In this document: positions 1 to 64,000 of the stretch, piece after piece
How the letters are laid out: the number at the start of each line of letters is the position of its first letter
How positions within the stretch are numbered: the stretch's first letter is position 1
DNA from: Candidatus Uhrbacteria bacterium RIFOXYB12_FULL_58_10
Lineage (GTDB): Bacteria > Patescibacteriota > Patescibacteriia > UBA9934 > GWF2-40-263
Direction of reading: 5' to 3'
DNA length: 64,000 nucleotides
Assembly (NCBI GenBank): GCA_943354165.1
Contig: CALRBH010000001.1
Coordinates: forward strand, 16,828 to 80,827
Notes under the pieces: model-generated
Seen by the model: the letters and a program-made list of their open reading frames with translations, nothing else
Database searches by the model: none
What the model was told of the DNA's origin: nothing
Made by a program: the position numbers and the translations under genes

Positions 1-261
1 ATTGAGCGCGTACTAAAGTCTGGGGGGGAGGGTGTGAAAATTACGCTCGGCGGACGTCTCAACGGGGCAGAAATCGCCCGTGTTGAAACGCTCGGCAGCG
101 GAAAGATTCCTCTTCACAACTTGCGCGCGGATATCGATTTCGCTCGCGAGACGGCTTTCACCATCTACGGAACCATCGGTATTAAAGTGTGGATTAACCG
201 CGGCGAAAAGTTCGCTCGCGACGCCAAGGCCGCGGCTGACAAAGCCAAAGCAACGATTTAA
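1..261 (+). CDS. rpsC: 30S ribosomal protein S3, C-terminal part (gene starts before window)
   Basis: Frame-1 ORF open from base 1; C-terminal S3 motifs (…[10 protein letters not shown]…); directly precedes rplP as in the S10/spc operon. Confidence 0.8.
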
Positions 262-273
262 GCGAACCGACCT

Positions 274-693
274 ATGTTGATTCCGAAAAAGGTCAAACAT
301 CGAAAGTGGCACAAGGGGCGAGCTCGCGGAAAGCGAGTCGCCACCCAGAAAATTCGTCTTGCTTTCGGGTCCTATGGGCTCAAGGCAATGACGGAAGGAT
401 GGGTGAACTCGCGCCAGATTGAAGCCGCCCGCCGCGCGATGACTCGCGCGCTCAAGCGTGGGGGAAAAATCTGGATTCGTATCTTCCCTGACCACCCGAT
501 CACTTCCAAAGGCGCTGAAATGCCGATGGGTAAAGGTAAAGGTGCCGTGGACTACTACGTGAGCGCCGTCCGCCCGGGAACCATCATGTTCGAGATGGAC
601 GGAGTGGATGACGTCCTTGCGCGTGAAGCCATGAACCTGGCTGCCCATAAGCTCCCGGTGAGGACGAAAGTCGTCACTCGAGACTCTCTCTAA
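274..693 (+). CDS. rplP: 50S ribosomal protein L16
   Basis: 139 aa; [16 protein letters not shown]… is the conserved L16 N-terminus; operon position. Confidence 0.95.
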
Positions 694-703
694 TCAATCG
701 TGT

Positions 704-916
704 ATGGCCGACGAGATCAAAACAATGCAGAACATGACACCCTCGGCACGGGCGAAGGAAATTTCCCTCTCCCAGGCTCGTGTGCAGGAACTTCGTTTTT
801 CCTCACGCACTGGCCGCTTGAAAGGTGTGCGCGAGCTGCGCGAGGCGCGCCGCCATCTCGCCCGGCTCCTCACGGTTGAAAACGCCTCCGTCGCGCTGAG
901 CGCGGCCTCCAAGTAA
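704..916 (+). CDS. rpmC: 50S ribosomal protein L29
   Basis: 70 aa, L29-like helical protein at the expected position between L16 and S17. Confidence 0.85.
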   Translation: MADEIKTMQNMTPSARAKEISLSQARVQELRFSSRTGRLKGVRELREARRHLARLLTVENASVALSAASK

Positions 917-921
917 TCGCT

Positions 922-1185
922 ATGACCACTTCTACCACTCCAATTACGAACCACCGCACCCTTACCGGGGTTGTCGTCTCCGACAAGATGAATAAAACCA
1001 TCGTTGTCAAAGTCGACCGCACGATCGTGCACCCCAAGTACGGCAAGCGTTACGTCATGAGCCGCCGTTTCAAGGTTCATGATGAGACGAATGCCCACAA
1101 GGTCGGGGAGACCGTGCATTTCGTAGAGACACGTCCGATCTCGCGCGATAAGCGCTGGAAGGTTCTCGATACCAAAAACGCCTAA
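922..1185 (+). CDS. rpsQ: 30S ribosomal protein S17
   Basis: 87 aa, GVVVSDKMNKTIVVKVDR…HPKYGK S17 signature. Confidence 0.9.
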   Translation: MTTSTTPITNHRTLTGVVVSDKMNKTIVVKVDRTIVHPKYGKRYVMSRRFKVHDETNAHKVGETVHFVETRPISRDKRWKVLDTKNA

Positions 1186-1189
1186 CCCT

Positions 1190-1561
1190 ATGGTTCAACA
1201 TCGCACCATGCTGAAAGTAGCCGATAATACTGGGGCCCAACAGCTTCAGGTGATTCGGGTACGTGGCGGCTATAAAAAGGGAACGGCCGGTCTCGGGGAT
1301 CTCGTGAACGCTGTGGTAAAGAAGGCGATTCCTCACGGTGCCGTGAAGAAAAGCGACGTGGTGACCTGTGTCATCGTACGTGTACGTAAGGAGACCCGCC
1401 GCAAGGATGGAACTTACGTCCGGTTCGAAGAAAATGCCGGAGTGATCGTGGATCCAAAGACGAAGGATCCTAAGGGCACCCGCATCTTTGGACCAATTCC
1501 ACGCGAACTGCGCTCCATGGGATTCGGAAAAATTATTTCATTGGCTCCTGAGGTTCTCTAA
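1190..1561 (+). CDS. rplN: 50S ribosomal protein L14
   Basis: 123 aa, [16 protein letters not shown]… L14 N-terminus. Confidence 0.95.
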
Positions 1562-1570
1562 CCCACCCGT

Positions 1571-1888
1571 ATGAAGATCAAAACTGGCGACAATGTCCGT
1601 GTCAGCACGGGCAAATATACGGGGAAGGAAGGGAAAGTTCTTCAGGTATTTCCACAGATCAATCGCGTCGTCGTCGAAGGCGTGAACATGACAAAAAAGC
1701 ATTTGAAGTCGCGCGGCGGCAAGGGGCAGATCGTGGATTTCCCCTCACCGATCCACGCATCAAACGTCTCCGTCGTTTCCGGGTCCGGAAAAACGGGACG
1801 GGTCGGCTATAAATTCATCGAGAAAGGCGGCGCCAAGGAAAAGGTTCGCGTAGTGCGATCCAAGGGGCGTTCCGAAGATCTCGGGTAA
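1571..1888 (+). CDS. rplX: 50S ribosomal protein L24
   Basis: 105 aa, KIKTGDNVRV…GKEGKV KOW motif. Confidence 0.9.
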   Translation: MKIKTGDNVRVSTGKYTGKEGKVLQVFPQINRVVVEGVNMTKKHLKSRGGKGQIVDFPSPIHASNVSVVSGSGKTGRVGYKFIEKGGAKEKVRVVRSKGRSEDLG

Positions 1889-1897
1889 CCTCCAGGT

Positions 1898-2443
1898 ATG
1901 TCATTCAAAGAACATTACCGCACAAAGGTGATCCCGGAGCTCATGAAAGAGTTCGGGTATAAGAACCCGCACGCCGTGCCTGCGGTCAAAATGATCACAC
2001 TCAATATCGGTCTCGGGAAAGGGCTCAAGGACGCAAAATATCTTGAAACAACCGAAAGCACTCTGCGCCGCATTACGGGTGCTCAGCCAGTAAAGACACT
2101 TTCTCGTAAATCCATCTCCAACTTCAAAATTCGTGAGGGGATGGCTGTAGGGATGAAGGTGACACTGCGTGGAACACGCATGTGGGATTTCCTCGAGAAG
2201 CTCGTAAAGATCTCGATTCCGCGCATGCAGGACTTCCGCGGTCTCTCTCCAAAGAGCTTCGATGGTCAGGGTAACTACTCGCTCGGATTCACGGAGCACA
2301 TGGCCTTCCCAGAAATCCGTACAGATGAAATCGAAGTCGTTCACGGCATGCAGCTCACGATCGTCACAAGTGCAAAGTCAACTCCGGAAGCTAGGGCTCT
2401 CCTTAAAGGCCTGGGTTTCCCCTTTACGGACGAAACTAAGTAA
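1898..2443 (+). CDS. rplE: 50S ribosomal protein L5
   Basis: 181 aa, L5 motifs ([13 protein letters not shown]). Confidence 0.95.
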
Positions 2444-2445
2444 GT

Positions 2446-2631
2446 ATGGCAACCGCAAACCAAGTTGCAAAATCCGCCCGCAAGCCAAAGTTCTCGACTC
2501 GCATCGTGAATCGTTGCTGGCGCTGTGGCCGTAAGCGCGCGTTTATGCGCCGCTTCCAGCTCTGCCGCATCTGCTTCCGCGAGCTCGCGAACCGTGGAGA
2601 AATTCCGGGCGTTACTAAGGCCAGCTGGTAA
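2446..2631 (+). CDS. rpsZ: 30S ribosomal protein S14 type Z (zinc-binding)
   Basis: 61 aa with CxxC…CxxC zinc ribbon (CWRCGRK…CRICFRE). Confidence 0.95.
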
Positions 2632-2642
2632 ACGAGATCTGT

Positions 2643-3035
2643 ATGATTAACGACCCAATTGCCGACATGCTCACCCGGATCCGGAACGCTATTGCCGCGC
2701 GCAAGAGCGAGGTTGACGTACCCGCATCCATGGTGAAAGAGGCGATCGCACAGATTCTCGTGCGTGAAGGTTTCCTTGCCCGCGTCGAACGGGTGGGCGA
2801 AATGCCGCACGCTATGCTTCATCTTACCTTTGCGTTTGATGCAAGCCAGCCAAAGATCCGCGATTTGAAGCGTATCTCCAAGTCCGGTCAACGCGTGTAC
2901 GCGAAGGCTACTGAGCTCCCACGTGTCATGTCCGGTCTCGGAATTGCTATTATTTCCACACCGAACGGGCTCATGACTAATAAGGAAGCTCGCTCGCGTC
3001 GCCTCGGGGGAGAAGTTATTTGCGAAGTGTTCTAA
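2643..3035 (+). CDS. rpsH: 30S ribosomal protein S8
   Basis: 130 aa, DPIADMLTRIRNA S8 N-terminus. Confidence 0.95.
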   Translation: MINDPIADMLTRIRNAIAARKSEVDVPASMVKEAIAQILVREGFLARVERVGEMPHAMLHLTFAFDASQPKIRDLKRISKSGQRVYAKATELPRVMSGLGIAIISTPNGLMTNKEARSRRLGGEVICEVF

Positions 3036-3045
3036 TCGACCCCAT

Positions 3046-3603
3046 ATGTCCCGCATTGGTAAACAACCTGTTATCCTTCCCGAGAAGGTAGAGGCATCCG
3101 TACAAGGCCACACTGTTACAGTGAAAGGCCCAAAAGGTTCGCTTTCCCAAGCCTTCAACGAATCGGTGACGGTCACTGTTGGTGATTTTGAGGGGAAGCC
3201 AGCGCTCAACGTAGACGTCGTGAATCACGAACTCGTTTCCGATCGAGCTCACTGGGGAACTGCTCGCGCAATCCTCGCCAATATGGTGGAAGGGGTTGTG
3301 ACAGGGTTTTCAAAAAAACTTGAGGTGAACGGGGTCGGGTATCGTGTAGCTCTCTCCGGGAATAAGCTCGTGCTCACTCTGGGATTCAGTCATGATATCG
3401 ACATGATTATTCCAGAAGGAGTAACAGCAACGGTAGAGAAAAACATCATTACCATCACAGGGATAGACAAGCAGATGGTGGGTGAACTTGCCGCCAGCAT
3501 CCGAAAAATGAAGAAGCCGGAACCCTATAAGGGCAAAGGCATCAAGTACATCGACGAGGTCGTACGCCGCAAGGCAGGTAAGGCCGCGAAGACCGGCGAA
3601 TAA
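3046..3603 (+). CDS. rplF: 50S ribosomal protein L6
   Basis: 185 aa, MSRIGKQPV… L6 N-terminus. Confidence 0.95.
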
Positions 3604-3611
3604 TCCCTCCT

Positions 3612-3965
3612 ATGGATTCCATCAAACACAAGCGAACACTCGCGGCCCGTCGCGCCAAGCGCACCCGCGCCACTATTCACGGTACCTCCGAGGTTCCTCG
3701 GCTTTCCGTTAAGCGCAGCTTGAAGCACATCTACGCCCAGCTCATCGATGACACCGTTGGAAAGACGCTTGCCGCCGCATCGAACAAGGATGTGAAGGTA
3801 GATGGAAAGAAAACGGACGTCGCGAAGGAAGTGGGAAAGATCGTTGCGGAGCGCGCAAAGGCGAAGGGGATTGAACGCGTAGTGTTTGACCGCGGATCCG
3901 CTCGCTATCACGGACGCGTCGCTGCACTTGCTGACGGCGCCCGCGAAGGGGGCCTGAAGTTCTAA
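3612..3965 (+). CDS. rplR: 50S ribosomal protein L18
   Basis: 117 aa, L18 motifs ([18 protein letters not shown]). Confidence 0.9.
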
Positions 3966-3987
3966 GGGACCAGACATTACCTATATT

Positions 3988-4614
3988 ATGGAACCCAAGA
4001 AAACAACTTCAACCGGTGGTCGCCCAGGAATGGGTGCCGGAGGTCGTCCAGGTGGCCAAGGTGGTCGCCCAGGCGGTCGTCCAGGTGGCGGTGGAGGTGG
4101 CCGTGGTGGTCGCCGCGATGACCGCGAGCCAAAAGAGTTCGAGCAGAAGATTCTCGAGCTTAACCGCGTGACCCGTGTGACCGCTGGAGGAAAGCGCATG
4201 TCCTTCCGTGCCGCGCTTGTTATTGGGGATAAGAAAGGCCGCGTAGGATTCGGTGTTGCAAAGGGTGCGGACGTCGCTCTCTCTGTGGACAAGGCTTACC
4301 GTCAGGCCAAGAAAAAGCTCGTGAAGGTTCCCATGGTGAACGGCACGATCCCTCACATGGTTTTGTATAAATTCGGTTCCGCTCAAGTCCTCATGAAGCC
4401 GGCTCCTAAGGGAACTGGGTTGAAGTGTGGTGGAGCGTTGCGTGTGGTATTTGAACTTGCCGGCGTTCCAAACGCCGTTTCCAAGGTTCTCAATTCAAAA
4501 AACAAGATTAACATTGCTCGCGCAACCATCCTTGCGATTGGCAAGCTGCGCACTCCGGCTCCACGAAAAATCGTAGAATCGAAGCCAGTCGCAGAAGCTA
4601 AAGTGGCTGAATAA
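3988..4614 (+). CDS. rpsE: 30S ribosomal protein S5 with N-terminal Gly/Arg/Pro-rich low-complexity extension
   Basis: 208 aa; S5 core (ELNRVTRVTAGGKRMSFRALVVIGD…) preceded by ~45 aa of GRPGG repeats. Confidence 0.9.
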   Translation: MEPKKTTSTGGRPGMGAGGRPGGQGGRPGGRPGGGGGGRGGRRDDREPKEFEQKILELNRVTRVTAGGKRMSFRAALVIGDKKGRVGFGVAKGADVALSVDKAYRQAKKKLVKVPMVNGTIPHMVLYKFGSAQVLMKPAPKGTGLKCGGALRVVFELAGVPNAVSKVLNSKNKINIARATILAIGKLRTPAPRKIVESKPVAEAKVAE

Positions 4615-4622
4615 CCCCACGT

Positions 4623-5060
4623 ATGTCTTTGTCTCTCCATACCATCGGCCCGGCTAAGGGCTCAAAGAAAGCTTCCAAGCGCGTTGGACGCGGTCTCGCC
4701 AAGGGCGGAACCTACTCCGGTCGTGGAAGCAAAGGTCAGCGCGCCCGCTCCGGCGGAAAGGCTGGCTTGAAGCTCCGCGGGTTGCGCAACATCATGCTTT
4801 CCATGCCAAAGTCGCGTGGGTTTAAGAGCATTGCAAACCCAATGGCTGTTGTGAATGTTGGCGATCTCGCTCTGGCATTTCCAGACGGATCTACCATCAC
4901 CCCAAAGATGATCGTGAAGCGCGGTCTCATTCGTTCCGCAGAACACGGCGTGAAGGTTCTCGGTGCTGGAGAAATCGGCATCAAACTTACTCTCAAAGAG
5001 CTTGCGGTGTCCGCATCAGCTAAGGAGAAGATTGAGAAAGCTGGCGGTACCGTTGCCTAA
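4623..5060 (+). CDS. rplO: 50S ribosomal protein L15
   Basis: 145 aa, KRVGRG…GGTYSGRGSKGQ L15 motif; follows S5 directly with no L30 gene between. Confidence 0.9.
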   Translation: MSLSLHTIGPAKGSKKASKRVGRGLAKGGTYSGRGSKGQRARSGGKAGLKLRGLRNIMLSMPKSRGFKSIANPMAVVNVGDLALAFPDGSTITPKMIVKRGLIRSAEHGVKVLGAGEIGIKLTLKELAVSASAKEKIEKAGGTVA

Positions 5061-5068
5061 CGCCCACT

Positions 5069-6337
5069 ATGTTTCCCATCCGTCGCATTTGGAAGACTCC
5101 CGAGGTTCGCAACAGCTTGCTGTTCGTCTTCGCCATGCTTGTCATCTTCCGCCTGGCGGCGCACGTAGTCGTTCCGGGCATTGATTCGACCGCGATCGCT
5201 TCGTTCTTCCAGAACAACCAGTTGTTCGGGCTCTTGAACGTGTTTTCCGGAGGCACCCTTAGTAATTTTTCTGTCGTGGCGCTTGGGGTTGCCCCGTACA
5301 TTACTGCTTCCATTATCTTCCAGCTTCTCGGCATGATCGTGCCTAAGTTTGAGGAGATGCAGAAGGAAGAGCAGGGCCGTGCCCGCATCAATCGCTGGAC
5401 GCGCTTCCTCACTGTGCCACTCGCTATTTTGCAGGCATACAGCCTTATTCTTCTGTTCCGCCAGCAAGCTACCGGCGCCCTGTTTACGGATACCAGCACC
5501 TTCACCACGATTCTTGCGATCGCAAGTCTTACGGCTGGTACTGTCTTCCTGATGTGGCTCGGTGAGCTCATCTCGGAAAAGAAAGTTGGTAACGGCGTGT
5601 CCATCATCATCTTCGCTGGGATTATCGCAGGGCTTCCGAACCTTGCTCAGCAAGCGTTCGCTCTCTACGATCCGAGCCAGCTCATCACCGCGATCCTCTT
5701 TGTCGCCGCCATCATTGCGACGATTGTCGGGATCGTGATCATGAACGAAGCACAGCGGAAGATTCCGGTGCAGTATGCTCGTCAGACGCAGGGCTCCAAG
5801 CTCGCCTCCTCGGTGGCTTCCTTCCTGCCGCTTAAGCTCAACCTTGGCGGCGTGATCCCGATCATCTTTGCGATCTCGGTGATCCTGTTCCCAACCGTGT
5901 TCGCGCAGTTCTTCGTGAACGCGCGCACGCCGTTGGTCCGCGACATCGCCACTTGGACCCTCGCCACGTTCCAGAACCAGACGGTGTACAGCATCGTCTT
6001 CTTCTCCCTCGTGTTCCTCTTCACCTACTTCTACGCGTCTGTCATTTTCCAGCCTGACCGTGTGGCAGAGAACCTCCAGAAGCAGGGCGGGTTCATCCCA
6101 GGCATTCGCCCAGGAGCCCCAACCGCGGCGTACCTCGGATGGGTCACCAACCGACTCCTCCTCGCCGGCGCGCTCTTCCTCGGGATCATCGCCATTCTCC
6201 CTTCGCTTGTTCAGCAGGCTACGGGGAACGCGAACCTCCTGGTGGGAGGTACCTCGATCCTCATTGTGGTATCGGTCGTGATCGACTCGGTAAAACAAAT
6301 CGAAGCGCAGCTGACGATGCGCGAGTACGACGCATAA
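5069..6337 (+). CDS. secY: preprotein translocase subunit SecY
   Basis: 422 aa polytopic membrane protein with SecY N-terminal signature; operon position. Confidence 0.95.
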   Translation: MFPIRRIWKTPEVRNSLLFVFAMLVIFRLAAHVVVPGIDSTAIASFFQNNQLFGLLNVFSGGTLSNFSVVALGVAPYITASIIFQLLGMIVPKFEEMQKEEQGRARINRWTRFLTVPLAILQAYSLILLFRQQATGALFTDTSTFTTILAIASLTAGTVFLMWLGELISEKKVGNGVSIIIFAGIIAGLPNLAQQAFALYDPSQLITAILFVAAIIATIVGIVIMNEAQRKIPVQYARQTQGSKLASSVASFLPLKLNLGGVIPIIFAISVILFPTVFAQFFVNARTPLVRDIATWTLATFQNQTVYSIVFFSLVFLFTYFYASVIFQPDRVAENLQKQGGFIPGIRPGAPTAAYLGWVTNRLLLAGALFLGIIAILPSLVQQATGNANLLVGGTSILIVVSVVIDSVKQIEAQLTMREYDA

Positions 6338-6344
6338 GTTTAGG

Positions 6345-6371
6345 AAAGGCCCGGCAACTCGTCGGGCCTTT
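6345..6371 (+). terminator. stem-loop downstream of secY (9-bp stem aaaggcccg/cgggccttt), weak T tail
   Basis: Inverted repeat read directly from the sequence; possible attenuator or terminator. Confidence 0.35.
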
Positions 6372-6405
6372 CGCTTTGAGTGACCCCTGCTATAATCATT
6401 CCGCT

Positions 6406-7038
6406 ATGAACAAACCGCTCAAGATCCTTTTGCTCGGCCCCCAGGGAAGTGGGAAGGGAACACAGTCTAAACTGCTTGAGGAGGAACTGCACATTCCCGC
6501 GTTCAGCATGGGTCAGCTGCTTCGCGATGAGGTGACGACGGGGAGTGATCTTGGAAAAGAAATTGATGCAGTACAGAAGGCTGGTACTCTCACGACCGAT
6601 ATCACCGCGGCCAAGGTACTGAAAGCTCGTCTGGAGAAATCAGATGCACAAAACGGATATGTCCTCGACGGGTATCCTCGCAGCTTTGATCAAGCGAAGG
6701 CATTCACGTTTGATAAGCCAACACATGTCGTCGTGATCGAAATTCCAAAAGATGAATCCATGCGTCGTCTTTCGGGCCGGCTTACCTGCTTTAAGTGCGG
6801 GAGAGTTTACAGTACCAACGATGGCCACAAGGCGGATGATGCTTGCGAATGCGGCGGAAAGATGGAAGTGCGCAAGGATGATACGAAAGAGGCGATTGAA
6901 CGTCGGCTTCAGATCTATCTAGACGAGACAGAACCGCTCATCGCCCATTATGGGTCTCAGGGATTGGTTCGTCGCATCGATGGAGTTGGTGCCGTTGAGG
7001 ACATTCACCTGCGCATCGTAAAGGCGCTTGAAGCCTAA
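6406..7038 (+). CDS. adk: adenylate kinase (Zn-binding lid type)
   Basis: Starts MNKPLKILLLGPQGSGKGTQ (P-loop); lid CFKCGRVY…CECGG; upstream part of ORF 6139..7038 is antisense overlap with the secY end. Confidence 0.9.
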   Translation: MNKPLKILLLGPQGSGKGTQSKLLEEELHIPAFSMGQLLRDEVTTGSDLGKEIDAVQKAGTLTTDITAAKVLKARLEKSDAQNGYVLDGYPRSFDQAKAFTFDKPTHVVVIEIPKDESMRRLSGRLTCFKCGRVYSTNDGHKADDACECGGKMEVRKDDTKEAIERRLQIYLDETEPLIAHYGSQGLVRRIDGVGAVEDIHLRIVKALEA

Positions 7039-7074
7039 GACCATCGACAAATACCCGGAAACGGGTATTTTGTT

Positions 7075-7323
7075 TTGGCAGCGAATGTCAGGAAACTTCA
7101 ACACAGGGTGGTTATCATGCCCATGTCAAAAGAAGATCTCGAAGCCTGGACGAAAAAAGTTCGGCAGCGTTTCGCGAGAGGAGGGATGGGTACAGCCAGC
7201 GCATCGAGGCGGATCCACGAGGTAAACGAGGAGGACAAGTGGTCATTCGATAGCGCCCTCGAGCACCTTGACCAGGAAGAGGCAGAAGCACAGACGGTGG
7301 AGGACAAAAAGAACATCAACTGA
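7075..7323 (+). CDS. small hypothetical protein (acidic C-terminus)
   Basis: 82-aa ORF between adk and a terminator; no recognisable family; the position where infA usually lies. Confidence 0.3.
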   Translation: MAANVRKLQHRVVIMPMSKEDLEAWTKKVRQRFARGGMGTASASRRIHEVNEEDKWSFDSALEHLDQEEAEAQTVEDKKNIN

Positions 7324-7354
7324 CCCCTCGCCCACGTCGGCGACGGTCCTGCGA

Positions 7355-7379
7355 AAGCCCCCACACGGAGGGCTTTTTC
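7355..7379 (+). terminator. rho-independent terminator (GC hairpin + TTTTT)
   Basis: aaagcccccacacggagggcttttt. Confidence 0.6.
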
Positions 7380-7562
7380 ATTTTGCCAACATACATGAAG
7401 ACTGGTATGTCCGTTTACTCAACGGACATATAGGAGGAAATTTGGACAACAACACCTAACCGTCGGTGACGGAAATTCGCAATGAAGTGCTCGATACTCA
7501 TTCGAGAAAGGAGAAACTCATGGACGACGGTACCTGATCTCAGGTCGTTGTAGACGATCAAC

Positions 7563-7593
7563 CAGCCCTGCTCACGGGGGCTTTTTGTTTTTG
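7563..7593 (+). terminator. rho-independent terminator (agccc…gggct + TTTTTGTTTTT)
   Basis: Hairpin followed by T-run, about 200 bp after the previous terminator. Confidence 0.55.
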
Positions 7594-7619
7594 ACTCCTT
7601 ACTGCATTACATTTATAAT
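7591..7619 (+). promoter_or_regulatory. sigma70-type promoter TTGACT-17bp-TATAAT with an inverted repeat (gcatta…taatgc) overlapping -10: probable autoregulated TA operator
   Basis: TTGACT at 7591-7596, TATAAT at 7614-7619; palindrome gcattacatttataatgc spans the -10. Confidence 0.6.
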
Positions 7620-7627
7620 GCACGCAT

Positions 7628-7867
7628 ATGCAAACACGCACATCGATCTCCTTTAACCTTCCAGCCAGGGAAGCTACAAGGACGAAGAAGCTTGCCAGGA
7701 AGCGTGGATTTCCTTCCACCGCGGAATACATCCGATATCTTATTTCGCAGGACGACGAAGTCCTTATTAGCGAGGATGAATTGTACAAGCGTCAGGAAGA
7801 GGCTGAGCAACTCTATAAGGCGGGGAAGTTCATTAAGGCAAAGTCGGTGGCCGACCTCCTAAAGTAG
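7628..7867 (+). CDS. type II antitoxin (RHH/ParD-like, acidic C-terminus)
   Basis: 79 aa, ends 1 nt before the toxin gene; small DNA-binding-like N-terminus. Confidence 0.6.
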   Translation: MQTRTSISFNLPAREATRTKKLARKRGFPSTAEYIRYLISQDDEVLISEDELYKRQEEAEQLYKAGKFIKAKSVADLLK

Positions 7868-7868
7868 T

Positions 7869-8135
7869 ATGGTGGTTCGTACCATCATCTATCACGAATC
7901 TTTCAAAAAGGAATTGAGGGATTTGCCGGCAGACATCCAGCAACGTGTCGTTAAGACCGACAGGATGTTCAGGGATAATCCACTCCACCCCTCTTTGCGG
8001 TTGCATCAACTGAGTGGCCGAATGAAACCATCTTGGTCCCTCTCGGTGACACTGAAGATCCGTATGATTTTCGTTCGCTTAGCCAATGGAACGATCATGT
8101 TTACATCGGTTGGCAACCACGACATTTACCGGTAG
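7869..8135 (+). CDS. type II toxin, RelE/ParE superfamily
   Basis: 88 aa; LHPSLRLHQLSG…W.L…R(I)IF.…FTSVGNHDIY pattern typical of RelE/StbE toxins. Confidence 0.65.
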   Translation: MVVRTIIYHESFKKELRDLPADIQQRVVKTDRMFRDNPLHPSLRLHQLSGRMKPSWSLSVTLKIRMIFVRLANGTIMFTSVGNHDIYR

Positions 8136-8147
8136 GGTACACGCATT

Positions 8148-8924
8148 ATGGCCATGACTAAAACTCCTCAAGAAATCGAAAAGATGCGCGCCGGTGGCGC
8201 GCTGCTTTCGCGTGCGCTCAAAGCGGCGGTCGATGAGGTTCGTCCGGGTGTTATGATCGCCGACATCGACGCGGCGGCGGAGAAAGTCATTCGCGATGGT
8301 GGCGGCGAACCGTCGTTCAAAGGATACAAAACAGACCCATCGGACCCACCGTTTCCATCGACGGTTTGTATTTCGATCAACCACGAAGTTGTACATGGAA
8401 CGGCCGATCGTCCAATTGCTCTCAAGGAAGGGGACATCGTCGGTCTCGACATTGGGTGTTGGTACGAAGGGCTGTGTACGGATATGGCCGTTTCAGTTCC
8501 TGTCGGGAAGGTTTCGCATAAGGCGATGGAACTCATGAAGGTGACGCGTGCTTCGCTTGAGGCGGGGATCGCGGCGGTGAAGATCGATGGGTATGTCGAA
8601 GATATTTCTCGTGCCGTCGAAAGTTACATCAAGCCTCATCACTATGGGATCGTTCGTGCGCTTGTAGGCCATGGCGTCGGGCACAAGGTCCACGAATCGC
8701 CGCATGTGCCGAACTTTGTTGATCCTCGCTATCCGCGCGTGAAGCTCAAGGAAGGGATGTGTCTTGCGATTGAGCCGATGGTCACACTTGGGGATTGGCA
8801 CGTGGAAACTGCCGATGACGGGTGGACGGTGGTGACGAAGGACGGGTCGCTCGCGGCGCATTTTGAGATGACGATTGCTCTCACGAAAAACGGCGTAGAA
8901 ATTCTTACACCATTGCCGGTTTAA
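8148..8924 (+). CDS. map: methionine aminopeptidase type I
   Basis: 258 aa; metal-ligand motifs (D…D…H…E…E) in MetAP pita-bread fold. Confidence 0.9.
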   Translation: MAMTKTPQEIEKMRAGGALLSRALKAAVDEVRPGVMIADIDAAAEKVIRDGGGEPSFKGYKTDPSDPPFPSTVCISINHEVVHGTADRPIALKEGDIVGLDIGCWYEGLCTDMAVSVPVGKVSHKAMELMKVTRASLEAGIAAVKIDGYVEDISRAVESYIKPHHYGIVRALVGHGVGHKVHESPHVPNFVDPRYPRVKLKEGMCLAIEPMVTLGDWHVETADDGWTVVTKDGSLAAHFEMTIALTKNGVEILTPLPV

Positions 8925-8926
8925 CT

Positions 8927-9337
8927 ATGCGCATCCTTGGAATTGATTACGGCGACAAGAAGATCGGTCTTGCGTTTGCGGAATCCGAATCGGGAATCGC
9001 GGTGCCACTCGAAGTCGTCCCAAACATGGGGGAGCAGACCATCGCGACGTTTGCGAAGAATGCCAGTAAGGAAGACATCGACGTGATCGTTGTCGGAGTT
9101 CCTCTCGCTCAAGGCGGACGACACGGATCTGCGCAGCTCGAAAAGACGCGCGTGTTTATTCGGGCCCTCGAAGCGGCGACATCGATTCCTGTCGTCGAAG
9201 AGGATGAAAGCTATACGACAGCCGAGAGCCTTCGCCTGCAGCAAGAAGAGGGGGCAGGAGCTGAAGAGGACGCGCTCGCCGCTATGCTCATCCTTCGCGG
9301 ATATTTGGAACGATTGGGAAGCGAAGATCAGCTCTAG
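8927..9337 (+). CDS. ruvX: Holliday junction resolvase-like protein RuvX/YqgF
   Basis: 136 aa, MRILGIDYGDKKIGLA N-terminus. Confidence 0.85.
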   Translation: MRILGIDYGDKKIGLAFAESESGIAVPLEVVPNMGEQTIATFAKNASKEDIDVIVVGVPLAQGGRHGSAQLEKTRVFIRALEAATSIPVVEEDESYTTAESLRLQQEEGAGAEEDALAAMLILRGYLERLGSEDQL

Positions 9338-9339
9338 TC

Positions 9340-10110
9340 ATGGCCACATTATTTTCCACCACCGGCATCGTCCTTTCGCAGAGAAACCACCGCGAAGCGG
9401 ACCGGTGGTATTCGGCGTTTACGCCGGAGCACGGGAAGATCGAGTTTCTTGCGCGTGGTGGGCACAAGCCTTTAGCGAAGCTCACTCCTCACCTTGAAAT
9501 GCCGGCGGAGGTCGAATTTCTGCTTGTCGACGGTCGCGCGTATCTTACGGTAGCTGGGACTGATCGACGTAGAGCCTTTTCGAACATCTACACCGACTAC
9601 TCACGTCTCTCGCTTGCGCAGAGCGCACTTTCTCTTACTGATCTCGCAACGCGTCCACAGGAAGCTGACCCTGCGCTTTATGATACGCTCGTGCGCTTTC
9701 TTTCTTTTATCGACGCTGCTCCTGATTTTTCTACGGAGCGCGCCGCATTTCTTCTCTCGTCGTTCACGCTCAAGCTTCTTGCACTTACTGGGTATCGTCC
9801 AGAGCTTGAACGATGTTTGCACTGTAAGAATTCCATCGCGCAGGGGCAGTACCGATGGCACGCCGTGAAAGGGGGAGTGGTGTGTATGCCGTGCGCGACC
9901 GGTTCGTCGGAAGAATGGTTTGCCGCGCGTTCGATTCCGGACGAAGCGCTGAAGCTTTTGCGCTTTGCGTTATTCGAACCATTCGAATCGCAGATTAAGC
10001 CGTTTCTTTCTGCCGAAGCGATCTTGCCGTATCACGATCTTGTCGAATCACTCGTTATTTCGCACTTCCCAGCGATCCCGGCGTGTTCGCTTCGTAGTGC
10101 GTGTTCGTAG
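9340..10110 (+). CDS. recO: DNA repair protein RecO
   Basis: 256 aa; N-terminal OB fold and C-terminal Cys4 (CLHC…CMPC) zinc motif. Confidence 0.8.
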   Translation: MATLFSTTGIVLSQRNHREADRWYSAFTPEHGKIEFLARGGHKPLAKLTPHLEMPAEVEFLLVDGRAYLTVAGTDRRRAFSNIYTDYSRLSLAQSALSLTDLATRPQEADPALYDTLVRFLSFIDAAPDFSTERAAFLLSSFTLKLLALTGYRPELERCLHCKNSIAQGQYRWHAVKGGVVCMPCATGSSEEWFAARSIPDEALKLLRFALFEPFESQIKPFLSAEAILPYHDLVESLVISHFPAIPACSLRSACS

Positions 10111-10216
10111 TGCGTTGAGTTCCTTCGTCGTTGAGACTCCTCAGGATGGCAATGAAATTGAGATTTCATTGCCATTTCCTGCCGGTTTGCTACAATCTTG
10201 GGGTTATTTTCGCATT

Positions 10217-11512
10217 ATGATCAGCACGTTCGTTAAGGATATTGGGGCTAACGTTGGCCAAGAAATTGAACTCAAAGGTTGGGCCTATAACTTCCGTTCA
10301 AGCGGGAAGATTTTTTTTCTCCAATTCCGCGATGGGACCGGGGTAACGCAGATTGTGTACTCCAAGGCCGCCCTCACTGAAGAGCAGTGGAACGCTCTGC
10401 AATCTTTGCGCATCGAATCGTCCGTGATCGTAACGGGGAAGGCGAAGCCTGATCGCGCAGGGACGGGTTTCGAACTCGATGGTACTGGCGTCACGATCGT
10501 GAGTCTTGCGGCGGAAGATTATCCAATCGGCAAAAAGGAACACGGTCCAGATTTCCTTCACGACATGCGTCACCTCTGGCTCCGGTCACCAACACAGTGG
10601 GCGATCCAGCGCGTGCGCGATACGGTGATCCATGCGACGTACGATTATTTCCGCGAAAAGGGTTTTACGAAAATCGATTCTCCGATTCTGACGCCGAACG
10701 CCTGTGAAGGGACGACGGAACTTTTTGAGATGGATTACTTCGACATGGGGAAGGCATACCTTTCGCAGTCGGGCCAACTTTACCTCGAAGCGGCTGTCAT
10801 GAGTTTCGGTAACGTGTTTGACTTCGGGCCGGTGTTTCGTGCCGAGAAGTCCAAGACACGCCGTCACCTTACGGAGTTCTGGATGATGGATGCGGAAATG
10901 GCGTTTTGCGATCACGAGGGGAACTTGAAAGTTCAAGAAGAACTCATCTGCCGCATTGTTGCGGACGTTTTGAAACACAATCGTTCCGATCTTGCGATTC
11001 TTGAACGCGATGTGACGAAGCTTGAAAAGATCCAAGCGCCATTCGTCCGCATGACGCACGCGGAAGCTGTGGCGAAACTGAAAGAGCTCGGAAGCGACAT
11101 TGGGCCAATGGATGACTTGGGTGCGGATGATGAGACGAAGCTTACCGAACTTTACGAGCGGCCGATTTTCGTCGAGAAATATCCAACCGTCGTGAAAGCG
11201 TTTTACATGAAGCGCGATCCGAATGATCCGACGCATGTGATGAACGCTGATATGCTCGCGCCGGAAGGGTACGGCGAAATCATCGGTGGCTCGCAGCGCG
11301 AAGACGATTACGAAACGCTTCTGCAGCGCATCAAGGAACACAATCTCCCTGTCGAGCAATTCAATTGGTACCTCGACCTGCGCAAGTACGGCAGCGTCCC
11401 ACACAGCGGCTTCGGCTACGGCCTTGAGCGCATCGTCCGCTGGATGTGCGGCATCCACCACATTCGCGAGACGATTCCGTTCCCACGCCTCATTAACCGC
11501 CTGACGCCGTAA
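10217..11512 (+). CDS. asnS: asparagine--tRNA ligase
   Basis: Class IIb aaRS; motif FRAEKSKTRRHLTEFWMMDAEMAF matches the AsnRS motif 2 region; start taken at MISTFVKD (the longer ORF 9965.. overlaps recO). Confidence 0.85.
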   Translation: MISTFVKDIGANVGQEIELKGWAYNFRSSGKIFFLQFRDGTGVTQIVYSKAALTEEQWNALQSLRIESSVIVTGKAKPDRAGTGFELDGTGVTIVSLAAEDYPIGKKEHGPDFLHDMRHLWLRSPTQWAIQRVRDTVIHATYDYFREKGFTKIDSPILTPNACEGTTELFEMDYFDMGKAYLSQSGQLYLEAAVMSFGNVFDFGPVFRAEKSKTRRHLTEFWMMDAEMAFCDHEGNLKVQEELICRIVADVLKHNRSDLAILERDVTKLEKIQAPFVRMTHAEAVAKLKELGSDIGPMDDLGADDETKLTELYERPIFVEKYPTVVKAFYMKRDPNDPTHVMNADMLAPEGYGEIIGGSQREDDYETLLQRIKEHNLPVEQFNWYLDLRKYGSVPHSGFGYGLERIVRWMCGIHHIRETIPFPRLINRLTP

Positions 11513-11513
11513 T

Positions 11514-12911
11514 ATGCAAAGGACCTGGACTGTCGAAACTCCAAATAAGATTGGCGAGACCGTGAAAGTAAACGGCTGGGCGCACAATGTACGCGTCATG
11601 GGCGACAAGCTCGTGTTCGTCGACCTCCGCGACGGATCTGGCCTCTTGCAGGTCGTGTTCTACAAGCCTGACCTCTCTCCGGAAATGGCGGAGATCGTTT
11701 CGGGCGTGAAGCCGGAATTCGTTCTTGAGATCGAAGGGGAAGTGAAGGCTCGTGGGGCGAAGCAACTGAATCCTGATCTTCCAACCGGGACGGTTGAACT
11801 TGGAGCGAAGTCGATCAAGATTTTGAACACCTGCGAGACACCTCCGTTTGAAATCAACAAGGATACGAAAGACATCAATGAAGAGTTGCGTCTCAAGTAT
11901 CGCTATCTCGATTTGCGATCGGAGCGCATGCATCGCAACATTTGGCGCCGCAGTTCGATCGTTCGATTCATTCGTGAGCATCTTTACAGCCATCACTTTA
12001 CGGAAATTGAAACACCCGTGCTCACTAAGGGTACGCCAGAAGGCGCGCGTGAATTCCTTGTGCCTAGTCGTTTGCACAAAGGGAAGTTTTACGTGCTTCC
12101 GCAATCGCCGCAGCAGTTCAAACAGTTGCTCATGGTCGGCGGCATGGAGCGCTACTTCCAGGTGGCCAAGTGTTTCCGAGATGAAGACCAGCGCGGTGAC
12201 CGCCAGCCGGAGTTTACGCAGATCGACCTTGAAATGAGTTTCGTTGAGCGTGAAGATGTTATGGGGTTGATCGAAGGCATGCTGATCGAACTTGTGAAGA
12301 CGCACTCACCGGAGAAGCGTATTCAAGCCGTGCCATTCCCGCGCATGAGTTACACAGATGCGATGAAGAACTACGGGAACGATCGCCCTGACATTCGTGA
12401 AGACAAGAACGATCCGAATCTTCTCGCGTTTTGCTGGGTCGTCGACTTTCCGTTCTTCGAAAAGACGGAGGACGGTGGCTGGACATTCACACACAACCCA
12501 TTCTCGCGCGCCGTTCCGGAACATCACGAAGCACTGATGGACAAGAAAGACATCGGAAGCATTCTCACCTCGCAGTACGACATCGTCCTCAATGGATTTG
12601 AAATCGGCGGAGGATCGATCCGCAACCATGAACCAATGGCGCTTCAACGCGTGTTCGAGATCATGGGATTCTCGCTTGAGTCGATCAAGGCGCAGTTCGG
12701 TCACATGCTCGAAGCCTTCACATTCGGTGCACCACCGCACGGCGGCATCGCGCTCGGGTTCGACCGTCTTATCGCCATCCTTTGTAACGAACCGAATATC
12801 CGCGAGGTCATGGCGTTCCCAAAGACTGGCGACGCACGCGATCCAATGATGGATGCGCCAAGCGATATGCCGGAGAAGGCGCTCATGGATGTGCACATCA
12901 AGAAAGCGTAG
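11514..12911 (+). CDS. aspS: aspartate--tRNA ligase (short form, no GAD insertion domain)
   Basis: 465 aa; CFRDEDQRGDRQPEFTQIDLEMSF is the AspRS motif 2 region; shorter than typical bacterial AspRS. Confidence 0.85.
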   Translation: MQRTWTVETPNKIGETVKVNGWAHNVRVMGDKLVFVDLRDGSGLLQVVFYKPDLSPEMAEIVSGVKPEFVLEIEGEVKARGAKQLNPDLPTGTVELGAKSIKILNTCETPPFEINKDTKDINEELRLKYRYLDLRSERMHRNIWRRSSIVRFIREHLYSHHFTEIETPVLTKGTPEGAREFLVPSRLHKGKFYVLPQSPQQFKQLLMVGGMERYFQVAKCFRDEDQRGDRQPEFTQIDLEMSFVEREDVMGLIEGMLIELVKTHSPEKRIQAVPFPRMSYTDAMKNYGNDRPDIREDKNDPNLLAFCWVVDFPFFEKTEDGGWTFTHNPFSRAVPEHHEALMDKKDIGSILTSQYDIVLNGFEIGGGSIRNHEPMALQRVFEIMGFSLESIKAQFGHMLEAFTFGAPPHGGIALGFDRLIAILCNEPNIREVMAFPKTGDARDPMMDAPSDMPEKALMDVHIKKA

Positions 12912-12920
12912 AATACGGCC

Positions 12921-13619
12921 ATGTCGTTTCAGGTAACGCAGGAAAAGTTTTCCGGACCGCTGCACCTCCTTCTTGAACTGGTCGAGAAGGAGGAGCTTCC
13001 TATCACGGAGCTTTCCTTGGCTAAGGTTACGGAAGAATACCTTGCTCATGTGAACGCCCAGGAAGTTCCGCCGGAGGAGCTCGCAGATTTTCTTGTGATT
13101 GCCACGCGGCTTTTGCTCATCAAGTCCCGCGCGATCCTTCCGGCTCTCGGGGTCGAAGAAGAGGAAGATGCGGGCAAACTCGCACTTCAGCTGCGCATGT
13201 ACCGCGAGTTTGCGGAGGCGACCAAGGGTGTCGAGGCGCTTTGGAACGGCGGACATGTCATGTTTGCTCGCGAGAAAACCAGCGTGCCGAAGGTCGTCGG
13301 GTTTTTGCCGCCGGCTGGTGTGGATACCTCGGCGATGGAAAAGGCGTTCCGAATGCTTCTCAAAAAACTCGAACCGTTTTTCGCCCTGCAGGAACATGCG
13401 CTCGAACGTGTCGTGTCCGTGCAGGAGCGCATCAAGCAGATCCGATCGGTCATCTTGGAACGCGCGCGTCTTACCTTCGGCGACATGGTGAAGGGGAGCG
13501 CGTCAAAGGTGGAAGTCGTGGTAAGCTTCCTTGCACTCTTGGAGCTCATGAAGCAGCGGGTGGTCGGCGTAGTCCAGGGTGGCGCCTTCGACGAAATTCA
13601 TATCACGCGCGTCGATTAA
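12921..13619 (+). CDS. scpA: segregation and condensation protein A
   Basis: 232 aa, ScpA/kleisin-like; followed immediately by scpB. Confidence 0.8.
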   Translation: MSFQVTQEKFSGPLHLLLELVEKEELPITELSLAKVTEEYLAHVNAQEVPPEELADFLVIATRLLLIKSRAILPALGVEEEEDAGKLALQLRMYREFAEATKGVEALWNGGHVMFAREKTSVPKVVGFLPPAGVDTSAMEKAFRMLLKKLEPFFALQEHALERVVSVQERIKQIRSVILERARLTFGDMVKGSASKVEVVVSFLALLELMKQRVVGVVQGGAFDEIHITRVD

Positions 13620-13620
13620 T

Positions 13621-14187
13621 ATGATTACGACTCAGCTTGAAGCCATTCTGTTCGCGTCCGGGAAACCCGTTACCCGGGCGGCCCTTAAGAAGTCGCTCGA
13701 CGTTTCCGACGAAATTCTTGCGGAGGGCTTGGCGGACGTAAAACTTCGTTTCAATTCCGAGTCGTCCGGGATCCACCTTGTCGAAACGGAAGCGGGCGAA
13801 CTGCAGCTTGCGAGCAATCCGTCGTGTGCGGAAGTCATCGCTTCGATGTTCAAGCAAGAGGCGGCTGGTGAGCTTACACGACCGTCGCTTGAAACACTCA
13901 CGATCATCGCGTACCGCGGGCCCATCACAAAACCGGAGATCGAACAGATCCGCGGCGTGAACTGTTCGCTCATCTTGCGTAACCTGCTTATGCGCGGACT
14001 TGTGGATGAACGCGACGACGTTTCGAAACTTCAGCCTGTCTATTCGGTCACGGCAGATTTCCTCCGCCATCTTGGAATTCACACGGCTTCGGAGATGCCT
14101 GGATTTGAGGAATTGCACGGGAACGAAAAGATCGGCAAGATGCTTGAAGAACTTGCTGCATCTACTCCAGTAGAGTCCCTGCCATAG
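13621..14187 (+). CDS. scpB: segregation and condensation protein B
   Basis: Starts MITTQLEAILFASGKPV (ScpB signature); tandem winged-helix organisation. Confidence 0.85.
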   Translation: MITTQLEAILFASGKPVTRAALKKSLDVSDEILAEGLADVKLRFNSESSGIHLVETEAGELQLASNPSCAEVIASMFKQEAAGELTRPSLETLTIIAYRGPITKPEIEQIRGVNCSLILRNLLMRGLVDERDDVSKLQPVYSVTADFLRHLGIHTASEMPGFEELHGNEKIGKMLEELAASTPVESLP

Positions 14188-14199
14188 GCAGGTAAGCGT

Positions 14200-15171
14200 A
14201 TGATCCTGAAGCTGGTCAGCCAACTTGTCCTTGCCGGCACCCTCATCCAGCTGTTCCCAGCGGATGCGGCCACTCTTGAGATTCGGGCGCGGTTTCCAGA
14301 AGCGGGAGCCCGCATGTTCGCCCCAGGATCACTGCGCGCGGCGTTTACGGACCGTGCTCCACTGCCCTCCTCCTCGGACCGCAAGCCAGTAAAGATCGTT
14401 CCGGAAAGCGTCGGAGTCGTTACAAGTGCCGTGAGTGCCCTTGTGATCGACCGTGCTTCCGGAGCCATCCTCTTTGAAAAGAATCCGGGCGAGCCTCGCT
14501 CCATCGGCAGCATTACGAAGATCATGACCGCTTACGTTTTTCTTGATGGGCAGCCTGACCTGAACGCGAAGGTGGAACTGTTGCCGGAAGACGTTCGTGC
14601 AGGCGGCATTCAGCATTTGAGCCTTGGGGAAACTTATTCGCTGCACGACGTGTTGCGTGCGTCACTTGTCGGATCCGACAATACGGCGACGGCCGCCCTC
14701 GTCCGTCTTTCAAAAATGCCACCAGGTGATTTCGTCGCGCGCATGAATGAGACCGCGGCGGACATGGGACTCGTCGCCACTCATTTCGTGGACGAGACCG
14801 GACTTTCTTCGGACAATCGGTCCGTGGTGTCCGACCTCGCGCTCCTGCTCGACAAGGCAATGCGTGTTGAGAACATCCGCGCCGCTACCGAGGAACCCAT
14901 CGCGCTCATCCGCGGAAGTTCCGGACGTGTTTACACCATCGAAAGTACAAATGAACTTCTTGGAACATTTTTAAACAAGCCACCGTACCGGATCATTGGT
15001 GGGAAGACAGGATATCTTCCGGAGGCCGGTTACTGTTTCGGAGCGGTTGTATCGATGAACAACGCGCACGAACTCATTATCGTCGTTCTCGGCTCGGATT
15101 CGAAGACGGGACGGTTTGACGACGCGAAGGCGCTTGCCGCCTGGGCCTATAAGGTCTTCAGTTGGGAATAG
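14200..15171 (+). CDS. D-alanyl-D-alanine carboxypeptidase (S11 family, PBP5-like)
   Basis: 323 aa; SxxK (SITK), SDN (SGN-equivalent) and KTG (GGKTGY) motifs. Confidence 0.8.
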   Translation: MILKLVSQLVLAGTLIQLFPADAATLEIRARFPEAGARMFAPGSLRAAFTDRAPLPSSSDRKPVKIVPESVGVVTSAVSALVIDRASGAILFEKNPGEPRSIGSITKIMTAYVFLDGQPDLNAKVELLPEDVRAGGIQHLSLGETYSLHDVLRASLVGSDNTATAALVRLSKMPPGDFVARMNETAADMGLVATHFVDETGLSSDNRSVVSDLALLLDKAMRVENIRAATEEPIALIRGSSGRVYTIESTNELLGTFLNKPPYRIIGGKTGYLPEAGYCFGAVVSMNNAHELIIVVLGSDSKTGRFDDAKALAAWAYKVFSWE

Positions 15172-15190
15172 AGGTCACGAGTAAAATTTT

Positions 15191-16348
15191 ATGCGCATTG
15201 CCATCGACGCCACATCGATCTGTACGCCGGATGGTGCGAGGGGCGCGGGGATCGGTCATTACACCTACGAGGCGGTACGCGCGCTGCTTGAAGCGAGCAG
15301 TCGCCACACGTACCTGGTGTTTGTGCCGTCTTCGTTTAGACGAGACGATGAAGCGGTGCTATTACGGGGAGTCCGGTGGGCAAAGGTAATTCGATTGCCC
15401 GTTTTGCGTGTTCCAGGCCTGGCCCGTCATGTGTGGCTGCCGCTGCTTGCCCGTCTGCGCCGCTGTGAGCTCCTGTGGGCCCCAGCTGGGGAACTTCCGC
15501 TTGCCTGGAAGGGAAGGAGCGTTATCACTGTCCACGACGTGGCCGTGTTCACGCACCCGGAATGGTTCCGGGACGAGGATCGGGGTAACCTTTCGCGTCG
15601 ATGGATATTCCCGCGCTCCGTCGAAAAGGCGACCACCATCGTGACTGTTTCCGCGTTTACACAGAGTGAACTTGAACGTGTCTTTCCCGCAGCCATCGGA
15701 AAAACTCTCGTGATTCACGAGGGGGTGGCGTTGTCGCAGGATGTGTCAACTCCCACACCGGAACAGCGTGAACGATGGGGGTTGTCCGAAGACACGGTTT
15801 TGATTTTAGGAACCATTGAGCCACGGAAAAATCTTGAACGCGCGCTCCTTGCCTTCGACAACTATTTACAGATGCACACAGACCGGGCGGCGGTCACGCG
15901 TTGCATTCTCGCGGGAGGGAAGGGATGGAAGAGCGATGGGGTGTTCGCTGAAATCGAACGCGTGAATGCGGCGTGGCGCACCGAGGTGCCGAACGGTGTT
16001 GTAAAATGGATCGGTTACGTTTCGGAAGAAGAAAAATGGGCGGTGCTTGCCCAGGCGTCCGTGCTGCTTTATCCCTCGCTTGAGGAAGGATTCGGGCTGC
16101 CGGCTTTGGAGGCGATGGCCTGCGGGACAACCGTGATTGCCTCCGATCGTGGGTCGTTGCCAGAGGTGACGGGGGATGCGGCCATGCAGGTGAACCCGGA
16201 AGACGTGGATGTGATTTCCCTTGCGCTTTCGCAGGCGCTTCTCATGTCCGATGCGCTCAAGGAATTGCGTCAGGCGGGATTGAAGCAGGCGGCGAAGTTT
16301 ACGTGGAGGAAGACAGCGGAGGGGTTGTTGCGAGTATTTGAGGGATAG
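15191..16348 (+). CDS. glycosyltransferase family 4 (GT-B)
   Basis: 385 aa; C-terminal [28 protein letters not shown] sugar-nucleotide binding motif. Confidence 0.85.
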
Positions 16349-16421
16349 GCTTTAGGCAGACAAGGCCACAGGCCATAGGAAACATCGATCTTCCTCCGGC
16401 CTAATGCCTAACGCCTTCGGC

Positions 16422-16913
16422 CTAGAGCTTCGTTTGCAAATACGCGATCAAAACAATTTGTGCGAGCAGCGCATAATACAACGGAACATCGCCGCGGCGT
16501 TTCAAAAAGAAATCGTGGAAGAAGAAATGGACCCAATTGAACCACTTGAGGAGCGGAGTCTTCGTGATGACGTACACGCCCACCATGAGGTCAGGGAGCA
16601 CGCCGCCGATGATGCCCCAGGTGAAGGTGCGGAGGCTCTCGATGTCGCGGGTGTTGGCAAGGAAGAGGACGAAGAGAATCGAGAAGATCGCATCTACCGC
16701 CACATAGGCCACGGCGCGGCCTTGCTTCTGCTTGTGGATGCGGAAATTGTCCGAGAGGCCGGAGTCCCCGTGAGGGATCATGTCGATAAGCAGGTGGGAG
16801 GCGAATCCGCCAAAAAAGGCCCAGAAAGGGCTGCCGGTGGCCTGTCCGATCACCGCTCCTAATACCGCGTGGGTCGTGAGAGTCATAGGGGCTAACGGGC
16901 AGGAGAATAGCAC
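16422..16913 (-). CDS. membrane-bound metal-dependent hydrolase-like protein (YdjM/DUF457-like)
   Basis: 163 aa, several hydrophobic helices, H..LID..PH motif; the overlapping + strand ORF 16404..16862 is E/D-rich antisense noise. Confidence 0.55.
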   Translation of the reverse strand: MLFSCPLAPMTLTTHAVLGAVIGQATGSPFWAFFGGFASHLLIDMIPHGDSGLSDNFRIHKQKQGRAVAYVAVDAIFSILFVLFLANTRDIESLRTFTWGIIGGVLPDLMVGVYVITKTPLLKWFNWVHFFFHDFFLKRRGDVPLYYALLAQIVLIAYLQTKL

Positions 16914-16980
16914 GGGAGGGGGCGTTTGGCGAGGGTGGACACAGGGCAGTCTCTCGGCTACGATAACGTCACCTACTAAT

Positions 16981-17066
16981 GCCGGGGTGGCGGAATGGTA
17001 TACGCGACGGACTCAAAATCCGTTATCCGAAAGGGTGTGAGGGTTCGAGTCCCTCCCTCGGCACCA
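16981..17066 (+). tRNA. tRNA-Leu (anticodon CAA), CCA encoded
   Basis: Cloverleaf: acceptor GCCGGGG/CCTCGGC, anticodon loop CTCAAAA, long variable arm, GGTTCGAGTCC T-arm, 3' CCA. Confidence 0.85.
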
Positions 17067-17096
17067 CTGCAGATTTCCTTGAACCTGCATTATCCT

Positions 17097-17128
17097 AACA
17101 ATGTCGACCATTTTCGGTCGACATTGTT
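17097..17128 (+). repeat. perfect 13-bp inverted repeat (aacaatgtcgacc…ggtcgacattgtt) 30 bp after tRNA-Leu
   Basis: Read directly; lies at the tRNA / GC-rich island junction. Confidence 0.6.
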
Positions 17129-17366
17129 GTTATTGGTTCGAGCGATTTTAGTTGACTCTGATCAACCTGTGGATAACCGTGCCGCATGCCACCACCGCCA
17201 GAGGAGCACACCAACGAAGCGCAGGAGTGGTCGCTGACGATGACGTTCCAGTGGCTCGAGCAGGCTGCGGAGTTTCTGTGGCGCATGGGCGCGCACAAAC
17301 CGAAGGAGGAGGACCAGATGTGCGCAGAAAAAAGAACCGACGCCACTTGGGCGTCGGAAACCGCGG

Positions 17367-17801
17367 CTATGCCACGGCAAGGTCTGCAAGGAACTGGCTC
17401 GGTGTCTTGACTGTGACCGGTAGCGTTGGCGCTGCCTGCTGGATGTGCACATCGCCGCTGACGATGACATCGGCATTCGCTGTCACGGCGCATTGCACGA
17501 CCCAGTCGTCGTCGGCGTCGCCCTGAATCCAAGTCGCCTGGGGCTCGACGGAAGGGACGAAGTCCATGAGGAGCTTGAGGTCTTCGAGGATTTCGTCGAG
17601 TACCTTCACGCCCGGCCCTCGTCTCGCGAGGAGTCGTTGGATGCTCGGCCGACCCATCACACCGATGAACTCTCCCCACAGATGGTCCGTGGTGCACGCG
17701 GTGAAGCGACGGAGCGCGAGCGCGTGCACGACGAGGCCGGGTGGCCCCGAAGGCTTGAGAAGGGCGCTGACGAGGACGTTCGAATCGAGCACCGCAATCA
17801 C
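17367..17801 (-). CDS. PIN-domain ribonuclease toxin (VapC-like)
   Basis: 144 aa; MIAVLDSNVL…D…D acidic residues of the PIN fold; preceded by a small antitoxin with 4-bp overlap. Confidence 0.7.
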   Translation of the reverse strand: MIAVLDSNVLVSALLKPSGPPGLVVHALALRRFTACTTDHLWGEFIGVMGRPSIQRLLARRGPGVKVLDEILEDLKLLMDFVPSVEPQATWIQGDADDDWVVQCAVTANADVIVSGDVHIQQAAPTLPVTVKTPSQFLADLAVA

Positions 17802-18025
17802 GCGTGACCCCGGACCTCAGCGATCGCTTCGGCGACGGTCTGCTCCACCTCCTCCTCTGAAAGCGAGGGGGCCGTGCGGGTCCACTCCTCCCAACGAGCC
17901 CGGAGTCTCTCTCGCGCCGCTTCTCGGTTGTGTGATGTTCGCAACGTATTCGCGAGCATTTCAAGGAACCTGATCTCTTCGGGGGTTAGCCCGTCAACGT
18001 TTAGTTGTTGCATCAATACCTCCAA
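17798..18025 (-). CDS. antitoxin of the VapBC-like module
   Basis: 75-aa helical protein overlapping the PIN gene start. Confidence 0.5.
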   Translation of the reverse strand: MEVLMQQLNVDGLTPEEIRFLEMLANTLRTSHNREAARERLRARWEEWTRTAPSLSEEEVEQTVAEAIAEVRGHA

Positions 18026-18158
18026 CTATTTCGTACTCCATAAATGGGGTTCTGTCAACGCCAAATGATGTCTGTTGATGTGCCATTTGTTGGCCATAGC
18101 AGTCATTGTCCTTCGCTCCACGTCCACTTCCGGGACAACTGCATCTTGCCTCGATGAG

Positions 18159-18593
18159 TCATGGCGTGCCCTCTGGCTCGGCGTCTGCGTCGACCAAGGG
18201 ACCAACGTCATATCGCTCGACATCGACGTCTGCGCCGCAGAATGCGATGAGGCGCATGCGATCGTCCTCGGTCGCGCTCGATCCGTCCACGCGCGTGACG
18301 AAGCCAGCGAAGTCGTCCACGCGACCGCCGCCACCGAAGCACAGGCCGCCAGCTTCGACGACGTCGATGAGCCGATCAGTGAACGCGTCGACGTTGGTCC
18401 CATCGCCGAAGCGGACACGTACCTCGAAGCCATATTGGGCCGTGGGAGCCATCGCCGAAGGATACCAAGCGGAGGCCGGGCTGTCCTCGTCGTCGAGAGA
18501 AAATTCTTGACTTTTGAGACAAGATCGGAATCGGTTTGCCAGATCCGGTCCGCGAGCAGTAGTATGGGGCATCCCGATCGGAGCCGTATGCAA
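18159..18593 (-). CDS. hypothetical protein (uncertain)
   Basis: 144-aa ORF with non-repetitive composition, antisense to the 5' extension of the 18075 ORF. Confidence 0.2.
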   Translation of the reverse strand: MHTAPIGMPHTTARGPDLANRFRSCLKSQEFSLDDEDSPASAWYPSAMAPTAQYGFEVRVRFGDGTNVDAFTDRLIDVVEAGGLCFGGGGRVDDFAGFVTRVDGSSATEDDRMRLIAFCGADVDVERYDVGPLVDADAEPEGTP

Positions 18594-19466
18594 CGCCCAT
18601 CAATCAGCCGCCGGCCAATCGCTGTTCTCGGATCTATCGCCGCGCTCGTCGTGGTCGTTGTGGTTGGCAAAGGCTGCGGGCCTGAACAGCAGGTTGCCGT
18701 TGATCCTGTCATCCCGCCGATGTCGCCGGTACAGCTGCCGCCCAAAATTTCATTGCTTGGCGTCGATCAAGCCGGCGGCCGCTACGAGATGCAAGTCGTT
18801 GGAGAGGATCACGACGGGCTGGTCCCCAAACGCCTGACCTACACGACGAGCGGAGGTGAGCGGCAGCTCATTGCCGATGGCGTCCTCCTCGCAGACTTCT
18901 CGCCGTCCTCGGCACTCGTGGCGTATTGGACGGCGGACTATCGGCTGACCATCGTGCGCGATCAGGAAGTGGTCGCGACCATTGCAGATGCTGGCTGGCC
19001 TCGGGTGTCCCCCACCGGAGGCAAGGTGGTCTTCGTCCGCTACCAGCAGGACGTAAGTTCCAGGCCGGGGTTTGCTGCCGAACATGCGATCGGCCTTCAG
19101 CTCCTCGATGTGAGGGACGGCAGCACCATCGCCCTCACCGATAGCTCGCAGGACTTCGCTCCATTTTGGCTTGATGACCGCTGGGTCGCTTTCGGTTCAG
19201 GGCGCACGGAGAATCCAGCGAACACCGTTGCCTCGCTTTGGCTGGTGTCAGTTGATCACTCCGTTCCGGTTCGTCTCACAAACAAGAATATCGAATCGGC
19301 TTCCGACCCGGCTTTCATCCCGATCCCATCTGAATACCCGGCAGTTTCTGAGAGCGTGGACGGGGTCGTGATTGACTACCCGTCCGACGACACGCACGTC
19401 CATCTCGTCGTCGATCTCACCAAGGGCAGTGTCACGGCCGTAAATGTTACTCGGGGCGCACAATGA
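18588..19466 (+). CDS. membrane-anchored TolB-like beta-propeller (PD40 repeat) protein
   Basis: Start taken at MQRPSISRRPIAVLGSIAALVVVV (TM anchor); repeated …W(T/L)xD… propeller blades; the longer 18075 start is doubtful. Confidence 0.55.
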   Translation: MQRPSISRRPIAVLGSIAALVVVVVVGKGCGPEQQVAVDPVIPPMSPVQLPPKISLLGVDQAGGRYEMQVVGEDHDGLVPKRLTYTTSGGERQLIADGVLLADFSPSSALVAYWTADYRLTIVRDQEVVATIADAGWPRVSPTGGKVVFVRYQQDVSSRPGFAAEHAIGLQLLDVRDGSTIALTDSSQDFAPFWLDDRWVAFGSGRTENPANTVASLWLVSVDHSVPVRLTNKNIESASDPAFIPIPSEYPAVSESVDGVVIDYPSDDTHVHLVVDLTKGSVTAVNVTRGAQ

Positions 19467-20629
19467 ACTACCGCAGCGTTCTTTTCGTCCTCATCATCGC
19501 GACCGCTTTGCAAGGTAGTGTTGCCAATGCCGCGCCGAAATTCCGCCGACCTTTCGGGCAGAGTGTGACCGTCCTCAACTTCATGGATCACGATTCGAGT
19601 GCAAGCTGCAAAACGTATGACTGCAGAACAGGTTGTGCAACCGGTGTTGGAAAGAGCTATGGCGACCATGGTGGGACAGACTTCGACTTGGCTGTTGATT
19701 CAGCGCTCTACGCCGGAGCGAACGGTGTGTTCGAGAGCCGGTATGACGGCTGTTCGAACACCGGCACATTGATCAGCACGTGTGGCGGTGGATTCGGCAA
19801 TAATGTGCGCATGAAACATCCGGACATTTATTCGATCTATGGTCACATGAAAAACGGAACGCCAATCAATGTAGCGAATGGCACAATTATCAACTGCAGC
19901 CAGGAAATCGGTCGCAGCGCGAGTTCAGGAAGGTCGAACTGGCCGCATGTCCACTTCGAGCTCCGTACGGCCCCGACAAGCGCAACGACCTCGATCGACC
20001 CGTACTCGGGAACATGCAGCCAGTCGACCAGCTACTGGGTCTCGGTCACCGGTACGGCGCCGGCGACGACTTGTGCGAGTCCGCCCGCCGAGACCTGCAA
20101 TGGAGTCGACGACAATCAAAACACCATCATCGACGATCTCGAAAGCTGTTGGACGCCGGTCTACCGTTTTTGGGACACCTCGATGGCGTCGACGGCCCGC
20201 TCGCGCTGCTATGGAACGTCGTCAAGCCCTCCGTCGCTGTGCAGCGGATACGCACTTGAGTTCTCCGGGCCGGCCTTCTATGTGTACAGGAATTCTGGCA
20301 TACCCGGGACCGTCGAGTTGATTGCTTTCGATAAGAACCAGGACCATATCCTTACGCGTGGAGACGAGTCCGGCGATATCGCTGCGCTGACACAAGCTGG
20401 ATACACCCGCCGCGGGACGCTTGGCTACATCTGGAGCAGCACAAGTACTGCTCCAACAGGCACATTCTTCAAGCCGTCGGGTGCAAACACCTCCAGTGTG
20501 CGGAACCTGCGCCGCTTCTCGAAGAACCCACCAGGGATCCATCTCTTCCCGAACAACCCGGCTGAGACTGCACCGTCGGGCTGGTCCAACGAAGGCGTGC
20601 GCGGCTTTGTGTTTTCGTCCCGCTGGTGA
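19463..20629 (+). CDS. secreted M23-family (LytM-like) peptidoglycan metalloendopeptidase with C-terminal Cys-containing module
   Basis: Signal peptide; GDHGGTDFD (HxxxD) and HVHFE (HxH) zinc motifs; C-terminal CNGVDDNQNTIIDDLESCWTPVYRFWDTSMAS shared with the amidase. Confidence 0.8.
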   Translation: MNYRSVLFVLIIATALQGSVANAAPKFRRPFGQSVTVLNFMDHDSSASCKTYDCRTGCATGVGKSYGDHGGTDFDLAVDSALYAGANGVFESRYDGCSNTGTLISTCGGGFGNNVRMKHPDIYSIYGHMKNGTPINVANGTIINCSQEIGRSASSGRSNWPHVHFELRTAPTSATTSIDPYSGTCSQSTSYWVSVTGTAPATTCASPPAETCNGVDDNQNTIIDDLESCWTPVYRFWDTSMASTARSRCYGTSSSPPSLCSGYALEFSGPAFYVYRNSGIPGTVELIAFDKNQDHILTRGDESGDIAALTQAGYTRRGTLGYIWSSTSTAPTGTFFKPSGANTSSVRNLRRFSKNPPGIHLFPNNPAETAPSGWSNEGVRGFVFSSRW

Positions 20630-20642
20630 CCTGCGAAATTTG

Positions 20643-20661
20643 GGTGCCGCCAGGGTGCCGC
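20643..20661 (+). repeat. 19-bp direct repeat copy 1 (ggtgccgccagggtgccgc)
   Basis: Identical copy at 20872-20890; flanks the tRNA-like fragment and the integrase 3' end. Confidence 0.7.
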
Positions 20662-20778
20662 AAGCCCGCGGCGTTCGGCGGTTTCCAACGGAACAGGACG
20701 GGATGGAGCGGACCACGAGATCGTGAACATCGTCGAGGCTGTGCGGGCCAAAGTCGCTCCCCGTTCAGGGTTTTGTGC

Positions 20779-20805
20779 ACAACTCGCAACAGGTTCGATT
20801 CCCGC
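20779..20805 (+). other. tRNA 3'-end-like fragment (T-arm GGTTCGATTCC + acceptor strand + CCA), putative att-site remnant
   Basis: caggttcgattcccgccgcctccacca; no complete cloverleaf upstream. Confidence 0.45.
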
Positions 20806-20826
20806 CGCCTCCACCAGAAATGTGAC

Positions 20827-21918
20827 CTAGAAACGGGAGCTTACGGCTCCCGTTTCGCTTTTCTCGCCCTTGGTGCCGCCAGGGTGCCGCTCCGCCGATT
20901 TTCCAAACGGGCTCGGCTCGTCGAGCAGGACCACCGCCTCCCGTCGCGCGTCCGGCGAGAGGTGGGCGTAGCGCATGGTCATCTCGACGGTCGAGTGGCC
21001 CATGAGTTCCTGCACCGCACGGATCGGCACGCCACGCATCACGAGGTGGCTCGCGAACGTGTGCCGCAGAACGTGCCACCCGATGCGCCGGAGCCCTGCC
21101 CGTTTGCAGGTGCTCCACAGCGGGTGCTTGCAGTCCCCGTCGGTGAGCGGCTTGCCGTCCTCGCGGCAGAAGACCCGGTCCCCTCGCAGGTGCCGGTGCT
21201 TCTTGAGCGCCTCGACGACGGACTGGGCGAGAGGAACCTCTCGGCTCTTCCCGCTCTTGGGGGTTCCCTCGTGTCCCCGCCAGATGCTCCGGCGGACCAT
21301 GAGCCTCCCCGCAACCAGATCGACGTCGTCCCACTTGAGCCCGAGCAGCTCGCCTTGACGAAGGCCGGTCTTGAGCGCGACGACGATCATCGTCATCCAG
21401 ACATCCTTCGCCGCCGCGACGAGCCGGTCGGCTTCGGGGAAGTCGAGGAAGTCGAACTTGCAGGGAGGCGGCCGGAGCCAGTGGAACCTGGGCACCGTCG
21501 TGATCTCCCCGACGTCGCCGGCGGTGAGGCTCGGTTCGTCGCGACGCGGAGCACGGCTGAAGGCGACGTCGTGGGCAGGGTTCGACGGGAGGTGCTTCTT
21601 GGCGATGAGGAAGCCGAAGAAGCTGCGTAGGACCGTGAGCTTCCGGTTCCGCGTGGTGGGCGCGAGCGTTGAGTTCCCGTTGCCCAGGTATTCGACGAGC
21701 AGCTCACGCGTGACGGCTTCGGCGTCGACGATCTGGCGGGCCGCGGTAAACACGCCGAGCAGGCGAAGTTCGGCGCGATAGCTGACGACCGTGGCCGGCG
21801 AGAAACGCCGTTCCTCGTCGACGTGGGTCACAAAGAGGCGTGCTGCCTCGTCGATGCGCATGCGCTGTCTCCGGCGGCGGAGTGCCGCCGGCAGGGAGCC
21901 TGCCCAAGTTCGCCACAT
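20827..21918 (-). CDS. tyrosine-type site-specific integrase/recombinase
   Basis: 363 aa; catalytic region LRHTFASHLVMRGVPIRAVQELMGHSTVEMTMRYAHL; the C-terminal tail overlaps the direct repeat and a hairpin. Confidence 0.9.
   Translation of the reverse strand: MWRTWAGSLPAALRRRRQRMRIDEAARLFVTHVDEERRFSPATVVSYRAELRLLGVFTAARQIVDAEAVTRELLVEYLGNGNSTLAPTTRNRKLTVLRSFFGFLIAKKHLPSNPAHDVAFSRAPRRDEPSLTAGDVGEITTVPRFHWLRPPPCKFDFLDFPEADRLVAAAKDVWMTMIVVALKTGLRQGELLGLKWDDVDLVAGRLMVRRSIWRGHEGTPKSGKSREVPLAQSVVEALKKHRHLRGDRVFCREDGKPLTDGDCKHPLWSTCKRAGLRRIGWHVLRHTFASHLVMRGVPIRAVQELMGHSTVEMTMRYAHLSPDARREAVVLLDEPSPFGKSAERHPGGTKGEKSETGAVSSRF
20872..20890 (+). repeat. 19-bp direct repeat copy 2
   Basis: Identical to 20643-20661; lies within the integrase 3' coding end. 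Confidence 0.7.
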
Positions 21919-22107
21919 AGATGCAACTGCGCCGTCCGGATCTCCATCGACGTGGCTTGCGGGGCTCGACGGAGCGTCGCTTTTATTGTATGGTGATGCT
22001 AAACAGTCGCGGCACGTTCGGTTTCATGCCACCCACATGTCCCGCGGCCACGCGACGAACCGGCCGCGCTAACCTCGCCCGACGGATTTTCCCCGGGGCA
22101 ACAACCT

Positions 22108-22896
22108 ATGCCGACCCTAAACGACACAACACCAAGAATGGCCATTGGCGTAGCCGCCGCGTGCATCGCGCTGCTCGGTGCGGGGTGCCCGGTCAAACCC
22201 GAGCCGCCGCGGTCTGTTCCAGCGGCGAGCAGTAAAGTGCCCTCGATCATTGAAACAATCGTATTGCCGCAGCCAGCTTCAAGCGAGCCATCACCACCTT
22301 CTCTTATTGATCCCCGGTTTTCGGACGATGGAACCTCGGTGTTGTTTACAAATGCGCGGGGTCTAAGCACCATTCGAATCGCGCTACCGGAAGCGATCCA
22401 TGCCTTCCCAGTGACCACACAATCGACCGGACTTTTTCTCGAGCGGAATGGCTCGATACTTGCGCGTTTTCCAAACGAGAGCGATCGGGAGGTTGTTGTT
22501 GCCGTCGGAGAGCAATATTGGGGCTCGCAGTTTTCTCCGAATGGAGACTGGATCCTCTTTCAGGAAGACAGAGTAGATGGGGCCCACATCTGGGTCATCA
22601 ACAAAGACGGCGCTGAACGCCGCGATCTCGGTCTCGGGCAGCAGCCTACATGGCTTCACAATTCCCAGGGTGTTCTCTTCGTAATTGCCGAGATGGGCCA
22701 GGACATAGAAAACCAGCATAATATCGTGGCGAGCGACCTGTGGTTTGCCTCGGTCGACGGAACTCACCGAGTTTCCTTGACCACGACCGCGGACCAAGTC
22801 GAACTCAATCCGATCGTCGCCAACGATGGCAAACACGTCGTTTCAATCGACGGCTCGACTGGTCAGGTCTTGCTCTCAACTCTTGGCGAGAGGTAG
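22108..22896 (+). CDS. lipoprotein with TolB-like beta-propeller repeats
   Basis: Lipobox LLGAGC; PD40-like repeats (FSPNGDWILF, WFASVDGTH). Confidence 0.6.
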   Translation: MPTLNDTTPRMAIGVAAACIALLGAGCPVKPEPPRSVPAASSKVPSIIETIVLPQPASSEPSPPSLIDPRFSDDGTSVLFTNARGLSTIRIALPEAIHAFPVTTQSTGLFLERNGSILARFPNESDREVVVAVGEQYWGSQFSPNGDWILFQEDRVDGAHIWVINKDGAERRDLGLGQQPTWLHNSQGVLFVIAEMGQDIENQHNIVASDLWFASVDGTHRVSLTTTADQVELNPIVANDGKHVVSIDGSTGQVLLSTLGER

Positions 22897-22901
22897 CCCT
22901 G

Positions 22902-24845
22902 ATGCAGCAAGCTCGACGATTGAATCATGCGATGGTTGCCGCAGTTCTCCTGACCGCGACGACTGCATCTTACGCACAGACATCACCCTATAAGAAAATC
23001 TTCTTGAACCCAAGTGACCAGACATGGAACCTGGTTACGGGCGGAGGGACTGAAGCGGAATACGCTCGATTGATCGCAGCACGAGTGCAGACCCACCTTA
23101 TTTCGGCGGGACACAGCGTTAAGCTGCACTATTCGCGTCCTGATGCTCCGAAGCGTGCGAGAGAGTGGTCAGCAGATTATTTCGTCTCGATCCACTCAAA
23201 CGCAGGACGATCACACGGCATTGAAACCCTCTTTGGGGTCACGCCAACGAGCGAAGAATTTGCTCTGACCATCAAGACAGCGCTATTGGATGGTTATGGA
23301 AATCAGGAAGGATTTCCTGACCGAAGAGTCATAAATGGGGTTAACATCGCGGATGTCTTGGCATTTACAACCATGCCGGCGGTGCTCGCTGAAACAATGT
23401 TCCACGATTGCACAACGGTGCATACGTCAACAAGTGAGTCTGCGTTTTTGCGAAGTGAAGATGGGCAAAAGCGTGTTGCCCTAGCGTTGGCTCACGGCAT
23501 TTGTTCAGAGTTCGGCGAAGACTGCGGGTGCGCCATTTCAGCCGGTGAAGGATCGAGCGACGCTGAGGTTTTTGCTGACGCATTCGAGCGTTGGGGCGGA
23601 CGACTTGGCTGCCCAGCGGAGGCGGGCGGAGGACCGAACGTCCACGACGTATTCGGAGTATCCTTGCAGGATTTCTATCAACCTTCTGCGGAATGGCATT
23701 TTGATGGGAGTGACGGGAGAACAGCGCTCGCCTATGGAGGCTCGGGTGATAGCGCGTCCGCGTCACTCCTTCGCAGTGGATTCTGGGCCGCATACAAGTG
23801 TCTGGTCGCTCCAAGCGGTGGAGGTATGGGTGGGGCGCATTATTTAGGAGCTCCGCTTAGCGAGGAGTATCGACGCGGACAAGGTGGCGAACGCAGTGAC
23901 CCTCTGGATCATGGGAATCTGCTGTGTCCGAACGGGCATACATGTCAAGATTTCGAGCACGGTCACATGTGGTTCGGTAATGAGACCCCATCACCATCCG
24001 TCCATATTCATGTAACAGGTGTAACGGAGCAGGATGGTGACAGATCGACGTGCGTCCAGCCCCCTCCTGGGATCAGGCAGGATTGTCTCGACCCCGGCCT
24101 CAATCTACGGTTCTGCGACAACCCCCCTTTTGGGCCGGTCTGTGGTGATGAGAGTTGCGACGCTGACAGCGAGAGCTATTCGTCCTGCGCTGCCGACTGC
24201 TTCTACACCTCCGCGCTCCCATCACAGACACCCAACGGCGTCTCCCGGATGTGCCCTGGCGAGACCACGTTCTTCACGCTCGAATACGAGAACACAGGGA
24301 CGCTTCCGTGGATCGACACAGACGACGGCGTTTCTGGCCCTGCATACGTCGAGCTGCGGTCAGTGAACCCAAGCGGCAGCGACGAGGTCGACTCCCCCCT
24401 GTTCCCGGGTTCACCCTGGATCAACCCGCAGCGCGTCGGCCCGCCGCTCGATTCTAATGTCGAGCCCGGCGCCTTCGCGACGTTCAACGTACCGGTGCTC
24501 GTTCCGGCCGATGCTGTTCCAGGCGAAGAGATTGCCGCGTATTTCAGGCCGTACTCTGCCGAGATGGATCAGTCCGGCGACGGCTTCTTCGAAGACTGGG
24601 GCGAGGCCCACTTCACTGTTCAGGTACGCGATTGCACGCCGGCCGGGACGACCTGCGCCGCCCTGCCTGCTGAGACTTGCAACGGCATCGACGACAACCA
24701 GAACACCGTGATCGACGATCTTGAGAGTTGTTGGGTTCCCGTCTATCGGTTTTGGGACACGTCAATGGCCTCAAACATTACGGTGGGCATGTCGATGGAG
24801 GATTCCTTGAACGTTCTCGCCTGTATCGCATTGAGGAAGCCGTAA
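22902..24845 (+). CDS. N-acetylmuramoyl-L-alanine amidase (Amidase_3) with long C-terminal extension ending in the CNG..DDNQNT module
   Basis: Signal peptide; YFVSIHSNAG…(H/E) Zn ligands of Amidase_3; C-terminal AETCNGIDDNQNTVIDDLESCWVPVYRFWDTSMAS. Confidence 0.75.
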   Translation: MQQARRLNHAMVAAVLLTATTASYAQTSPYKKIFLNPSDQTWNLVTGGGTEAEYARLIAARVQTHLISAGHSVKLHYSRPDAPKRAREWSADYFVSIHSNAGRSHGIETLFGVTPTSEEFALTIKTALLDGYGNQEGFPDRRVINGVNIADVLAFTTMPAVLAETMFHDCTTVHTSTSESAFLRSEDGQKRVALALAHGICSEFGEDCGCAISAGEGSSDAEVFADAFERWGGRLGCPAEAGGGPNVHDVFGVSLQDFYQPSAEWHFDGSDGRTALAYGGSGDSASASLLRSGFWAAYKCLVAPSGGGMGGAHYLGAPLSEEYRRGQGGERSDPLDHGNLLCPNGHTCQDFEHGHMWFGNETPSPSVHIHVTGVTEQDGDRSTCVQPPPGIRQDCLDPGLNLRFCDNPPFGPVCGDESCDADSESYSSCAADCFYTSALPSQTPNGVSRMCPGETTFFTLEYENTGTLPWIDTDDGVSGPAYVELRSVNPSGSDEVDSPLFPGSPWINPQRVGPPLDSNVEPGAFATFNVPVLVPADAVPGEEIAAYFRPYSAEMDQSGDGFFEDWGEAHFTVQVRDCTPAGTTCAALPAETCNGIDDNQNTVIDDLESCWVPVYRFWDTSMASNITVGMSMEDSLNVLACIALRKP

Positions 24846-24997
24846 AGGTGTTGTCTATGGCGCTTAAGGGAAATTCGACGATGACCTTGCCTGAAGCAAA
24901 GAAGTTTCTTGTCGAAAGTATCTAAAATAGCGAGGTTTCCTTCCGATAACCGCCCTTGCCAATTTAGACATATTGGGCTAGGATTCCGGGGGTTCAT

Positions 24998-25074
24998 GGC
25001 TGGGTAGCTCAGTTGGTTAGAGCACGGGACTCATAAGCCTGAGGTCGCGAGTTCGAATCTCGCCCCAGCTACCA
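24998..25074 (+). tRNA. elongator tRNA-Met (anticodon CAU; Ile2/lysidine type not excluded), CCA encoded
   Basis: Near-identical architecture to E. coli elongator tRNA-Met (GGCT…TAGCTCAGTTGGTTAGAGCA…CTCATAA…GGTTCGAATC…ACCA); one A·G mismatch in the anticodon stem. Confidence 0.8.
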
Positions 25075-25180
25075 GAATCGTTTATCCTCTTCTCGAATCC
25101 TCGCAGAGAGGATGCCGGAGGAGGGCTAAGCGATTAGCCTCAGTATCGCGGGGTAGAGCAGCCAGGCAGCTCGCCAGGCT

Positions 25181-25870
25181 CGAGTGCTCCGATCATTTCT
25201 TTCCGAACATGGATACCAAACTCAAGGGAGATATTGCTGAACAGGCATCTGTTTTGCAGGCCCTCCGAAGAGGTTGGGGTGTTCTTCGCCCGTGTGGGGA
25301 CCGTCATCCGTATGACATGGTCTTCGAGATACGGGGTGTGTTCGTCCGAGTGCAAGTGAAGCACGCATGGCTTGATAAGAAGTCTAGCAACTACGTGATC
25401 GATAATCGTCGGACAAAGACGAATCGTCTGGTCATGAAGCGCCAGCCATATCAAGCAAGCGACTTTGACTTCGCGCTCGCGTACGTCCCAGAAGGAGAAA
25501 ACTTTTATGTGTTCCCACAGAATACATTCTCCAGTTTCGGAAGCGTGATCCACATGGTGGAACATGATAAGCGCCAACGTAAACCGCGATCTGCGGAATA
25601 CAGAAACGCTTGGGAATTGATCGAGCGATGGGCCGCGCATGGGGAAACTCATGCGGCAACCTCTGTCAAATTCGGGGAAGCCTAACGGTGGTAATCCCGA
25701 GCCAAGCCCTGAGACGCCGCAAGGCGGTCGAAGGGAAGGTGTAGAGACTTAACGGCAGACACCCTCGCGCCCCTCCTACGCTCCTCGGAGCTTCGGTGGG
25801 CGGTGCAGGGTGAAGAGAAAGTCCAGACTACGAATCCCGCAAGGGAGCGGCGAAAGCCGAAGTAGGTAAG
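25181..25870 (+). ncRNA. group I-like self-splicing intron in the tRNA-fMet anticodon loop
   Basis: 5' exon ends in U, intron ends in G (omega-G); 3' core contains GAAGGTGTAGAGACTTAACGGCAGACACC and GAGCCAAGC, resembling the P7 region of anticodon-loop tRNA introns as recalled from memory. Confidence 0.6.
25209..25685 (+). CDS. intron-encoded putative homing endonuclease (possible PD-(D/E)xK fold)
   Basis: 158-aa ORF wholly inside the intron; D…E.K-like acidic/lysine motif (PYDMVFE…VQVK); context analogous to cyanobacterial tRNA-fMet intron endonucleases. Confidence 0.5.
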   Translation: MDTKLKGDIAEQASVLQALRRGWGVLRPCGDRHPYDMVFEIRGVFVRVQVKHAWLDKKSSNYVIDNRRTKTNRLVMKRQPYQASDFDFALAYVPEGENFYVFPQNTFSSFGSVIHMVEHDKRQRKPRSAEYRNAWELIERWAAHGETHAATSVKFGEA

Positions 25871-26015
25871 CATAACCTGGAGGTCGTGGGTTCAAATCCC
25901 GCCCCCGCTACCAAAATATCCTCTGAGAAATCAGGGGATATTTTTGTTGAAAATGAGCCACGTTTTCCCGCTTCCGTTTTCCCCCCACCTCGATTATACT
26001 ATCCGCGTACTCACT

Positions 26016-26789
26016 ATGGGCATCGTGGTAACAGTAGCGAACCAAAAGGGCGGGGTTGGGAAGACCACCACGACCGTGAACCTCGCCGCATATCTTGCGG
26101 ACGCGGGGAAGTTTGTCTTGATCGTGGACTTGGACCCGCAGGCCAATGCCACATCCGCCCTCGGCATCGATCACCGGAGTCTCTCCGGCGGTTCCTATGA
26201 GGTGCTCATCGGCGGCGCAAAGGCGCGCGATTTCATTTTGCCGACTACCCACGCCGGTCTTCGCATTCTCCCATCCACGCAGGCACTTGCCGGCGCAGCG
26301 GTGGAACTCGTGACGGCAGATTCTCGCGAACATTTTTTGCGCGAGGCGCTTAAGGAAGTGAAGAACGATTACGACTACATCCTCATCGATCTTCCTCCTT
26401 CGCTCGGGCTCATCACCATCAACGGGTTCGTCGCATCGGATTCCGTGCTCATTCCTGTGCAGGCGGAATATTTTGCTCTCGAGGGTGTGGGTCAGTTGCT
26501 CAATACCATCAACCTCATCCGGGAGAACATCAAGCCGGAGCTTGAGATCATGGGCGCGGTCATCACCATGTACGACTCGCGCACCAAACTTTCTCAGGAA
26601 GTTCTCGAAGAGCTCTATCGATATTTCCCAGACAAGATTTTCCGCTCCGTGATTCCTCGAAGCGTCCGGCTTGCAGAAGCACCGTCGTTCGGCAAAACGA
26701 TTCTCGGCTACGACCCGTCGTCGAAGGCCGCGAAGTCGTACGAACGGTTGGCACGCGAGTTCATCATGCGGGAAGAGGGATTGGTATGA
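26016..26789 (+). CDS. parA: chromosome partitioning ATPase ParA/Soj
   Basis: Deviant Walker A KGGVGKTT; start taken at MGIVVTVANQ. Confidence 0.9.
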   Translation: MGIVVTVANQKGGVGKTTTTVNLAAYLADAGKFVLIVDLDPQANATSALGIDHRSLSGGSYEVLIGGAKARDFILPTTHAGLRILPSTQALAGAAVELVTADSREHFLREALKEVKNDYDYILIDLPPSLGLITINGFVASDSVLIPVQAEYFALEGVGQLLNTINLIRENIKPELEIMGAVITMYDSRTKLSQEVLEELYRYFPDKIFRSVIPRSVRLAEAPSFGKTILGYDPSSKAAKSYERLAREFIMREEGLV

Positions 26790-26920
26790 TAAACGACAAA
26801 AAACAAACGACAAACGACAAAGAAAAATTAAAAACTCCAAACGGGGGAAAAATTTACGGATTTGTCGTTTCCTGTCTTTCTTTGTCGTTTAGGATTTATC
26901 GTTTGTCGTTTTAGCCCCAT
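26790..26920. repeat. A-rich intergenic array of AAACGACAA units (x3) and inverted TTGTCGTTT units (x4) between parA and parB
   Basis: Read directly; forms a long imperfect palindrome; does not match canonical parS. Confidence 0.5.
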
Positions 26921-27778
26921 ATGCAAAAATCAGTTTTGGGTCGCGGCCTCGGGTCGCTCATCCCGCAAAAGCAAAGCATCACCGAACAGATCATCCCTTC
27001 CGCCCGGCGGGAGATCTTGGAAATTTCACCCGATAAGATCCGGGCCAATCCACGACAGCCACGTGCGCATTTTTCTCCGGCTGAGCTTGAGGATCTCATC
27101 GCGTCCGTAAAGGAGCATGGTATTCTTTCGCCACTCATCGTGACGCGTACGGCCGACGGGTACGAACTCGTCGCCGGTGAACGTCGTCTGCGCGCGGCCA
27201 AGGCCCTTGGGCTCAAGGAAGTTCCCGCCGTCGTTCGTGACGCCACGGAGCAGCAGAAGCTCGAGTGGGCCATCATCGAGAACACCCAGCGCCAGGATTT
27301 GAACGCGGTTGAAGAAGCGCTCGGCTATAAGGCGCTCATCGAAGAATTCAACCTTACGCAGGAGGAGGTTGCGAAGAAAGTGGGAAAGAGCCGATCGAAC
27401 GTGGCGAACATTGTCCGTTTGCTCGATCTTCCGGAAGACATCCTGATTGCGATCCGCGACAATCGCATTACAAAGAGTCACGCACGAACGCTTCTTTCCG
27501 AACCTGACGAAGCGAAGCAGCGCGCACTTTTCGAACGCATCCTCCAAGGCGGCGTCACGGTGCGCGAAGTCGAATCGAAAGTTTCGAACATGGGCGGCCG
27601 CAAGCGTATCGCGACGGCAGGAATGAAGGATCCAAACATCGCCGCGCACGAGAAGCGCCTGCGCGAAATCCTCAACACGAAAGTTTCCATTCAGGAACAG
27701 GCCGGGAAGGGAAAGATTACGATTGAGTTTTACTCCAAGGAAGAACTGCTTTCGTTGCTTGACACGCTGATGACATAA
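26921..27778 (+). CDS. parB: chromosome partitioning protein ParB/Spo0J
   Basis: 285 aa; ParB box GERRLRAAKALGL and HTH. Confidence 0.9.
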   Translation: MQKSVLGRGLGSLIPQKQSITEQIIPSARREILEISPDKIRANPRQPRAHFSPAELEDLIASVKEHGILSPLIVTRTADGYELVAGERRLRAAKALGLKEVPAVVRDATEQQKLEWAIIENTQRQDLNAVEEALGYKALIEEFNLTQEEVAKKVGKSRSNVANIVRLLDLPEDILIAIRDNRITKSHARTLLSEPDEAKQRALFERILQGGVTVREVESKVSNMGGRKRIATAGMKDPNIAAHEKRLREILNTKVSIQEQAGKGKITIEFYSKEELLSLLDTLMT

Positions 27779-27781
27779 TGC

Positions 27782-27823
27782 AAAACCGCCCTTCGATAAA
27801 AACTCAGGGCGGTTTTGCTTTTA
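27782..27823. terminator. bidirectional rho-independent terminator (aaaaccgccc…gggcggtttt) between convergent parB and relA
   Basis: Hairpin with flanking A/T runs on both strands. Confidence 0.6.
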
Positions 27824-29329
27824 GGCTTCCTTCGGTTTCTCTACCTTCTTGCCCGGCCGAATCACGCTTGCGAGCCAGCTCTTCATGGTGTGGCGCGTGG
27901 CGTCTTTGATCTTTTCTCGCGCATGACGGGTCTTTGCGAACTTGAGCCAGTCCGGGTTCGGGCCTTTGCGGTTTTTGTCCGTAAGAATTTCTATGATGTC
28001 GCCGGAGTTGAGATTGGTGTCTAAGTTTATGACGCGATCATTCACTTTGGCGCCGGTGCAGGTGTTGCCGATGTGGGTGTGGATGGCATAGGCGAAGTCG
28101 ATGGAAGTGGCGCCGTCCGGAAGATCTATCACGTCACCCTTTGGTGTGAAGACAAAGATCCGGTCCTTGAAGACGTCGATCTTCAGAGATTCGAGCTCAG
28201 AAAGAAAATCTTTTTTATCGGCAAGCGTTTTTTGAATGGTTGCAAGCTCTTCCATCCAGTGCAGGTTTTCCACAGGGCGCATCCCCGTTTCCTTGTACCG
28301 CCAATGGGCGGCCACACCGAACTCGGAGAGTTCGTGCATTTCACGGGTGCGGATTTGGAATTCCACGATGTCCCCATCGTCCGTAAACACGGAGGTGTGC
28401 AGGGATTGGTAGCCGTTTGGTTTCGGCTGGGCAATGTAATCCTTGATGCGGCCCGCGAGCGGGCGCCACTTCTGGTGGAGGATCCCGAGGGTGGCATAGC
28501 ATTCCTCAACATCGGCTACGATGATGCGCACGGCGATGACGTCGTAAATTTTCGTCAGGTCATCGTTATAGCGCTGGAGTTTTCGGTACAGAGAAAAGTA
28601 GCGCTTCACGCGGCCGTTCACTTCGAAATCTTTCAGCTTGGATCCGGAGAGTAGATTCTCCGTAGCGCTGATCACATGGGAAATGGAGGCGCCTTTTTCA
28701 CGGAGCTTGGCTTCCATGATGCGCTTGATGCGTTCATAGGACTTTGGATCGAGATAGGAAAATGCCATGTCTTCCAGTTCACCCTTAATCTCTCCCATGC
28801 CGAGGCGGCCGGCGATGGGGGCGTAGATTTCCATGACTTCGCGCGCGACGCGTTCCTGCTTGTGGGCAGGCTGTGCATAGAGCGTTTGGAGATTGTGGAG
28901 GCGGTCGGCGAACTTGATGAAGACCACACGCACGTCGGAGGCCATGGCGAGGAACATCTTGCGGAGGTTCTCGGCGTAGCGCTCTTCGCCGGTGTACTTG
29001 ATCTTCTTCAGCTTCGTGACGGCGTCCACGAGCCCGGCAACGTCCGCGCCAAACTCCTTCTGGATCTGTTCGATCTCGATGCCGCAGTCTTCCACCACAT
29101 CATGCAGCAGCCCTGCGATGACCACGTTGAGCGGCATGCGCATCTGGGCCAGGCGGTGGGCGGTGGCGAGCGGATGGGTGATGAACGGGTGACCGGTGGC
29201 GCGCACCTCTCCTTCATGGGCGTTGTTTGCAAGATCAAAAGCATGCCGGAGGGAAACAAGGTCCGGCGATTCGTAGTTTTCGCGCACAAGCGCTTCTACG
29301 TCTTCGAATGTATGGACGATTTCAGGCAT
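27821..29329 (-). CDS. bifunctional (p)ppGpp synthetase/hydrolase RelA/SpoT homolog
   Basis: HD domain (HDVVED), synthetase domain and TGS domain; start may be MPEIVHTFED (29329) rather than the upstream ATG at 29356. Confidence 0.85.
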   Translation of the reverse strand: MPEIVHTFEDVEALVRENYESPDLVSLRHAFDLANNAHEGEVRATGHPFITHPLATAHRLAQMRMPLNVVIAGLLHDVVEDCGIEIEQIQKEFGADVAGLVDAVTKLKKIKYTGEERYAENLRKMFLAMASDVRVVFIKFADRLHNLQTLYAQPAHKQERVAREVMEIYAPIAGRLGMGEIKGELEDMAFSYLDPKSYERIKRIMEAKLREKGASISHVISATENLLSGSKLKDFEVNGRVKRYFSLYRKLQRYNDDLTKIYDVIAVRIIVADVEECYATLGILHQKWRPLAGRIKDYIAQPKPNGYQSLHTSVFTDDGDIVEFQIRTREMHELSEFGVAAHWRYKETGMRPVENLHWMEELATIQKTLADKKDFLSELESLKIDVFKDRIFVFTPKGDVIDLPDGATSIDFAYAIHTHIGNTCTGAKVNDRVINLDTNLNSGDIIEILTDKNRKGPNPDWLKFAKTRHAREKIKDATRHTMKSWLASVIRPGKKVEKPKEA

Positions 29330-29407
29330 GAAGGCACGCCATGGGCGTGCCTTCAAGCGTAGCGCGGTTTGGGAGGTTTGGGAAGTTCGGGAAGTTTGGG
29401 AGGACGG

Positions 29408-31693
29408 TTATTCAAACGCGCCCGCGCGTTTGAACTTGGGGCGCTTTGGGGCGGCGCGCTTTTTGACGAGCATTTCTGCGGCCATCTCTGGGGTAACGGA
29501 CATTGGATCGATCTTTTTCGAGATCGTCGCGTTGGTGATGCCGTCGCTGACGTACGGGCCATAGCGACCGTCCTTTACGAGGATTTCATTCTTGGTGACA
29601 GGATCGATGCCGAGCTTCGCCATCGGTTCTTGCATGCGGCGTTTGCGCTCAGTGCCTTCGGAAATCGTGCGTCGAGCTTCTTCGAGCGTGACGGTGCGTG
29701 GATCGAGGGCAGGGGGGAGGGATGTGTAGGCGGGTCCGACCTTGAGGTATGGACCGAACCGCCCGACGTTTGCCACGATCTCTTCACCAGCTTCGGTCTT
29801 GCCGATGACGCGTGGAAGTTCGAGGAGCCGCAGGGCCTCCTCGAGCGTGAGATGTTCGGATGATGCTTCACGCGGGAGGGAAGCGCTGCGTGGCTTGTTG
29901 ATCTTTGCCTTCTTGTCCTCCTCACTCCACTCGCCGAGCTGGACGTAGGCGCCGTAGCGGCCACTCAACACATACACGGGCAAACCCGTCTCGGGATCGA
30001 CGCCAAGCTGGCGGTCGTGGACGACGTCCGCGCGGTTTATGGATTTGCCTTTCTCCACAATCGCCGCGTGGAACGGGCCATAAAATTCCTTGAGCATTGG
30101 CACCCATTCCTCCTTGCCGTCCGCCACGTCATCGAGTTTCTGCTCCATGCCCGAGGTGAACTCGTAGTCCACGATGTTCGGGAAATGCTCGGCCAACATG
30201 TCGATGACGGTGTAAGCGACGTCCGTCGGGAACAGTTTCTTGTTGTCGTCGCGATCGACGTAGCCGCGGTCGATGACCGTCGAAATCGTCGGCGCGTATG
30301 TGGAAGGACGGCCAATGCCGTGCTCTTCCATGACCTTCACGATCGTCGCATCGCTATAGCGTGGCGGTGGTTCTGTGAAGTGTTGGGTTGGAACAACGGA
30401 CACCGTATCTACTGCGTCGCCCTCCTTAAGGAGAGGCAACATGCGTTCCGTAGCACTCTTGTATACCTTCATGAACCCCTCAAACGCAATGGCGTTGCCA
30501 TTGGCACGGAACATCGCCTTGCCGCCCTCGAGGTCCACGGCGGTGCGTCGAAGGACAGCAGAAGGCATCTGGCTCGCCACCGCGCGGCGCCAAATGAGGT
30601 CGTAGAGTTTCTTCTCGCCCGCGTCCATCTTTTCTGGAAGGGTCTCTGGGGTCAGGGTGATCTCTGTTGGACGAATAGCTTCGTGAGCCTCCTGCGCGCC
30701 TTTCTTCTTCGTCACGTACGTATTGGCGCCGGTGGCGTATTCCGCACCGAACTGAGCTTTAAGAAATACTTGCGCTTCGTCGAGGAACTTCTGGGCGAGG
30801 TTCGTCGAATCAGTACGCATGTAGGTGATGCGTCCTGTTTCATACAGCTTCTGTGCGAGCGTCATGGTCTGCTTACCGCTCATTCCAAGACGCGAGTTGG
30901 CTTCGATTTGCAAACTCGACGTAGTGAACGGAGGTGATGGCGCCTTCTTCGCTTCCTTTGTCTCGACACGCGTGACGGCGAATGGGGAAGAGGCCAGACG
31001 ATCGACGATGGCCTTAGCACTCGCTTCATCCTTTATCTCCATCTTATCCACCTTCTTTCCATCGAGCTCGACGAGCTTGCCGGGGAAGGACTCATTGTTC
31101 TTCGAAAATTCTCCGTCGACCGTCCAATACTCTTCGATGTTAAAAGCGGTGCGCTCGCGCTCACGTTCTACGATCAAACGAACGGTTACGGACTGCACGC
31201 GTCCGGCCGAAAGCCCCCAGCGGATTTTCTTGCCGATGAGCGGAGAGAGTTCATATCCGACGAGGCGATCGAGGATGCGGCGGGCCTGTTGGGCGTGCAC
31301 GAGGCGCATGTCGAGCTTGCGCGGCGCGGACATGGCGTGCTCGATGGCCGACTTCGTAATTTCATGAAACGTGATGCGCTTGGCGTCCTCAACGGGCAGC
31401 TTCAAGATGGCAGCGATGTGCCAGGCGATCGCTTCTCCTTCGCGGTCTTCGTCGGTCGCCAGGTAGATTTCGTCTACGCCCTTGGCCGCTGCCTTAAGTT
31501 CCGCGACATGCTCCTTGGCGCGATCAGGAATTTCGTACGTGGGTTTGAAATCGTGTGCGGTGTCCACGCTGATGTTTTTCGCGGGCAGATCACGCACATG
31601 ACCGTACGACGAAAGAACCCGGTACCCCGAGCCGAGAAACTTGGCGATGGTCTTCGCCTTGGTGGGGGACTCTACGATAAGAAGTCGAGACAT
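29408..31693 (-). CDS. topA: DNA topoisomerase I
   Basis: 761 aa; TOPRIM N-terminus MSRLLIVESPTKAKTI; catalytic Tyr region; lysine-rich C-terminal zinc-ribbon-free tail. Confidence 0.95.
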   Translation of the reverse strand: MSRLLIVESPTKAKTIAKFLGSGYRVLSSYGHVRDLPAKNISVDTAHDFKPTYEIPDRAKEHVAELKAAAKGVDEIYLATDEDREGEAIAWHIAAILKLPVEDAKRITFHEITKSAIEHAMSAPRKLDMRLVHAQQARRILDRLVGYELSPLIGKKIRWGLSAGRVQSVTVRLIVERERERTAFNIEEYWTVDGEFSKNNESFPGKLVELDGKKVDKMEIKDEASAKAIVDRLASSPFAVTRVETKEAKKAPSPPFTTSSLQIEANSRLGMSGKQTMTLAQKLYETGRITYMRTDSTNLAQKFLDEAQVFLKAQFGAEYATGANTYVTKKKGAQEAHEAIRPTEITLTPETLPEKMDAGEKKLYDLIWRRAVASQMPSAVLRRTAVDLEGGKAMFRANGNAIAFEGFMKVYKSATERMLPLLKEGDAVDTVSVVPTQHFTEPPPRYSDATIVKVMEEHGIGRPSTYAPTISTVIDRGYVDRDDNKKLFPTDVAYTVIDMLAEHFPNIVDYEFTSGMEQKLDDVADGKEEWVPMLKEFYGPFHAAIVEKGKSINRADVVHDRQLGVDPETGLPVYVLSGRYGAYVQLGEWSEEDKKAKINKPRSASLPREASSEHLTLEEALRLLELPRVIGKTEAGEEIVANVGRFGPYLKVGPAYTSLPPALDPRTVTLEEARRTISEGTERKRRMQEPMAKLGIDPVTKNEILVKDGRYGPYVSDGITNATISKKIDPMSVTPEMAAEMLVKKRAAPKRPKFKRAGAFE

Positions 31694-31793
31694 GTGGGGA
31701 GGTCGTTACGAACCTACGAACGGCTACGAAACCACGAAAATGGATACAGTGCTGGCGATGATGCCTCGGTTTGAGGTGTGCGTCAAGAAATGA

Positions 31794-32063
31794 TTATTCG
31801 TAGACGTCCTTTCTGTGTCCGATGTGCAGGATGGAAAGAATGGAAATTTTGCCGTCGGTTTGCCGTTTAAAAATAGCACGATATGAGCCGATGCGGAAAC
31901 GAAAAAAGCCGCGGAGCGGTCCTGTAAGTGGTTTGGCAGATGACATTGGATTCTCGTGTTTTTCGTAATCAGTCAATGTTTCGACGATTCGTTCTGCGAT
32001 AGATGCGTCTAGGCTATCGAGGTCTTTCTGAGCACGTCTCGCTAATTCTATTACGAATCGCAT
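31794..32063 (-). CDS. type II toxin RelE/ParE family
   Basis: 89 aa; GxxxxRFRIGSYRAIF……ILHIGHRKDVY signature. Confidence 0.8.
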   Translation of the reverse strand: MRFVIELARRAQKDLDSLDASIAERIVETLTDYEKHENPMSSAKPLTGPLRGFFRFRIGSYRAIFKRQTDGKISILSILHIGHRKDVYE

Positions 32064-32065
32064 AG

Positions 32066-32317
32066 TTACTTCGTGCTGTATCGCTTGCGTGCTTGTGCAA
32101 GAGAAATAGTACGACCAGCTTTCGCATCGGCAGCACCCTCCTTAACGGCCGCAACAGTGCGAGCGAGAGCACTGACCTTCTTTGCGATATGACGGACTTC
32201 AAACACGGGCTGGTCGTTCTCAACTACGACAAGCCGTTGGTTCTTTTTATAGGCCTCGCGGGAAAGTGAGGTCATGTGCTGCTTAAATTGCGTGAGGCCG
32301 ACGGTGCGGATGGTCAT
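32066..32317 (-). CDS. Phd/YefM-family antitoxin
   Basis: Start taken at MTIRTVGLTQFKQH…VVVENDQPVFEV; 2-nt gap to the toxin. Confidence 0.65.
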   Translation of the reverse strand: MTIRTVGLTQFKQHMTSLSREAYKKNQRLVVVENDQPVFEVRHIAKKVSALARTVAAVKEGAADAKAGRTISLAQARKRYSTK

Positions 32318-32542
32318 AGAAAGGTTATTGATTGGATGATAGCGATGTTTCACCTTGAAGACAAATCGGCAAGGGGATTTTATGAGCCTCAATACAGCAT
32401 AATTTGTGTCGAGGATCATTGACAAAACGTCAAAATTGTGCTAATATTCGCCCACGAATAATCGTTCATGATTGTTCGAAACGGTGAGCCTGGGGTTCTG
32501 ACATTTTGTCAGGATGACGGGTGAACCAAGCAGGAGAAGAAC

Positions 32543-33343
32543 ATGGCCAAGAAAAACTTGTCCGAGATCGAGCGCGGCGCCGGATTCTTTGAAGGATTCG
32601 TCACCAACCTCATGGCCGTCGTCCGGGAACAAAACGTCCCGTTCGAGGCACTCTATCGCCTCGTGAAGCCCGAGGGGCGCGAGACGCTGAAGGAAATGGT
32701 GTATGTGGCTCAGAAGGCATTTCAGCCTCTGAGTGCTGTGCCTCAAGCACAGCAAGACTACTTCACCCAAGTCCTCGACGCCGACGTCCCCGAGTCGCAC
32801 AAGGCGACCGTGGCCAAGTACCGCAAGCTCGCCAGTGAGCACGGCGTGCCCACGACGACCGTAGTATGTTACCGCGTCCGTGCCGGCTTCACCCTGAAGT
32901 CGCACGCCGCCAAGGCCGGCCCTTGCATCCAAGGTTTCCAGTACTTGCAAAACTGGAACTTCCCGGACGAGCCGACCGTCGACTGCCTGGTCTTCTGGGT
33001 GCCCTGCATCCTGAAGGACAGCAAGAACAAAACCAAAGACGAGCAGACTGCGCTGCTCGCTGATACGCGCACCAAGCTGGAGTTGCCCGCTCATCACATG
33101 AGTAGCTTCGGCAAGGTCGCTCTCGTGGCCGGTCTTATCCTTGCCCATTACAAGGCAACGAAAGGTGAGCACATCCCACTCGGCAACGACTGGGTGCGCA
33201 CCGACACCTGCAGCGCGGACGGCGATCGCCTCCGCCTCGGCGACTTCGGTGGTGCTGGCCTCGACTGCGGCGACGACCGCTGGGGCGACGGTCGGCGCGC
33301 CCGCCTCGGCGCCTTCGCCTTGGGGGTGGAACTCGGATCCTAG
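32543..33343 (+). CDS. DGR target (variable) protein; C-terminal variable region
   Basis: 266 aa; last ~40 aa encoded by VR; no signal peptide seen. Confidence 0.7.
   Translation: MAKKNLSEIERGAGFFEGFVTNLMAVVREQNVPFEALYRLVKPEGRETLKEMVYVAQKAFQPLSAVPQAQQDYFTQVLDADVPESHKATVAKYRKLASEHGVPTTTVVCYRVRAGFTLKSHAAKAGPCIQGFQYLQNWNFPDEPTVDCLVFWVPCILKDSKNKTKDEQTALLADTRTKLELPAHHMSSFGKVALVAGLILAHYKATKGEHIPLGNDWVRTDTCSADGDRLRLGDFGGAGLDCGDDRWGDGRRARLGAFALGVELGS
33207..33322 (+). repeat. DGR variable repeat (VR)
   Basis: Aligns to TR over ~116 nt; 18 of 19 mismatches are at TR adenines. Confidence 0.8.
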
Positions 33344-33681
33344 GATCCTTGGCCCTCGTCAAATGGTCTTTGGACCCTTGAACCCTCGGTCACTCGGCCT
33401 CTTGACCCCCGGACAATTTATTGTCCGGGGGTCATCTAATTTCAACATGTTATACTTGCCGTTGGCTGCGTCGTTGTTGCTCGTGTCTACGGATCCGAGC
33501 CGGCAGTACAGGGTATCGTGCAATCAGAATAACGCCGGAGATTTTCTTGCGTTAGCGTATTCCACGATATTGGGATTTCCATTCCCCACCCCGTGTCAGA
33601 CACTCGTGCGTATATTGCGCAGCATAAAATTCAACCCGGAGTGTATACGACGGGTGGTGATTCGGATGGTGTCTGGCGCAT

Positions 33682-33797
33682 CCTGCAACGCGGACGGCAA
33701 TCGCCTCAACCTCGGCGACTTCGATGATGCTGGCCTCAACTGCGACGACGACAACTGGAACGACGATCGCAACGACCACATCGGCGCCTTCGCCTTG
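33682..33797 (+). repeat. DGR template repeat (TR), A-rich (many AAC codons)
   Basis: Non-coding copy of VR containing 26 adenines, of which 18 are substituted in VR. Confidence 0.8.
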
Positions 33798-33826
33798 ATG
33801 ATGGGGAAGGAAACGAGAAAGACATC

Positions 33827-34141
33827 TCAAACACTGAGGTGTCTTTCGTTTAGGCTCTGCAACCATCTGCCGAGCATACGTCCGATCGTCCCGAGCTTAT
33901 CTGTTACCTGTGCGTATTTTCCAGTGTCTAATCCCTTCGCTTCCCAGAGGAGTGTTGTAAAAAATTTGAGCTGGTCTAACTTTCGGCTAAGTGTTTCCAG
34001 AAAGATTCGCTTGTCCTCTCGCTTGGTATACTGCGCAGTAAGCGCAAGTTCCAAAATATCCGTGAAGATATTGTCGACCTTGGCTCCAATCGTATACCGC
34101 GTGAGTCTTGGGAGATGGATCAAGAAATTATGCCACAACAA
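33827..34141 (-). CDS. Avd-like four-helix-bundle accessory protein (opposite strand)
   Basis: 104 aa helical; C-terminal pattern L..LLWEAKGLD.GKY…LGTIGRMLGRWLQSL resembles the four-helix-bundle (Avd / 23S IVS protein) family. Confidence 0.5.
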   Translation of the reverse strand: MLWHNFLIHLPRLTRYTIGAKVDNIFTDILELALTAQYTKREDKRIFLETLSRKLDQLKFFTTLLWEAKGLDTGKYAQVTDKLGTIGRMLGRWLQSLNERHLSV

Positions 34142-34151
34142 ATAAGCCTGT

Positions 34152-35207
34152 TTGAGTTCGGAGACGATGGAAAGTTCAGAATTCCGTTGGGGGGGGGTCG
34201 CTTATAGGGCGGTTCGTAGCAAGTTGACTCATAAGTTTGAGGAGATTATTTCGATGGAAAATCTATGCCTGGCCTGGGAGGAATTTATTCGTGATAAAAG
34301 AGGCAAAAAAGATGTACAGGATTTCGCTCACAATCTTTCCGATGAGATTTTCAAGCTTCACGAAGATCTTTTGATGGGTGTTTATCTGCACGGGCCGTAC
34401 AAACATTTCCGGATCAATGATCCCAAGCCACGTGATATTCATAAGGCTCTGGTCCGTGATCGTTTGCTGCATCATGCCATCCATCGCCAATTATACCCGT
34501 TCTATGCACGCGTGTTTATCGCAGACTCGTTCTCCTGCCAGTCGGGAAAGGGTTTACATCGCGCGATTAACCGTTTTCGGAACATGGGGCAGAAAGAGAG
34601 TCTTAATCAGACAAGGACTTGTTGGGTTCTCAAATGCGACATTCGAAAGTATTTCGCAAGCGTAGACCACGCGACACTTCTCGCCATCCTGAAAGATCGT
34701 ATCGATGATACGCGTATAACTGGACTTCTTCAGTCGATCATCTCGAGTTTTGAATCGGCTCCAGGGAAGGGAATCCCGCTCGGCAATCTCACAAGCCAGC
34801 TCTTCGCAAACATCTACCTCCATGAGTTCGATGTATTCGTAAAGCATCGGTTGAAGGTGAAGTGGTTCGTAAGGTACGCCGATGATTTTCTCCTGCTGTC
34901 TCATGATCGCGACGCGTTGGTTCAGCTGCTTCCCCTGATGAGCCAGTTTCTTTTAGATCGACTGGCGCTGGTGATACATCCTCATAAAATCGTCCTACAG
35001 ACTCTTGCTTCCGGGGCGGACTTTCTCGGATGGATTCAATTTCCGCACCAGAGAGTTCTCCGAACAAAAACGAAACAACGGATGTTTAGTCGGGTTAAAA
35101 ATCATCCCACGCAAGAAACACTCAAGTCTTATTTAGGCCTGCTGAGCCATGGGAATGGATTTTGTTTACAGACACAGATCATTAATGAGCATTGGCTGCG
35201 TTCCTGA
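34152..35207 (+). CDS. DGR reverse transcriptase
   Basis: YADDFLL catalytic motif; IPLGNLTSQ (I/LGxxxSQ) motif typical of DGR RTs; ENLCLAWEEF N-terminal motif (start may be 34254). Confidence 0.85.
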   Translation: MSSETMESSEFRWGGVAYRAVRSKLTHKFEEIISMENLCLAWEEFIRDKRGKKDVQDFAHNLSDEIFKLHEDLLMGVYLHGPYKHFRINDPKPRDIHKALVRDRLLHHAIHRQLYPFYARVFIADSFSCQSGKGLHRAINRFRNMGQKESLNQTRTCWVLKCDIRKYFASVDHATLLAILKDRIDDTRITGLLQSIISSFESAPGKGIPLGNLTSQLFANIYLHEFDVFVKHRLKVKWFVRYADDFLLLSHDRDALVQLLPLMSQFLLDRLALVIHPHKIVLQTLASGADFLGWIQFPHQRVLRTKTKQRMFSRVKNHPTQETLKSYLGLLSHGNGFCLQTQIINEHWLRS

Positions 35208-35208
35208 T

Positions 35209-36288
35209 CTATCCTCGTGCGTACACGTTGCTGCCGAGGTGGCGTATGACGCCGTTCATTTCCATGAGCGTTAGACTGCTTCCGACCTCCGCCGTTGAAA
35301 AACCCGTCGATCGAATCAGCTCATCCATGTGCGTCGGCGCGGTGAGAAGTTCCCAGAGTTTTGCCTGCATCGGCTGGGTAGGCGCGGCGCGTTCTGGCTT
35401 TGGGACGGGGACGGTGCCGAGGGCCTGGCAGAGGTCGTCTGAGCTTCCAATGAGCGCTGCGCCCATCTTTATAAGGATGTGTGGCCCTTCAGACAGTTCG
35501 GATGTTACGGGACCGGGAATCGCGTACACGTCGCGGCCGGATTCCACGGCGGACTTGGCCGTGATGAGCGAGCCAGACTGCGCTTTCGCTTCGACGATGA
35601 GGACAGCTCGTGAAAGTCCGGCGATGACGCGGTTGCGCATCGGAAAGTTGGACTTGAACGGGGGAGTGCCGATGGGGAACTCGGAGACGAGCGCGCCGCC
35701 GCCCGCGATGATCTCTTCGGCCAAGCGTCGATTGCTCGACGGATACCAGTTTGGCTTATCGAGTCCTGATCCGAGTACCGCGATCGTCGGCGTTCGATTT
35801 TCCACAGCGGCGCGATGGGCGAGTGTGTCGACTCCTAGTGCCATGCCGCTCACCACGACGATTCCTGACGGCAATGCAGGGACGAGGATGCGTTCAATCG
35901 CCTCGCGCGAGTACGCGCTTGGTTCACGCGTGCCGACGACGGCGAGATGCGGACGATCGGCATTCGGGAGCGTGCCGACCACGAAGAAGATGGCGGGCGG
36001 ATCGTAAATCGTCGCGAGGGCTTTGGGATAGTCTGCGTCGCGTCGTGTGATCGCTTTCACGCCGTGTCGCTCCAGTGTTTCCAATTCTTTCATCGGATCG
36101 ATCTTTCCGCGGGCTTCGATGAATGCGTGTGCGAGGGTGCTATCGATCCCGGCACTCACGAGTTCATCCACAGATGCCAAAAACGCTTCCTTCATCGTGG
36201 GGAAGCGTTTCATTAATTTGCCCATCCGCACGGCGCCGAACTTGGGGAACCGCAGCAGGGCGAGCCAGTAGGGGAGATCGGATGGCAT
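35209..36288 (-). CDS. dprA: DNA processing protein DprA/Smf
   Basis: 359 aa; Rossmann-like DprA core (VVSGMALGVDTLAHRAA). Confidence 0.85.
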   Translation of the reverse strand: MPSDLPYWLALLRFPKFGAVRMGKLMKRFPTMKEAFLASVDELVSAGIDSTLAHAFIEARGKIDPMKELETLERHGVKAITRRDADYPKALATIYDPPAIFFVVGTLPNADRPHLAVVGTREPSAYSREAIERILVPALPSGIVVVSGMALGVDTLAHRAAVENRTPTIAVLGSGLDKPNWYPSSNRRLAEEIIAGGGALVSEFPIGTPPFKSNFPMRNRVIAGLSRAVLIVEAKAQSGSLITAKSAVESGRDVYAIPGPVTSELSEGPHILIKMGAALIGSSDDLCQALGTVPVPKPERAAPTQPMQAKLWELLTAPTHMDELIRSTGFSTAEVGSSLTLMEMNGVIRHLGSNVYARG

Positions 36289-36322
36289 GGGGTTGGAAGG
36301 GCTGTAAGGGTTGTAAGGGCGG

Positions 36323-36871
36323 TTAGGGCTGTAAGGGCGGTAAGGGGTTGTTGATGGAGATGCGATCTGCGGCGGCTTTGATCAGGGAAGGAAGCTTTGC
36401 TTCTTCCTCTGTGGACCACTTGCCGAGCACCCAGGTGTCGAGTTGGATTTGGACCTCGTGTGGGCGGCCGATACCGACGCGCAGGCGGGGGACGAGAGTT
36501 CCTTCGGGGAAGATCTGGAGAATCGATTTCATCCCGTTGTGGCCGCCGCTTCCGTTTCCTGTCTGGCGCATTTCGCCGAGCGGGAGATCCGCGTCATCGA
36601 AGACGACGAGAAGATCCTGCGGTTCGATGGAATACTTTTTCATGGCGAGCTTCACGGCTTCGCCGGAAAGGTTCATGAACGTGTTCGGCTTGAGGAGAAT
36701 TGCGCGCGCACTATTCAGGGTGATTTCTGCCACATCGCCCTTGAGATTCTCTGAAGGGCGGAACTTGGCCCGTGTCCGGTTCGCGAGCTCATCGAGCACA
36801 AGGAATCCGACGTTATGCCTCGTGCGAGCATACTCTTGTCCAGGATTGCCGAGGCCAATGATGAGGCGCAT
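36323..36871 (-). CDS. pth: peptidyl-tRNA hydrolase
   Basis: MRLIIGLGNPGQEYARTRHNVGF N-terminus. Confidence 0.9.
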   Translation of the reverse strand: MRLIIGLGNPGQEYARTRHNVGFLVLDELANRTRAKFRPSENLKGDVAEITLNSARAILLKPNTFMNLSGEAVKLAMKKYSIEPQDLLVVFDDADLPLGEMRQTGNGSGGHNGMKSILQIFPEGTLVPRLRVGIGRPHEVQIQLDTWVLGKWSTEEEAKLPSLIKAAADRISINNPLPPLQP

Positions 36872-36952
36872 AGAGTTAGTAGTAAGTAGTTAGTAGTAAG
36901 TAGTCGTAGTAAAAATTTACTAACTACTTACTACTAACTACTCTCTTACGTT
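36872..36952. repeat. TAGTAG-palindromic intergenic element, copy 1
   Basis: agttagtagtaagtagttagtag… hairpin with the complementary ctactaactact arm. Confidence 0.7.
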
Positions 36953-38337
36953 TTAACGTTTGCGACGGAGCGCGCGGTTTTTACCTTGATGCGAATAGGC
37001 GTTCCGGAAATGTCGATCTGTTCGCGGAGGCGGTTTTCGAGGAAGCGGAGATAGCTTGGGTGAAGCACGTCTTCCGTCTTTGCCTTAATCGTAAGGTGAT
37101 AGGAAGGAGGAGCCACGCCGGTCTGGGTGAAGCCGAGGGCGGTTGGATAGGCGGGGCCCTTGTGGCGGCTTGGGAGATGCTTCTTCACGGCGCTGCGGAG
37201 GAAGGTGTCGAGTTCCGCGTCCGTGGCCTGCGCGTACCGGTGCGACTGCACAAGGTCCACAAGTTCGAAAATCTTTTCGATGCGCTGGCTCGTGAGGGCA
37301 GAGACGAAGATCACGGGGGCCCAGGACATGTATGGAATGGAATTCACGAGCATGCGTTCAAACGCGTTTATGGTCTCTGGCGTCTTGTTTGGAATGAGAT
37401 CCCACTTGTTGACGACGATGATGACGCCCGCGCTACTTTCCTGAACGAGTCCGGCAAGCGTGCGTTCCTGGGAGGCGATCGGCGCGGTGGCATCGACGAC
37501 GAACAATACGACGTCTGCGCGGTGGACGACGTTCTGCGAACGTTCAACGCCGAGCGCTTCGAGTCCGCCTTCTTCGCGTACCTTGTACATCTTGCGGATG
37601 CCGGCGGTGTCGATGAGGACGTATTGGCGACCATCGATTTCAAGACGAGCATCGTTTGGTTCACGAGTCGTGTGAGCAATCGGAGAAGTGATGAATCGCT
37701 TCTCGCCGAGAATGGCGTTGAGAAGGGAAGACTTGCCGACGTTCGGACGTCCGATGACGGCGATGCGTGTCGCTTCAATACGTGAAAGTTCTGCGGGAGG
37801 CTTTCCGAGTTTCGCGAGCGTTTCCCAGACATGATCCAACATGTCGCCGACACCCATGCCGCGAAGGGCAGAGACCGCGTATGGAGTTGGGAGGCCGGCC
37901 AGGCGCCATTCCTTGGTGTTGATGCTGAGCGAGTCCGCGATGCGCTCGGCTTTGTTTGCGACAACGATGACAGGAACGCCCCCGTCACGAAGTCGTGCGG
38001 CGATCTCAAGATCCTGCGGGAGAGGTCCGGAGCGGACATCGGTCACAAAAATGATCAGGTCCGCCGTCTTCATGGCAATTTCAGACTGGGCGACAACGTT
38101 GTGTTCAATATCGCTTACGAGCTCGACGTCGAGTCCGCCCGTGTCTACGATCTTGATGGCCCGTCCACGCCAAAGACACTCACCCTCGGCGCGGTCGCGG
38201 GTGGTGCCGGCGACCGGGGAAACAAGCGCCCTGCGGCTTTCCGTAAGGCGGTTAAAAAGGGTGGATTTGCCGACGTTGGTTCGACCAATGAGGGCAATAA
38301 CCGGGACTTTATTGGAATTCATATCAACACAGCTCAA
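36946..38337 (-). CDS. der: ribosome-associated GTPase Der/EngA
   Basis: Two tandem GTPase domains (GRTNVGKS and GRPNVGKS) + KH-like C-terminus. Confidence 0.9.
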   Translation of the reverse strand: MSCVDMNSNKVPVIALIGRTNVGKSTLFNRLTESRRALVSPVAGTTRDRAEGECLWRGRAIKIVDTGGLDVELVSDIEHNVVAQSEIAMKTADLIIFVTDVRSGPLPQDLEIAARLRDGGVPVIVVANKAERIADSLSINTKEWRLAGLPTPYAVSALRGMGVGDMLDHVWETLAKLGKPPAELSRIEATRIAVIGRPNVGKSSLLNAILGEKRFITSPIAHTTREPNDARLEIDGRQYVLIDTAGIRKMYKVREEGGLEALGVERSQNVVHRADVVLFVVDATAPIASQERTLAGLVQESSAGVIIVVNKWDLIPNKTPETINAFERMLVNSIPYMSWAPVIFVSALTSQRIEKIFELVDLVQSHRYAQATDAELDTFLRSAVKKHLPSRHKGPAYPTALGFTQTGVAPPSYHLTIKAKTEDVLHPSYLRFLENRLREQIDISGTPIRIKVKTARSVANVKT

Positions 38338-38346
38338 TGTACGCTT

Positions 38347-39936
38347 TTATTTTCGTACCAGGTTCTCTGCGTTATCCCCCAAAATCACCAAAAAGTCAAT
38401 GTTCTCTCCGGTGGCCAGATGCTCAAAATCCTCGGGTGTCAGGGCCATGGATTTTGGGATGACGTCTCCGCTCGCGATCCATCCGGTCGCGGAAAGAGTG
38501 ACGTCCGCTTCAAGAAGTTCCTTGAGGGCCTTCAAATCCGCTGGGCGCTTTCCATCTGTGAGGTCGTAGATGACGGTGTGTTCAAATCCGCGGGACTTTG
38601 CGTTCCCGACCTTCACAACCTGGAATCCCTGCTTGTCGATGATTTGTGATGTGCGGAATCCGAGCCCGCTCACTGTGGTTCCGTTTTGAATTTCCACTTT
38701 TACGAACTTTGGCTTGATGGGAGCGGTCGCCGTAAGGGAAGGAGACGTTTCGAAAATGGCATCAGCCAGGCGCTGGAGCGATCCCCAGTCATCGTTCTTT
38801 GGCAACAGGACGTAGGCGCCGTTCATGGAGGTGGCGTAGAGCGGGGATTCCGGAGACGCATCGAGAACATGGTTCGCGATCTTGGACGCATCGAAATCTT
38901 TTAAGAGCGTTGCGAGACGGGCGAGTTCCCAGATCTCGAAGTTGGTGGCGATGTTGTCGCGCACCGTGTCGAGGATGCGGGCAATCTTTGCCGGGTTGAG
39001 AACGGTGGAGACGGAGAGTAATTTTTCGCGCATGGCGAGAATGATTTTCTGCTGGCGGCGCGAGCGTGCAAAATCCGACGCCTCGCCGTTGCTTCCGTGG
39101 CGCGAGCGAACGAACTTGAGAGCGGTGTCTCCGTCCATGTGCGTCCATCCCTCCTTAAACGAGAGTCGTTCAAAGCGGCAGGAGTAATCGACAGGTGCGG
39201 GAGGTATGACGGGAACCGTTTCTGCGGTGGTGGTTTCAGGAACAGCTTCAACAACCGGAGCGGGCGTTCCGCCGCAGTTGGCACTTTCCTTTCCGAGAAT
39301 CGGATACTCACTATCCACAAACGCTTTATCCACAAACACTTCCACACCGCCGATGTCATCGATCAGCTTGGCGAATCCACTGAAGTCTACGCGGACATAG
39401 TACTGAACAGACTCATCGAGGACGCTTCCGACCACTTCGCTTGCGAGGCCTGGGCCAGTTCCCGGTTCCGTATTTTCTCCGAACGCGTTTGCGTGGTTTA
39501 TTTTGCGCCAGCCGTAGCCTGGGATGGGGACGGACAGGTCACGGGGAATGGAAATCATCCCCACCTCTTTTGTGGAAGGTTTTACGCTTGCAAACAGCAT
39601 GGTATCAGAGAGCTGTGGACCATCGTGTCCGGCTCCGCCTACGCCCAACAGAAGAATGTTGATCCGATCTTCCGCTTCTCCGTTTAAACGTTTTTCTCCT
39701 GCCCCCACAAAAGACCGGATGAGCGCGAGCGGAGAGAAGGAAGGGAATGCCCCAGCGGCTTCCGTGTTGGAATGGATGTTCCAGGACAGGGCAATACCGA
39801 GGGCTGCCAGAAAAATTCCCACGGTAAGGAGGACTTTTTTTACACTCAATTTGCGCGGTTTTGGCGCGGGGAGCTCCTCTTCATTCATAGGCAAACAGAA
39901 TAGAAGCAGTATAGCGCGAATAACACATGTATTCAA
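38347..39936 (-). CDS. LytR-CpsA-Psr (LCP) family cell-envelope phosphotransferase with C-terminal extension
   Basis: N-terminal TM anchor; LCP core (INILLLGVGGAGHDGPQLSDT…ISIPRD); start may be at the downstream Met (MNEEEL). Confidence 0.75.
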   Translation of the reverse strand: MNTCVIRAILLLFCLPMNEEELPAPKPRKLSVKKVLLTVGIFLAALGIALSWNIHSNTEAAGAFPSFSPLALIRSFVGAGEKRLNGEAEDRINILLLGVGGAGHDGPQLSDTMLFASVKPSTKEVGMISIPRDLSVPIPGYGWRKINHANAFGENTEPGTGPGLASEVVGSVLDESVQYYVRVDFSGFAKLIDDIGGVEVFVDKAFVDSEYPILGKESANCGGTPAPVVEAVPETTTAETVPVIPPAPVDYSCRFERLSFKEGWTHMDGDTALKFVRSRHGSNGEASDFARSRRQQKIILAMREKLLSVSTVLNPAKIARILDTVRDNIATNFEIWELARLATLLKDFDASKIANHVLDASPESPLYATSMNGAYVLLPKNDDWGSLQRLADAIFETSPSLTATAPIKPKFVKVEIQNGTTVSGLGFRTSQIIDKQGFQVVKVGNAKSRGFEHTVIYDLTDGKRPADLKALKELLEADVTLSATGWIASGDVIPKSMALTPEDFEHLATGENIDFLVILGDNAENLVRK

Positions 39937-40129
39937 GAGGAGAATCTGCTATACTTTCATTCTCTGTCTCTCCATATCCATTCGTATTTCACCAACCGTA
40001 GAGCAAGGAATTTTATCAGCATTGCCGCAACCCACGAAGAAATCTTTTATTTCTGGTTTGGGAACGCCTGCGGGTACGGAGCCCCGTTTAAGGTCGTTCC
40101 AACGCGCTAGCTTCCCCATAATTCACCGC

Positions 40130-40159
40130 TTGCTTTTCCCTGTTTCCCGTGCTAATCTC
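40130..40159 (+). promoter_or_regulatory. candidate promoter for tRNA-Val (TTGCTT -18bp- TAATCT)
   Basis: Hexamers read directly; weak. Confidence 0.25.
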
Positions 40160-40179
40160 ACGCAGCATTCCGCCCCTGC

Positions 40180-40256
40180 GGACGTTTAGCTCAGCTGGTT
40201 AGAGCGCACCGTTCACATCGGTGAGGTCGGAGGTTCGAGTCCTCCAACGTCCACCA
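40180..40256 (+). tRNA. tRNA-Val (anticodon CAC), CCA encoded
   Basis: GGACGTT acceptor, GCTCAGCTGGTTAGAGC D-arm, anticodon loop TTCACAT, GGTTCGAGTCC T-arm. Confidence 0.85.
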
Positions 40257-40298
40257 GCCTTCGCTGAAGCTTCGGCTGGCGGAGCCATTATCATTTTC

Positions 40299-40913
40299 AT
40301 GTTAGAACATCCGCATCACGGTGGAGTGGATACCTTTTGGCATCGGAAGCTCGGGCCTGTTTTGGGTGCCGTTGCCGTCTTCCTCATTGAGGTCATCCAG
40401 ATCGTCATTATTTCCGCGGCGATCATTATTCCGGTCCGATATTTCCTGATCCAGCCGTTTTACGTGAAGGGCGCAAGCATGGAGCCGAATTTCTACGATA
40501 ATGAATACCTCATTATCGACGAACTCTCCTACCGTCTGCAGGATCCGGAACGCGGGGAAATCGTCGTGTTCCGCTATCCTCGTGATCCGAGTCAGTTTTT
40601 CATCAAACGTGTCATCGGTCTCCCTGGTGAAACTGTGGAAGTGAACGATGGGAAGGTCCTCATCTATACGACAGAGCATCCAAATGGAATCATTCTCGAG
40701 GAATCGTATTTAGAAGGAGCGCTGACAGAAGGAAAGAAAAAGACCACTCTTGCCGCTGGAGAGTATTTCCTCTTTGGGGACAATCGTGGAGAAAGCATGG
40801 ATTCCCGGTCCTTTGGTCCGGTAAAACGTTCCTTGATCATCGGCCGTGTCTGGCTTCGAGGATTGCCGCTTTCCCGCGTAAAACTGTTTGAAACGCCGAA
40901 GTATGGGCTGTAG
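40299..40913 (+). CDS. lepB: signal peptidase I
   Basis: Start at MLEHPHH; catalytic S (GASMEP) and K (RVIGLPGE) regions; GDNRGESMDSR box. Confidence 0.85.
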   Translation: MLEHPHHGGVDTFWHRKLGPVLGAVAVFLIEVIQIVIISAAIIIPVRYFLIQPFYVKGASMEPNFYDNEYLIIDELSYRLQDPERGEIVVFRYPRDPSQFFIKRVIGLPGETVEVNDGKVLIYTTEHPNGIILEESYLEGALTEGKKKTTLAAGEYFLFGDNRGESMDSRSFGPVKRSLIIGRVWLRGLPLSRVKLFETPKYGL

Positions 40914-41007
40914 TAAGTAAAAAGTAGTTAGTAGAAAGTAGTCAAAAACTATTTTCTACGCTGAAACTACTAACTACTAACTACTAACTACTATCTACTA
41001 ACTTACG
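40909..41007. repeat. TAGTAG-palindromic intergenic element, copy 2
   Basis: tagtaagtaaaaagtagttagtag… / …ctactaactactaactactaactactatctactaact. Confidence 0.7.
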
Positions 41008-41017
41008 ATCCCACGAT

Positions 41018-42469
41018 ATGTTCCCTAAGAAGCGTCCACAACCACCAAAGCCACCGGCTGAACCAAAGCCAGGGGATCCGCCTATAAAGAAGGGAAAGGC
41101 CCCTCCAGAACTTTTGCGTGGATTCCGCGATATTCTTGCGGAAGAGCAGCCTCGCTGGCAGTTGGTGCGCGATACCGTGCGTACCATGGCCGAGGCGTAC
41201 AGTTTTGACCGCATCGATCTTCCCATCCTTGAGCGTTCCGAGGTGTTTTTGCGCCCACTCGGGAAGAATACGGACGTCGTGGAAAAAGAAATGTATTCCT
41301 TTGAGGATCCGGGCGGAGACAAGGTATCCCTACGTCCTGAGGCTACGGCCCAGGTTGCCCGCGCCTACGTAAATCACGGCATGCTGAACCTGCCACAGCC
41401 GGTAAAGGTTTGGTATGAGGGGCCGATGTTCCGTCATGATCGTCCACAGGCCGGCCGATTCCGCCAGTTCAACCAGTTTGGATTTGAAGTGATCGGCGTT
41501 CCGGAAGCGATTGTGGATGCGCAGCTCATCGTGATTGCTACCCAGATCTTCAAGGATCTTGGGCTGGACGTGAGCGTACAGATCAATTCCATTGGGACAG
41601 TTGAATCCCGCCAGGCTTACCTTACGGAGCTCGTAAACTATTTCCGCCCACATCGCAGCAAGCTGTCTGAGGACGACAAGCGTCGCCTTCAGAAGAATCC
41701 ATTGCGCATCCTTGATAGCAAGGACCCGGTTGTTGTGGAGCTTCTTGTTGGAGCGCCACAGATCGTGGACTGGCTGGATGAAGATGCCAAAAATCACTTC
41801 ATGAAAGTGATCGAGTTCTTGGACGAGATGCACGTGCCGTACGTCCTGAACCCACACTTGGTGCGTGGGCTCGACTACTACACGCACACCGTGTTTGAAA
41901 TTTTCCTCGCGGGAGACGAGCCGGAGCGCGCGCAGTCCGCCCTCGGCGGCGGCGGACGTTATGACGGTCTCCTGGAGATGATTGGCGGTCGCCCAACGCC
42001 TGCTTGCGGATTCGCCGTGGGGATTGAACGCGTGGTCAAAGCGCTTGGAGAGAAGGGAATCCACCCACCTCCACGCCGCCGCCCACAGGTCTTCTTTGCC
42101 CAGCTCGGAGATGCGGCGCGGCGCGTCGGTCTCAAATTGTTTGAGGAGTTTCGCAAGGCGGACATTCCGGTGGCGGAAGCCTTCGGGAAAAACGCCCTCA
42201 AGGCGCAGCTCGAAGTTGCCAACAAGCTCGCGGTTCCGTTTACCCTTATTCTTGGGCAAAAGGAGGTGCTCGATGGCACCATTATCGTCCGGGACATGGA
42301 CTCCGGCGCCCAGGAAATCGTGGACGGCGCCAAGGTGGTTGCCCTCGTAAAGCGCAAGTTGGCGCATGCGAGCGACATACTGGTCACTCCTGCCTCTGCC
42401 GGAGCCCCCGCAGAAGCCGAGGTACCGGAAATCGATCCAGACCTTGACGCCCAGGACGCGTTTCGGTAA
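41018..42469 (+). CDS. hisS: histidine--tRNA ligase with Pro/Lys-rich N-terminal extension (start uncertain)
   Basis: Class II aaRS motifs; HisRS-specific regions; N-terminal ~30 aa PKP-rich before the conserved LRGFRDIL. Confidence 0.85.
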   Translation: MFPKKRPQPPKPPAEPKPGDPPIKKGKAPPELLRGFRDILAEEQPRWQLVRDTVRTMAEAYSFDRIDLPILERSEVFLRPLGKNTDVVEKEMYSFEDPGGDKVSLRPEATAQVARAYVNHGMLNLPQPVKVWYEGPMFRHDRPQAGRFRQFNQFGFEVIGVPEAIVDAQLIVIATQIFKDLGLDVSVQINSIGTVESRQAYLTELVNYFRPHRSKLSEDDKRRLQKNPLRILDSKDPVVVELLVGAPQIVDWLDEDAKNHFMKVIEFLDEMHVPYVLNPHLVRGLDYYTHTVFEIFLAGDEPERAQSALGGGGRYDGLLEMIGGRPTPACGFAVGIERVVKALGEKGIHPPPRRRPQVFFAQLGDAARRVGLKLFEEFRKADIPVAEAFGKNALKAQLEVANKLAVPFTLILGQKEVLDGTIIVRDMDSGAQEIVDGAKVVALVKRKLAHASDILVTPASAGAPAEAEVPEIDPDLDAQDAFR

Positions 42470-42512
42470 TCTCTCGCAAGTAACGGATAATATTCATTGA
42501 GTTGAAATCCCT

Positions 42513-42767
42513 GTGGTAGACGTAAAACGCCGCAAAAGTGAAAGTTTCGAAGCTCTGTTCCGCCGGTTTTCCCGGCGCGTGCAGCAGAGTGGCCGGCTCA
42601 TCCAAGCTCGGAAGATTCGGTTTTTTGAACCGCTTCCAAGCAAGAACCGCGTACGCGAAGGCGCCCTGCGCCGTCTCGATATCCGGGATGAACGCGAGTA
42701 CCGCATCAAGACCGGTCAGCTCGTAGAGGAAGAGCGTGGCGCCCGCCGCGGTCCAAAGAAATCATAA
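42513..42767 (+). CDS. rpsU: 30S ribosomal protein S21
   Basis: 84 aa; ESFEALFRRFSRRVQQSG…RK S21 pattern. Confidence 0.8.
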   Translation: MVDVKRRKSESFEALFRRFSRRVQQSGRLIQARKIRFFEPLPSKNRVREGALRRLDIRDEREYRIKTGQLVEEERGARRGPKKS

Positions 42768-42792
42768 GCGAAGGTTTGGGAGGTTTGGGAAG

Positions 42793-42827
42793 TCCGGAAG
42801 GTTTGGTCCTTCCGGATTTTGCTTTTT
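42793..42827 (+). terminator. rho-independent terminator (tccggaagg…ccttccgga + TTTTGCTTTTT)
   Basis: 9-bp perfect stem followed by T-run, just downstream of rpsU. Confidence 0.7.
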
Positions 42828-42887
42828 CGCGTATACTTTTCCCATTAACCTCCCCAACCTTACGAACGTCCCAAACATCCCCAACCT

Positions 42888-43616
42888 ATGAATCTGCAAG
42901 AACAAGTCAAAGCCGACGTTGTCCTCGCGATGAAAGCGAAGGAAGCTGCAAAGCTTTCCACACTCCGATTGCTGAAATCCGCTCTCACCAACAAAGAGAT
43001 CGAATCCGGCGCGCCGCTCACGGATGAGGTGGCACTTGTGGTGGTGAAGGCACAGGTGAAACAGCTCAAGGATTCGCAAGCCTCGTATGAAGCCGCGAAT
43101 CGCGCGGACGACGTCGCTTCCGTGAAGGCGGAAGTCGCCGTGCTCGAAGCATACTTGCCGGCACAGATGTCTGATGACGCATTGCGCGCGGCCGTTTCGG
43201 GCGCATTATCTGCGGCAGGTATTTCTGCAAAAGCGGATATGGGGAAGGCGATGGGGATCGGGATGAAGGCCGCGGCAGGACAGGCTGACGGCGCCCGCGT
43301 GAAGGCGATGGTCGAATCGATCCTCGTCGTATTCGTGTTGCTTCTGATTCTTGCGCCGACCGCGGCACTGGCAGCGACGAATACGGGCATCTCTCCGCTC
43401 ATTCCGCTTGGCATCAAGATTTTCCGCGCGTTTCTTCTCATGCTCGGCATCGTCTGCGTGAACATGATTCTTATGGGCGGATTTGAGGTGATGGTGGCGG
43501 GCGGGCGGGACGATGGGCACCATCACGGGATGGAAAAGATGACTACGGGATTCATCGGCAGCATGGTCATTGCCGCGCTTTTCTCCGCCGCTACCGTGGC
43601 TATCGATCAGCTTTAA
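42888..43616 (+). CDS. GatB/YqeY-domain protein fused in frame to a C-terminal two-TM pilin-like hairpin (or internal start MVESIL giving a separate small secreted membrane protein)
   Basis: N-terminal ~150 aa YqeY-like; C-terminal …LAPTAALAATNTG…FLLMLGIVCVNMILMGGFEVMVAGG-RDDGHHHGMEKM-TTGFIGSMVIAALFSAATVAI matches the N-terminal module of the two giant proteins downstream. Confidence 0.65.
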   Translation: MNLQEQVKADVVLAMKAKEAAKLSTLRLLKSALTNKEIESGAPLTDEVALVVVKAQVKQLKDSQASYEAANRADDVASVKAEVAVLEAYLPAQMSDDALRAAVSGALSAAGISAKADMGKAMGIGMKAAAGQADGARVKAMVESILVVFVLLLILAPTAALAATNTGISPLIPLGIKIFRAFLLMLGIVCVNMILMGGFEVMVAGGRDDGHHHGMEKMTTGFIGSMVIAALFSAATVAIDQL

Positions 43617-43689
43617 AAGTAGATAGTAGTAAGTAGTTAGTAGTTAGTAGAACAAAAACTACTAACTACTTACTACTATCTACTAACTG
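43617..43689. repeat. TAGTAG-palindromic intergenic element, copy 3
   Basis: aagtagatagtagtaagtagttagtagttagtag-aacaaaa-actactaactacttactactatctactaact. Confidence 0.75.
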
Positions 43690-43750
43690 CGTTCAGAATA
43701 GTGTAGAATATATCCACAACGGAGGACGCTTTGTCCTTACGTCGCTTTCC

Positions 43751-45604
43751 ATGCTCATGCGACGCAACCCCACCACATTCCTGCGCGTTGTCGCGCGCAA
43801 CAGGCCAGCTAAGCTGGCCATGGCTACGGTTGTTTTCACGATCGGGCTTTTTGCGTTCCTCCTGCATCCGGACTCGGCGTTTGCCCAGACGGCGTTTGAG
43901 CAGTTCGGTTCCACCACGCGGTTGGGCCAGGAGAGTCTTCCTATTATCATCGCACGTATTATCCGGGTGGTGCTTGGCACGCTCGGGATCATCACGGTGG
44001 TACTTCTCCTGTACTCAGGCTTCCTCTGGATGACGAGCGCGGGGGATCCGAAGAAGATTGAACGCGCCAAGTCCATCATCAAGAACGCCGTCATCGGGCT
44101 CCTGATTATTTTTTCCTCCTTCGCGATTACCCAGTTCGTCTTGAACGCCTTGTTGCGTGCAACAGGGCTGGGAGGCATTTCCGGAAGAGATGCGGGCGCC
44201 TTCATCGAACCAAACTCCGGTTCCCTTGGGGCTGGGGTGGTGCAGGACCACTATCCGCCGCGCAACGCCGTGGATATTCCGCGCAACGCCAAGATTTTCG
44301 TGACGTTCAAGGAACCTGTGGATCCATCTACGGTGATTGCTGGGTTTGTTGAAGGCGCAACACCGCAGAGCAACGCTCTTGATCCGGACGCGGTCGCCAT
44401 TGTCGCGTCTGAACCTCCAAACAGCCTGCCGCTTCCTGGGAATTTGGTGGCCGTGTCTGTGAGTGAAGATCGCAAGACATTCGTGTTTGATCCTACCGAG
44501 CTGCTCGGTTCGGCGACACGGGATACGAACTACACCGTTTCGCTTACCGGCAACATCAAGCTCGCCAACGGACGCGATGCGTTTACGGGTGTATTTTCAA
44601 GCGGGTATTCCTGGACCTTCCAAGTCTCCACGGTCGTGGACCTCACGCCGCCGCAAGTGGTTTCCACAACGCCTACTTCCGGGGCCGAGCATTTCCCGAA
44701 TTCACTTGTCCAGATCACGTTTAACGAACCGATGGACCCGGTGGCCTCAACGGGAACGCAGAATCCTCCTACGAAAAATTTTACCAACATTTCCGTATTT
44801 AACGGCCCTGTTGCTACTGGAACGCGCGTGACAGGAACGTTCTCCATCGGCAATGGCTATCGCACGCTCGTATTCGTTCCAGACGTGCTATGCGCCAAGG
44901 ACCAGTGCGGCAGTGACGTGTTCTGCCTGCCAGTGAGCAGTCCGATCAATGTCGTCGCACGGGCCGCTACGCTTTCTACAGATCCTCCACAGGCCGTGCT
45001 GATCGGCGTTTCCTATGACGGCATCGTGGATGCGGCAGGGAACAGTCTCGACGGGGACGAAGACGGAATTGCCGAGGGTCCTGGTGCGGATTCCTATGGG
45101 GATCTGCAATTCACGACTGGAGACAAGGTGGACGCCCGCCAGCCGACGATCATCGCCGTGGATCCAAACTTGAATGAAGGGGAGATTGCAACGGATCGTC
45201 CCGTGACGGCCACATTCTCCATGCCGCTTATGGCCACGAGCGTGAACGGTTCGAGCGCCCAGATGTGGCCGGACCCTGACCATGAAATGTTCTTCGTGCC
45301 GCGCGTAGATGCCGTTACCGGAACTCCTCCGGCCAGATGTGAGGCGGATGGATGCTCGCGAGTTCAAATCCTCCATGGAGCCTTCCTGCCTCTTGATGTC
45401 GAAGGCGGGCCGTATTCCTACTATCCGATGCTCACCAAGGACATTAAGGGCAGCAACCAGTTCTGCATGTATCCGGCGAGCGGGCCTGCAGAAACGGGTT
45501 CTTGCGTCGCAACGCTTGCACGGCCGTTCTGCTGCAACGGCGTCGCGCAGAGAGACGCCTGTACAACCATCGGCACGAATCGTTCGCTTCCCCCTACGCC
45601 ATAA
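43751..45604 (+). CDS. secreted surface protein (617 aa) with N-terminal signal peptide + two-TM pilin-like hairpin, then bacterial Ig-like domains
   Basis: SP MATVVFTIGLFAFLLHPDSAFA; hairpin IIRVVLGTLGIITVVLLLYSGFLWMTSAGD-PKKIERAKSIIKN-AVIGLLIIFSSFAITQFVL; repeated V(T/F)F.EP(V/M)DP.T Ig-like starts. Confidence 0.8.
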   Translation: MLMRRNPTTFLRVVARNRPAKLAMATVVFTIGLFAFLLHPDSAFAQTAFEQFGSTTRLGQESLPIIIARIIRVVLGTLGIITVVLLLYSGFLWMTSAGDPKKIERAKSIIKNAVIGLLIIFSSFAITQFVLNALLRATGLGGISGRDAGAFIEPNSGSLGAGVVQDHYPPRNAVDIPRNAKIFVTFKEPVDPSTVIAGFVEGATPQSNALDPDAVAIVASEPPNSLPLPGNLVAVSVSEDRKTFVFDPTELLGSATRDTNYTVSLTGNIKLANGRDAFTGVFSSGYSWTFQVSTVVDLTPPQVVSTTPTSGAEHFPNSLVQITFNEPMDPVASTGTQNPPTKNFTNISVFNGPVATGTRVTGTFSIGNGYRTLVFVPDVLCAKDQCGSDVFCLPVSSPINVVARAATLSTDPPQAVLIGVSYDGIVDAAGNSLDGDEDGIAEGPGADSYGDLQFTTGDKVDARQPTIIAVDPNLNEGEIATDRPVTATFSMPLMATSVNGSSAQMWPDPDHEMFFVPRVDAVTGTPPARCEADGCSRVQILHGAFLPLDVEGGPYSYYPMLTKDIKGSNQFCMYPASGPAETGSCVATLARPFCCNGVAQRDACTTIGTNRSLPPTP

Positions 45605-45610
45605 AACGTT

Positions 45611-48600
45611 ATGCGCCGATTCCTCACATCAACTCTCCTTATCTCACTCCTCCTTGCGCTCGCAGGGATCGGGATGGTTCAGGTTGGAGCGGTGCATGCG
45701 CAGGACCTGGCTACGTTCGGGGAGCAGGCGGGATTTACCACAACTGGCGACCTCACCTCGATCATTGCTCGGTTGATCCGCACCGCCATTAGTTTCCTCG
45801 GCATCATCGTAGTAATCTTCATTTTGTACGGAGGTTTCCTGTACATGACGGCCGCAGGGGATGAGACCCGCATCACAAAAGCAAAAAATACATTGAAGAA
45901 TGCCGTGATCGGTTTAGTGATCGTTCTTTCCTCGTTCTCGATCGTCACGTTTATTCTTTCCAGGCTTTCGGACGCCACGGGAACGGGAAGCATTATTGGA
46001 TCCGATGGGGGCGGCGGCTTTACTCCGCCGGGCGGGGGAACGCGCGCGAAGATTTTTGCGCTTGAGGGCAGTAATGCCGCGGCGTGCGAAGGGATCATCC
46101 AGAACATTCGACCGCAACTCGTATTCACACAGCAGGTGGACCCTGCCACGCTTGTGGGAGGGATTGTGGTGACCAACGGTGCCGTGGCTGTGCCAGGAGC
46201 GTTTACTACGTCCGGACGCACGGTGACGTTCACGCCAACGGAGGTTTGCGCGGCAGCTCCGACTGAACGCTGTCTTCCTGCAAACTCCACCATTCAAATC
46301 ACCCTCAATCCTGCCGTCCTGAAGAGCGCAAGTAAACGGCCGCTCACCTGTACCGCGGATCCAGGCTGTTCCGTGAATTACACCACCGGAAGCGCCGTGG
46401 ACACGCGTGCACCTTCGGTTTCGATGAAGGCTCCGGAGAGCGGATCATCCTTCCGACTCGGGGATATCGTTTCTTTGCAGGCGGCGGCGATTGATGATGT
46501 CGCGCCGGCGATCGTCTCCTTCACGGCGGCTGGGGATAACATCTTTGATTCATCGGATCGCACGCCGGGGACACTTCCTGGCGAGTTCTTGTTCGCGACA
46601 GATGCGTCCCAGTGGGATACGGCTGGGTTCGAGGCAGGACGTTCCGTTGCGGTCGCAGCTTCCGTGAACGATTGCGCCGGACATACCGCAAATGCTTCGT
46701 CGGTCTCCGTTTTCCTCCGTGCGGATTCCTGTTTCAACGGTCAGCTTGATACTTCACTCGGTGAAACGGATGTTGATTGTGGTGGCACAGGCGCGTTCTC
46801 CTGCGGAGCCTGCGAAGGGCAGTCGTGTACCACGAACGCGGATTGTTCCGCGACCGGCGCCTGTGAGAATGGCCGATGCGTCGCCGTTGTCCGCATCGAT
46901 TCCATTTCGCTTAACGATGGCGCACCTGGGAACTTTGTCTCTATCAACGGCGTCGGGTTCGGAACGACGCCAGGTCCGGTGGCATTTCTTGGAGCCGCGG
47001 CGGGCGATGCAACAAACGCTCAGGTCGTTTCATGCGACACGGTGGTTCAGTGGGCACCTACCCAGATCATCGTGCAGGTTCCCGCTGGCGCAAAAGACGG
47101 ACCGATCCGCATTACGAATGCGGCGGGCCAAATCGACAGTTCAAACGACGATCGCGGAGCTACGTTCCAGCCATTCGACGTGAATGGCGTTGAGCGTCCA
47201 GGATTATGTGCACCATCTGTGGTGCTTCCGGGTCTCGGCGCTCCAGGCGACACGGTTCGAATTTCTGCTTCGAAACTTGGATCGGATCGCGGTAGCTCGA
47301 TGCTGTTTTTCTCGGACGTTCAGGCGAGTGCATATCTCTCCTGGGGTGACACTTTGGTGTCCGCAATTATCCCTAACGTGAACGCACGCGCCCATTCCGT
47401 CCAAGCGTTTGTTGGGGATAACCGGTGTACGATTACGACGACGCTTGCCTGTGAACGCGACGCCGATTGCGGTCCGGCCGGCGGCGTTTGTGCGTTCAAC
47501 CGCCAGGGTTCGAACATCGTGAAGCTCAACGTGGTTTCCTCGAGCACTACAAGCGCACCGCTCCTCTCGACGGTTTCACCAGCAACGGGACCGATCGGGC
47601 AAACCATTACGCTCGCTGGGAACGGATTCGGCACCACGCGCGGTACTGTGCGGCTTGTAAGTGCGGCGGACGATTCCAAGGTTGCTCTCGCAAGCATTGA
47701 TTTTCCTGCGGCTTGCGGCGACGGACTCTGGCGCGATGATCTCGTGACCGTGATTGTTCCGGCCGCCTATCAGGGTGCGGGCGGAGCGGTGCAGCCAGGC
47801 GTTCATAAGATGCGCGTCGTGCGCACGCCGGACGGTACGGGATCAAATGAAATCGACTTTACGATCACTGCAGGCGTTCCAGGGCCAAGCATCTGTAAGA
47901 TCGATCCAGTTTCCGGTCCAATCGGAACTCCTCTCACTATTTCCGGCGCCAAGCTCGGAACCCAGAAGGGAACCGCGACGTTCTTCGGCGTAGCGGCTCC
48001 GGTCGCGGCCCCGGCGGAATCAAGCTGGTCTGCGGATGCCATCACGAATTTCCCGGTTCCTGTTGGCGCACAAACGGGTCCGATGAGCGTACAGACCGCA
48101 GGGGCAGCGGGGGTTTCGTCAAACACGCTGCCGTTCCAGGTTTCTGATTGTCGTCAGGCCAACAACGTCTGCCCAGTTGGATCCGAATGCTGTGGCAATG
48201 GAACGTGTGCCACTTCTTGTGCCCCATCCATCGAGGAAGCGTATTACATGTGGCGCACCTCCACCGGCCCGATTCCAAAGGTCCCGCGGGTGATCGTTCA
48301 GTGTAACGATGAGCTGCTTTCGCAGTCCCCGTGGGAAGGATTCAGCACACCTTCGCATGTCTGTCTGGAAGCGGATGTTGTTGCGACCTTCTCCGTCGGC
48401 GCAGACATTGCGGCGCCGATCATGGACATCACGACGCTCACCGCGGCAAACATTCAAGTCGAGAAGTGCGCAGCCTCTGGATCGGATCCGTGCGGAGACG
48501 GAAAACGCACGCAAGGACCGGTCGGGGTAATTGTTCCTACCGATTCGAGTTTCAAGTTTACGCATGCAGCGCCGTTTGAGCCGAGCACGCGCTATCGCGT

Positions 48601-51600
48601 GACGCTCAAGGGCGGTTCCGCAGCAGGAGTCATTCGTTCGGCGGCACCAGCATTTGTTCCCATGGAATCGGATTACAGCTGGGAATTCGTCACCGCCGCC
48701 GCGGGGACAGCCTGTACTATGGGTTCCGTTTCTGTTTCGCCGCGTGCCTCGCTTATTCTGAATGTGAACGGAAAGACCTCGTTCCTCAGCGCTCCTCGTG
48801 ATGCGCAGGACAGCTGCATCCAGCTTCCTTGTAAGGTAAGTCAGGGTTGGGTGTGGACTCCTGTTGGTAACCCAATCGCCACGCTTGTTTCCCCCGTTGC
48901 TAGCATTCCGCCAAATCCAGACGGTGATGCTTGCCGTGCCGAAGCGACGGCCTTGAAGGAAACCCCCATCGGCGCTCCGCTCAAAATCCGCGCCACTGCG
49001 ACCGATGCACCAGGCGATCCATTCGGGGAAGCGGACCTTACTATTACGTTCCTGGAACCGAAGGTCATCTCCTTTATTCCTGCCTGCGATACCGCCTGCA
49101 TCAACGCGCTTCTTGAAGCGGAGTTCAACGTCGCCATGAATCCCGCGACCATTTCGACGGGGACGGTTCGTGTCTTCTCCTGTATCAATGCCCTTTGTCT
49201 CGATGGTCTTACGCCGGTTTCGATTCTTGCACCAACATACAACGGCTTTTCTGGGAAAAACCTGCTTTCTATCACCACACAAACCGACCTTGCCCCGAAC
49301 ACCTATCACCGCGTGATCCTTTCCGGGAACATTGAATCGGCGAATAGTATCAAGCTCTCGCGCTCCGGAGGGAACTTCAAAAAGCGCGGGGAAGACGGAC
49401 CGACCAATGAGGACTACTCGTGGATTTTCCGGACAAAGAGCGACGATTCCGCCACGACCATCAACGAAGCGCTTTGCCGCATCGTTCGCGTTGAGGTGAA
49501 GCCGGAATCCGCCACCGTACAGGTGATTGGCGAGCGCGCGGAGTTCGTGGCTTCGCCGTTCAGTGCGCCGGACGAATGTTCCGCGGAAGGGCAGAAGATT
49601 AAGGGGACGGGGATTGTCTGGCAGCCGTGGACGAGCGCGGACGTGGCCGACAATGTTCCGGATCCAGTTCGGGCGGCCGCGATGTTGAACTCGCCAGGCA
49701 TTTCCGGTGGCGTACAGACCATCGCCACCCTTCCTGCCGCGTGTACGTCTTCTTGCGTGCTTGCGGGAAACACCCTGACCGGACTTTCCGCCTGCGGAGA
49801 CAGCACCACCGATCTGCTCGCAGGCGAAGAATGCGACGACGGAAACCAAACGAACAATGACGGCTGCTCATCGGTTTGTCTGCACGAAGGAAGCCAAGCG
49901 ACAACCTGCGGTGACCGTTTCTCGAATCCTGGCGAAGAATGTGACGACGGAGGCCGAGTAAACGGTGACGGTTGCTCTTCCGTATGTTTGCGTGAGGGAT
50001 CCATCGTGGCCAACCAATGCGGAAACGGCTTCCTTGATGGCGATGTAATCATCGGCGGGGAAGAGTGCGATACTCTCCTTTCGCCTACCGGCTGTTCTTC
50101 CGAATGTCTCTTCACTGGCAATAGTGTTTCAAACGCGACGGGCCGCTGCGGGAACGGCACGATCGAAGCGTCCGCGGGCGAGCAGTGTGACGGCGGAGCA
50201 AAGTGTTCCTCGCGCTGTCTCCTTGTGGGAAATTTGAATAACGATTGCGGTGACGGAAACATCGATGCAGGCGAAGCTTGTGATGATGCGAACCGTTTGA
50301 ACGAAGATGGTTGTTCATCGATCTGTCTGCGCGAAGGTTCGTCTGCGTTCTATCCGACCGCTTCATTCTGCGGGGATACGCGCGTGGGCATCGGGGAGGA
50401 TCCGGCTTGTGAATCGCCATCAGGAACGGCGGTCGCGGCGGGTCCTTACAGCGCCATGCAGTCATTGCCGGCCGCCGAACAAGAGATCGAAACAGACACG
50501 AAGATCGCCGTCACGCGCCTCACCGCGAGCGTGGGCGGACAGTCGGATACCGCCACGTTCAACATGGAGTGTTCCTGCCAGAGCGATAACGCCTGTGGAA
50601 ATACGAACGTGAACGGTTGTGGATTGTCTGGTTGCTGTTCCGTACGCCCGACAATTGTTTCCACCGTTCCGACAAATGGTCAGTCAAGCGTGTGTCGCAA
50701 CACGGAAGTAAAGGTGCATTTCGACAAGCCGATGGATCAGGCTTCGTTTAACGACCACGCCTACCTTGAACTGGTTGGTGCGGGCGCCAACTGTCCATCG
50801 ACACATACCCGAGTCGCCTCGGCCAACGGCGGATGGTTCGCTGGATTTGTTCAAAGCGTGCGTGATGCCATTACTTGGCTCGTGGGGAGCGAAGCGAATG
50901 CGGCACCCGTCCCAGGATCCTGCATTGTTCCAATCACGTTCCGCACCGCGCCGAATGCGGGCGGATCTGACGTATTCCTGCAGCTTAGCCAAGCGCTGAT
51001 TCCAAACGCTACCTATCGCATCGTGGTTGAACGTGATGGAAATGCTTCTGATGCGATTCGCGACGGCGTATTGAGTACAGCCGGGGTTGGGCTCGTAAAG
51101 GGTCCGGCGGACACGCAGATCAACTTCACCTCATCGTTCACTACCGGCGGAACCGTTTGCGGCCTCGATGCGGTTGAGGTGACCGATCTCGGACGCACGG
51201 ACGCGAGCGACCTCATCAAGAAGAGCCCTGGATTCTTCTCGAAGCAAAATGAAACGCACACGCTGCACGCCACGGACCTTTCCAAACAGAACGGTCAGCT
51301 TGAGCCTATTCAGCCGATCGTCGGATCTTACTCGTGGACTCACGCTTGGGTTTCGACGCCGATTGATACGACGCCTGAAAACGTGATTAGCCTCGCCTTG
51401 CCAGTGCCCGCACCTGCCGGTCCTGTCGTGCAGGAAATGATCGCAAGGTCCGTCGGGAAAAACGGTGAGGAAACCGTTACGGTAAATGCTGCGATCACGA
51501 CAGACGTTTTCAATACGCCAACCACTACTGGACGCATCGTGAAGGGGACCACCACCCTTATCGCGTTCGTGTGTGAAAACCCATGGCCGAAGTTTGACGA

Positions 51601-52768
51601 CGGCATTCCGTTCGTGGAGGACGGCGTGCCTGTCGGCGGCGGAAATCCGGTCAATCCGACCAACTTCAGCTTCTTCTTCTGCCGAGACGCCGGCGCTCCC
51701 GGGGAGGCTGGAGACTTGCCTGACATGACCGATGTCCGCGTGCTTACGTCTCCAACATCGAACATCCTTAAGGAAATGCTGTTCACGCTCCCATCTACCG
51801 GTGACGCGGTCGGGGTGAAAGTGATTGCGAACCCTGATTATCTCCCACCGGAAATCTGGTACCAGAAACAATTGTTCACCGGCAATCCAAGCGCGGCGAC
51901 TGTGGACGGATACGAGGCCGTGCGCGACGGCGACACGCTTTACACGCTTGCTGCGAACCAGATCGGCGACATCTTCCCGAACATTTACGTGGTTTCGATG
52001 AGCAACAACCCGAACCCGGAGTCGCGCAAAGTGTTCGACCAGGTGCTCGCCAACTTCCGGTTCAATGCGAATACGGATGCCGTCACGAACGTGAACGTGT
52101 GCGTGAAGGGGAATGGGTTCGTAAAGGTGAACGCCGCCGGTGTCGAGGATCCCGCGGGTCAATTAATCGGCTGTACCTCGGATCTCGATTGTTCCAAGGT
52201 GGCCGGTGCCACCTGTGATGCGGACAAGGCAAAATTGCGCCGCGATACGCGCCGTCTCTCGGATGTGATTCGCGTGAGGGAAGCGCTTGTGGCCTATGGC
52301 CGCACGCACGGTCACTGCGAGCTTACGAAGTCACAATTCTGTACGACCAGTTTCCAGTGTCCTGTCGCCGCCTCCGGAGCATTCGAACGCTGTCTTCCAG
52401 AGGTCCCGGCGCTCGCCGAAGGTTCGTTCATCCGCGCGATGTCCACCAGCGCCTGGCCGTCCTGGACGGATGCGCTCGCGAAGGATCTCGGAAAAGCATT
52501 GCCGATCGATCCGCTTAACAAGTTCGCCGGATGTACCGGTGCCGCCGCGGACAAGGAAACCTGTTTCGATTCCGCCGCAGGCACGTTCCAGTGCAGCGTC
52601 GGCAGCCACGTGTACGGCTACCAGAGCGTCGCCGGGGAAACCTATACGTTCACCTCCTCGCTCGAGCACAACGGCGCCAAGTGGTTCTTCCCGATTGACG
52701 CCAACCCGAGCGACAATGCGCTGCTTCGGGTAGAATATCCACCAGGCACCCCAGGTGTCTCCCCATAA
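45611..52768 (+). CDS. giant secreted surface protein (2385 aa): signal peptide + pilin-like hairpin, Ig-like and IPT/TIG repeats, tandem Cys-rich (Myxococcus-type) repeats
   Basis: N-terminus near-identical in architecture to the 43751 protein (LYGGFLYMTAAGD…KAKNTLKNAVIGLVIVLSSF); IPT/TIG-like repeats (…SP..GP.G..(I/L)T(I/L).G..(F/L)G…); repeats CGDG…GEECDDGN…NDGCSSVCL. Confidence 0.85.
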   Translation: MRRFLTSTLLISLLLALAGIGMVQVGAVHAQDLATFGEQAGFTTTGDLTSIIARLIRTAISFLGIIVVIFILYGGFLYMTAAGDETRITKAKNTLKNAVIGLVIVLSSFSIVTFILSRLSDATGTGSIIGSDGGGGFTPPGGGTRAKIFALEGSNAAACEGIIQNIRPQLVFTQQVDPATLVGGIVVTNGAVAVPGAFTTSGRTVTFTPTEVCAAAPTERCLPANSTIQITLNPAVLKSASKRPLTCTADPGCSVNYTTGSAVDTRAPSVSMKAPESGSSFRLGDIVSLQAAAIDDVAPAIVSFTAAGDNIFDSSDRTPGTLPGEFLFATDASQWDTAGFEAGRSVAVAASVNDCAGHTANASSVSVFLRADSCFNGQLDTSLGETDVDCGGTGAFSCGACEGQSCTTNADCSATGACENGRCVAVVRIDSISLNDGAPGNFVSINGVGFGTTPGPVAFLGAAAGDATNAQVVSCDTVVQWAPTQIIVQVPAGAKDGPIRITNAAGQIDSSNDDRGATFQPFDVNGVERPGLCAPSVVLPGLGAPGDTVRISASKLGSDRGSSMLFFSDVQASAYLSWGDTLVSAIIPNVNARAHSVQAFVGDNRCTITTTLACERDADCGPAGGVCAFNRQGSNIVKLNVVSSSTTSAPLLSTVSPATGPIGQTITLAGNGFGTTRGTVRLVSAADDSKVALASIDFPAACGDGLWRDDLVTVIVPAAYQGAGGAVQPGVHKMRVVRTPDGTGSNEIDFTITAGVPGPSICKIDPVSGPIGTPLTISGAKLGTQKGTATFFGVAAPVAAPAESSWSADAITNFPVPVGAQTGPMSVQTAGAAGVSSNTLPFQVSDCRQANNVCPVGSECCGNGTCATSCAPSIEEAYYMWRTSTGPIPKVPRVIVQCNDELLSQSPWEGFSTPSHVCLEADVVATFSVGADIAAPIMDITTLTAANIQVEKCAASGSDPCGDGKRTQGPVGVIVPTDSSFKFTHAAPFEPSTRYRVTLKGGSAAGVIRSAAPAFVPMESDYSWEFVTAAAGTACTMGSVSVSPRASLILNVNGKTSFLSAPRDAQDSCIQLPCKVSQGWVWTPVGNPIATLVSPVASIPPNPDGDACRAEATALKETPIGAPLKIRATATDAPGDPFGEADLTITFLEPKVISFIPACDTACINALLEAEFNVAMNPATISTGTVRVFSCINALCLDGLTPVSILAPTYNGFSGKNLLSITTQTDLAPNTYHRVILSGNIESANSIKLSRSGGNFKKRGEDGPTNEDYSWIFRTKSDDSATTINEALCRIVRVEVKPESATVQVIGERAEFVASPFSAPDECSAEGQKIKGTGIVWQPWTSADVADNVPDPVRAAAMLNSPGISGGVQTIATLPAACTSSCVLAGNTLTGLSACGDSTTDLLAGEECDDGNQTNNDGCSSVCLHEGSQATTCGDRFSNPGEECDDGGRVNGDGCSSVCLREGSIVANQCGNGFLDGDVIIGGEECDTLLSPTGCSSECLFTGNSVSNATGRCGNGTIEASAGEQCDGGAKCSSRCLLVGNLNNDCGDGNIDAGEACDDANRLNEDGCSSICLREGSSAFYPTASFCGDTRVGIGEDPACESPSGTAVAAGPYSAMQSLPAAEQEIETDTKIAVTRLTASVGGQSDTATFNMECSCQSDNACGNTNVNGCGLSGCCSVRPTIVSTVPTNGQSSVCRNTEVKVHFDKPMDQASFNDHAYLELVGAGANCPSTHTRVASANGGWFAGFVQSVRDAITWLVGSEANAAPVPGSCIVPITFRTAPNAGGSDVFLQLSQALIPNATYRIVVERDGNASDAIRDGVLSTAGVGLVKGPADTQINFTSSFTTGGTVCGLDAVEVTDLGRTDASDLIKKSPGFFSKQNETHTLHATDLSKQNGQLEPIQPIVGSYSWTHAWVSTPIDTTPENVISLALPVPAPAGPVVQEMIARSVGKNGEETVTVNAAITTDVFNTPTTTGRIVKGTTTLIAFVCENPWPKFDDGIPFVEDGVPVGGGNPVNPTNFSFFFCRDAGAPGEAGDLPDMTDVRVLTSPTSNILKEMLFTLPSTGDAVGVKVIANPDYLPPEIWYQKQLFTGNPSAATVDGYEAVRDGDTLYTLAANQIGDIFPNIYVVSMSNNPNPESRKVFDQVLANFRFNANTDAVTNVNVCVKGNGFVKVNAAGVEDPAGQLIGCTSDLDCSKVAGATCDADKAKLRRDTRRLSDVIRVREALVAYGRTHGHCELTKSQFCTTSFQCPVAASGAFERCLPEVPALAEGSFIRAMSTSAWPSWTDALAKDLGKALPIDPLNKFAGCTGAAADKETCFDSAAGTFQCSVGSHVYGYQSVAGETYTFTSSLEHNGAKWFFPIDANPSDNALLRVEYPPGTPGVSP

Positions 52769-52770
52769 GT

Positions 52771-55700
52771 ATGATTGCTCGCGCGCGATTCCAACCGTTC
52801 CGCGTTCTTGTCCTCGTCCTGTTCATCGTGTTCGGGACCGGGCTTATCGATCTTCAACCGGCACTTGCGGTCGCGCCGCGCGTTACAGGCTTCTTTGTTC
52901 CATTCCCTGCGGCGGACGGTACATTCACGGTTGGTACTACTGTGGTTATTGGCCTCACGTTCGACCAAGACGTGACTCTGACAGGCACTCCACAGCTGAT
53001 TTTGAATACCGGTTCTCCGGCGACGACGACCATAAATCTCACCAGGTTCAATTCACCCCGAACGTTCCTGTTTAACTACGCAATAACAGCAGGAAATTCT
53101 TCCCCCGACCTGAGTTATGTTAATTCGAGCTCGCTCGTATGTGTTTCCCCTTGTGTAATAAGGAACGCTGGGAACGAGCTCGCCAATCTCCAGCTTCCGG
53201 CGCCTGGCACCGCTGGCTCCCTCAGTGCTGTCAGAAACATCGTGATCGACGCGGTTGCTCCAAGTCAGCCTAGTATTGATTTTGACGCTGCGGACGATAC
53301 TGGTTCATCCACCACGGACAATATCACCAACAAAACATCCGGTTTGACGTTCTCCGGCCGCGCTGAAGCAAATTCCACGGTAAGACTTCTGGAAGGGAGT
53401 ACGGTCCTGGGCACAACCACCGCTCTCGCGAATAACACCTGGAGCATCGACCCCGTCTCACTAGCGGCGGGTGTTCACCCTGTGCGGGTAACTTCGACGG
53501 ATGCCGTTGGGAACGTGTCGGTGGCTTCAACTATTATTTCGTTAACGGTAGACACGACTCGCCCCACAGTTACGATCAACAAAACGGCCGCCCAGGCCGA
53601 TCCGACTGGTACACAGCCGATTGGATTTACGACGACGTTTACCGAAACCGTGACTGGATTCATCGGTACTGACGTGACTACATCAGCGAGTACGGCTCCT
53701 GGAACGAAGACGATAAATATTACCGGAGGTCAAGCGACCTATACTGCTTCTGTGTCCGGCGCGACCGGCACGGGAACCATCGTCGCGTCCATCGCTGCAG
53801 GCGTGGCAAGCGATACGGCAGGGAACCTGAACCTCGCCTCCACGAGCACGGACAATTCCGTGCAGTTCAACGCACCACCTCCACCACCTCCCCCAGCTCC
53901 TGCCCCTCCCACCGTCCTCTCCATCACACGGATCGACCCGTCACCCACCAGCGCCTCGACGGTTTCCTGGTCCGTGAGATTCAGCGAGCCCGTCCTGAAT
54001 GTAGATGCGACGGATTTTCACCTCTCCCCCATAAGCCTTACGGGATCAGGTAATATTCGGCTTTTGACGCAAGGATCCGGTCTTGCGGTATATACGGTTG
54101 CGGCGGATACGGGAACGGTCGCGGCCCCTGGCCCAGGAACGCTCAGGCTCGACCTTTTAGATAACGATTCCATTACGAGCGCAGCTAATTCGATATCACT
54201 CGGGGGTCCGGGTGCCGGCAACGCAAGCCTAAAGGGTGAGGAATACACGATCTCCGCCGCCGCTCCCGTACCTCCTGATCTTCTCAACACTATTATCTCA
54301 AGCGCGGTCGCCAATACCGAGCCGCCAACCAATGGGGTCTTCATTAACACTTCGGGGACTCCCACAAGCACGACGTTACGCAACGTTCGGGTTACGTTCG
54401 ATAGCAATAAGGCTGGAAGCGACACGTTTGCCTGTAAGATCGATGCGGAACAGTTCGCGCCATGCACTTCTCAATTCACTCGATCCGGTTTGAGTGTGGG
54501 CTCTCATACGTTTTCGGTTCAAGCCTCCCTTGGCGCAGAAACGGATGCGTCACCGGCGAGTTTTTCTTGGACGATCACGGCGGCGGCAACGGACTCGACT
54601 CCGGCCGTGCTTACATTTAACACTCCAGGCTCCGGCGCTGTCGTGAATGGGACTGTTTCTGTTTCCATTTCGGCAACAGACGCCTCGATGCCGGTCAGTG
54701 TGGCGTTGGCCGTGCCGTGTGGAAGCGTCTCAGGCGCGAACCCGCAATCCGTCGGCGCCGCGGGCGCAGCGACCTTTAGTTGGAATACATTGGGGGGTAC
54801 GGCATGCGTAAACGGCAACAGAATCCTTTCTGCCATTGGACGTGACTCTGCTTCGCCCGCGAACACCTCCGCGGCAGTTACGCGTACGGTGAACGTAAAC
54901 AATGTGGCACAGGTCGCACCTCCTCCGATCCCAAACACGACGGATACTGACGGCGACGGCGTTCTCGATGTGAACGATGGGGCGGCGAATGATCCCTGTG
55001 TTCCCAATGCAAGTTCTCCTGCATGTCCACCACCTCCAGCTGGAGGGACTATTACGCTTTTCTCAAATCCAGGAAGCGGGGCTGGTACCGCGTCAGTATG
55101 TGTACAGACCGGCGCCGGACCGTCTTCCGTCAACATCCCTTCAACCGGCTTCGTTTCCGCTCCGCTCTTCTGCCCGGCGACCGGCTCCAATCCGTTCGGA
55201 AGTTCTGCGACGTGCGGAGATGGCGTGAAGGGTCCGTTCGAGGTTTGCGAGATCGGGGAAGTGAAAACGGATACCGCGAGCTGTAACGCTCCCGTGTGTA
55301 CAAGGGGAGGCATCCGGAATTTCTTCTGCATAAAGGATCTGAACAACGGTGCGTGTCGATTCCAGACGGTGTCAGATTCCAACCTCGCTTCCTGCGTTCC
55401 ATTTAGCTGCGGAAACGGGGCGGTGGATCCTGGGGAAGCGTGCGATGACGGAATTTTAAACGGCACGCAAGGACATTGCGGCCCTGATTGCAGTTTCGCC
55501 AGTGCCTTCTTCTGCGGCGACGGATTCCTCGGTGGAGGCGAACAGTGTGACTGCGGAAACTCTGACGCAAACCGCACGAAACCGAATTCGTTTGCTCTCT
55601 TGAGGAGTTGTTCCAAGGTAAATGGCCAGTACACGACAGGGACGGGGATCAGCTGCGACTTTGACTGTACGGCCCCTGGTCCTTCCTGCGGGGACGCAAT

Positions 55701-58032
55701 TGTGAATGGTCCGGAAGCTTGTGATCCGGCCGTACCTGGCGGAGGGTTTGAAGAATACGGTGGAGCGTTCTGTCTCGGTGGAGCCAATAACGGCCAGAAG
55801 TGTTCCATTGCAGGGAACTGTCCAGGGGGAAGTTGTGGAGGTAATGCAGCGACCAACGCGTGCGTTCCCTCTAAAATTTGTACCGCTGGAGGGACAAACG
55901 AAATAGGGAATTCTTGTTCAACGAACACACAATGCGACGGTATCGTTTCGATATCGGTTTGTGATGAATCAAGCTGCGACGCCCAGCAAGGCATTATATC
56001 CGGCATCTGTTCTGTTCAGGCGTTCTCGACGACCAGGTCCCGTACCTGCAATGCAAGAGGATCGACGGATCAATGCACATTCATTAAAGCAAATACGTTC
56101 AATGGGTTCGGCGCCTGCAAGGGCGGATCACAACGCTGCGGAAACGGAGCGAAAGAAGGGACGGAGCAGTGTGACGACGGAAATACCAAAGAGGAAGATG
56201 CCTGTACGAACAGCTGTCTCACGAACGTCTGCGGAGATGGAAAAGTGAACCGCGATGCTAACTCAACCGAGTCCTGCGATGACGGGGCGAATAATGGTCG
56301 ACAGCCTGGGTCTGGGGAAATTCCTTACAATGGAACGGCGGTTTTCTGTACCGCGGACTGTAAGTTCCGGACCATCTCCGGCCCGTTCTGCGGGGACAAC
56401 GTGAAAAATCTACCGCAGGAATCGTGTGACGGGGCGCAGGTGAATAAGACCTATTGTTATAATGCAACGACACGAGAAGGGGGTAAGGTGGCTTGTACCC
56501 CACCTAATTCCGCTGCATTTATTGCCGCAGCTACGGCATCTGCACAAGCCGCAGTCACTGCTGCTGCAGCTTCGGCGAATCCAACCCAAGCAAATATTGC
56601 GGCAGCCGCTGCGGCTCAATCCGCCCTTACTGCAGCCTCTGTTGGAGTCTTCATGACCGGTTCGTCTCCAACTACATGTGGTTCACCAGCTACTTGTACG
56701 ACGGTTGGTGTCTGTGACGGAGGTGTTTCTTCAGGGCTGGTTTGTCGAATGGGAACAGCTGCAGATTGTACGGGTGGGACCTGCAAGCCTCCGCAATGTA
56801 CGGCAGATTGTAACGGCAGCTGTCCATTTGATTTCGATCAAATAAGTTTGAAAGTACAATCGGAGATTCCTGGTTCGCTTCGAAAAGATGACATTTCCCT
56901 CTTTAGTTTCCAGAACGCAAATGGGGACGTACCGGATAATGCCACGTTGTTTATCCCAGCATGTGCGGTAGGACGTTCTCTTCAGGTTGATATTGCGCGC
57001 CCCAATGTTGTTCTTCCGACCGTGGATGTCATGATCATGATCGATACCTCCGGAAGCATGGTGAGTAGTGTGGGTGGAGGGCTACGCCGAATTGACGTGG
57101 TCGTCGATGCCGTGAAGCCGATGATTGAGACGCTCATTTCTACCTATCAACAGCAAGGTGGGACCATGCGTATTGCTGTGGGGAGTTTCGAGCTGAGCAG
57201 TGAACACCGAGCTGCACATGGAGCCAATGCGAGTATTGACCAGGAGTTTACTTCTTCTATTCAGCCTTTGCAGGACATGATTGAAACCTATCGCGCGATC
57301 GATAACAACGGCGGAACGCCAACCGAAGCAGGCTTGCAGGTGAGTTTGGACGTATTCAAACCCGAGACGTCTACAGCTCAACGAAAGATTCTTGTGTTCA
57401 TGTCTGATGGAGCGCCGAGCGATGCCGCTGCAATCGCTGGATGTACTACGAACTTATCTGATCTCGCAAAAGTGGGAACGGTCGAACTGGCTCGTGTGAC
57501 AAACTACAATACTGGATGTGGAGGCTTCATCGTTCTATCAGATGTAGTAGGAATTAAAACCGCCGCTGCGCAAAATATCGAAATCTACACCGCAACCGTT
57601 GCGCCCGTTTCGGATGCTCCGTTGATAAATTTTATGCGGCACATTTCTGACGACGGTTGTCCTGCTTCGCATTATGCAAATCCGACCGCGAACTCTTCGC
57701 CAGCGTTTAGTGATGTCACCGGTTGTACGGTGAACCCGCAGAACAACATCCAGTATGCGTATAGCGGGATTACCGCCGTGGCTATCGAGGAGATGTTCCT
57801 GTCCATCAGTAACTCCATTCTCGGCGTCACGCCGTCGTTCGTCCAGTCCGGGACGGGTGGGGCTGTGGTCAGTTCATTCCCCGTGTTGATCGGTGACGGA
57901 ACGGTTCTGCCGATACCAGATTTCTTCGTGTGTGGTCCGACGGAACAGAGCATCCCGCTGTCCGTGTCATTCAGCGGAACCGGGAGCCTCGACTTTGAAG
58001 ACTTCTCCCTTGAATATTGTCCGATTCAGTAA
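52771..58032 (+). CDS. giant secreted surface protein (1753 aa): signal peptide, Ig-like repeats, Cys-rich repeats, C-terminal von Willebrand factor A domain
   Basis: SP; polyproline PPPPPPPAPAPP linker; CGNGAVDPGEACDDG and GTEQCDDGNTKEEDACTNSCL repeats; MIDAS motif DTSGSM at ~57043 with downstream vWA core. Confidence 0.85.
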   Translation: MIARARFQPFRVLVLVLFIVFGTGLIDLQPALAVAPRVTGFFVPFPAADGTFTVGTTVVIGLTFDQDVTLTGTPQLILNTGSPATTTINLTRFNSPRTFLFNYAITAGNSSPDLSYVNSSSLVCVSPCVIRNAGNELANLQLPAPGTAGSLSAVRNIVIDAVAPSQPSIDFDAADDTGSSTTDNITNKTSGLTFSGRAEANSTVRLLEGSTVLGTTTALANNTWSIDPVSLAAGVHPVRVTSTDAVGNVSVASTIISLTVDTTRPTVTINKTAAQADPTGTQPIGFTTTFTETVTGFIGTDVTTSASTAPGTKTINITGGQATYTASVSGATGTGTIVASIAAGVASDTAGNLNLASTSTDNSVQFNAPPPPPPPAPAPPTVLSITRIDPSPTSASTVSWSVRFSEPVLNVDATDFHLSPISLTGSGNIRLLTQGSGLAVYTVAADTGTVAAPGPGTLRLDLLDNDSITSAANSISLGGPGAGNASLKGEEYTISAAAPVPPDLLNTIISSAVANTEPPTNGVFINTSGTPTSTTLRNVRVTFDSNKAGSDTFACKIDAEQFAPCTSQFTRSGLSVGSHTFSVQASLGAETDASPASFSWTITAAATDSTPAVLTFNTPGSGAVVNGTVSVSISATDASMPVSVALAVPCGSVSGANPQSVGAAGAATFSWNTLGGTACVNGNRILSAIGRDSASPANTSAAVTRTVNVNNVAQVAPPPIPNTTDTDGDGVLDVNDGAANDPCVPNASSPACPPPPAGGTITLFSNPGSGAGTASVCVQTGAGPSSVNIPSTGFVSAPLFCPATGSNPFGSSATCGDGVKGPFEVCEIGEVKTDTASCNAPVCTRGGIRNFFCIKDLNNGACRFQTVSDSNLASCVPFSCGNGAVDPGEACDDGILNGTQGHCGPDCSFASAFFCGDGFLGGGEQCDCGNSDANRTKPNSFALLRSCSKVNGQYTTGTGISCDFDCTAPGPSCGDAIVNGPEACDPAVPGGGFEEYGGAFCLGGANNGQKCSIAGNCPGGSCGGNAATNACVPSKICTAGGTNEIGNSCSTNTQCDGIVSISVCDESSCDAQQGIISGICSVQAFSTTRSRTCNARGSTDQCTFIKANTFNGFGACKGGSQRCGNGAKEGTEQCDDGNTKEEDACTNSCLTNVCGDGKVNRDANSTESCDDGANNGRQPGSGEIPYNGTAVFCTADCKFRTISGPFCGDNVKNLPQESCDGAQVNKTYCYNATTREGGKVACTPPNSAAFIAAATASAQAAVTAAAASANPTQANIAAAAAAQSALTAASVGVFMTGSSPTTCGSPATCTTVGVCDGGVSSGLVCRMGTAADCTGGTCKPPQCTADCNGSCPFDFDQISLKVQSEIPGSLRKDDISLFSFQNANGDVPDNATLFIPACAVGRSLQVDIARPNVVLPTVDVMIMIDTSGSMVSSVGGGLRRIDVVVDAVKPMIETLISTYQQQGGTMRIAVGSFELSSEHRAAHGANASIDQEFTSSIQPLQDMIETYRAIDNNGGTPTEAGLQVSLDVFKPETSTAQRKILVFMSDGAPSDAAAIAGCTTNLSDLAKVGTVELARVTNYNTGCGGFIVLSDVVGIKTAAAQNIEIYTATVAPVSDAPLINFMRHISDDGCPASHYANPTANSSPAFSDVTGCTVNPQNNIQYAYSGITAVAIEEMFLSISNSILGVTPSFVQSGTGGAVVSSFPVLIGDGTVLPIPDFFVCGPTEQSIPLSVSFSGTGSLDFEDFSLEYCPIQ

Positions 58033-58035
58033 GCT

Positions 58036-58785
58036 ATGACTACTCGCCTGCGTATCGGTTTGATCATCGGCGCGCTCCTTCTCATCGGTGGGATCGGGCT
58101 TGTGTTCTGGCTTAGGAGTCGCGGGCTTGAGTCCGCGCGAAACTCGCTTGAACAGGCCCAACAGCAGGTTGAGGCGGTGAAGGAGACATGTAAGGAAGGC
58201 GATTCGGCTTGTCTGAACACGGTGGTTACGGATGCCGCAGAAGAATTTAAGAGTTCCGCTGCCTGTAAGGAGCTGGCAGGGGAAGCAGCCGATAATTGCG
58301 TATGGACCGTCGCGCGCTCATCGAACGATGAAGCGGTATGTGCGGAGATCGTGAACAGTGAATGGAGCGTCAGGTGTCATGACGGCATCCTGCTTTCAAA
58401 GGCCATGAGTTCAAAGGATCCGTCCGTGTGTTCTCGGATCACTTCCGTTCCGCAGAAGGACCAGTGTTTGGCGGCGATTGATCCCATTACCGCGCAGAAC
58501 TGTTCGTCTCGCGGGAAGAGCGTCGAGGAATGTGCTGAACTTCAGAGCTATGAAACGGCGATCGCGTCTGGAGACTATTCTGCGTGCGCGCAATTCAGCG
58601 GAGAACGGAAGGATTCGTGCATTGACGTTACTGCCGAGTCCGATCCTGACGCCGACGGTCTGTCCGGCGCTGATGAAGCTCGATACGGCACTTCAAACCA
58701 GAAACCCGACACAGATGGCGATGGGTTTACTGATGGTGATGAAGTCGCAGGTGGCTTTAATCCAAACGGCCCGGGCAAATTGTGA
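58036..58785 (+). CDS. single-pass membrane protein, Cys-rich ectodomain, C-terminal Asp-rich thrombospondin-type-3-like Ca-binding repeats
   Basis: TM IGLIIGALLLIGGIGLVFWL; DPDADGLSGADE…DTDGDGFTDGDE repeats. Confidence 0.75.
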   Translation: MTTRLRIGLIIGALLLIGGIGLVFWLRSRGLESARNSLEQAQQQVEAVKETCKEGDSACLNTVVTDAAEEFKSSAACKELAGEAADNCVWTVARSSNDEAVCAEIVNSEWSVRCHDGILLSKAMSSKDPSVCSRITSVPQKDQCLAAIDPITAQNCSSRGKSVEECAELQSYETAIASGDYSACAQFSGERKDSCIDVTAESDPDADGLSGADEARYGTSNQKPDTDGDGFTDGDEVAGGFNPNGPGKL

Positions 58786-58800
58786 TATGATTAGCGAAAG

Positions 58801-58878
58801 AAGTTAGTAGTAAGTAGTTAGTAGTAAGTAGTCGACAGGACTTTTTCTACTATCTACTAACTACTATCTACTAACTAC
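58801..58878. repeat. TAGTAG-palindromic intergenic element, copy 4
   Basis: aagttagtagtaagtagttagtagtaagtagtc…ctactatctactaactactatctactaactacg. Confidence 0.7.
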
Positions 58879-58882
58879 GCCT

Positions 58883-59563
58883 ATGTTCGACAATGCAAAA
58901 CCAACTGCAGAGCCTGAGGATATCTTTGAGTCGGCCGATACGGGGGCCTCGCCACCCATGTCTCCGCCGCGCGTCCCATCGATGACGACTCCGCCCATGG
59001 CGCGTCCGCAACCTGCAGCGCCCATGATGTCTGCTCCCGTCGCACAAGCTCCTGCTTATGTGCCCTCTGCAGAAGTGAGTGGGGGAGGAGGATTCCCATG
59101 GAAGGGGATTCTTGTCGTTATGGTGATTCTTGGTGTCGTTGGGGGTGCGGCGGCGCTTTCATACATGTTGCTTTCAGCGCGAACACCTTCGACCCCCGGG
59201 ATTCCGAACATTACGGATTCTGTTTTGGAAACTTCGGAACCAATTCCATCTCCCGTGCCTTCCTCCGCTCCTGCTCCGGTTTCGGCGCCAGCGTTTGAAC
59301 CTCCGCCACCCACTGTGACGGACGAACCTGACCAGGACTCCGACGGCCTGTCCGATTCGCAGGAGGCACAGCTTGGGACCAGTCCTATTTCCGCAGATAC
59401 GGACGCCGACGGGCTCTTCGATGCGGAAGAGGTGAACGTCTACCAAACCAACCCGCTCAATCCAGATACGGACGGTGACACGTTCATGGATGGTGCGGAA
59501 GTTCAGAATGGATACAACCCTGCCGGTCCTGGAAAACTTACGCAGACTCCAGGCGCCTCCTAA
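58883..59563 (+). CDS. membrane protein, Pro-rich N-terminus, single TM, C-terminal thrombospondin-type-3-like repeats (paralog of 58036 and 59570)
   Basis: TM ILVVMVILGVVGGAAALSYMLL; DQDSDGLSDSQE…DTDADGLFDAEE…DTDGDTFMDGAE. Confidence 0.75.
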   Translation: MFDNAKPTAEPEDIFESADTGASPPMSPPRVPSMTTPPMARPQPAAPMMSAPVAQAPAYVPSAEVSGGGGFPWKGILVVMVILGVVGGAAALSYMLLSARTPSTPGIPNITDSVLETSEPIPSPVPSSAPAPVSAPAFEPPPPTVTDEPDQDSDGLSDSQEAQLGTSPISADTDADGLFDAEEVNVYQTNPLNPDTDGDTFMDGAEVQNGYNPAGPGKLTQTPGAS

Positions 59564-59569
59564 TCGTTC

Positions 59570-60487
59570 ATGTTCGAGAAATCTCCCACATCTCCTCCAA
59601 CCCCCGTCGCTCCTCCACCCAAAACCGGGCCGGCCATCTTTGTGATGCCTGAGGGGTATCGCGGCGGGACGGGGAAGTTGGTGCAGCCTAAGGTTCCGGA
59701 GCCAGTAAAGCCGGCCGTCGTGGTTATTGCACCACCTCCACCTCCGCCTCCTGTTTCGGCCGGACTCACCAAGCCCGTCGTCAAAAAGAAGAGTCACGCC
59801 AAGTTGATCGTCATCATCGGGCTTCTGTTTATTGCGCTCTTGGGGATCGGAGGATATTTCCTTTTGAATTCAGCGACCCTTGCACCTGCCCCTGCTCCAG
59901 TACCGATTCCTGAACCCGTTCCAGAACCAATCCCGGCACCTATCCCTGAACCGATTCCAGAACCCGTGGGTCCGACTTCTGGCATTGATACGGATGGGGA
60001 TGGATTGACAGATGTAGAAGAGAATTCTATTTATCGAAGCGAACTTTCAATTGCGGATACGGATCAGGATGGATATTCGGACGGATTGGAAGTGGTGAAT
60101 CGTTACAATCCTGCGGCCGTGGCTCCTAAGACACTGCTGGAAGCTGGAATCGTACGGCCGCAAGTCTCGGGAGATATTTCTTTTCTTTATCCCGTAACTT
60201 GGATCGTCCAAGAAGCGGAGGACGGGTCTATGATCCTCACGACCGCGACCGGGGAAACGATTACGTTCCGGACCGTGCAGTCAGGTGAAGGACCAACCCC
60301 AGATGCCGTGGCGTTTACCACCAAGAACGGCTTGCAGGGTTACCGGCCAGCGCGCATCGGAGACCCATTCTATCTCGGGATCCCAGAAGGCGATTTGGCG
60401 GTATTCACCACGTCACTTGGTACACAGACCACCATCGAATATACCTCGACGATTGATCTGATCGTCAACAGCGTAATGTTTAACTAG
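59570..60487 (+). CDS. membrane protein, Pro-rich N-terminus, single TM, PEPxP linker, thrombospondin-type-3-like repeats, C-terminal beta-rich domain
   Basis: TM LIVIIGLLFIALLGIGGYFLL; PIPEPVPEPIPAPIPEPIPEP; DTDGDGLTDVEE…DTDQDGYSDGLE. Confidence 0.75.
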   Translation: MFEKSPTSPPTPVAPPPKTGPAIFVMPEGYRGGTGKLVQPKVPEPVKPAVVVIAPPPPPPPVSAGLTKPVVKKKSHAKLIVIIGLLFIALLGIGGYFLLNSATLAPAPAPVPIPEPVPEPIPAPIPEPIPEPVGPTSGIDTDGDGLTDVEENSIYRSELSIADTDQDGYSDGLEVVNRYNPAAVAPKTLLEAGIVRPQVSGDISFLYPVTWIVQEAEDGSMILTTATGETITFRTVQSGEGPTPDAVAFTTKNGLQGYRPARIGDPFYLGIPEGDLAVFTTSLGTQTTIEYTSTIDLIVNSVMFN

Positions 60488-60488
60488 T

Positions 60489-60920
60489 GTGGTCACCATC
60501 GACGTAAATTACGGCACGCTCGCGGGCGGGGCGCGGATGGGCGACGTCCGGATCAAAAAAGTTCTCAAGGCGTTTGAACGTGAGGCTCCATCGCCTATCA
60601 AGCGGGAAGTCTCCCTCGCCTTTATCGGTGATCGCGAGATGCGTCGGCTCAATAAGGTCTGGCGGCTCAAGGACAAGACGACGGACGTTCTGTCGTTCGG
60701 TGATGAGAAAGGGAATGGGGAAATTCTCATCTCGTATCCCCAGGCGGTTCGTCAGGCAAAGGCGATGAAACACGGCGTGCAGGATGAACTCGTCTTTCTT
60801 CTCGTCCACGGCCTCCTTCACTTGAATGGTCTCGACCACGAACGACCCATCGACGCCAAACACATGTTTCCGCTTCAGGAAAAAATCTTGCGCTCACTCG
60901 GTGTTGATCCACGCCTATGA
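60489..60920 (+). CDS. ybeY: rRNA maturation endoribonuclease YbeY
   Basis: HGLLHLNGLDHE zinc-binding motif. Confidence 0.85.
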   Translation: MVTIDVNYGTLAGGARMGDVRIKKVLKAFEREAPSPIKREVSLAFIGDREMRRLNKVWRLKDKTTDVLSFGDEKGNGEILISYPQAVRQAKAMKHGVQDELVFLLVHGLLHLNGLDHERPIDAKHMFPLQEKILRSLGVDPRL

Positions 60921-61300
60921 TCGACATACGCACTCTCCTCACCAGTTTCAAGCATGCGATCCGCGGCGTCGTTCATGTGTTCAAGACGGAACAGAGTTTC
61001 CGGCTTCAATCCATCGCGGCGATGTTTGCTATTGCCATGGCGCTCATCCTGGAAGTCGGGAAGTTGGAGTTTATCCTCATCCTCCTGCTCTCGGTCGCGG
61101 TATTGACCCTTGAACTCGTAAATTCGGTGTTCGAGCGCCTGGTGGACGCCTTCAAGCCTCGCATCCATCCCATTGTCCGGGACGTAAAAGACATTATGGC
61201 CGGGACGGTTTTCCTCGCCGCCCTGTGTGCGGCCGTCGTCGGAATGATAATATTCATTCCACGCATAAGCGTCCTGTTCTTTAGTGTTCAAGGGGTGTAA
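60917..61300 (+). CDS. dgkA: diacylglycerol kinase (prokaryotic DgkA family)
   Basis: 127 aa, 3 TM helices, EL.NS..E..VD motif. Confidence 0.75.
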   Translation: MIDIRTLLTSFKHAIRGVVHVFKTEQSFRLQSIAAMFAIAMALILEVGKLEFILILLLSVAVLTLELVNSVFERLVDAFKPRIHPIVRDVKDIMAGTVFLAALCAAVVGMIIFIPRISVLFFSVQGV

Positions 61301-61313
61301 ACTGCCTGTACGT

Positions 61314-62573
61314 ATGGCTGAGGAAATCTACGCGGGACTAGATATTGGTTCGCGTGCCATCCGCGTGGCGGTAGGGAAACCTGTCCCTGCGGCGGACGGC
61401 AAGCGGCAAATGCATATTATCGGCGCCATTGAGGTGTCGTCTTCTGGTATTTCAAAAGGCACGGTTACCAACCTTGAGGACGCCGTTTCCTCAATTTCCA
61501 AAGCCCTCGAACAAGCAGAACGCGTCACTGGAATCCCTGTGAACGCCGCATGGGTGGGGATAAGTGGCACGCACGTCATTGCCCAGGAAAGCCGGGGCGT
61601 CATCGGTGTCTCCCGCTCTGATGGAGAGATCAAAGAAGAGGATGTAGAGCGCGTGATTGAGGCCGCTCGTACCGTTGCAACTCCCACCAACTACGAAATC
61701 ATCCACGTCATCCCCAAAAGCTTTATTATCGATGGTCAGCGGGGCATAAAGGATCCTGTTGGCATGAATGGTATTCGTCTGGAGGTGGATGCCCTGATCA
61801 TCGAAGGGTTATCTTCTCAAATTAAGAATCTTACCAAATGCGTTTACCGTACGGGGTTGGACATTGAGGACTTGGTGTATTCAATCCTCGGCACGTCGGA
61901 GGCCGTCGTAACGGATCGTCAGCGTGAGCTTGGTGTTTGCGTGGTGAACATCGGTGCCTCCACCACTTCGCTTGCGGTGTTTGAGGAGGGGGACGTGAAG
62001 CATACCGCCGTGTTGCCGGTTGGCGGCGATCACGTCACTTCGGATATCGCCATCGGCCTGCGTACCTCCATCGATATTGCCGAGCAGGTGAAGCTGCGAT
62101 ACGCCACTTGCCGCACGGAAGAGGTTTCCAAAAAAGAAGTGTTTTCGCTTGCGGAGCTGGGTGCTCCGGAGATGGAAGAAGTCTCGCGCCGGTTCGTTGC
62201 TGAGATCACCGAGGCGCGCATTCAGGAAATTTTTGAGCTCATCGATCGTGAACTGAAGAAGGTGGATCGTTCCGGCATGCTGCCGTCCGGCGTCGTGCTC
62301 ACTGGCGGCGGTTCAAAGCTCGCCGGGATGCTTGAATCCGCGCGTGAGACATTGCGCCTGCCCGCTTCCATCGGAACCACCATCGGCGTCAGTTCGGTTA
62401 TTAGTCGCGCGGCGGATCCGTGCATGACGACGGCAGTCGGGCTCCTGCTGTGGGGCCAGCATATCCGTGGAAATCAGGAGCCAAGTGGATTTGGGAGGAT
62501 GATGTCTAAAATGAAGGGTGTGGATAAGTTAGGGAGCATGATTAAGAATGTGTTCCGATCTCTCAAACCCTAG
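61314..62573 (+). CDS. ftsA: cell division protein FtsA
   Basis: Actin-like ATPase; start taken at MAEEIYAGLDIGS; FtsA subdomain 1C; C-terminal amphipathic tail. Confidence 0.9.
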   Translation: MAEEIYAGLDIGSRAIRVAVGKPVPAADGKRQMHIIGAIEVSSSGISKGTVTNLEDAVSSISKALEQAERVTGIPVNAAWVGISGTHVIAQESRGVIGVSRSDGEIKEEDVERVIEAARTVATPTNYEIIHVIPKSFIIDGQRGIKDPVGMNGIRLEVDALIIEGLSSQIKNLTKCVYRTGLDIEDLVYSILGTSEAVVTDRQRELGVCVVNIGASTTSLAVFEEGDVKHTAVLPVGGDHVTSDIAIGLRTSIDIAEQVKLRYATCRTEEVSKKEVFSLAELGAPEMEEVSRRFVAEITEARIQEIFELIDRELKKVDRSGMLPSGVVLTGGGSKLAGMLESARETLRLPASIGTTIGVSSVISRAADPCMTTAVGLLLWGQHIRGNQEPSGFGRMMSKMKGVDKLGSMIKNVFRSLKP

Positions 62574-62622
62574 CCAAAATGTATCAACACCCTGAGGCTT
62601 CGGCCGAAGGGTCTTTTGTTAT

Positions 62623-62650
62623 TGACTTCCCCTCATGCCACGACTAAAGT
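62623..62650 (+). promoter_or_regulatory. candidate ftsZ promoter TTGACT-16bp-TAAAGT
   Basis: TTGACT 62623-62628, TAAAGT 62645-62650, about 75 bp upstream of the ftsZ start. Confidence 0.35.
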
Positions 62651-62727
62651 GACAAAGATTTCGCTCAAGGTAGCGTATTTTGAACACATAACGTGTTCAA
62701 CCATTCACTACTTGAATCTCTGATCCT

Positions 62728-64000
62728 ATGGCCGAGGTGAAACCTGATATCCAAACAGCAGCGTCCATTAAGGTAGTTGGTATTGGTGGAGGCGGAAGCG
62801 CTGCCATCAACCGCATGATTAACGATAAGATTAAGGGCGTGGATTTTGTTGTCATGAATACTGATGTGCAGGCTCTGAGCATGAACGCGGCTCCTAAGAA
62901 AATTGCCATTGGAAAAACACTCACGCGTGGGCTTGGTGCCGGAATGAATCCCGAGATCGGGGCGAAGGCTGCGGAAGAAAACATTGCTGACATCCGTGCC
63001 GAGCTTGAGGGGGCTGACATGGTATTCCTTACCTGTGGACTTGGAGGTGGTACGGGGACCGGCGCGATTCCTGAAGTGGCAAAAATCGCGAAGGAATTAG
63101 GAGCGCTCACGATCGCTGTGGTGACAAAACCTTTTTCGTTTGAAGGGGCGCAGCGTCGTCGTATTGCGGACGATGGGTTTGAAAAACTTATCCAGCACGT
63201 GGATGCGATTATTACGATTCCTAACGATCGCGTGCTCCAGATCATCGATAAAAAGACTTCATTGCTTGAGGCGTTTGCCGTGGTGGACGACGTGTTGCGT
63301 CAGGGTGTGAAGGGAATTGCCGAGCTCATCACGGTTCCTGGGCTCGTGAACCTGGACTTCGCGGACGTAAAAGCGATCATGGTTTCTTCCGGTTCCGCGC
63401 TCATGGGGATCGGGCGCGCCAGCGGAGAAAATCGCGCCATCGATGCCGCTAAACAGGCTATCGCCTCGCCGCTTCTTGAACTTTCCATCGATGGGGCAAA
63501 GGGTATTCTTTTTACCGTCACCGGCGGAAAGGACTTGTCCCTACATGAACTCTCCGAGGCCGCGAAGATCATCACGGGTTCCGCTGATGAAGACGCTCGC
63601 GTGATTTTCGGCGCCAACATCGACGAGTCCCTTAAGGACGAAATTCGCATCACGGTGGTTGCTACCGGTTTTGACAGTCGCGAGCGCCGCATGGTGACGC
63701 CTGGTTCCGTAGAGGTGCAGGCGCAGGGCACTTGGACTCCAGGGGGACTCCGCGTGCGTGACGACGAGTACGCTCGTACCATCAAGCCGCGCATTCCGTA
63801 TACTCCACCTTCGTCTCCGCCCACCTACACGCCAAAACCGGCAACTCCCGTCATGCAGCCCCAGGAGGAATCCTCTCCGATGCGGATAGAGCCGCGTCAG
63901 GCTCCGGCTCCCATCTATTCGCCAAAACCCCTTCCTCCAAAACCGCAGACCGAGGAAGAAGAAATCGAAATTCCTGCCTTCATACGCAAAAAGATGATGT
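62728..64000 (+). CDS. ftsZ: cell division protein FtsZ (3' end beyond window)
   Basis: MAEVKPDIQTAASIKVVGIGGGGSAAINRMI…GGGTGTG tubulin signature; absent from the ORF track because no stop occurs before the window end; Pro-rich C-terminal linker. Confidence 0.9.
   Translation, partial: MAEVKPDIQTAASIKVVGIGGGGSAAINRMINDKIKGVDFVVMNTDVQALSMNAAPKKIAIGKTLTRGLGAGMNPEIGAKAAEENIADIRAELEGADMVFLTCGLGGGTGTGAIPEVAKIAKELGALTIAVVTKPFSFEGAQRRRIADDGFEKLIQHVDAIITIPNDRVLQIIDKKTSLLEAFAVVDDVLRQGVKGIAELITVPGLVNLDFADVKAIMVSSGSALMGIGRASGENRAIDAAKQAIASPLLELSIDGAKGILFTVTGGKDLSLHELSEAAKIITGSADEDARVIFGANIDESLKDEIRITVVATGFDSRERRMVTPGSVEVQAQGTWTPGGLRVRDDEYARTIKPRIPYTPPSSPPTYTPKPATPVMQPQEESSPMRIEPRQAPAPIYSPKPLPPKPQTEEEEIEIPAFIRKKMM

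Follow-up and report, generated by a model that had tools for sequence, protein, structure and literature searches.

A probable mobile-element fragment with an ssrA-type attachment core and two exported peptidoglycan hydrolases in the tRNA cluster of an Uhrbacteria-like chromosome

The window analyzed here is a 64-kb stretch of an Uhrbacteria-like (Patescibacteria/CPR) chromosome from an ultrasmall bacterium. A block of genes for a toxin-antitoxin pair, exported proteins, two peptidoglycan hydrolases and a tyrosine integrase lies between the first two members of a conserved tRNA-Leu(CAA), tRNA-Met, tRNA-fMet cluster (Table 1).

Table 1. Features of the tRNA-Leu/tRNA-Met interval and its borders (positions are those of the window).
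Feature	Position	Strand	Evidence
tRNA-Leu(CAA), host, left border	16981-17066	+	ARAGORN, Rfam; similar to tRNA-Leu(CAA) of Uhrbacteria relative
Hairpin, 13-14 bp stem and T-rich tail, insert-borne	17096-17129	+	30 nt past tRNA-Leu end
PIN_3 (VapC-like) toxin	17367-17801	-	Pfam 2e-15; TIGR00305 6.5e-9, above its cut-off
Putative antitoxin, 75 aa, 4-nt overlap with toxin start	17798-18025	-	ORF geometry
YggL-like (DUF469) gene	18159-18593	-	Pfam YggL_50S_bp 3.6e-14, 53.9 bits vs cut-off 27
'TolB1', exported, N-terminally anchored, beta-rich, PD40-like, ~300 aa	18564-19466	+	PD40 5e-4, below cut-off
Secreted M23 metallopeptidase, C-terminal DUF5648-like module	19463-20629	+	Pfam Peptidase_M23 2e-11
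Octamer GGTGCCGC, first tandem pair, 11-nt period, left of core	20643-20661	+	Repeat search
ssrA (tmRNA) 3'-end fragment GGTTCGATTCCCGCCGCCTCCACCA, 25 nt, att core	20792-20816	+	Weak Rfam tmRNA match
Tyrosine integrase, 344 aa (363 aa from alternative start 21918)	20827-21861	-	Pfam Phage_integrase and SAM-like domains 1e-36
Hairpin, 12-bp stem and T-rich tail, just past core, inside integrase 3' end	20830-20856	+	
Octamer GGTGCCGC, second tandem pair, right of core, inside integrase coding region	20872-20890	+	Repeat search
'TolB2' lipoprotein (LLGAGC lipobox), beta-rich, PD40-like	22138-22896	+	PD40 3e-4; partial TIGR02800 3e-6
Secreted Amidase_3, 647 aa, four modules, C-terminal one cut off	22902-24845 (ORF from 22740)	+	Pfam 3e-13
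Module common to amidase and M23 gene (20054-20190)	24636-24772	+	76% nt identity; 46/75 aa
Host DNA, promoter-like TTGCCA-17 nt-TAGGAT of tRNA-Met	24955-24997	+	Relative comparison
tRNA-Met(CAT), host, right border	24998-25074	+	ARAGORN, Rfam

Most of the gene content given in a preliminary description of this DNA was confirmed by profile searches, namely the tyrosine integrase, the secreted M23 endopeptidase and the Amidase_3, and signal peptides together with the Pfam matches agree with its statement that the segment encodes exported peptidoglycan hydrolases. Its VapBC-like module was recovered as a PIN toxin preceded by a small gene, but this 75-aa upstream ORF had no family match among Pfam and TIGRFAM-type profiles. 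Of its two TolB-like propeller proteins, both are exported and TolB2 has a lipobox, but the TolB identity is weakly backed: TIGR02800 scored 26 bits on these proteins (cut-off 343), PD40 was at or below the Pfam cut-off, and a single-sequence model of TolB2 was all-beta with low confidence, the structure models obtained being of insufficient quality for use as evidence. The YggL-like gene, with a likely start at the ATG at 18452, was absent from that description. A 463-aa version of the TolB1 ORF was rejected as over-extended; the TolB1 start was placed at about 18564 because the YggL-like gene occupies the minus strand there.

The TolB1 stop overlaps the M23 start (ATGA). The M23 protein has an N-terminal signal peptide ending at ANA, ahead of A, and conserved HxxxD and HxH residues (H69, D73, H128, H162, H164), and the enzyme looks catalytically intact. 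It shares 41% identity with an M23 protein from a Polyangiaceae bin, and its C-terminal module is 57% identical to another protein (P0002) and matches DUF5648 at 1.3e-3. Its relatives are likewise preceded, with a 4-nt overlap, by a 310-aa Tricorn_N/PD40-like gene, so that two other contigs show the order of PD40-like partner then M23; the partner encoded in the window and its counterpart in the Polyangiaceae contig, both PD40-like, have no significant sequence similarity. The amidase aligned with CwlV (1jwq, 6e-4), its first Zn-ligand motif lying outside the Pfam profile match. Its modules were found separately in other proteins, and no full-length relative was present among 1.84 billion representatives. 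Both hydrolases have a C-terminal DUF5648-like module in common, and the homology between them ends at 24772, approximately 145 codons before the M23 C-terminus. This stop marks a 3' truncation of the amidase and the right junction of the segment; 180 nt (24773-24954) separate it from the promoter-like region of tRNA-Met. The activity of the truncated amidase is uncertain.

The integrase, with readable R, HxxR and Y motifs, is convergent with the ssrA fragment, which adjoins its stop codon. Its named relatives (50-70% identity) are all from Myxococcota or 'Deltaproteobacteria'. The closest relative (54% identity over 86%) is directly adjacent to an intact tmRNA gene (200.7 bits) in the same convergent geometry, and the last 22 nt of that tmRNA gene are the first 22 nt of the fragment in the window. 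In another relative (L124) the integrase lies beside a 22-nt fragment only. Judged by these matches, 20792-20816 is the integrase's own attachment core, and because it lies inside the island beside the integrase, the segment contains an attP-like junction, or a tandem junction, from an element that targets ssrA. No second copy of this core or of a tRNA-Leu core was found in the 64-kb window. Four of the seven copies of the octamer GGTGCCGC in the window lie within 250 nt of the core, and the left pair is a possible arm-type site. The hairpin just past the core may be a terminator that the element provides to a reconstituted ssrA.

Positions 17059-20816 recur at 99.81% identity (7 mismatches in 3758 nt, no gaps) in an ENA contig from a different sample (k141_1612078; L036, 1960-5717), in an unrelated context of 63% GC. 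The shared block there sits between a large serine recombinase gene, 67 nt upstream of the block start, and other 63% GC DNA, and the junction with the recombinase was also assembled independently in Logan ERR5863101 (L040). Neither flank in L036 (GC 0.636 and 0.629) has a match in the 64-kb window, which also contains no large serine recombinase gene. The window and the left flank of L036 have in common solely the 8 nt CGGCACCA (17059-17066), the last 8 nt of tRNA-Leu, and because this is the only identity with that flank it was read as the crossover or microhomology. The right end of the shared block is exactly at ...CTCCACCA; after the core, L036 continues with a hairpin terminator and unrelated DNA (attR-like) and the window with the integrase (attP-like).

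An empty site was found in the nearest available relative (Candidatus Uhrbacteria, L125/L126), where tRNA-Leu(CAA), 48 nt, tRNA-Met, 20 nt and tRNA-fMet follow each other with no integrase, M23, amidase or PIN gene at the tRNA-Leu/tRNA-Met site, although this comparison rests on a single, distant relative whose tRNA cluster is inverted relative to its flanks. The CTTGCCA of the tRNA-Met promoter region lies directly 3' of tRNA-Leu in this relative, and the flanks are syntenic (ScpB, DacC, GT4 at 48% identity, YdjM-like at 83%, ParA, ParB, RelA and TopA at 67%). The earlier claim of a foreign segment beginning exactly at the tRNA-Leu 3' end is borne out by the empty site and by the 99.8% identical copy elsewhere. 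The implied integration into that gene by the tyrosine integrase, with attL and attR repeats, was not supported.

The GC content of the island is 0.595 vs. 0.553 for the remaining window, and 7.9 kb windows outside it average 0.554 (sd 0.013, maximum 0.583). The excess stems from the integrase (0.676, GC3 0.85), the PIN gene (0.634) and TolB1 (0.608); the M23, TolB2 and amidase genes are host-like (0.56-0.57), as are the GC3 and oligonucleotide signatures of the hydrolase genes. The GC rise after tRNA-Leu noted previously is real, but uneven across genes, and the di- and tetranucleotide signatures of the island deviate by only ~1 sd.

We conclude that the DNA from 17067 to ~24772 (at most 24954) is probably part of a mobile element that was acquired recently and lies within the host tRNA cluster. 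It is a real genomic island of 7.7-7.9 kb, apparently inserted without the action of its own integrase, and is probably now immobile. The source would be one integrative element, or two in tandem, with a tyrosine integrase directed at the ssrA 3' end. The piece would span an attP-type junction, with a cargo block (PIN toxin and antitoxin, YggL-like gene, exported PD40-like protein and secreted M23 peptidase), the 25-nt ssrA core, the convergent integrase and a second cargo pair (PD40-like lipoprotein and secreted Amidase_3). It would have entered the CPR chromosome at a point other than the integrase's att site, the left junction showing the 8-nt identity with the tRNA-Leu 3' end and the right junction cutting the amidase gene. 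For the entry itself we lean tentatively toward a single illegitimate event that captured linear DNA through microhomology, as might follow DNA uptake, a route read from one junction only. It is almost as likely that a large serine recombinase integrated the element at its own attP and that a later deletion took away attR together with the recombinase gene and the 3' end of the amidase gene; dyad symmetry was looked for at the proposed recombinase att site and none was found in support.

A degraded prophage or phage satellite, with the hydrolases acting as endolysins and not as secreted effectors or autolysins, is unlikely. The amidase (5e-16) and M23 (3e-7) have matches among PHROG endolysin families, PHROG 1 matches the integrase (2e-58), and relatives of the integrase are present in IMG/VR proviruses. 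However, the segment has no holin gene and no genes for virion structure, packaging or replication, each hydrolase carries a Sec signal peptide and is encoded after an exported partner protein, and neither M23 nor the L036 recombinase has relatives in IMG/VR. We consider quite improbable a metagenome assembly chimera, in which DNA of another organism or an episome was threaded between two CPR tRNA genes. The only independent identical contig (Logan L001, 19063-24397) is wholly inside the island, no independent contig spans either junction with host DNA, and the GC and protein taxonomic affinities of the island differ from those of the host; a chimera, though, needs two false joins, the left with an 8-nt identity far under any assembler k-mer and the right not at a repeat, and the relative has orthologues of the host tRNA-Leu and tRNA-Met promoter, which are both intact in the window, with both flanks syntenic. 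The island implied by the preliminary description, in which the resident integrase placed the whole 7.9 kb at tRNA-Leu between attL and attR, is very unlikely. The segment does start at the last base of tRNA-Leu, the integrase appears intact, and its relatives can adjoin tRNA genes (in L054, a convergent tRNA-Leu(TAA) follows). Yet the tRNA-Leu 3' end is repeated neither near 24900-25000, where a copy was looked for, nor anywhere else in the 64-kb window; the integrase is 3.7 kb away from the tRNA and has its own ssrA-type core alongside, in the geometry seen at the intact tmRNA gene of its closest relative, and the right end is a truncated gene. Vertical inheritance of the region as native DNA, its integrase being a domesticated Xer-like recombinase, is hardly credible: the host-like GC and GC3 of the hydrolase genes and the sub-threshold XerC and XerD matches fit it, but the empty site, the near-identical copy in an unrelated context, an XerC score of 131 bits vs. 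a cut-off of 335 and the ssrA core beside the integrase contradict it.

The cargo would form two operons with translational coupling or close spacing of their genes, in each of which a predicted membrane-anchored, beta-rich protein is encoded ahead of a Sec-exported peptidoglycan hydrolase. Stabilization of the segment would fall to the PIN toxin-antitoxin pair, and the insert-borne hairpin at 17096-17129 could act as a terminator for tRNA-Leu. The previously proposed role of the hydrolases as a host-lysis or host-feeding toolkit is plausible but speculative.

Individual modules of the island resemble known systems in part. As in VapBC (PIN) type II modules, a PIN_3/TIGR00305 toxin has a small upstream gene with a 4-nt overlap, whereas the antitoxin matches no known family. 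The M23 enzyme conserves the HxxxD and HxH of lysostaphin/LasA-type peptidases, and the alignment of the amidase core with CwlV takes in SIHSNA and the region of the catalytic Glu; in contrast to CwlV and AmiC, the amidase is cut short at the C-terminus and its first Zn-ligand motif falls outside the Pfam match. Both hydrolases share with secreted M23 peptidases and Amidase_3 autolysins or endolysins a Sec signal peptide and additional modules at the C-terminus, but the common module here is DUF5648-like and not SH3b, LysM or SPOR, and an exported PD40-like partner is encoded ahead of each gene. With tRNA-associated islands bounded by direct repeats the segment shares its start at a tRNA 3' end, an integrase, absence from a relative and a moderate GC shift; it differs in having no flanking repeat, an integrase that is not next to the tRNA and a distal end formed by a truncated gene. 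Islands with a tyrosine integrase that targets the ssrA 3' end include CP4-57 of E. coli and VPI-1 of Vibrio. Unlike these, the present insert has no tmRNA gene, lies in a tRNA-Leu/tRNA-Met spacer with outer ends that are not att sites, and holds the 25-nt core once, mid-insert, in an attP or tandem-junction arrangement. Like them, it has a convergent integrase separated by a few nt from the final ~25 nt of ssrA, a terminator hairpin after the core and cargo with a toxin-antitoxin module, and its closest integrase relative truly lies at an intact tmRNA gene.

The window carries core chromosomal genes (SecY, AsnS, AspS, TopA, Der, HisS and FtsA) and, because its TopA shares 67–68% identity with proteins of Candidatus Uhrbacteria and Patescibacteria, it was assigned to the CPR, in line with the guess of the preliminary description. 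TopA homologues also led to a contig of Candidatus Uhrbacteria RIFCSPHIGHO2_01_FULL_63_20 (L125/L126) with a common neighbourhood that includes ScpA/B, DacC, a GT4 glycosyltransferase (48% identity), a YdjM-like protein (83%), ParA, ParB, RelA and TopA; the flanking glycosyltransferase, searched against genome contigs, returned only ~30% identical paralogues, lacking both synteny and a tRNA-Leu. In this relative tRNA-Leu(CAA), tRNA-Met and tRNA-fMet are clustered closely, 48 and 20 nt apart (L126). The genes found between tRNA-Leu and tRNA-Met in the window are absent from the orthologous site, and the 48-nt spacer of the relative corresponds to 7.9 kb in the window between the same flanking genes; the segment is thus an insertion. 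In the relative, tRNA-Leu is immediately followed by the heptamer CTTGCCA. The window has this heptamer at 24955, where it forms the −35-like box of a promoter-like sequence ahead of tRNA-Met, so that the inserted DNA comprises 17067–24954 at most.

Several other features of the locus were observed alongside. The tRNA-Leu/Met/fMet cluster (window 16981–25913, L126 16202–16509) is inverted relative to its flanks between the window and the relative, with the YdjM-like and GT4 genes on one side and ParA on the other, and the relative carries two additional small genes (DUF559 and a 197-aa ORF) and Sm_multidrug_ex that are missing from the window. The initiator-type tRNA-Met(CAT) at 25147–25913 contains, between positions 34 and 35 of the anticodon, a group I intron of 690 nt (25182–25871; Rfam Intron_gpI, 56.7 bits at 25581–25849) with an ORF (25209–25685) for a PD-(D/E)XK endonuclease (PDDEXK_5, 3e-47). 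Joining of the exons (25147–25181 and 25872–25913) gives a 77-nt tRNA accepted by ARAGORN, and an intronless allele of identical exon sequence is present in the relative (L126 16433–16509). Further along, window 43751–58032 encodes a 617-aa protein with an Mbov_0395-type pilin-like conjugal-transfer domain (7.8e-10) followed by ORFs of 2385 and 1753 aa, and is probably a CPR type IV secretion or pilus-like locus; T4SS_pilin-like genes are found in the corresponding neighbourhood of the relative.

Gene families of the island were confirmed with Pfam, NCBIfam and PHROGs, and the tRNA genes with ARAGORN and Rfam. The tRNA-Leu, the tyrosine integrase, the secreted M23 peptidase and the Amidase_3 protein were all recovered as first listed, and the VapBC-like module was borne out by a PIN toxin gene and its small overlapping upstream ORF. 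The two proteins described as TolB-like (here TolB1 and TolB2) fared less well: one has a lipobox (LLGAGC), but their single PD40 repeats are at or below threshold and the TolB equivalog model TIGR02800 gave 26 bits for TolB2 against a cut-off of 343 and no match for TolB1. The 463-aa TolB1 ORF is over-extended, with a start near 18564 and a YggL-like gene opposite; the YggL homologue was also missed by the gene callers on the two contigs that carry related sequence (L036 and L040, see below), where a 462-aa protein was called instead.

Features of the tRNA-Leu to tRNA-Met interval, with coordinates in the window
Feature	Coordinates	Strand	Evidence or remark
tRNA-Leu(CAA)	16981–17066		ARAGORN and Rfam
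PIN_3 toxin	17367–17801	−	Pfam 2e-15; TIGR00305 above cut-off
Putative antitoxin ORF, 75 aa			Upstream of PIN toxin, 4-nt overlap
YggL_50S_bp (DUF469) homologue	18159–18593	−	Pfam 3.6e-14; antisense to over-long TolB1 ORF
M23 peptidase	19463–20629	+	Signal peptide
Tyrosine integrase	20827–21861/21918	−	
Amidase_3 protein	22902–24845	+	
tRNA-Met(CAT)	24998–25074		ARAGORN and Rfam

The reported rise in GC after tRNA-Leu was reproduced for the island as a whole (0.595 vs. 0.553 in the rest), placing it ~3 sd above other 7.9-kb windows (outside windows: mean 0.554, sd 0.013, maximum 0.583), but it is patchy across the island genes. Three genes account for the excess, those of the integrase (0.676, GC3 0.85), the PIN toxin and TolB1; the composition of M23, TolB2 and the amidase is host-like. 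Di- and tetranucleotide signatures, a k-mer check that the preliminary description had suggested, were only ~1 sd away.

A second copy of part of the island was found through its M23 protein, which is 99% identical to one on ENA contig k141_1612078 (L036). Window 17059–20816 (hereafter the block) aligns with L036 1960–5717 over 3758 nt, ungapped and with 7 mismatches (99.8% identity). Six of the seven substitutions are nonsynonymous, affecting the PIN toxin at three positions, M23 at two and a 74-aa ORF at one, and the single synonymous one is in the PIN gene. Identity ends on the left with CGGCACCA, the 3′-terminal 8 nt of tRNA-Leu (17059–17066), which agrees with the proposed start of the island at the tRNA 3′ end, and on the right exactly after GGTTCGATTCCCGCCGCCTCCACCA. 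The left flank of L036 is a large serine recombinase gene with its stop 67 nt from the junction, and this recombinase-block junction, with the same spacing, was assembled independently in a Logan contig from ERR5863101 (L040). On the right a hairpin terminator is followed by a PAS-domain gene. Both L036 flanks have 63% GC and no match in the window. By eye, a ~110-nt direct repeat (L036 5806–5916 and 7026–7135) has the PAS-domain gene together with a small ORF between its copies, and may reflect a further mobile unit or an artefact of assembly. Viral contigs searched with M23 and with the L036 recombinase gave no match for either.

The distal repeat of the tRNA-Leu 3′ end that had been anticipated near the right border was not found: a search for the 3′-terminal 18 nt of tRNA-Leu, allowing up to 3 mismatches, gave no other match in the window, and repeat searches recovered no attL/attR-type repeats of either the tRNA-Leu 3′ end or the ssrA fragment described below. 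A candidate att repeat pairing 17068–17084 with 24796–24812 (14/17) was rejected as not above shuffled controls. At the right end, a module common to M23 (20054–20190) and the amidase (24636–24772) has 76% nucleotide identity and 46/75 identical amino acids; in M23 it runs ~145 residues further as a DUF5648-like domain, and in the amidase the homology ends at 24772 and is followed by 23 unrelated codons to the stop. It follows that the amidase is 3′-truncated and that the right junction is no att site.

The integrase points to a target other than tRNA-Leu. Its stop codon lies 10 nt past a 25-mer (20792–20816), in convergent orientation, that resembles the T-arm and acceptor 3′ strand of a tRNA-Ala-like RNA; in Rfam the 25-mer has a weak tmRNA match only, and the 5′ strand of the T-stem is missing upstream of it. 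The gene of the closest integrase relative (P0013, 54% identity over 86% coverage) and a bona fide tmRNA gene (Rfam 200.7 bits, tag ANNEMALAA) face each other with their 3′ ends, 1 nt apart; window 20792–20813 is identical to the final 22 nt of this tmRNA, which lies on contig L123. Other relatives fit this pattern: one on L054 is followed by a convergent tRNA gene, and after a family member at 8001–9152 of L124, a 3.28-Mb contig, there is only an ssrA-like fragment of 22 nt, a tmRNA gene being absent within 8 kb, which resembles the window in having a core but no tmRNA. Upstream of the L124 integrase are an HTH_17 excisionase-like gene and a DUF433/PIN-like toxin-antitoxin pair. The 22 nucleotides shared with the tmRNA beside the closest relative identify the 25-mer as the att core of an ssrA-targeting integrase.

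The core is unique in the window, where neither a second copy nor a tmRNA gene (ARAGORN, Rfam) was found. The order of cargo tail, core and integrase in the window is an attP or tandem-junction arrangement, and that of cargo tail, core, native-looking terminator and unrelated DNA in L036 is an attR arrangement. After the core in the window, a hairpin with a T tract (20830–20856) could be a terminator for a reconstituted ssrA. The octamer GGTGCCGC occurs four times as two tandem pairs of 11-nt period flanking the core within 250 nt, and three more times elsewhere in the 64 kb; the pairs form an exact 19-nt direct repeat (20643–20661 and 20872–20890), the right copy of which lies inside the integrase CDS. 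These repeats may be arm-type sites; no recognisable arm-binding domain was detected in the integrase. A degenerate copy of the integrase 3′ end in the block tail was considered and discarded, as the similarity ends with the exact 19-mer.

With its core intact and internal, the resident integrase could not have made the present junctions. The island originally proposed therefore stands as inserted foreign DNA but not in its mechanism, given that the integrase targets ssrA, the core is internal, the tRNA-Leu end was the place of capture and the right end is truncated. Two routes of entry were considered, the first of which we rate slightly above the second. A linear fragment, which could derive from a circular element or from two tandem islands at an ssrA site, would have been captured by illegitimate recombination through the 8-nt microhomology at the tRNA-Leu end; this would be a single event and would account for an arbitrary, gene-truncating right end. 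Alternatively, the large serine recombinase of the element would have integrated it at an attP just downstream of its own gene, after which a deletion would have taken away the recombinase, attR and the 3′ end of the amidase. In the manner of tRNA-targeting elements, the insert brings in CGGCACCA, followed 30 nt further on by a hairpin. Similarity of the putative attP to the reconstructed attB is only ~3 sd above shuffles, mostly from CGGCACCAC; no inverted repeat was found around L036 1940–1980 (seed 6), leaving no dyad symmetry for an att site, and the window holds no serine recombinase gene by blastn or tblastx. Following illegitimate capture or integration with deletion, the segment now lacks usable outer att sites and is probably fixed in place.

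The cargo is organized in two gene pairs: TolB1 overlaps M23 (ATGA), and TolB2 is followed by the amidase after a gap of 6 nt. Each pair is predicted to encode a membrane-anchored, beta-rich exported protein and a Sec-secreted peptidoglycan hydrolase, with the common module in the C-terminal part of both hydrolases. M23 scored 44 bits in Pfam against a cut-off of 28.7, and H69, D73, H128, H162 and H164, which include the HxxxD and HxH motifs for zinc binding and catalysis, are conserved in an alignment of 11 relatives. It is 41% identical to an M23 protein on a contig binned as Polyangiaceae; the gene for this protein and that for another relative are each preceded by an overlapping 310-aa PD40/Tricorn_N-like gene, with no significant sequence similarity between the PD40-like partners of the window and that of the Polyangiaceae contig. 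The amidase matches Amidase_3 (50.6 bits, cut-off 27) from position 18 of the 174 in the profile. Its SIHSNA and Glu region aligns with CwlV, and its N-terminal segment reads, by eye, FLNPSDQ where DPGHGG is usual. It is a mosaic whose four modules (aa 14–235, 210–430, 433–580 and 571–625) occur separately elsewhere; no full-length relative was found among 1.84 billion representatives, and metagenome contigs gave one short N-terminal match only. Structure models were poor, with a pLDDT of 46 for M23 (11-sequence alignment) and 45 for TolB2 (single sequence).

As previously suggested, the hydrolases are possible host-lysis or host-feeding tools, and the partner in each pair might confer immunity, inhibit the enzyme or serve as a scaffold. 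Alternatively, the hydrolases may be autolysins or remodelling enzymes, or the segment just passenger DNA. The PIN toxin-antitoxin pair would be a typical stabilising module.

All named integrase relatives are from Myxococcota or 'Deltaproteobacteria', and the M23 relative is in a Polyangiaceae bin, but these identities are only 41–70%. We consider it unlikely that the 99.8% identical copy, in its unrelated 63% GC context, records a very recent transfer, by naked DNA uptake, between this ultrasmall bacterium and a host or prey, with M23, the amidase and their partners serving as weapon/immunity pairs against the host wall. In that reading the host or prey could be a myxobacterium, as these affinities and the recurring order of PD40-like partner followed by M23 would suggest. 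If true, the island would point by sequence to the host of an uncultured CPR lineage; for most CPR lineages, Uhrbacteria included, we know of no identified host. A transfer between phyla, from Myxococcota, was considered as the main claim and set aside: at 63% GC the L036 flanks match the Uhrbacteria relative (0.62–0.65), so that the second host of the block could also belong to the CPR.

Mobile elements and recent gene flow in CPR/Patescibacteria are, to our knowledge, sparsely documented, and literature searches found no description of this locus or the sample accessions. With its empty site in a relative, its second copy at 99.8% identity in another genomic context and its recognisable att core, this is a well-defined recent capture of foreign DNA by a CPR chromosome, and the block offers a sequence tag traceable in source metagenomes toward the exchange partner. 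Judged from their sequences, the hydrolases, which share a binding module and have anchored beta-rich partners, are candidates for cell-wall attack or remodelling at the cell-cell interface.

As a type of object the segment is ordinary, a decayed fragment of an integrative element adjoining a tRNA. Large-serine-recombinase elements have the recombinase near the junction, as in L036 and L040, whereas the window has none. With ssrA-targeting elements the locus has in common the kinship of its integrase and the convergent core, but not an intact ssrA or a far core copy. Known tRNA islands likewise start at a tRNA 3′ end and are absent from a relative, although here the distal direct repeat is lacking. 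While its antitoxin has no family match, the toxin-antitoxin pair corresponds to VapBC type II systems in both its PIN toxin and its overlapping small upstream gene.

Follow-up and report, generated by a model that had tools for sequence, protein, structure and literature searches.

The closest described system to the locus considered here is the group I intron in the tRNA-fMet gene of Synechocystis sp. PCC 6803 (U10482; 2OST), which occupies the same gene and the same 33/34 site (PMC13011429). That intron is 655 nt long and encodes the 150 aa endonuclease I-Ssp6803I, reported to be catalytically active (PMC1995217); the intron described below is 690 nt long and encodes 158 aa. Site 33/34 in tRNA-fMet is among the common, well-characterized group I insertion sites in bacterial tRNA genes according to a 2026 survey, in which, among the complete genomes covered, PF11645 endonucleases in tRNA-fMet introns were confined to Cyanobacteriota (PMC13011429). 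In the same survey, the tRNA introns of Patescibacteria lie mostly at 35/36 in tRNA-Asn and tRNA-Asp, their endonucleases are of the HNH type, and nearly all belong to subgroup IA with none assigned to IC (PMC13011429).

The locus lies in a 64-kb stretch of DNA (the whole stretch analysed, hereafter the window) whose host, to judge by its sequence, is a Candidatus Uhrbacteria-like Patescibacterium and not a cyanobacterium, as the best named matches of its SecY are from Uhrbacteria/Patescibacteria at 68–75% identity. The locus thus differs from the Synechocystis system in its host. In comparison to the surveyed introns of Patescibacteria, its intron shares the phylum, the anticodon loop, and the tendency to be overlooked by standard tRNA finders or given wrong boundaries, but it differs from them in carrying a cyanobacterial, IC-like element with PF11645 (PMC13011429). 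The following features are present at the locus.

24956-24984, forward strand: promoter-like site TTGCCA-17-TAGGAT, 14 nt 5' of the first tRNA
24998-25074, forward strand: elongator-type tRNA(CAU), Met or Ile2 (ARAGORN; Rfam tRNA, 67.8 bits)
25147-25180, forward strand: tRNA-fMet exon 1, positions 1-33, 34 nt, last base U33
25181-25870, forward strand: group I intron, IC3-like tRNA anticodon-loop type, 690 nt (Rfam RF00028, covariation)
25209-25685, forward strand: homing endonuclease gene of the I-Ssp6803I / PDDEXK_5 family, 158 aa
25870, forward strand: omega-G, the terminal intron base, invariant in 79 introns
25871-25913, forward strand: tRNA-fMet exon 2, positions 34-76, 43 nt, beginning CAUAA, with the CAU anticodon and an encoded CCA
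25914-25949, forward strand: terminator-like hairpin followed by UUUUUGUUG, fold -18.3 kcal/mol

The reading judged probable is that the chromosomal initiator tRNA gene of this Uhrbacteria-like host is split at U33/C34 by a mobile group I intron of the Synechocystis PCC 6803 tRNA-fMet lineage. The element is real and probably functional; from its sequence we infer splicing, the activity and target of the endonuclease, and co-transcription with the neighboring tRNA.

The two exons, which the original prediction had joined into a 77-nt initiator-type tRNA with a C1 x U72 mismatch, A11:U24, a CAU anticodon and CCA, are recognized by ARAGORN as tRNA-Met(cat). In its cloverleaf C1 does not pair with U72, and the D-stem GAGC/GCUC supplies A11:U24; all of the proposed features are present, and the joined molecule carries the CAU anticodon, unpaired 1:72 and A11:U24 of a bacterial initiator. 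Identity to E. coli tRNA-Met genes that occur at 4 sites per genome (median) is 88.3% over 77/77 nt. Identity rises to 94.8% with the uninterrupted gene of a syntenic metagenome locus, L093, which exon 1 matches base for base; the exons and this orthologue are further related by compensatory changes in the T-stem. In its default mode ARAGORN missed the split gene, and with introns allowed it recovered identical gene ends and an intron of 690 nt. Its intron-mode call was tRNA-Ser(cga) with a shifted boundary, an assignment ruled out by the U/omega-G rule and by the intron-less L093 allele. The initiator tRNA of E. coli typically has three G:C pairs in the anticodon stem (29-31 with 39-41), and fewer suffice for initiation in some bacteria. 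In the window only G30:C40 and G31:C39 are G:C pairs, 29:41 being A:U (A29:U41); as L093 has an identical anticodon stem and two more loci of the lineage also vary at 29:41, the two-G:C stem is read as a lineage trait and not as decay.

These exons bear on the possibility that the locus is a disrupted pseudogene with a splicing-dead intron, the cell being served by an intact tRNA-fMet gene elsewhere, which is considered highly improbable. The view of the genome is limited to 64 kb, which leaves room for such a gene, but no second initiator-type tRNA gene or 3' half was found within the 64-kb window, where exon 2 is the sole 3' half, and every neighboring CAU tRNA, whether in the window or in one of 12 related loci, is of the elongator type. 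The tRNA(CAU) located 72 nt 5' of the split gene is no initiator by its sequence, having a G-U wobble at 1:72 and C11:G24, and its orthologues precede tRNA-fMet in L004, L080 and L093. The genomes of Patescibacteria are small and their tRNAs are usually single-copy, which also argues against the pseudogene reading, as does the undecayed state of the exons described above. The terminator-like hairpin is kept as well: it has a z of -5.2 and was equaled in 0/200 shuffles, a comparable 3' hairpin follows the intronless tRNA-fMet of L093, and although the consensus scanner did not pick up a terminator at 25914-25949, it is seen by folding. The promoter-like site is not significant alone, since 0.8 such sites are expected in shuffles against the 1 found.

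The insert itself was predicted to be a group I-like intron of 690 nt lying between U33 and C34, preceded by an exon U and ending in G, and it holds exactly these positions at 25181-25870, with splice boundaries set by the U/omega-G rule and the base-by-base match to the intron-less L093 allele. The scan for Intron_gpI (RF00028) that had been proposed returned a match at 25581-25849 with 56.7 bits (E=1e-11 for the whole window), which exceeds the gathering score of 50 by only 6.7 bits. The 5' portion of this alignment is misplaced into the ORF; the 5' helices that Rfam draws at 25585-25650 were rejected, as the family alignment shows 25628-25634 to be the guide sequence and 25636-25655 to be P2. 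That alignment (A1) comprises 79 introns, namely the window intron and 78 tRNA-fMet introns of other genomes, and has 54 consensus pairs, of which 37 show compensatory changes; in total, 97.8% of the consensus pair cells are paired compared to 31–41% with slid partners, and 0/500 shuffles attain the observed values. The Rfam match together with this strong covariation is what identifies the insert as a group I intron at the level of sequence. The core, which is 61–80% identical to those of the 78 other introns, all of which have flanking tRNA-fMet exons, aligns with cyanobacterial tRNA-fMet introns and is homologous to them. The core strings quoted in the original prediction as resembling cyanobacterial introns (GAGCCAAGC...GAAGG..GGTGTAGAGACTTAACGGCAGACACC) are present at approximately 25699-25763, the most conserved block of A1. 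The IC3 label is presumed from the alignment with the cyanobacterial introns and from general knowledge of them, and a resemblance of the core to the Azoarcus intron sequence is likewise assumed.

The fold predicted from the family alignment has the following elements.

25186-25199, forward strand: P1-loop closing helix, 5' strand, pairing with 25614-25626, -15.2 kcal/mol
25614-25626, forward strand: P1-loop closing helix, 3' strand, inside the ORF
25628-25634, forward strand: internal guide sequence AUGGGCC, its GGGC invariant in 79 introns
25636-25655, forward strand: P2 hairpin with GAAA tetraloop, compensatory changes in 7/8 pairs
25662-25667, forward strand: P3 5' strand, pairing with 25754-25759, compensatory changes in 6/6 pairs
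25672-25700, forward strand: P4-P5 domain, P4 25672-25677/25695-25700, P5 25680-25682/25690-25692
25683-25685, forward strand: ORF stop codon UAA, in L5
25701-25740, forward strand: P6 and P6a, P6 25701-25703/25738-25740, P6a 25707-25710/25732-25735
25744-25749, forward strand: P7 5' strand, G, bulged A, GACU, pairing with 25820-25824 in a pseudoknot with P3
25754-25759, forward strand: P3 3' strand, pairing with 25662-25667
25760-25812, forward strand: P8 and extension, P8 25760-25764/25808-25812, extension 25765-25807
25820-25824, forward strand: P7 3' strand AGUCC
25827-25867, forward strand: P9 domain, base helix 25827-25829/25865-25867, compensatory changes in 10/11 pairs
25835-25846 (GCAA loop) and 25848-25859 (GAAA loop), forward strand: P9 hairpins

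In this fold, the window intron resembles the ORF-less IC3 anticodon-loop introns (cyanobacterial tRNA-fMet and tRNA-Leu(UAA); Azoarcus tRNA-Ile), which likewise have a compact P2-P9 core, a short P1/P10 formed with anticodon-loop bases, and GNRA loops on P2 and P9; it differs from them in that its P1 loop houses an ORF reaching into the core. Compensatory changes also occur in 5/5 pairs of P6a and 4/5 pairs of P8. The five pairs of P7, with their bulged A, are invariant in 77 distinct sequences and so give no covariation information; P7 is presumed to be the guanosine-binding helix. RNAalifold joined guide GGGC to GUCC, the 3' strand of P7; this pairing was discarded in favor of P7, as an artefact that arises when the exon is missing from the fold and pseudoknots are disallowed. 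As read from the sequence, guide GGCC (25631-25634) pairs with exon-1 G30-U33 to give P1, with a U33-G25631 wobble at the splice site, C32 with G25632 and G31 with C25633, and guide AUG (25628-25630) pairs with the exon-2 CAU to give P10; both sides of these helices are invariant, so P1 and P10 have no covariation test. The closing helix was compared across 40 ORF-containing introns, in which the own partner averaged -11.25 kcal/mol and a foreign partner -5.34 kcal/mol, a mean as low being reached in 0/10000 permutations.

Two features of the fold could be read as signs of the splicing-dead intron mentioned above: the unusual 43-nt P8 insertion and the 4/54 consensus pairs that are unformed. 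The extension is the longest of all aligned sequences and is a difference from the Synechocystis intron, whose RNA was compared via other cyanobacterial tRNA-fMet introns; however, it is itself a stable single long hairpin (-31.2 kcal/mol), and the four unformed pairs fall at helix ends or within this extension. The window intron forms the other 50/54 pairs and retains all 67 invariant columns; its guide sequence, its terminal G and each invariant base of the core are intact.

The intron-borne ORF was proposed to be a 158-aa Synechocystis-like protein with a possible PD-(D/E)xK signature, and the profile searches agree. Residues 1-137 match positions 1-137 of the 138 in Pfam PF11645 (3e-47, 160.6 bits compared to a cut-off of 26.1), and residues 2-148 match residues 3-150 of I-Ssp6803I in PDB 2OST chain A (E=1.8e-57). 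By sequence, the ORF is a full-length I-Ssp6803I homolog of the PD-(D/E)xK family; the two proteins are approximately 60% identical, with approximately 40% of residues differing. Residues E11, D36, Q49, V50 and K51, which we take to be the catalytic residues of the PD-(D/E)xK type, show a conservation of 97% or more across the 82 sequences aligned, and the window ORF has every one of them. A minus-strand ORF at 25140-25652 (170 aa) matches no Pfam family and was treated as a shadow ORF.

It is unlikely, though not negligibly so, that the intron splices while its ORF is inactive, silent, decaying or kept for another role such as a folding aid, the intron then being immobile and vertically inherited. 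The ATG at 25209 has no Shine-Dalgarno-like sequence 5' of it. This also weighs on the preferred reading, as does the third-position GC content of the ORF, 0.55 compared to 0.66–0.75 in neighboring genes; the gene may be poorly expressed or a rather late acquisition. The P1 loop contains the ORF, whose final 19 codons extend over the guide sequence and P2-P5; an overlap with the ribozyme core penalizes translation, and ORFs extending into the core require tightly controlled expression (PMC3984707). Decay does occur in the family, as 3/81 homologous genomic ORFs are truncated and 78/81 intact. Endonuclease gene GC follows that of the host locus genome by genome (0.37–0.62), which suggests long residence over frequent transfer, and the host carries a variant target site: in its intron-less reconstruction (CAGCTCGCCAGGCT/CATAACCTGGAGGT) 5/28 positions differ from the commonest host site. 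Against this, the window ORF is full length and keeps every residue conserved at 97% or more, including E11, D36, Q49 and K51, its identity of approximately 60% is to an enzyme reported active (PMC1995217), and the syntenic relative has an empty site.

That relative, L093, has tRNA-Leu, tRNA-Met, uninterrupted tRNA-fMet, hairpin, ParA, ParB and RelA in the same order as the window, where the locus runs tRNA-Met/tRNA-fMet/ParA/ParB/RelA; amino acid identity is 78% for ParA, 66% for ParB and 65% for RelA. As this syntenic locus has an uninterrupted tRNA-fMet, the presence or absence of the intron is read from the sequences as an insertion polymorphism. No endonuclease gene was found near intron-less targets in the 120 targets examined. 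Exact-sequence look-ups of ParA, with either of two start codons, and of the amidase found no match, and those of ParB and TopA matched only a Logan contig from SRR7054680, so the taxonomic assignment uses SecY homologs. The Gammaproteobacteria label carried by L025 and L080, both syntenic MAGs, and by L004, L032 and L078, was not adopted, as Uhrbacteria-like is more likely by SecY.

The same relatives address the idea that a foreign intron, for instance a cyanobacterial one, was mis-joined into the contig during assembly, which is given almost no credence. The genome is metagenome-derived and the exact endonuclease protein is not recorded as a called gene, but both exons are of the host-lineage type, with a CCAGG/CCUGG anticodon stem where the Synechocystis-type target has UCGGG/CCCGA, and with the high identity to L093 already given. 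The closest intron cores (75–80%) include those of L004, L080 and L025, three MAGs that locus synteny or common upstream tRNAs place in this lineage, and the GC of the intron (0.54) is near that of the host (0.56) and far from that of cyanobacterial copies (0.41). As core identity to any other intron reaches at most 80%, the intron is no copy of an element from a co-occurring organism.

Beyond the lineage, 40 of the best 80 relatives have the endonuclease inside the intron, and 0/40 are labeled cyanobacterial; their labels are Bacteroidota, Chloroflexota, Acidobacteriota, Nitrospirota, Omnitrophota, Planctomycetota and CPR groups. In 38 related loci, a free-standing endonuclease of this family lies just 3' of a tRNA-fMet whose target carries an ORF-less intron. 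This arrangement resembles collaborative homing, known from phage examples in which a free-standing endonuclease and an ORF-less intron share one site (PMC3984707); unlike it, the window intron is a composite that itself houses the ORF. Free-standing copies elsewhere are mostly from Nostocales, and a position next to a phage tRNA also occurs.

In the preferred reading of a mobile intron splitting the initiator tRNA gene, the gene is probably co-transcribed with the upstream elongator tRNA(CAU) as an RNA ending at the hairpin past CCA. The long-range helix 25186-25199/25614-25626 would shut the 430-nt ORF loop and bring the guide at 25628-25634 beside the 5' splice site, where guide GGCC and exon G30-U33 would form P1 with the U-G wobble at the cleavage site, and guide AUG would pair with the CAU anticodon in exon 2 to give P10. 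After folding of the P3-P9 core, free guanosine would attack 3' of U33; G25870 would then enter the G site, and exon ligation would restore the anticodon loop CUCAUAA. By homology, the 158-aa protein would cleave the anticodon stem-loop DNA of tRNA-fMet genes that lack the intron, and repair would copy the intron in. Since the last 19 codons of the ORF are also strands of the guide, P2, P3, P4 and P5, a single RNA molecule could not be translated and fold as a ribozyme at the same time.

The anticodon arm GGCU/CAUAACC is near-universal in initiator tRNA genes. A broader proposal, offered tentatively, is that the intron with I-Ssp6803I may be no cyanobacterial peculiarity but a selfish element invading this arm in approximately ten or more bacterial phyla, among them reduced-genome Patescibacteria, whose translation initiation would then rest entirely on ribozyme splicing, that the approximately 72 nt common to the ORF and the ribozyme (closing helix, guide sequence and P2-P5) may act as a switch between translation and splicing, and that the free-standing copies may be stages of one cycle.

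The mechanism is not new, as the type of element has been known since the 1990s; what is new here is a cyanobacterial-type element in a Patescibacteria/CPR genome. With 40 intron-borne endonucleases under non-cyanobacterial labels compared to the Cyanobacteriota-only distribution of the survey (PMC13011429), the host range of the element has been underestimated. As the gene is overlooked or wrongly labeled by standard tRNA finders, genomes carrying it seem to be without an initiator tRNA, which affects the estimated completeness and the annotation of CPR genomes. If this is the sole initiator gene in a genome of approximately 1 Mb, all protein synthesis would depend on a ribozyme, and the locus would then be a compact natural system for the dependence between intron and host, in which translating and folding compete for the same RNA.

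Joining the two halves of the interrupted initiator tRNA gene gives a 77-nt molecule that ARAGORN folds as tRNA-Met(cat), leaving C1 and U72 unpaired and forming A11:U24, and that matches E. coli tRNA-Met genes (median four places per genome) over its whole length at 88.3% identity.

25147-25180, tRNA-fMet exon 1, sequence CGCGGGGTAGAGCAGCCAGGCAGCTCGCCAGGCT
25871-25913, tRNA-fMet exon 2, sequence CATAACCTGGAGGTCGTGGGTTCAAATCCCGCCCCCGCTACCA

The original prediction of an initiator-type tRNA(CAU) is thereby borne out. The anticodon stem contains only two of the canonical three G:C pairs, as does that of the intron-less orthologue in L093, a syntenic metagenome locus. The split gene was not detected by ARAGORN in default mode; with introns allowed, the correct ends and a 690-nt intron were reported but with a shifted boundary, and the resulting call of tRNA-Ser(cga) was rejected. 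No second initiator-type anticodon arm or 3' half was found within the 64-kb window, and the neighbouring CAU tRNA at 24998-25074 is of elongator type because it carries a G1-U72 wobble and C11:G24. A terminator-like hairpin (-18.3 kcal/mol, z = -5.2) lies 3' of the tRNA-fMet gene, and a weak promoter-like site lies 5' of the upstream tRNA. In four of four genomes, the lowest anticodon-stem position of this upstream elongator-type tRNA(CAU) (tRNA-Met or tRNA-Ile2) is an A31-G39 mismatch:

24998-25074, window
2499-2575, related locus L004
2802-2878, related locus L080
531-607, L093

The insert matches the Rfam group I intron model RF00028 at 25581-25849, scoring 56.7 bits (cut-off 50), and stronger evidence comes from the alignment of its relatives. 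When a single genome per species was scanned, 128 relatives of the intron ORF came up, and 80 of their loci were fetched; in nearly all of these loci, tRNA-fMet exons flank an intron. The 79 intron cores that aligned well have 67 invariant columns, all shared by the window. A consensus structure was written for the alignment (P2, P3, P4, P5, P6/6a, P8, the P9 domain and the P7 pseudoknot) and its pairs were counted: standard pairs fill 97.8% of cells, compared with 31-41% when partners were slid by 1-3 columns, and compensatory changes are seen at 37 of 54 pairs, compared with 10-21 in the slid controls and a mean of 26.6 in shuffles. On each of five measures, none of 500 shuffles attained the observed value. 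The window forms 50 of the 54 consensus pairs, the other four being at helix ends or within its own P8 extension, a GC-rich stretch of 43 nt (25765-25807) that is longer than in all 78 other aligned introns and that folds with P8 into one long stable hairpin (-31.2 kcal/mol). The insert is thus a group I intron, as had been proposed.

The family alignment places the internal guide sequence, AUGGGCC, at 25628-25634, with GGGC invariant. Its GGCC could pair with exon G30-U33 as P1, leaving a U33-G wobble at the splice site, and its AUG could pair with the anticodon CAU as P10; both pairings are read from sequence and lie beyond covariation, as both partners are invariant. The last intron base, G25870, is likewise invariant. 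Comparison with the intron-less L093 allele gives the same 33/34 boundary, which agrees with the site given for tRNA-fMet introns (PMC13011429), so the claimed insertion between U33 and C34 holds. The intron is predicted to splice.

The ORF at 25209-25685 encodes 158 aa and matches the whole PF11645 (PDDEXK_5) domain in Pfam at 3e-47, and residues 2-148 match I-Ssp6803I, the Synechocystis tRNA-fMet intron endonuclease (PDB 2OST), at E=1.8e-57, which supports the suggested kinship with this PD-(D/E)xK enzyme. A minus-strand ORF matched no Pfam family. Across 81 genomic ORFs and the 2OST sequence, the residues conserved at 97% or more are the N-terminal MDTKLKGDIAE, P28, G30, D31, R32, Y35, D36, Q49, V50, K51 and W54, all present in the window ORF; we take E11, D36, Q49 and K51 to be catalytic. 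The product would probably be an active endonuclease. At codon 11 (25239-25241), where Glu is conserved at 97% or more, window included, the deposited 2OST chain has Gln, and may be an engineered inactive variant. The window target site differs from the commonest host site at 5 of 28 positions, and the GC3 of the ORF (0.55) lags that of neighbouring genes (0.66-0.75).

As the guide lies 447 nt past the 5' splice site, the ORF sits in the P1 loop. A helix that would return the guide to the splice site (25186-25199/25614-25626, -15.2 kcal/mol) joins roughly the first 20 nt of the intron to the 14 nt immediately 5' of the guide. Among the 40 ORF-containing introns, each leader favours its own partner over those of other loci (mean -11.25 vs -5.34 kcal/mol), with none of 10,000 permutations as low. 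The ORF runs across the guide, P2, the 5' strands of P3 and P4, and P5 to a UAA stop in L5 (25683-25685), so that about 72 nt double as protein and ribozyme sequence. Expression of intron ORFs reaching into the core is tightly controlled, sparing folding and splicing (PMC3984707, a review); we infer that translation and ribozyme folding would be mutually exclusive here. No Shine-Dalgarno-like sequence was found 5' of the window ORF.

The best named matches of the window SecY are from Candidatus Uhrbacteria and Patescibacteria (68-75% identity), and the window is chromosomal since the rest of its content is core genes (SecY, aminoacyl-tRNA synthetases, a Der-type GTPase with Pfam MMR_HSR1 and EngA C-terminal domains, ParA/ParB, RelA/SpoT, TopA). 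A metagenome scan with the reconstructed intron-less target gave at least 120 contigs, and the endonuclease gene was absent from all 120 intron-less loci examined. L093, one of these contigs, carries, in order, tRNA-Leu(caa), the elongator tRNA(CAU) orthologue, an uninterrupted tRNA-fMet, a terminator hairpin, ParA, ParB and RelA, an order shared with the window from the elongator tRNA onwards (tRNA-fMet 94.8% identical; ParA 78%, ParB 66% and RelA 65% at the amino acid level); related genomes are therefore polymorphic for insertion or absence of the intron.

The ParA/ParB/RelA synteny recurs in related loci L025 and L080, and the upstream tRNAs in L004 and L080; L004, L025, L032, L078 and L080, labelled 'uncultured Gammaproteobacteria' MAGs, are probably Uhrbacteria/Patescibacteria. 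The gap between tRNA-Leu(caa) and the elongator tRNA(CAU) on its 3' side is 55-90 nt in relatives (L093 390-607, L080 2629-2878) and 8 kb in the window (16981-24998), where an M23 peptidase-domain protein and a 701-aa Amidase_3-domain protein are among those encoded in between; this may reflect insertion or rearrangement beside the tRNA cluster. Elsewhere lie:

9965-12911, tandem pair of class II (Asp/Lys/Asn-type) aminoacyl-tRNA synthetase genes
45611-58032, + strand, two adjacent very large ORFs (2385 aa and 1753 aa)

Arrangement of intron and endonuclease gene in the 80 fetched loci
Endonuclease gene inside the intron: 40 loci, 0 cyanobacterial by label; Bacteroidota 18, Chloroflexota 4, Acidobacteriota 4, five 'Gammaproteobacteria'-titled MAGs, and Nitrospirota, Omnitrophota, Planctomycetota, named CPR groups and others
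ORF-less ~245-nt intron, free-standing endonuclease gene ~90 nt 3' of the tRNA: 38 loci; Cyanobacteria 33, a few others; L013-L015, L017-L019, L021, L024, L028-L029, L035-L044 and others (in L015, tRNA exons 2596-2629 and 2874-2914, ORF 3001-3474)
Not assigned to either arrangement: 2 loci

In the free-standing class, which resembles the 'collaborative homing' of phages, a terminator hairpin separates tRNA-fMet from the endonuclease gene. The tail of the free-standing ORF keeps a degenerate likeness to the guide-P2-P3-P4 region of the intron (e.g., a P3-P4-like motif at L015 3456), suggesting that these genes descend from an intron-borne copy. In the six loci that were checked, endonuclease gene GC (0.37-0.62) tracks that of the host locus, which points to long residence within each lineage. 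Truncated ORFs of 11, 53 and 59 aa in three of the 80 loci are consistent with the decay phase of a homing cycle. A viral sequence, L203 (IMG/VR UViG_3300005936_001382), holds a free-standing homologue (52% identity, ORF 2001-2429) in a tRNA array (tRNAs at 1874-1947 and 2426-2499), abutting an intron-less initiator-like tRNA(CAU) with the GGGCUCAUAACCC arm and adjoining a suppressor-type tRNA with anticodon UUA; phages could be a vehicle for I-Ssp6803I-like endonucleases.

In Synechocystis 6803, the tRNA-fMet intron has a length of 655 nt and encodes the 150-aa I-Ssp6803I, a homing endonuclease reported to be catalytically active (PMC1995217). In a 2026 survey covering 4,934 complete genomes, tRNA-fMet introns encoding PF11645 were recorded in just two cases, both cyanobacterial (Cyanobacteriota), and subgroup IC was assigned to no Patescibacteria tRNA intron (PMC13011429); with respect to host, the window runs counter to that survey, the kind of element being already known. 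The original reading was, overall, of a real element correctly interpreted: the intron is an addition, from a new host phylum, to a known mobile intron/endonuclease family, and it matters mainly for host range, for CPR genome annotation, and as a possible compact example of ribozyme dependence.

Follow-up and report, generated by a model that had tools for sequence, protein, structure and literature searches.

The region at 32543–35207 of the window (the whole 64-kb stretch of DNA that was analysed) is very probably a chromosomal diversity-generating retroelement (DGR) of the Patescibacteria/CPR type, in which a target gene ending in the variable repeat (VR) is followed by the template repeat (TR), an avd gene on the opposite strand, and a reverse transcriptase (RT) gene (Table 1). 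The element is a further CPR DGR of ordinary type, belonging to an already known class, and taken by itself it has modest value, i.e. one more CPR DGR and one more family of motif-less lectin-fold targets. Features found across its clade outweigh the element itself in importance; these are a structured RNA 5' of TR, a G/C run in avd, and an array of 8-nt repeats behind VR, for none of which a description was found in Rfam or the searchable literature. On their basis, we put forward a tentative proposal, which we rate as falling just short of probable. Specifically, mutagenic retrohoming in this clade of Patescibacteria DGRs would be gated by a hypermutable C6–17 or (TC)n repeat in the avd leader, either through stochastic on/off switching or with Avd made only via polymerase slippage, and the DGR RNA would be reversed relative to the Bordetella phage paradigm, with a ~230-nt structured domain ahead of TR and a long-range helix enclosing TR, and with 8-nt repeats instead of a cruciform on the VR side. 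The comparison set consists of ~160 relatives, and subsets of these were used per analysis (143, 137, 136, 115 unique, 89 unique, and 58 loci).

Table 1. Features of the element, in window coordinates.
Feature	Position	Strand	Details
Target (variable protein) gene	32543–33343	+	266 aa
VR (variable repeat)	33207–33329	+	Ungapped alignment with TR
Array of degenerate 8-nt repeats	33332–33402	+	CCTTGGNN / CTTTGANN; between target stop codon and terminator
Intrinsic terminator hairpin of target gene (palindrome 2)	33403–33434	+	Arms 33403–33417 / 33420–33434
Extended -10 promoter-like box	33448–33456	+	TGTTATACT; proposed driver of TR-containing RNA
5' leader hairpins of DGR RNA	33479–33554	+	RNAalifold on alignment A3; PA 33479–33488 with 33491–33500; PB 33530–33540 with 33545–33554
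P0 5' strand	33576–33588	+	TTTCCATTCCCCA; partner 33802–33813
Core structured RNA element, directly 5' of TR	33593–33679	+	Covariation; P1 33593–33604 with 33668–33679; P2 33608–33611 with 33617–33620; P3 33634–33638 with 33651–33655
TR (template repeat)	33682–33804	+	Ungapped alignment with VR
P0 3' strand	33802–33813	+	TGGGGAAGGAAA; overlaps end of TR/VR homology
Hairpin then CGTTT	33817–33847		Spans avd stop codon (33827–33829)
avd	33827–34201	-	Annotated body 33827–34141, TTG start; PF22296, NF033474
avd leader ORF	34176–34232	-	MSQLATNRPISDPPPTEF, ending in a stop; from ATG to the C9 run and through it
G9/C9 homopolymer	34189–34197		Simple-sequence repeat in avd leader; 26 nt upstream of likely RT start
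Reverse transcriptase (RT)	34224–35207	+	RVT_1 E 1.5e-19; likely start TTG 34224

Gene order and reverse transcriptase

The order target, TR, avd (opposite strand), and RT is present in 143 of 143 related loci. The initial annotation had placed an Avd-like gene between TR and RT on the opposite strand, where we also find it (ORF 33827–34141, minus strand), and had called this orientation unusual. The latter does not hold, as the arrangement is architecture B3, TR-(avd)-RT, which accounts for 90% of CPR DGRs in the searched text of Wu et al. (2018; PMC5758913). Compared with the B3 DGRs of CPR/DPANN in that text, gene order and strands are the same, there is likewise one adjacent target and a CPR host, and the cassette itself shows no difference. 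The target also lacks a recognizable sequence motif, like most of the CPR targets covered there. The same searched text (PMC5758913) mentions neither the RNA domain 5' of TR, nor the repeat in avd, nor the array of 8-nt repeats behind VR.

The RT translation carries IPLGNLTSQ and YADDFLL, the motifs that had been cited as being of DGR type. The TTG at 34224 has its counterpart in the called RT start of relative L164, and alternative starts are found at 34152, 34167, and 34254; the 5' end of the gene overlaps the avd leader ORF head-to-head by 9 nt. Among PDB sequences, the best match of the RT is 8ub7_A (a 328-aa "Reverse transcriptase"; E = 4.7e-36), with group II RTs at 2e-15. From its length and entry series, we take 8ub7 to be the Bordetella phage RT. 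The best NCBIfam match is a group II intron RT/maturase model, at 124.7 bits and thus far under its cut-off of 300. DGRs of CPR/DPANN are reportedly also treated by Paul and coworkers in 2017. One further ORF of the region, at 33141–34145 on the plus strand (a 260-aa gene in the Logan assembly), was rejected as an annotation artefact because it is made of spacer, TR, and the antisense of avd.

The avd gene and its G/C run

The Avd ORF matches the profiles bAvd (PF22296, E = 9e-8) and DivGenRetAVD (NF033474, E = 1.9e-15) from profile position 18 to the end, both under the curated cut-offs, and Avd-homologous ORFs lie in the same place in 143 loci. A phmmer search of PDB sequences with the frame-corrected Avd returned no Avd structure. 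Frame 0 is open up to 34201 and encodes a conserved first helix (SELSIVSELKQAY...), which lacks its own start codon. Upstream, the single ATG is at 34232 on the minus strand; it is the reverse complement of a His codon of the RT, and the slippage-prone C9 run sits between this ATG and the helix, in the 5' part of avd. At C9, the leader is off by 1 nt relative to the Avd body, and C8 or C11 would bring it in frame; in L164, whose run is C11, the leader also misses the frame, which C12 or C9 would restore. The initial annotation had described the DGR as "complete", a term to be qualified in view of an Avd whose first helix depends on an upstream ATG that is out of frame. G9 is found in both assemblies of the window's genome.

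Of 143 loci, 137 have a repeat at this position, either a C-run of 6–17 nt (mode 9–10) or (TC)n. Run length is the sole difference across 1.9–6.9 kb in the pairs L008/L088, L009/L089, L026/L102, L034/L107, and L073/L161. Overall, ~10 of 24 near-identical pairs of relatives differ in run length, part of which could be accounted for by sequencing or assembly error. Reading from the leader ATG leads into the frame of the Avd body at 45 loci and misses it at 91. A non-coding repeat would likewise be expected to leave about one third of the loci in frame.

We consider it fairly probable that Avd is translated from the ATG upstream of the C9 run, and that run length decides whether the full four-helix protein is made. 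C9 is out of frame and, therefore, the genome would be in an "off" phase or dependent on polymerase slippage in the run, which we hold to be reasonably likely. Transcriptional slippage and phase switching of avd are equally possible as mechanisms.

In contingency loci, phase variation goes with a homopolymeric or dinucleotide tract near the 5' end of the coding sequence, e.g. the poly-G/C tracts of Neisseria and Bordetella. The avd genes resemble them, in that the 5' part of an ORF contains a homopolymer of 6–17 nt or a (TC)n, otherwise identical assemblies of relatives have tracts of different length, and the sampled genomes are spread over all three frames. They differ from contingency loci in that the gene encodes an accessory factor of a mutagenesis machine rather than a surface antigen, the host belongs to the CPR, and switching is here a proposal. 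If true, phase variation or slippage dependence of Avd would offer a simple explanation of how DGR activity is restrained, sparing useful variants from overwriting.

An alternative is that the G/C run has a regulatory or structural role outside any coding sequence (e.g. as a spacer in the promoter region from which avd and RT diverge, or within the 5' UTR of RT), with length differences that reflect sequencing or assembly noise and an Avd start located downstream. We regard this as unlikely. Such an element would suit the near-random frame split, the error-prone nature of homopolymers, and the position of the run 12–30 nt upstream of the RT start in relatives, but it is at odds with the 41–65 nt that separate the run from the aligned Avd body; this stretch encodes a conserved helix, among 115 unique loci the Avd frame is open through it in 114, versus 37 and 44 for the other frames, and the SELSI codons of the window and L164 differ synonymously only. 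A possible start codon after the run is indeed available in 100 of 137 loci (some ATG, GTG, or TTG between repeat and aligned Avd body), yet the sole one in the window is a TTG inside helix 1. Random frames would also not lead one to expect the ATG in frame in all 6 of the 6 loci that lack the repeat (P = 0.0014). Also against it, L047 and L140, which differ by one G in the run, have a second 1-nt indel 20 nt away that restores the frame, and a subclade has another slippage-prone repeat, (GA)n, at the same place.

Adenine-specific differences between TR and VR

TR and VR align without gaps at an offset of 475, with a core of 116 nt (VR 33207–33322 vs. TR 33682–33797) and homology that extends past the core to 33329/33804, i.e. 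123 nt in total. The core contains 19 mismatches, which read from TR to VR are 13 A>G, 5 A>C, and 1 C>G. The initial annotation had claimed adenine-specific differences and had suggested tabulating substitutions per base from a computed alignment; both its claim and its counts are borne out, as 18 of the 19 mismatches sit at TR adenines, 8 adenines are unchanged in VR, and the remaining mismatch (C>G at TR 33770) is a synonymous CGC>CGG change. With an adenine share of 22.4% in TR, the concentration of at least 18 of 19 mismatches at A has a binomial P of 3.05e-11. The substitution spectrum is skewed, with all 18 adenine changes being to G or C and none to T. VR makes up the last 46 codons of the target, and the 26 TR adenines fall at codon position 1 (8) or 2 (18) of the VR frame and never at position 3; 6 codons of TR are AAC in this frame. 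A second VR was not found within the 64-kb window.

Past diversification of VR in the window is evident from the 18 A-specific differences, and ongoing adenine diversification can be demonstrated from sequence in relatives only. For example, the near-identical assemblies L047 and L140 have identical TRs and VRs with 17 differences, 16 of them at TR adenines, while in L036 and L121, also near-identical and with identical TRs, 21 of 21 VR differences are at TR adenines. A metagenome scan with the RT yielded near-identical partners for other loci and no close relative of the window's RT (identity ≤63%).

It is improbable that the locus is a decaying or inactive remnant, with Avd as a frameshifted pseudogene and VR as the fossil of past diversification. 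A leader ATG in the wrong frame for the Avd body, an Avd-frame stop codon immediately before the C-run, and one TR/VR difference away from an adenine would all be compatible with decay. However, two thirds of 136 related loci are out of frame too, yet have intact Avd bodies, RTs, and TRs; relatives are demonstrably diversifying; and the frameshift falls exactly in the conserved hypermutable repeat. Decay is also hard to reconcile with an intact RT ORF, a TR in which 26 of 26 adenines are at codon positions 1 or 2, and a VR that is in frame and without a stop codon.

Lastly, the notion that TR and VR arose by ordinary partial gene duplication beside an unrelated retroelement RT (group II intron or retron), for which the best NCBIfam match of the RT could be invoked, is effectively refuted by the mismatch pattern (P = 3e-11), by a best solved RT relative (8ub7) 20 orders of magnitude above group II RTs, by an Rfam search that shows no intron or retron RNA, by the presence of Avd, and by ~100 related loci with A-biased TR/VR pairs of the same kind.

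A structured RNA around TR

Covariation among relatives demonstrates a ~230-nt RNA domain 5' of TR, made of the hairpins PA and PB and the core helices P1–P3, with weaker support for the additional helix P0. Compensatory changes are found in 21 of 23 pairs of P1–P3 and in 15 of 18 pairs of PA and PB (RNAalifold, alignment A3). For P1–P3, 95.5% of the cells are paired; sliding the partners lowers this to 30–49%, and none of 500 shuffles attains 95.5%. The 3' strand of P1 lies right next to the first base of TR. A covariance model of the core (R1) returns one match per locus, including one in the window at 33593–33681. An Rfam cmscan of 33000–34400 with E up to 10, which took in the RT-1 to RT-19 motifs of Weinberg et al. 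(2017), produced two chance matches only, both on the terminator hairpin; among these motifs, RT-10 is the spacer motif of BPP-1 (Rfam; Weinberg et al. 2017). The covariance model marks the TRs of the clade, and the covarying domain is a defined RNA with which a CPR DGR could be reconstituted biochemically.

The P0 strands have a duplex energy of -20.6 kcal/mol (RNAduplex), and the helix is present in the centroid fold. In relatives, P0 uses other sequences (AAATGAAGA with TCTTCATTT; AACAGC with GCTGTT), and across the clade its support is modest, with cognate pairs having a mean of -8.5 kcal/mol versus -6.4 for non-cognate pairs.

Two conserved motifs flank this RNA. Upstream, a TGnTAnnnT box (TATAAT match of at least 5/6) is present in 32 of 58 loci, mostly 138–158 nt upstream of P1, versus only 9.5% of random 260-nt windows with such a box anywhere; a sigma-70 two-hexamer scan of 33300–34400 found no promoter. 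Just 3' of TR, a hairpin and T-run are conserved in relatives (consensus TTTCTCTCC...GGGAGAGTTTTGTTT), and the hairpin of the window is present in the centroid fold. This hairpin is likely the terminator of both the TR RNA and avd, and it is also a candidate Avd-binding stem-loop. Stem-loops just 3' of TR are present in 207 of 278 DGRs according to Handa et al. (2024; bioRxiv 10.1101/2023.10.23.563531).

The region behind VR

Within VR, a GC-rich 18-nt stretch (TCGGCGCCTTCGCCTTG) is invariant with respect to TR and is followed by GGGGTGG in VR and ATGATGG in TR, the extended homology ending as TTGGGGGTGG and TTGATGATGG, respectively. From position and TR/VR divergence only, we infer that the last ~24 nt of VR (33306–33329) are a candidate IMH.

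Two palindromes after VR had been suggested to act as an IMH hairpin in the initial annotation. Both are present, but neither is a conserved IMH hairpin. The first (GGATCCTAGGATCC, 33334–33347, 14 nt) lies inside the 8-nt array and is missing from relatives. The second is the terminator of the target gene, with arms of 15 nt each, 74 nt 3' of VR, and relatives have a hairpin and T-run 60–80 nt after VR. At the sequence level, the conserved feature behind VR is the 8-nt repeat array and not the palindromes. Across 89 unique loci, the first 70 nt 3' of VR are 10- to 15-fold enriched in the 8-nt motif, whose copies are most often spaced 8 nt apart. Tandem Repeats Finder reported nothing on 33300–33460 because the array is too degenerate. 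A conserved GC-rich inverted repeat just 3' of the candidate IMH was not found here; such a repeat is not obligatory for DGR membership, being present in only 34% of DGRs in the searched text of Wu et al. (PMC5758913). The array is a candidate target-site determinant, and as such would bear on the retargeting of DGRs for engineering.

The target protein

The N-terminal ~70 aa of the target are helical and poorly conserved, and the remainder forms a conserved core. The C-terminal 140 residues are predicted to adopt the C-type-lectin/FGE-like fold of DGR variable proteins, in agreement with the fold that the initial annotation had suggested looking for. Searches with Pfam and NCBIfam profiles gave 0 matches to the target, including none to FGE-sulfatase or DUF1566. 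The absence of an obvious signal peptide, also remarked on earlier, is supported by the lack of any hydrophobic stretch (maximum Kyte-Doolittle 19-aa mean of 1.24), and no lipoprotein or secretion signal was found in the protein. The target is probably soluble and cytoplasmic, without signal peptide or membrane helix. Its identity to TvpA of Treponema denticola and other DGR variable proteins with an FGE/C-type-lectin fold (PDB 2y3c, 1yu0, and 5vf4) is 8–13%. In contrast to TvpA-type variable proteins, the target has no Pfam FGE-sulfatase/DUF1566 match and no lipoprotein/secretion signal, and its family is confined to Patescibacteria.

Proposed mechanism and comparison with the Bordetella phage DGR

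Judging by the conserved motifs, a separate TR transcript would start at ~33465, ~10 nt after the TGTTATACT box, and end at the hairpin 33817–33847. This RNA of ~390 nt would fold into a 5' domain of PA, PB, and the P1–P3 core, and P0 would join the stretch before P1 to the stretch after TR. By analogy with known DGRs, RT and Avd would bind the RNA and copy TR to cDNA, misincorporating opposite adenines, and P1 and P0 are placed such that they may define where copying stops and starts, as flanking RNA does in the DGR of the Bordetella phage. The cDNA would then replace VR, and up to 26 adenine positions could be recoded in the C-terminal lectin-fold surface of the target.

The DGR of Bordetella phage BPP-1 (mtd-avd-TR-brt) shares with this element adenine-specific TR-to-VR transfer, an RT and Avd, and a target of C-type-lectin fold (here predicted) with VR at its C-terminus. 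Handa and coworkers are said to describe the BPP-1 spacer as ~140 nt long, located 3' of TR, and carrying the priming site. Here, by comparison, structured RNA spans ~230 nt 5' of TR and only ~50 nt 3' of it, and no GC-rich cruciform follows the candidate IMH. By analogy, the flanking-RNA logic of the Bordetella phage could be built with the accessory RNA on the opposite side of the template. The 2 systems also differ in that avd is here on the other strand and the host is a cell, not a phage.

A diversity-generating retroelement of a known CPR class

The initial annotation correctly identified and named a diversity-generating retroelement (DGR), which is an ordinary member of a known CPR class, while two features flagged there as unusual are not unusual in that class. 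A computed alignment of TR and VR with a constant shift of 475 nt returns the same placement and counts, i.e. 19 differences, of which 18 are at TR adenines and one is a synonymous CGC/CGG change. Specifically, TR/VR mismatches are 13 A>G, 5 A>C, and 1 C>G (CGC>CGG), with 8 TR adenines unchanged, and the requisite concentration at A is highly significant (at least 18 of 19 mismatches; P = 3e-11, given a TR with 22% A). Read in the target frame, each of the 26 TR adenines occupies codon position 1 or 2, and AAC codons number 6. The TR/VR similarity extends to 33329/33804, where the end reads TTGGGGGTGG in VR and TTGATGATGG in TR, plausibly the difference between IMH and IMH*, the candidate sites at the 3' ends of VR and TR. 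An adenine-masked search finds no second VR in the 64-kb window. The adenine substitutions in the window VR include none to T (13 to G, 5 to C; P ~7e-4 if three outcomes are equiprobable), a skew that may reflect selection or chance; unlike in this VR, A>T does occur in relatives.

The RT ORF carries the DGR-type motifs IPLGNLTSQ and YADDFLL, as first annotated, and matches RVT_1. Among solved structures, the RT is closest to the 328-aa RT of 8ub7-8ube (E = 4.7e-36), with group II intron RTs reaching only 2e-15. For the Avd ORF, the bAvd and NCBIfam DGR-Avd models each give a match that is below the curated cut-off and starts at profile position 18. The target protein (266 aa) has no match in a family search, and neither a signal peptide, in line with the earlier description, nor a membrane helix was found. 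Among its 73 homologs, all named ones are from Patescibacteria (e.g. Magasanikbacteria and Uhrbacteria); the core is conserved, and the C-terminus is hypervariable, coinciding with VR. A 334-aa open frame at 33141-34145 (+), made of spacer, TR, and antisense avd, is almost certainly an annotation artefact; the Logan assembly annotates a 260-aa gene in it (L001 6564-7346).

Positions of features of the retroelement in the window
Feature	Position	Strand	Description
VR	33207-33322		3' end of target gene
8-nt repeat array	33332-33402		units CCTTGGNN / CTTTGANN
Extended -10 box	33448-33456		TGTTATACT; ~146 nt from P1, distance conserved in 32/58 loci
P0	33576-33588 with 33802-33813		13 nt before P1 with 12 nt right after TR; -20.6 kcal/mol
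P1	33593-33604 with 33668-33679		57-locus alignment
P2	33608-33611 with 33617-33620		57-locus alignment
P3	33634-33638 with 33651-33655		57-locus alignment
TR	33682-33797		
Avd ORF	33827-34141	minus	
G9 run	34189-34197		between avd body and RT
avd leader ATG	34232	minus	reads MSQLATNRPISDPPPTEF*; leader ORF 34176-34232

Architecture and activity among relatives

Related loci were collected with the RT as query, 80 each from species-representative genomes and metagenomes, and the titled genome records among them are all Patescibacteria, a few evidently mislabelled MAGs aside. An A-biased TR/VR pair lies upstream on the RT strand in ~100 loci. The opposite-strand avd, initially described as an unusual orientation, is directly upstream of the RT in all 143 loci with an Avd match, and the order TR, opposite-strand avd, RT is named architecture B3, "TR-(avd)-RT", by Wu et al. 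2018 (PMC5758913). Because these loci all share it and it is published as B3, this orientation is the rule for the lineage.

Two pairs of near-identical assemblies have identical TRs and differ in VR, at 17 positions with 16 at TR adenines (L047 and L140), and at 21 positions, all at TR adenines (L036 and L121). Such adenine-biased differences beside identical TRs indicate, from sequence comparison, that the DGR clade is active in nature. The genome and metagenome collections scanned hold no close relative of the window, and the window element itself demonstrates past diversification only.

The neighbours of the cassette are a ParE-type toxin, its likely antitoxin, and topA to one side and dprA, pth, and der to the other, which places it in the chromosome; no phage genes were found around it. 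The G+C content is 47% over avd and RT (34001-35000) vs 54-58% in neighbouring kilobases, which is consistent with, and suggests, horizontal acquisition.

Structured RNA 5' of TR

The last ~100 nt before TR are found in many relatives using nhmmer, and an alignment of 57 loci yields a three-helix core (P1-P3) in which 21 of 23 pairs show compensatory changes. In this core, 95.5% of cells are paired vs 30-49% with partners slid, and none of 500 shuffles is as high. The P1 3' strand ends 0-13 nt before TR/VR homology starts. Each locus has one match to a covariance model, R1, in every case upstream of the RT and in its orientation, and the 64-kb window has a single match; no Rfam family matches the TR-flanking RNA.

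Further upstream, hairpins PA and PB also covary (15/18 pairs with compensatory changes), and relatives form helix P0 at the same site from different sequences. The centroid fold of 33570-33858 recovers P0, P1, P2, P3, and a 3' hairpin; clade-wide, a hairpin and T-run follow the P0 3' strand across the avd stop codon. A structured RNA gene in the VR-TR spacer is well supported, and the extended -10 box, helices, and post-TR hairpin lead us to predict a TR RNA of ~390 nt (33465-33855) with accessory structure 5' of TR. The Bordetella phage DGR is similar in that its template must be flanked by structured RNA, with an upstream/downstream duplex and a stem-loop after TR; such elements occur in many DGRs, for which only 40 nt upstream of TR were examined (Handa et al., 10.1101/2023.10.23.563531). 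Together with the 8-nt array and the avd run described below, this 5' RNA is a class-wide feature that emerges from the comparison, and these features are where its value lies.

A repeat array behind VR

Two palindromes behind VR had been proposed as an IMH hairpin, a reading that comparison does not bear out: the one at 33334-33347 has no counterpart in relatives, and the one at 33403-33434 is terminator-like, with a similar hairpin and T-run 60-80 nt 3' of VR in relatives. Between the target stop codon and this terminator, every relative has degenerate 8-nt units. In the 70 nt after VR of 89 unique loci, the 5-mers CTTTG, CTTGG, CCTTG, and CCCTT are enriched 10- to 15-fold, and the array motif averages 3.65 occurrences per 70 nt vs 0.72 in random windows, with a main spacing of 8 nt. 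The array is common to different target families and, since it accompanies VR but not TR, is a candidate target-side recognition element, with support that is descriptive only.

A G/C run in the avd leader

At the site of the window's run, most related loci have 6-17 consecutive Gs (mode 9-10); (GA)n of 13-35 nt replaces it in 21 loci (a subclade), and the repeat is absent in 6. Across 600 kb of loci, this avd-leader run accounts for nearly all G/C runs of at least 7 nt. The run could be non-coding. Over the 41-65 nt between run and aligned Avd body, the Avd frame is open in 114 of 115 unique loci (other frames, 37 and 44), and a conserved helix of type LPVLQKxxxxYK is encoded there; judged from sequence, the stretch is translated. 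Downstream of the run, the window offers a single start codon, a TTG within this helix; in the Avd frame a stop codon precedes the run, and the sole upstream avd ATG is a conserved RT His codon read on the opposite strand.

At C9 (the run as read on the avd strand), the window leader misses the Avd frame by one nucleotide; a run of C8 or C11 would yield a 134- or 135-aa Avd. With its C11 run, the leader of L164, a locus with the same target family and anatomy, misses the frame as well. Among 136 loci with both repeat and upstream ATG, the leader ATG is in frame with Avd in 45 and out of frame in 91 (one further repeat-bearing locus lacks the ATG), while it is in frame in all 6 loci without the repeat.

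Run length differs in ~10 of 24 near-identical pairs, and in five it is the only difference across 1.9-6.9 kb: L008/L088 (9 vs 10), L009/L089 (11, in frame, vs 9, out), L026/L102 (9 vs 10), L034/L107 (11 vs 10), and L073/L161 (10, out of frame, vs 11, in). Part of these differences could be sequencing noise. In L047 vs L140, a nearby second 1-nt indel restores the frame after a one-G difference. A slippage-prone run would switch Avd, a protein needed by the RT, at the DNA or RNA level, and such a switch is moderately supported by these sequence comparisons. Within an incomplete coverage of the literature, we found no link between DGRs and such a repeat.

Additional observations

RT and avd leader overlap head-to-head at 34224-34232. 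The two start codons of relatives lie around a CAATTG palindrome (ATG..CAATTG..CAT), and each is the reverse complement of a His codon in the other gene; the usual RT ATG is absent in the window and L164, where the RT seemingly starts at TTG. An alternative longer RT ORF in the window would run from ATG 34167, in frame through the G9 run.

L025 (4124-4228) and L113, otherwise 99.9% identical, have 35 mixed-type differences within 105 nt close to the RT gene's 5' end, outside VR, which may be a recombination patch. At L162 3501-6664, a target homolog precedes two uncharacterised ORFs, rpmH, rnpA, and an Avd-like gene on the same strand (PF05635), with no R1 match in this stretch; the order recalls CPR DGRs whose components are separated by ribosomal protein genes, noted by Wu et al. 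(PMC5758913).

Directly upstream of the DGR target is the ParE-family toxin gene (31794-32425, minus; PF05016, E = 1e-10), and the small ORF upstream of it is the likely antitoxin. Between the dprA start and the pth end, at 36289-36346, a 9-nt periodic repeat (AGGGCTGTA-like) recurs in five overlapping copies.
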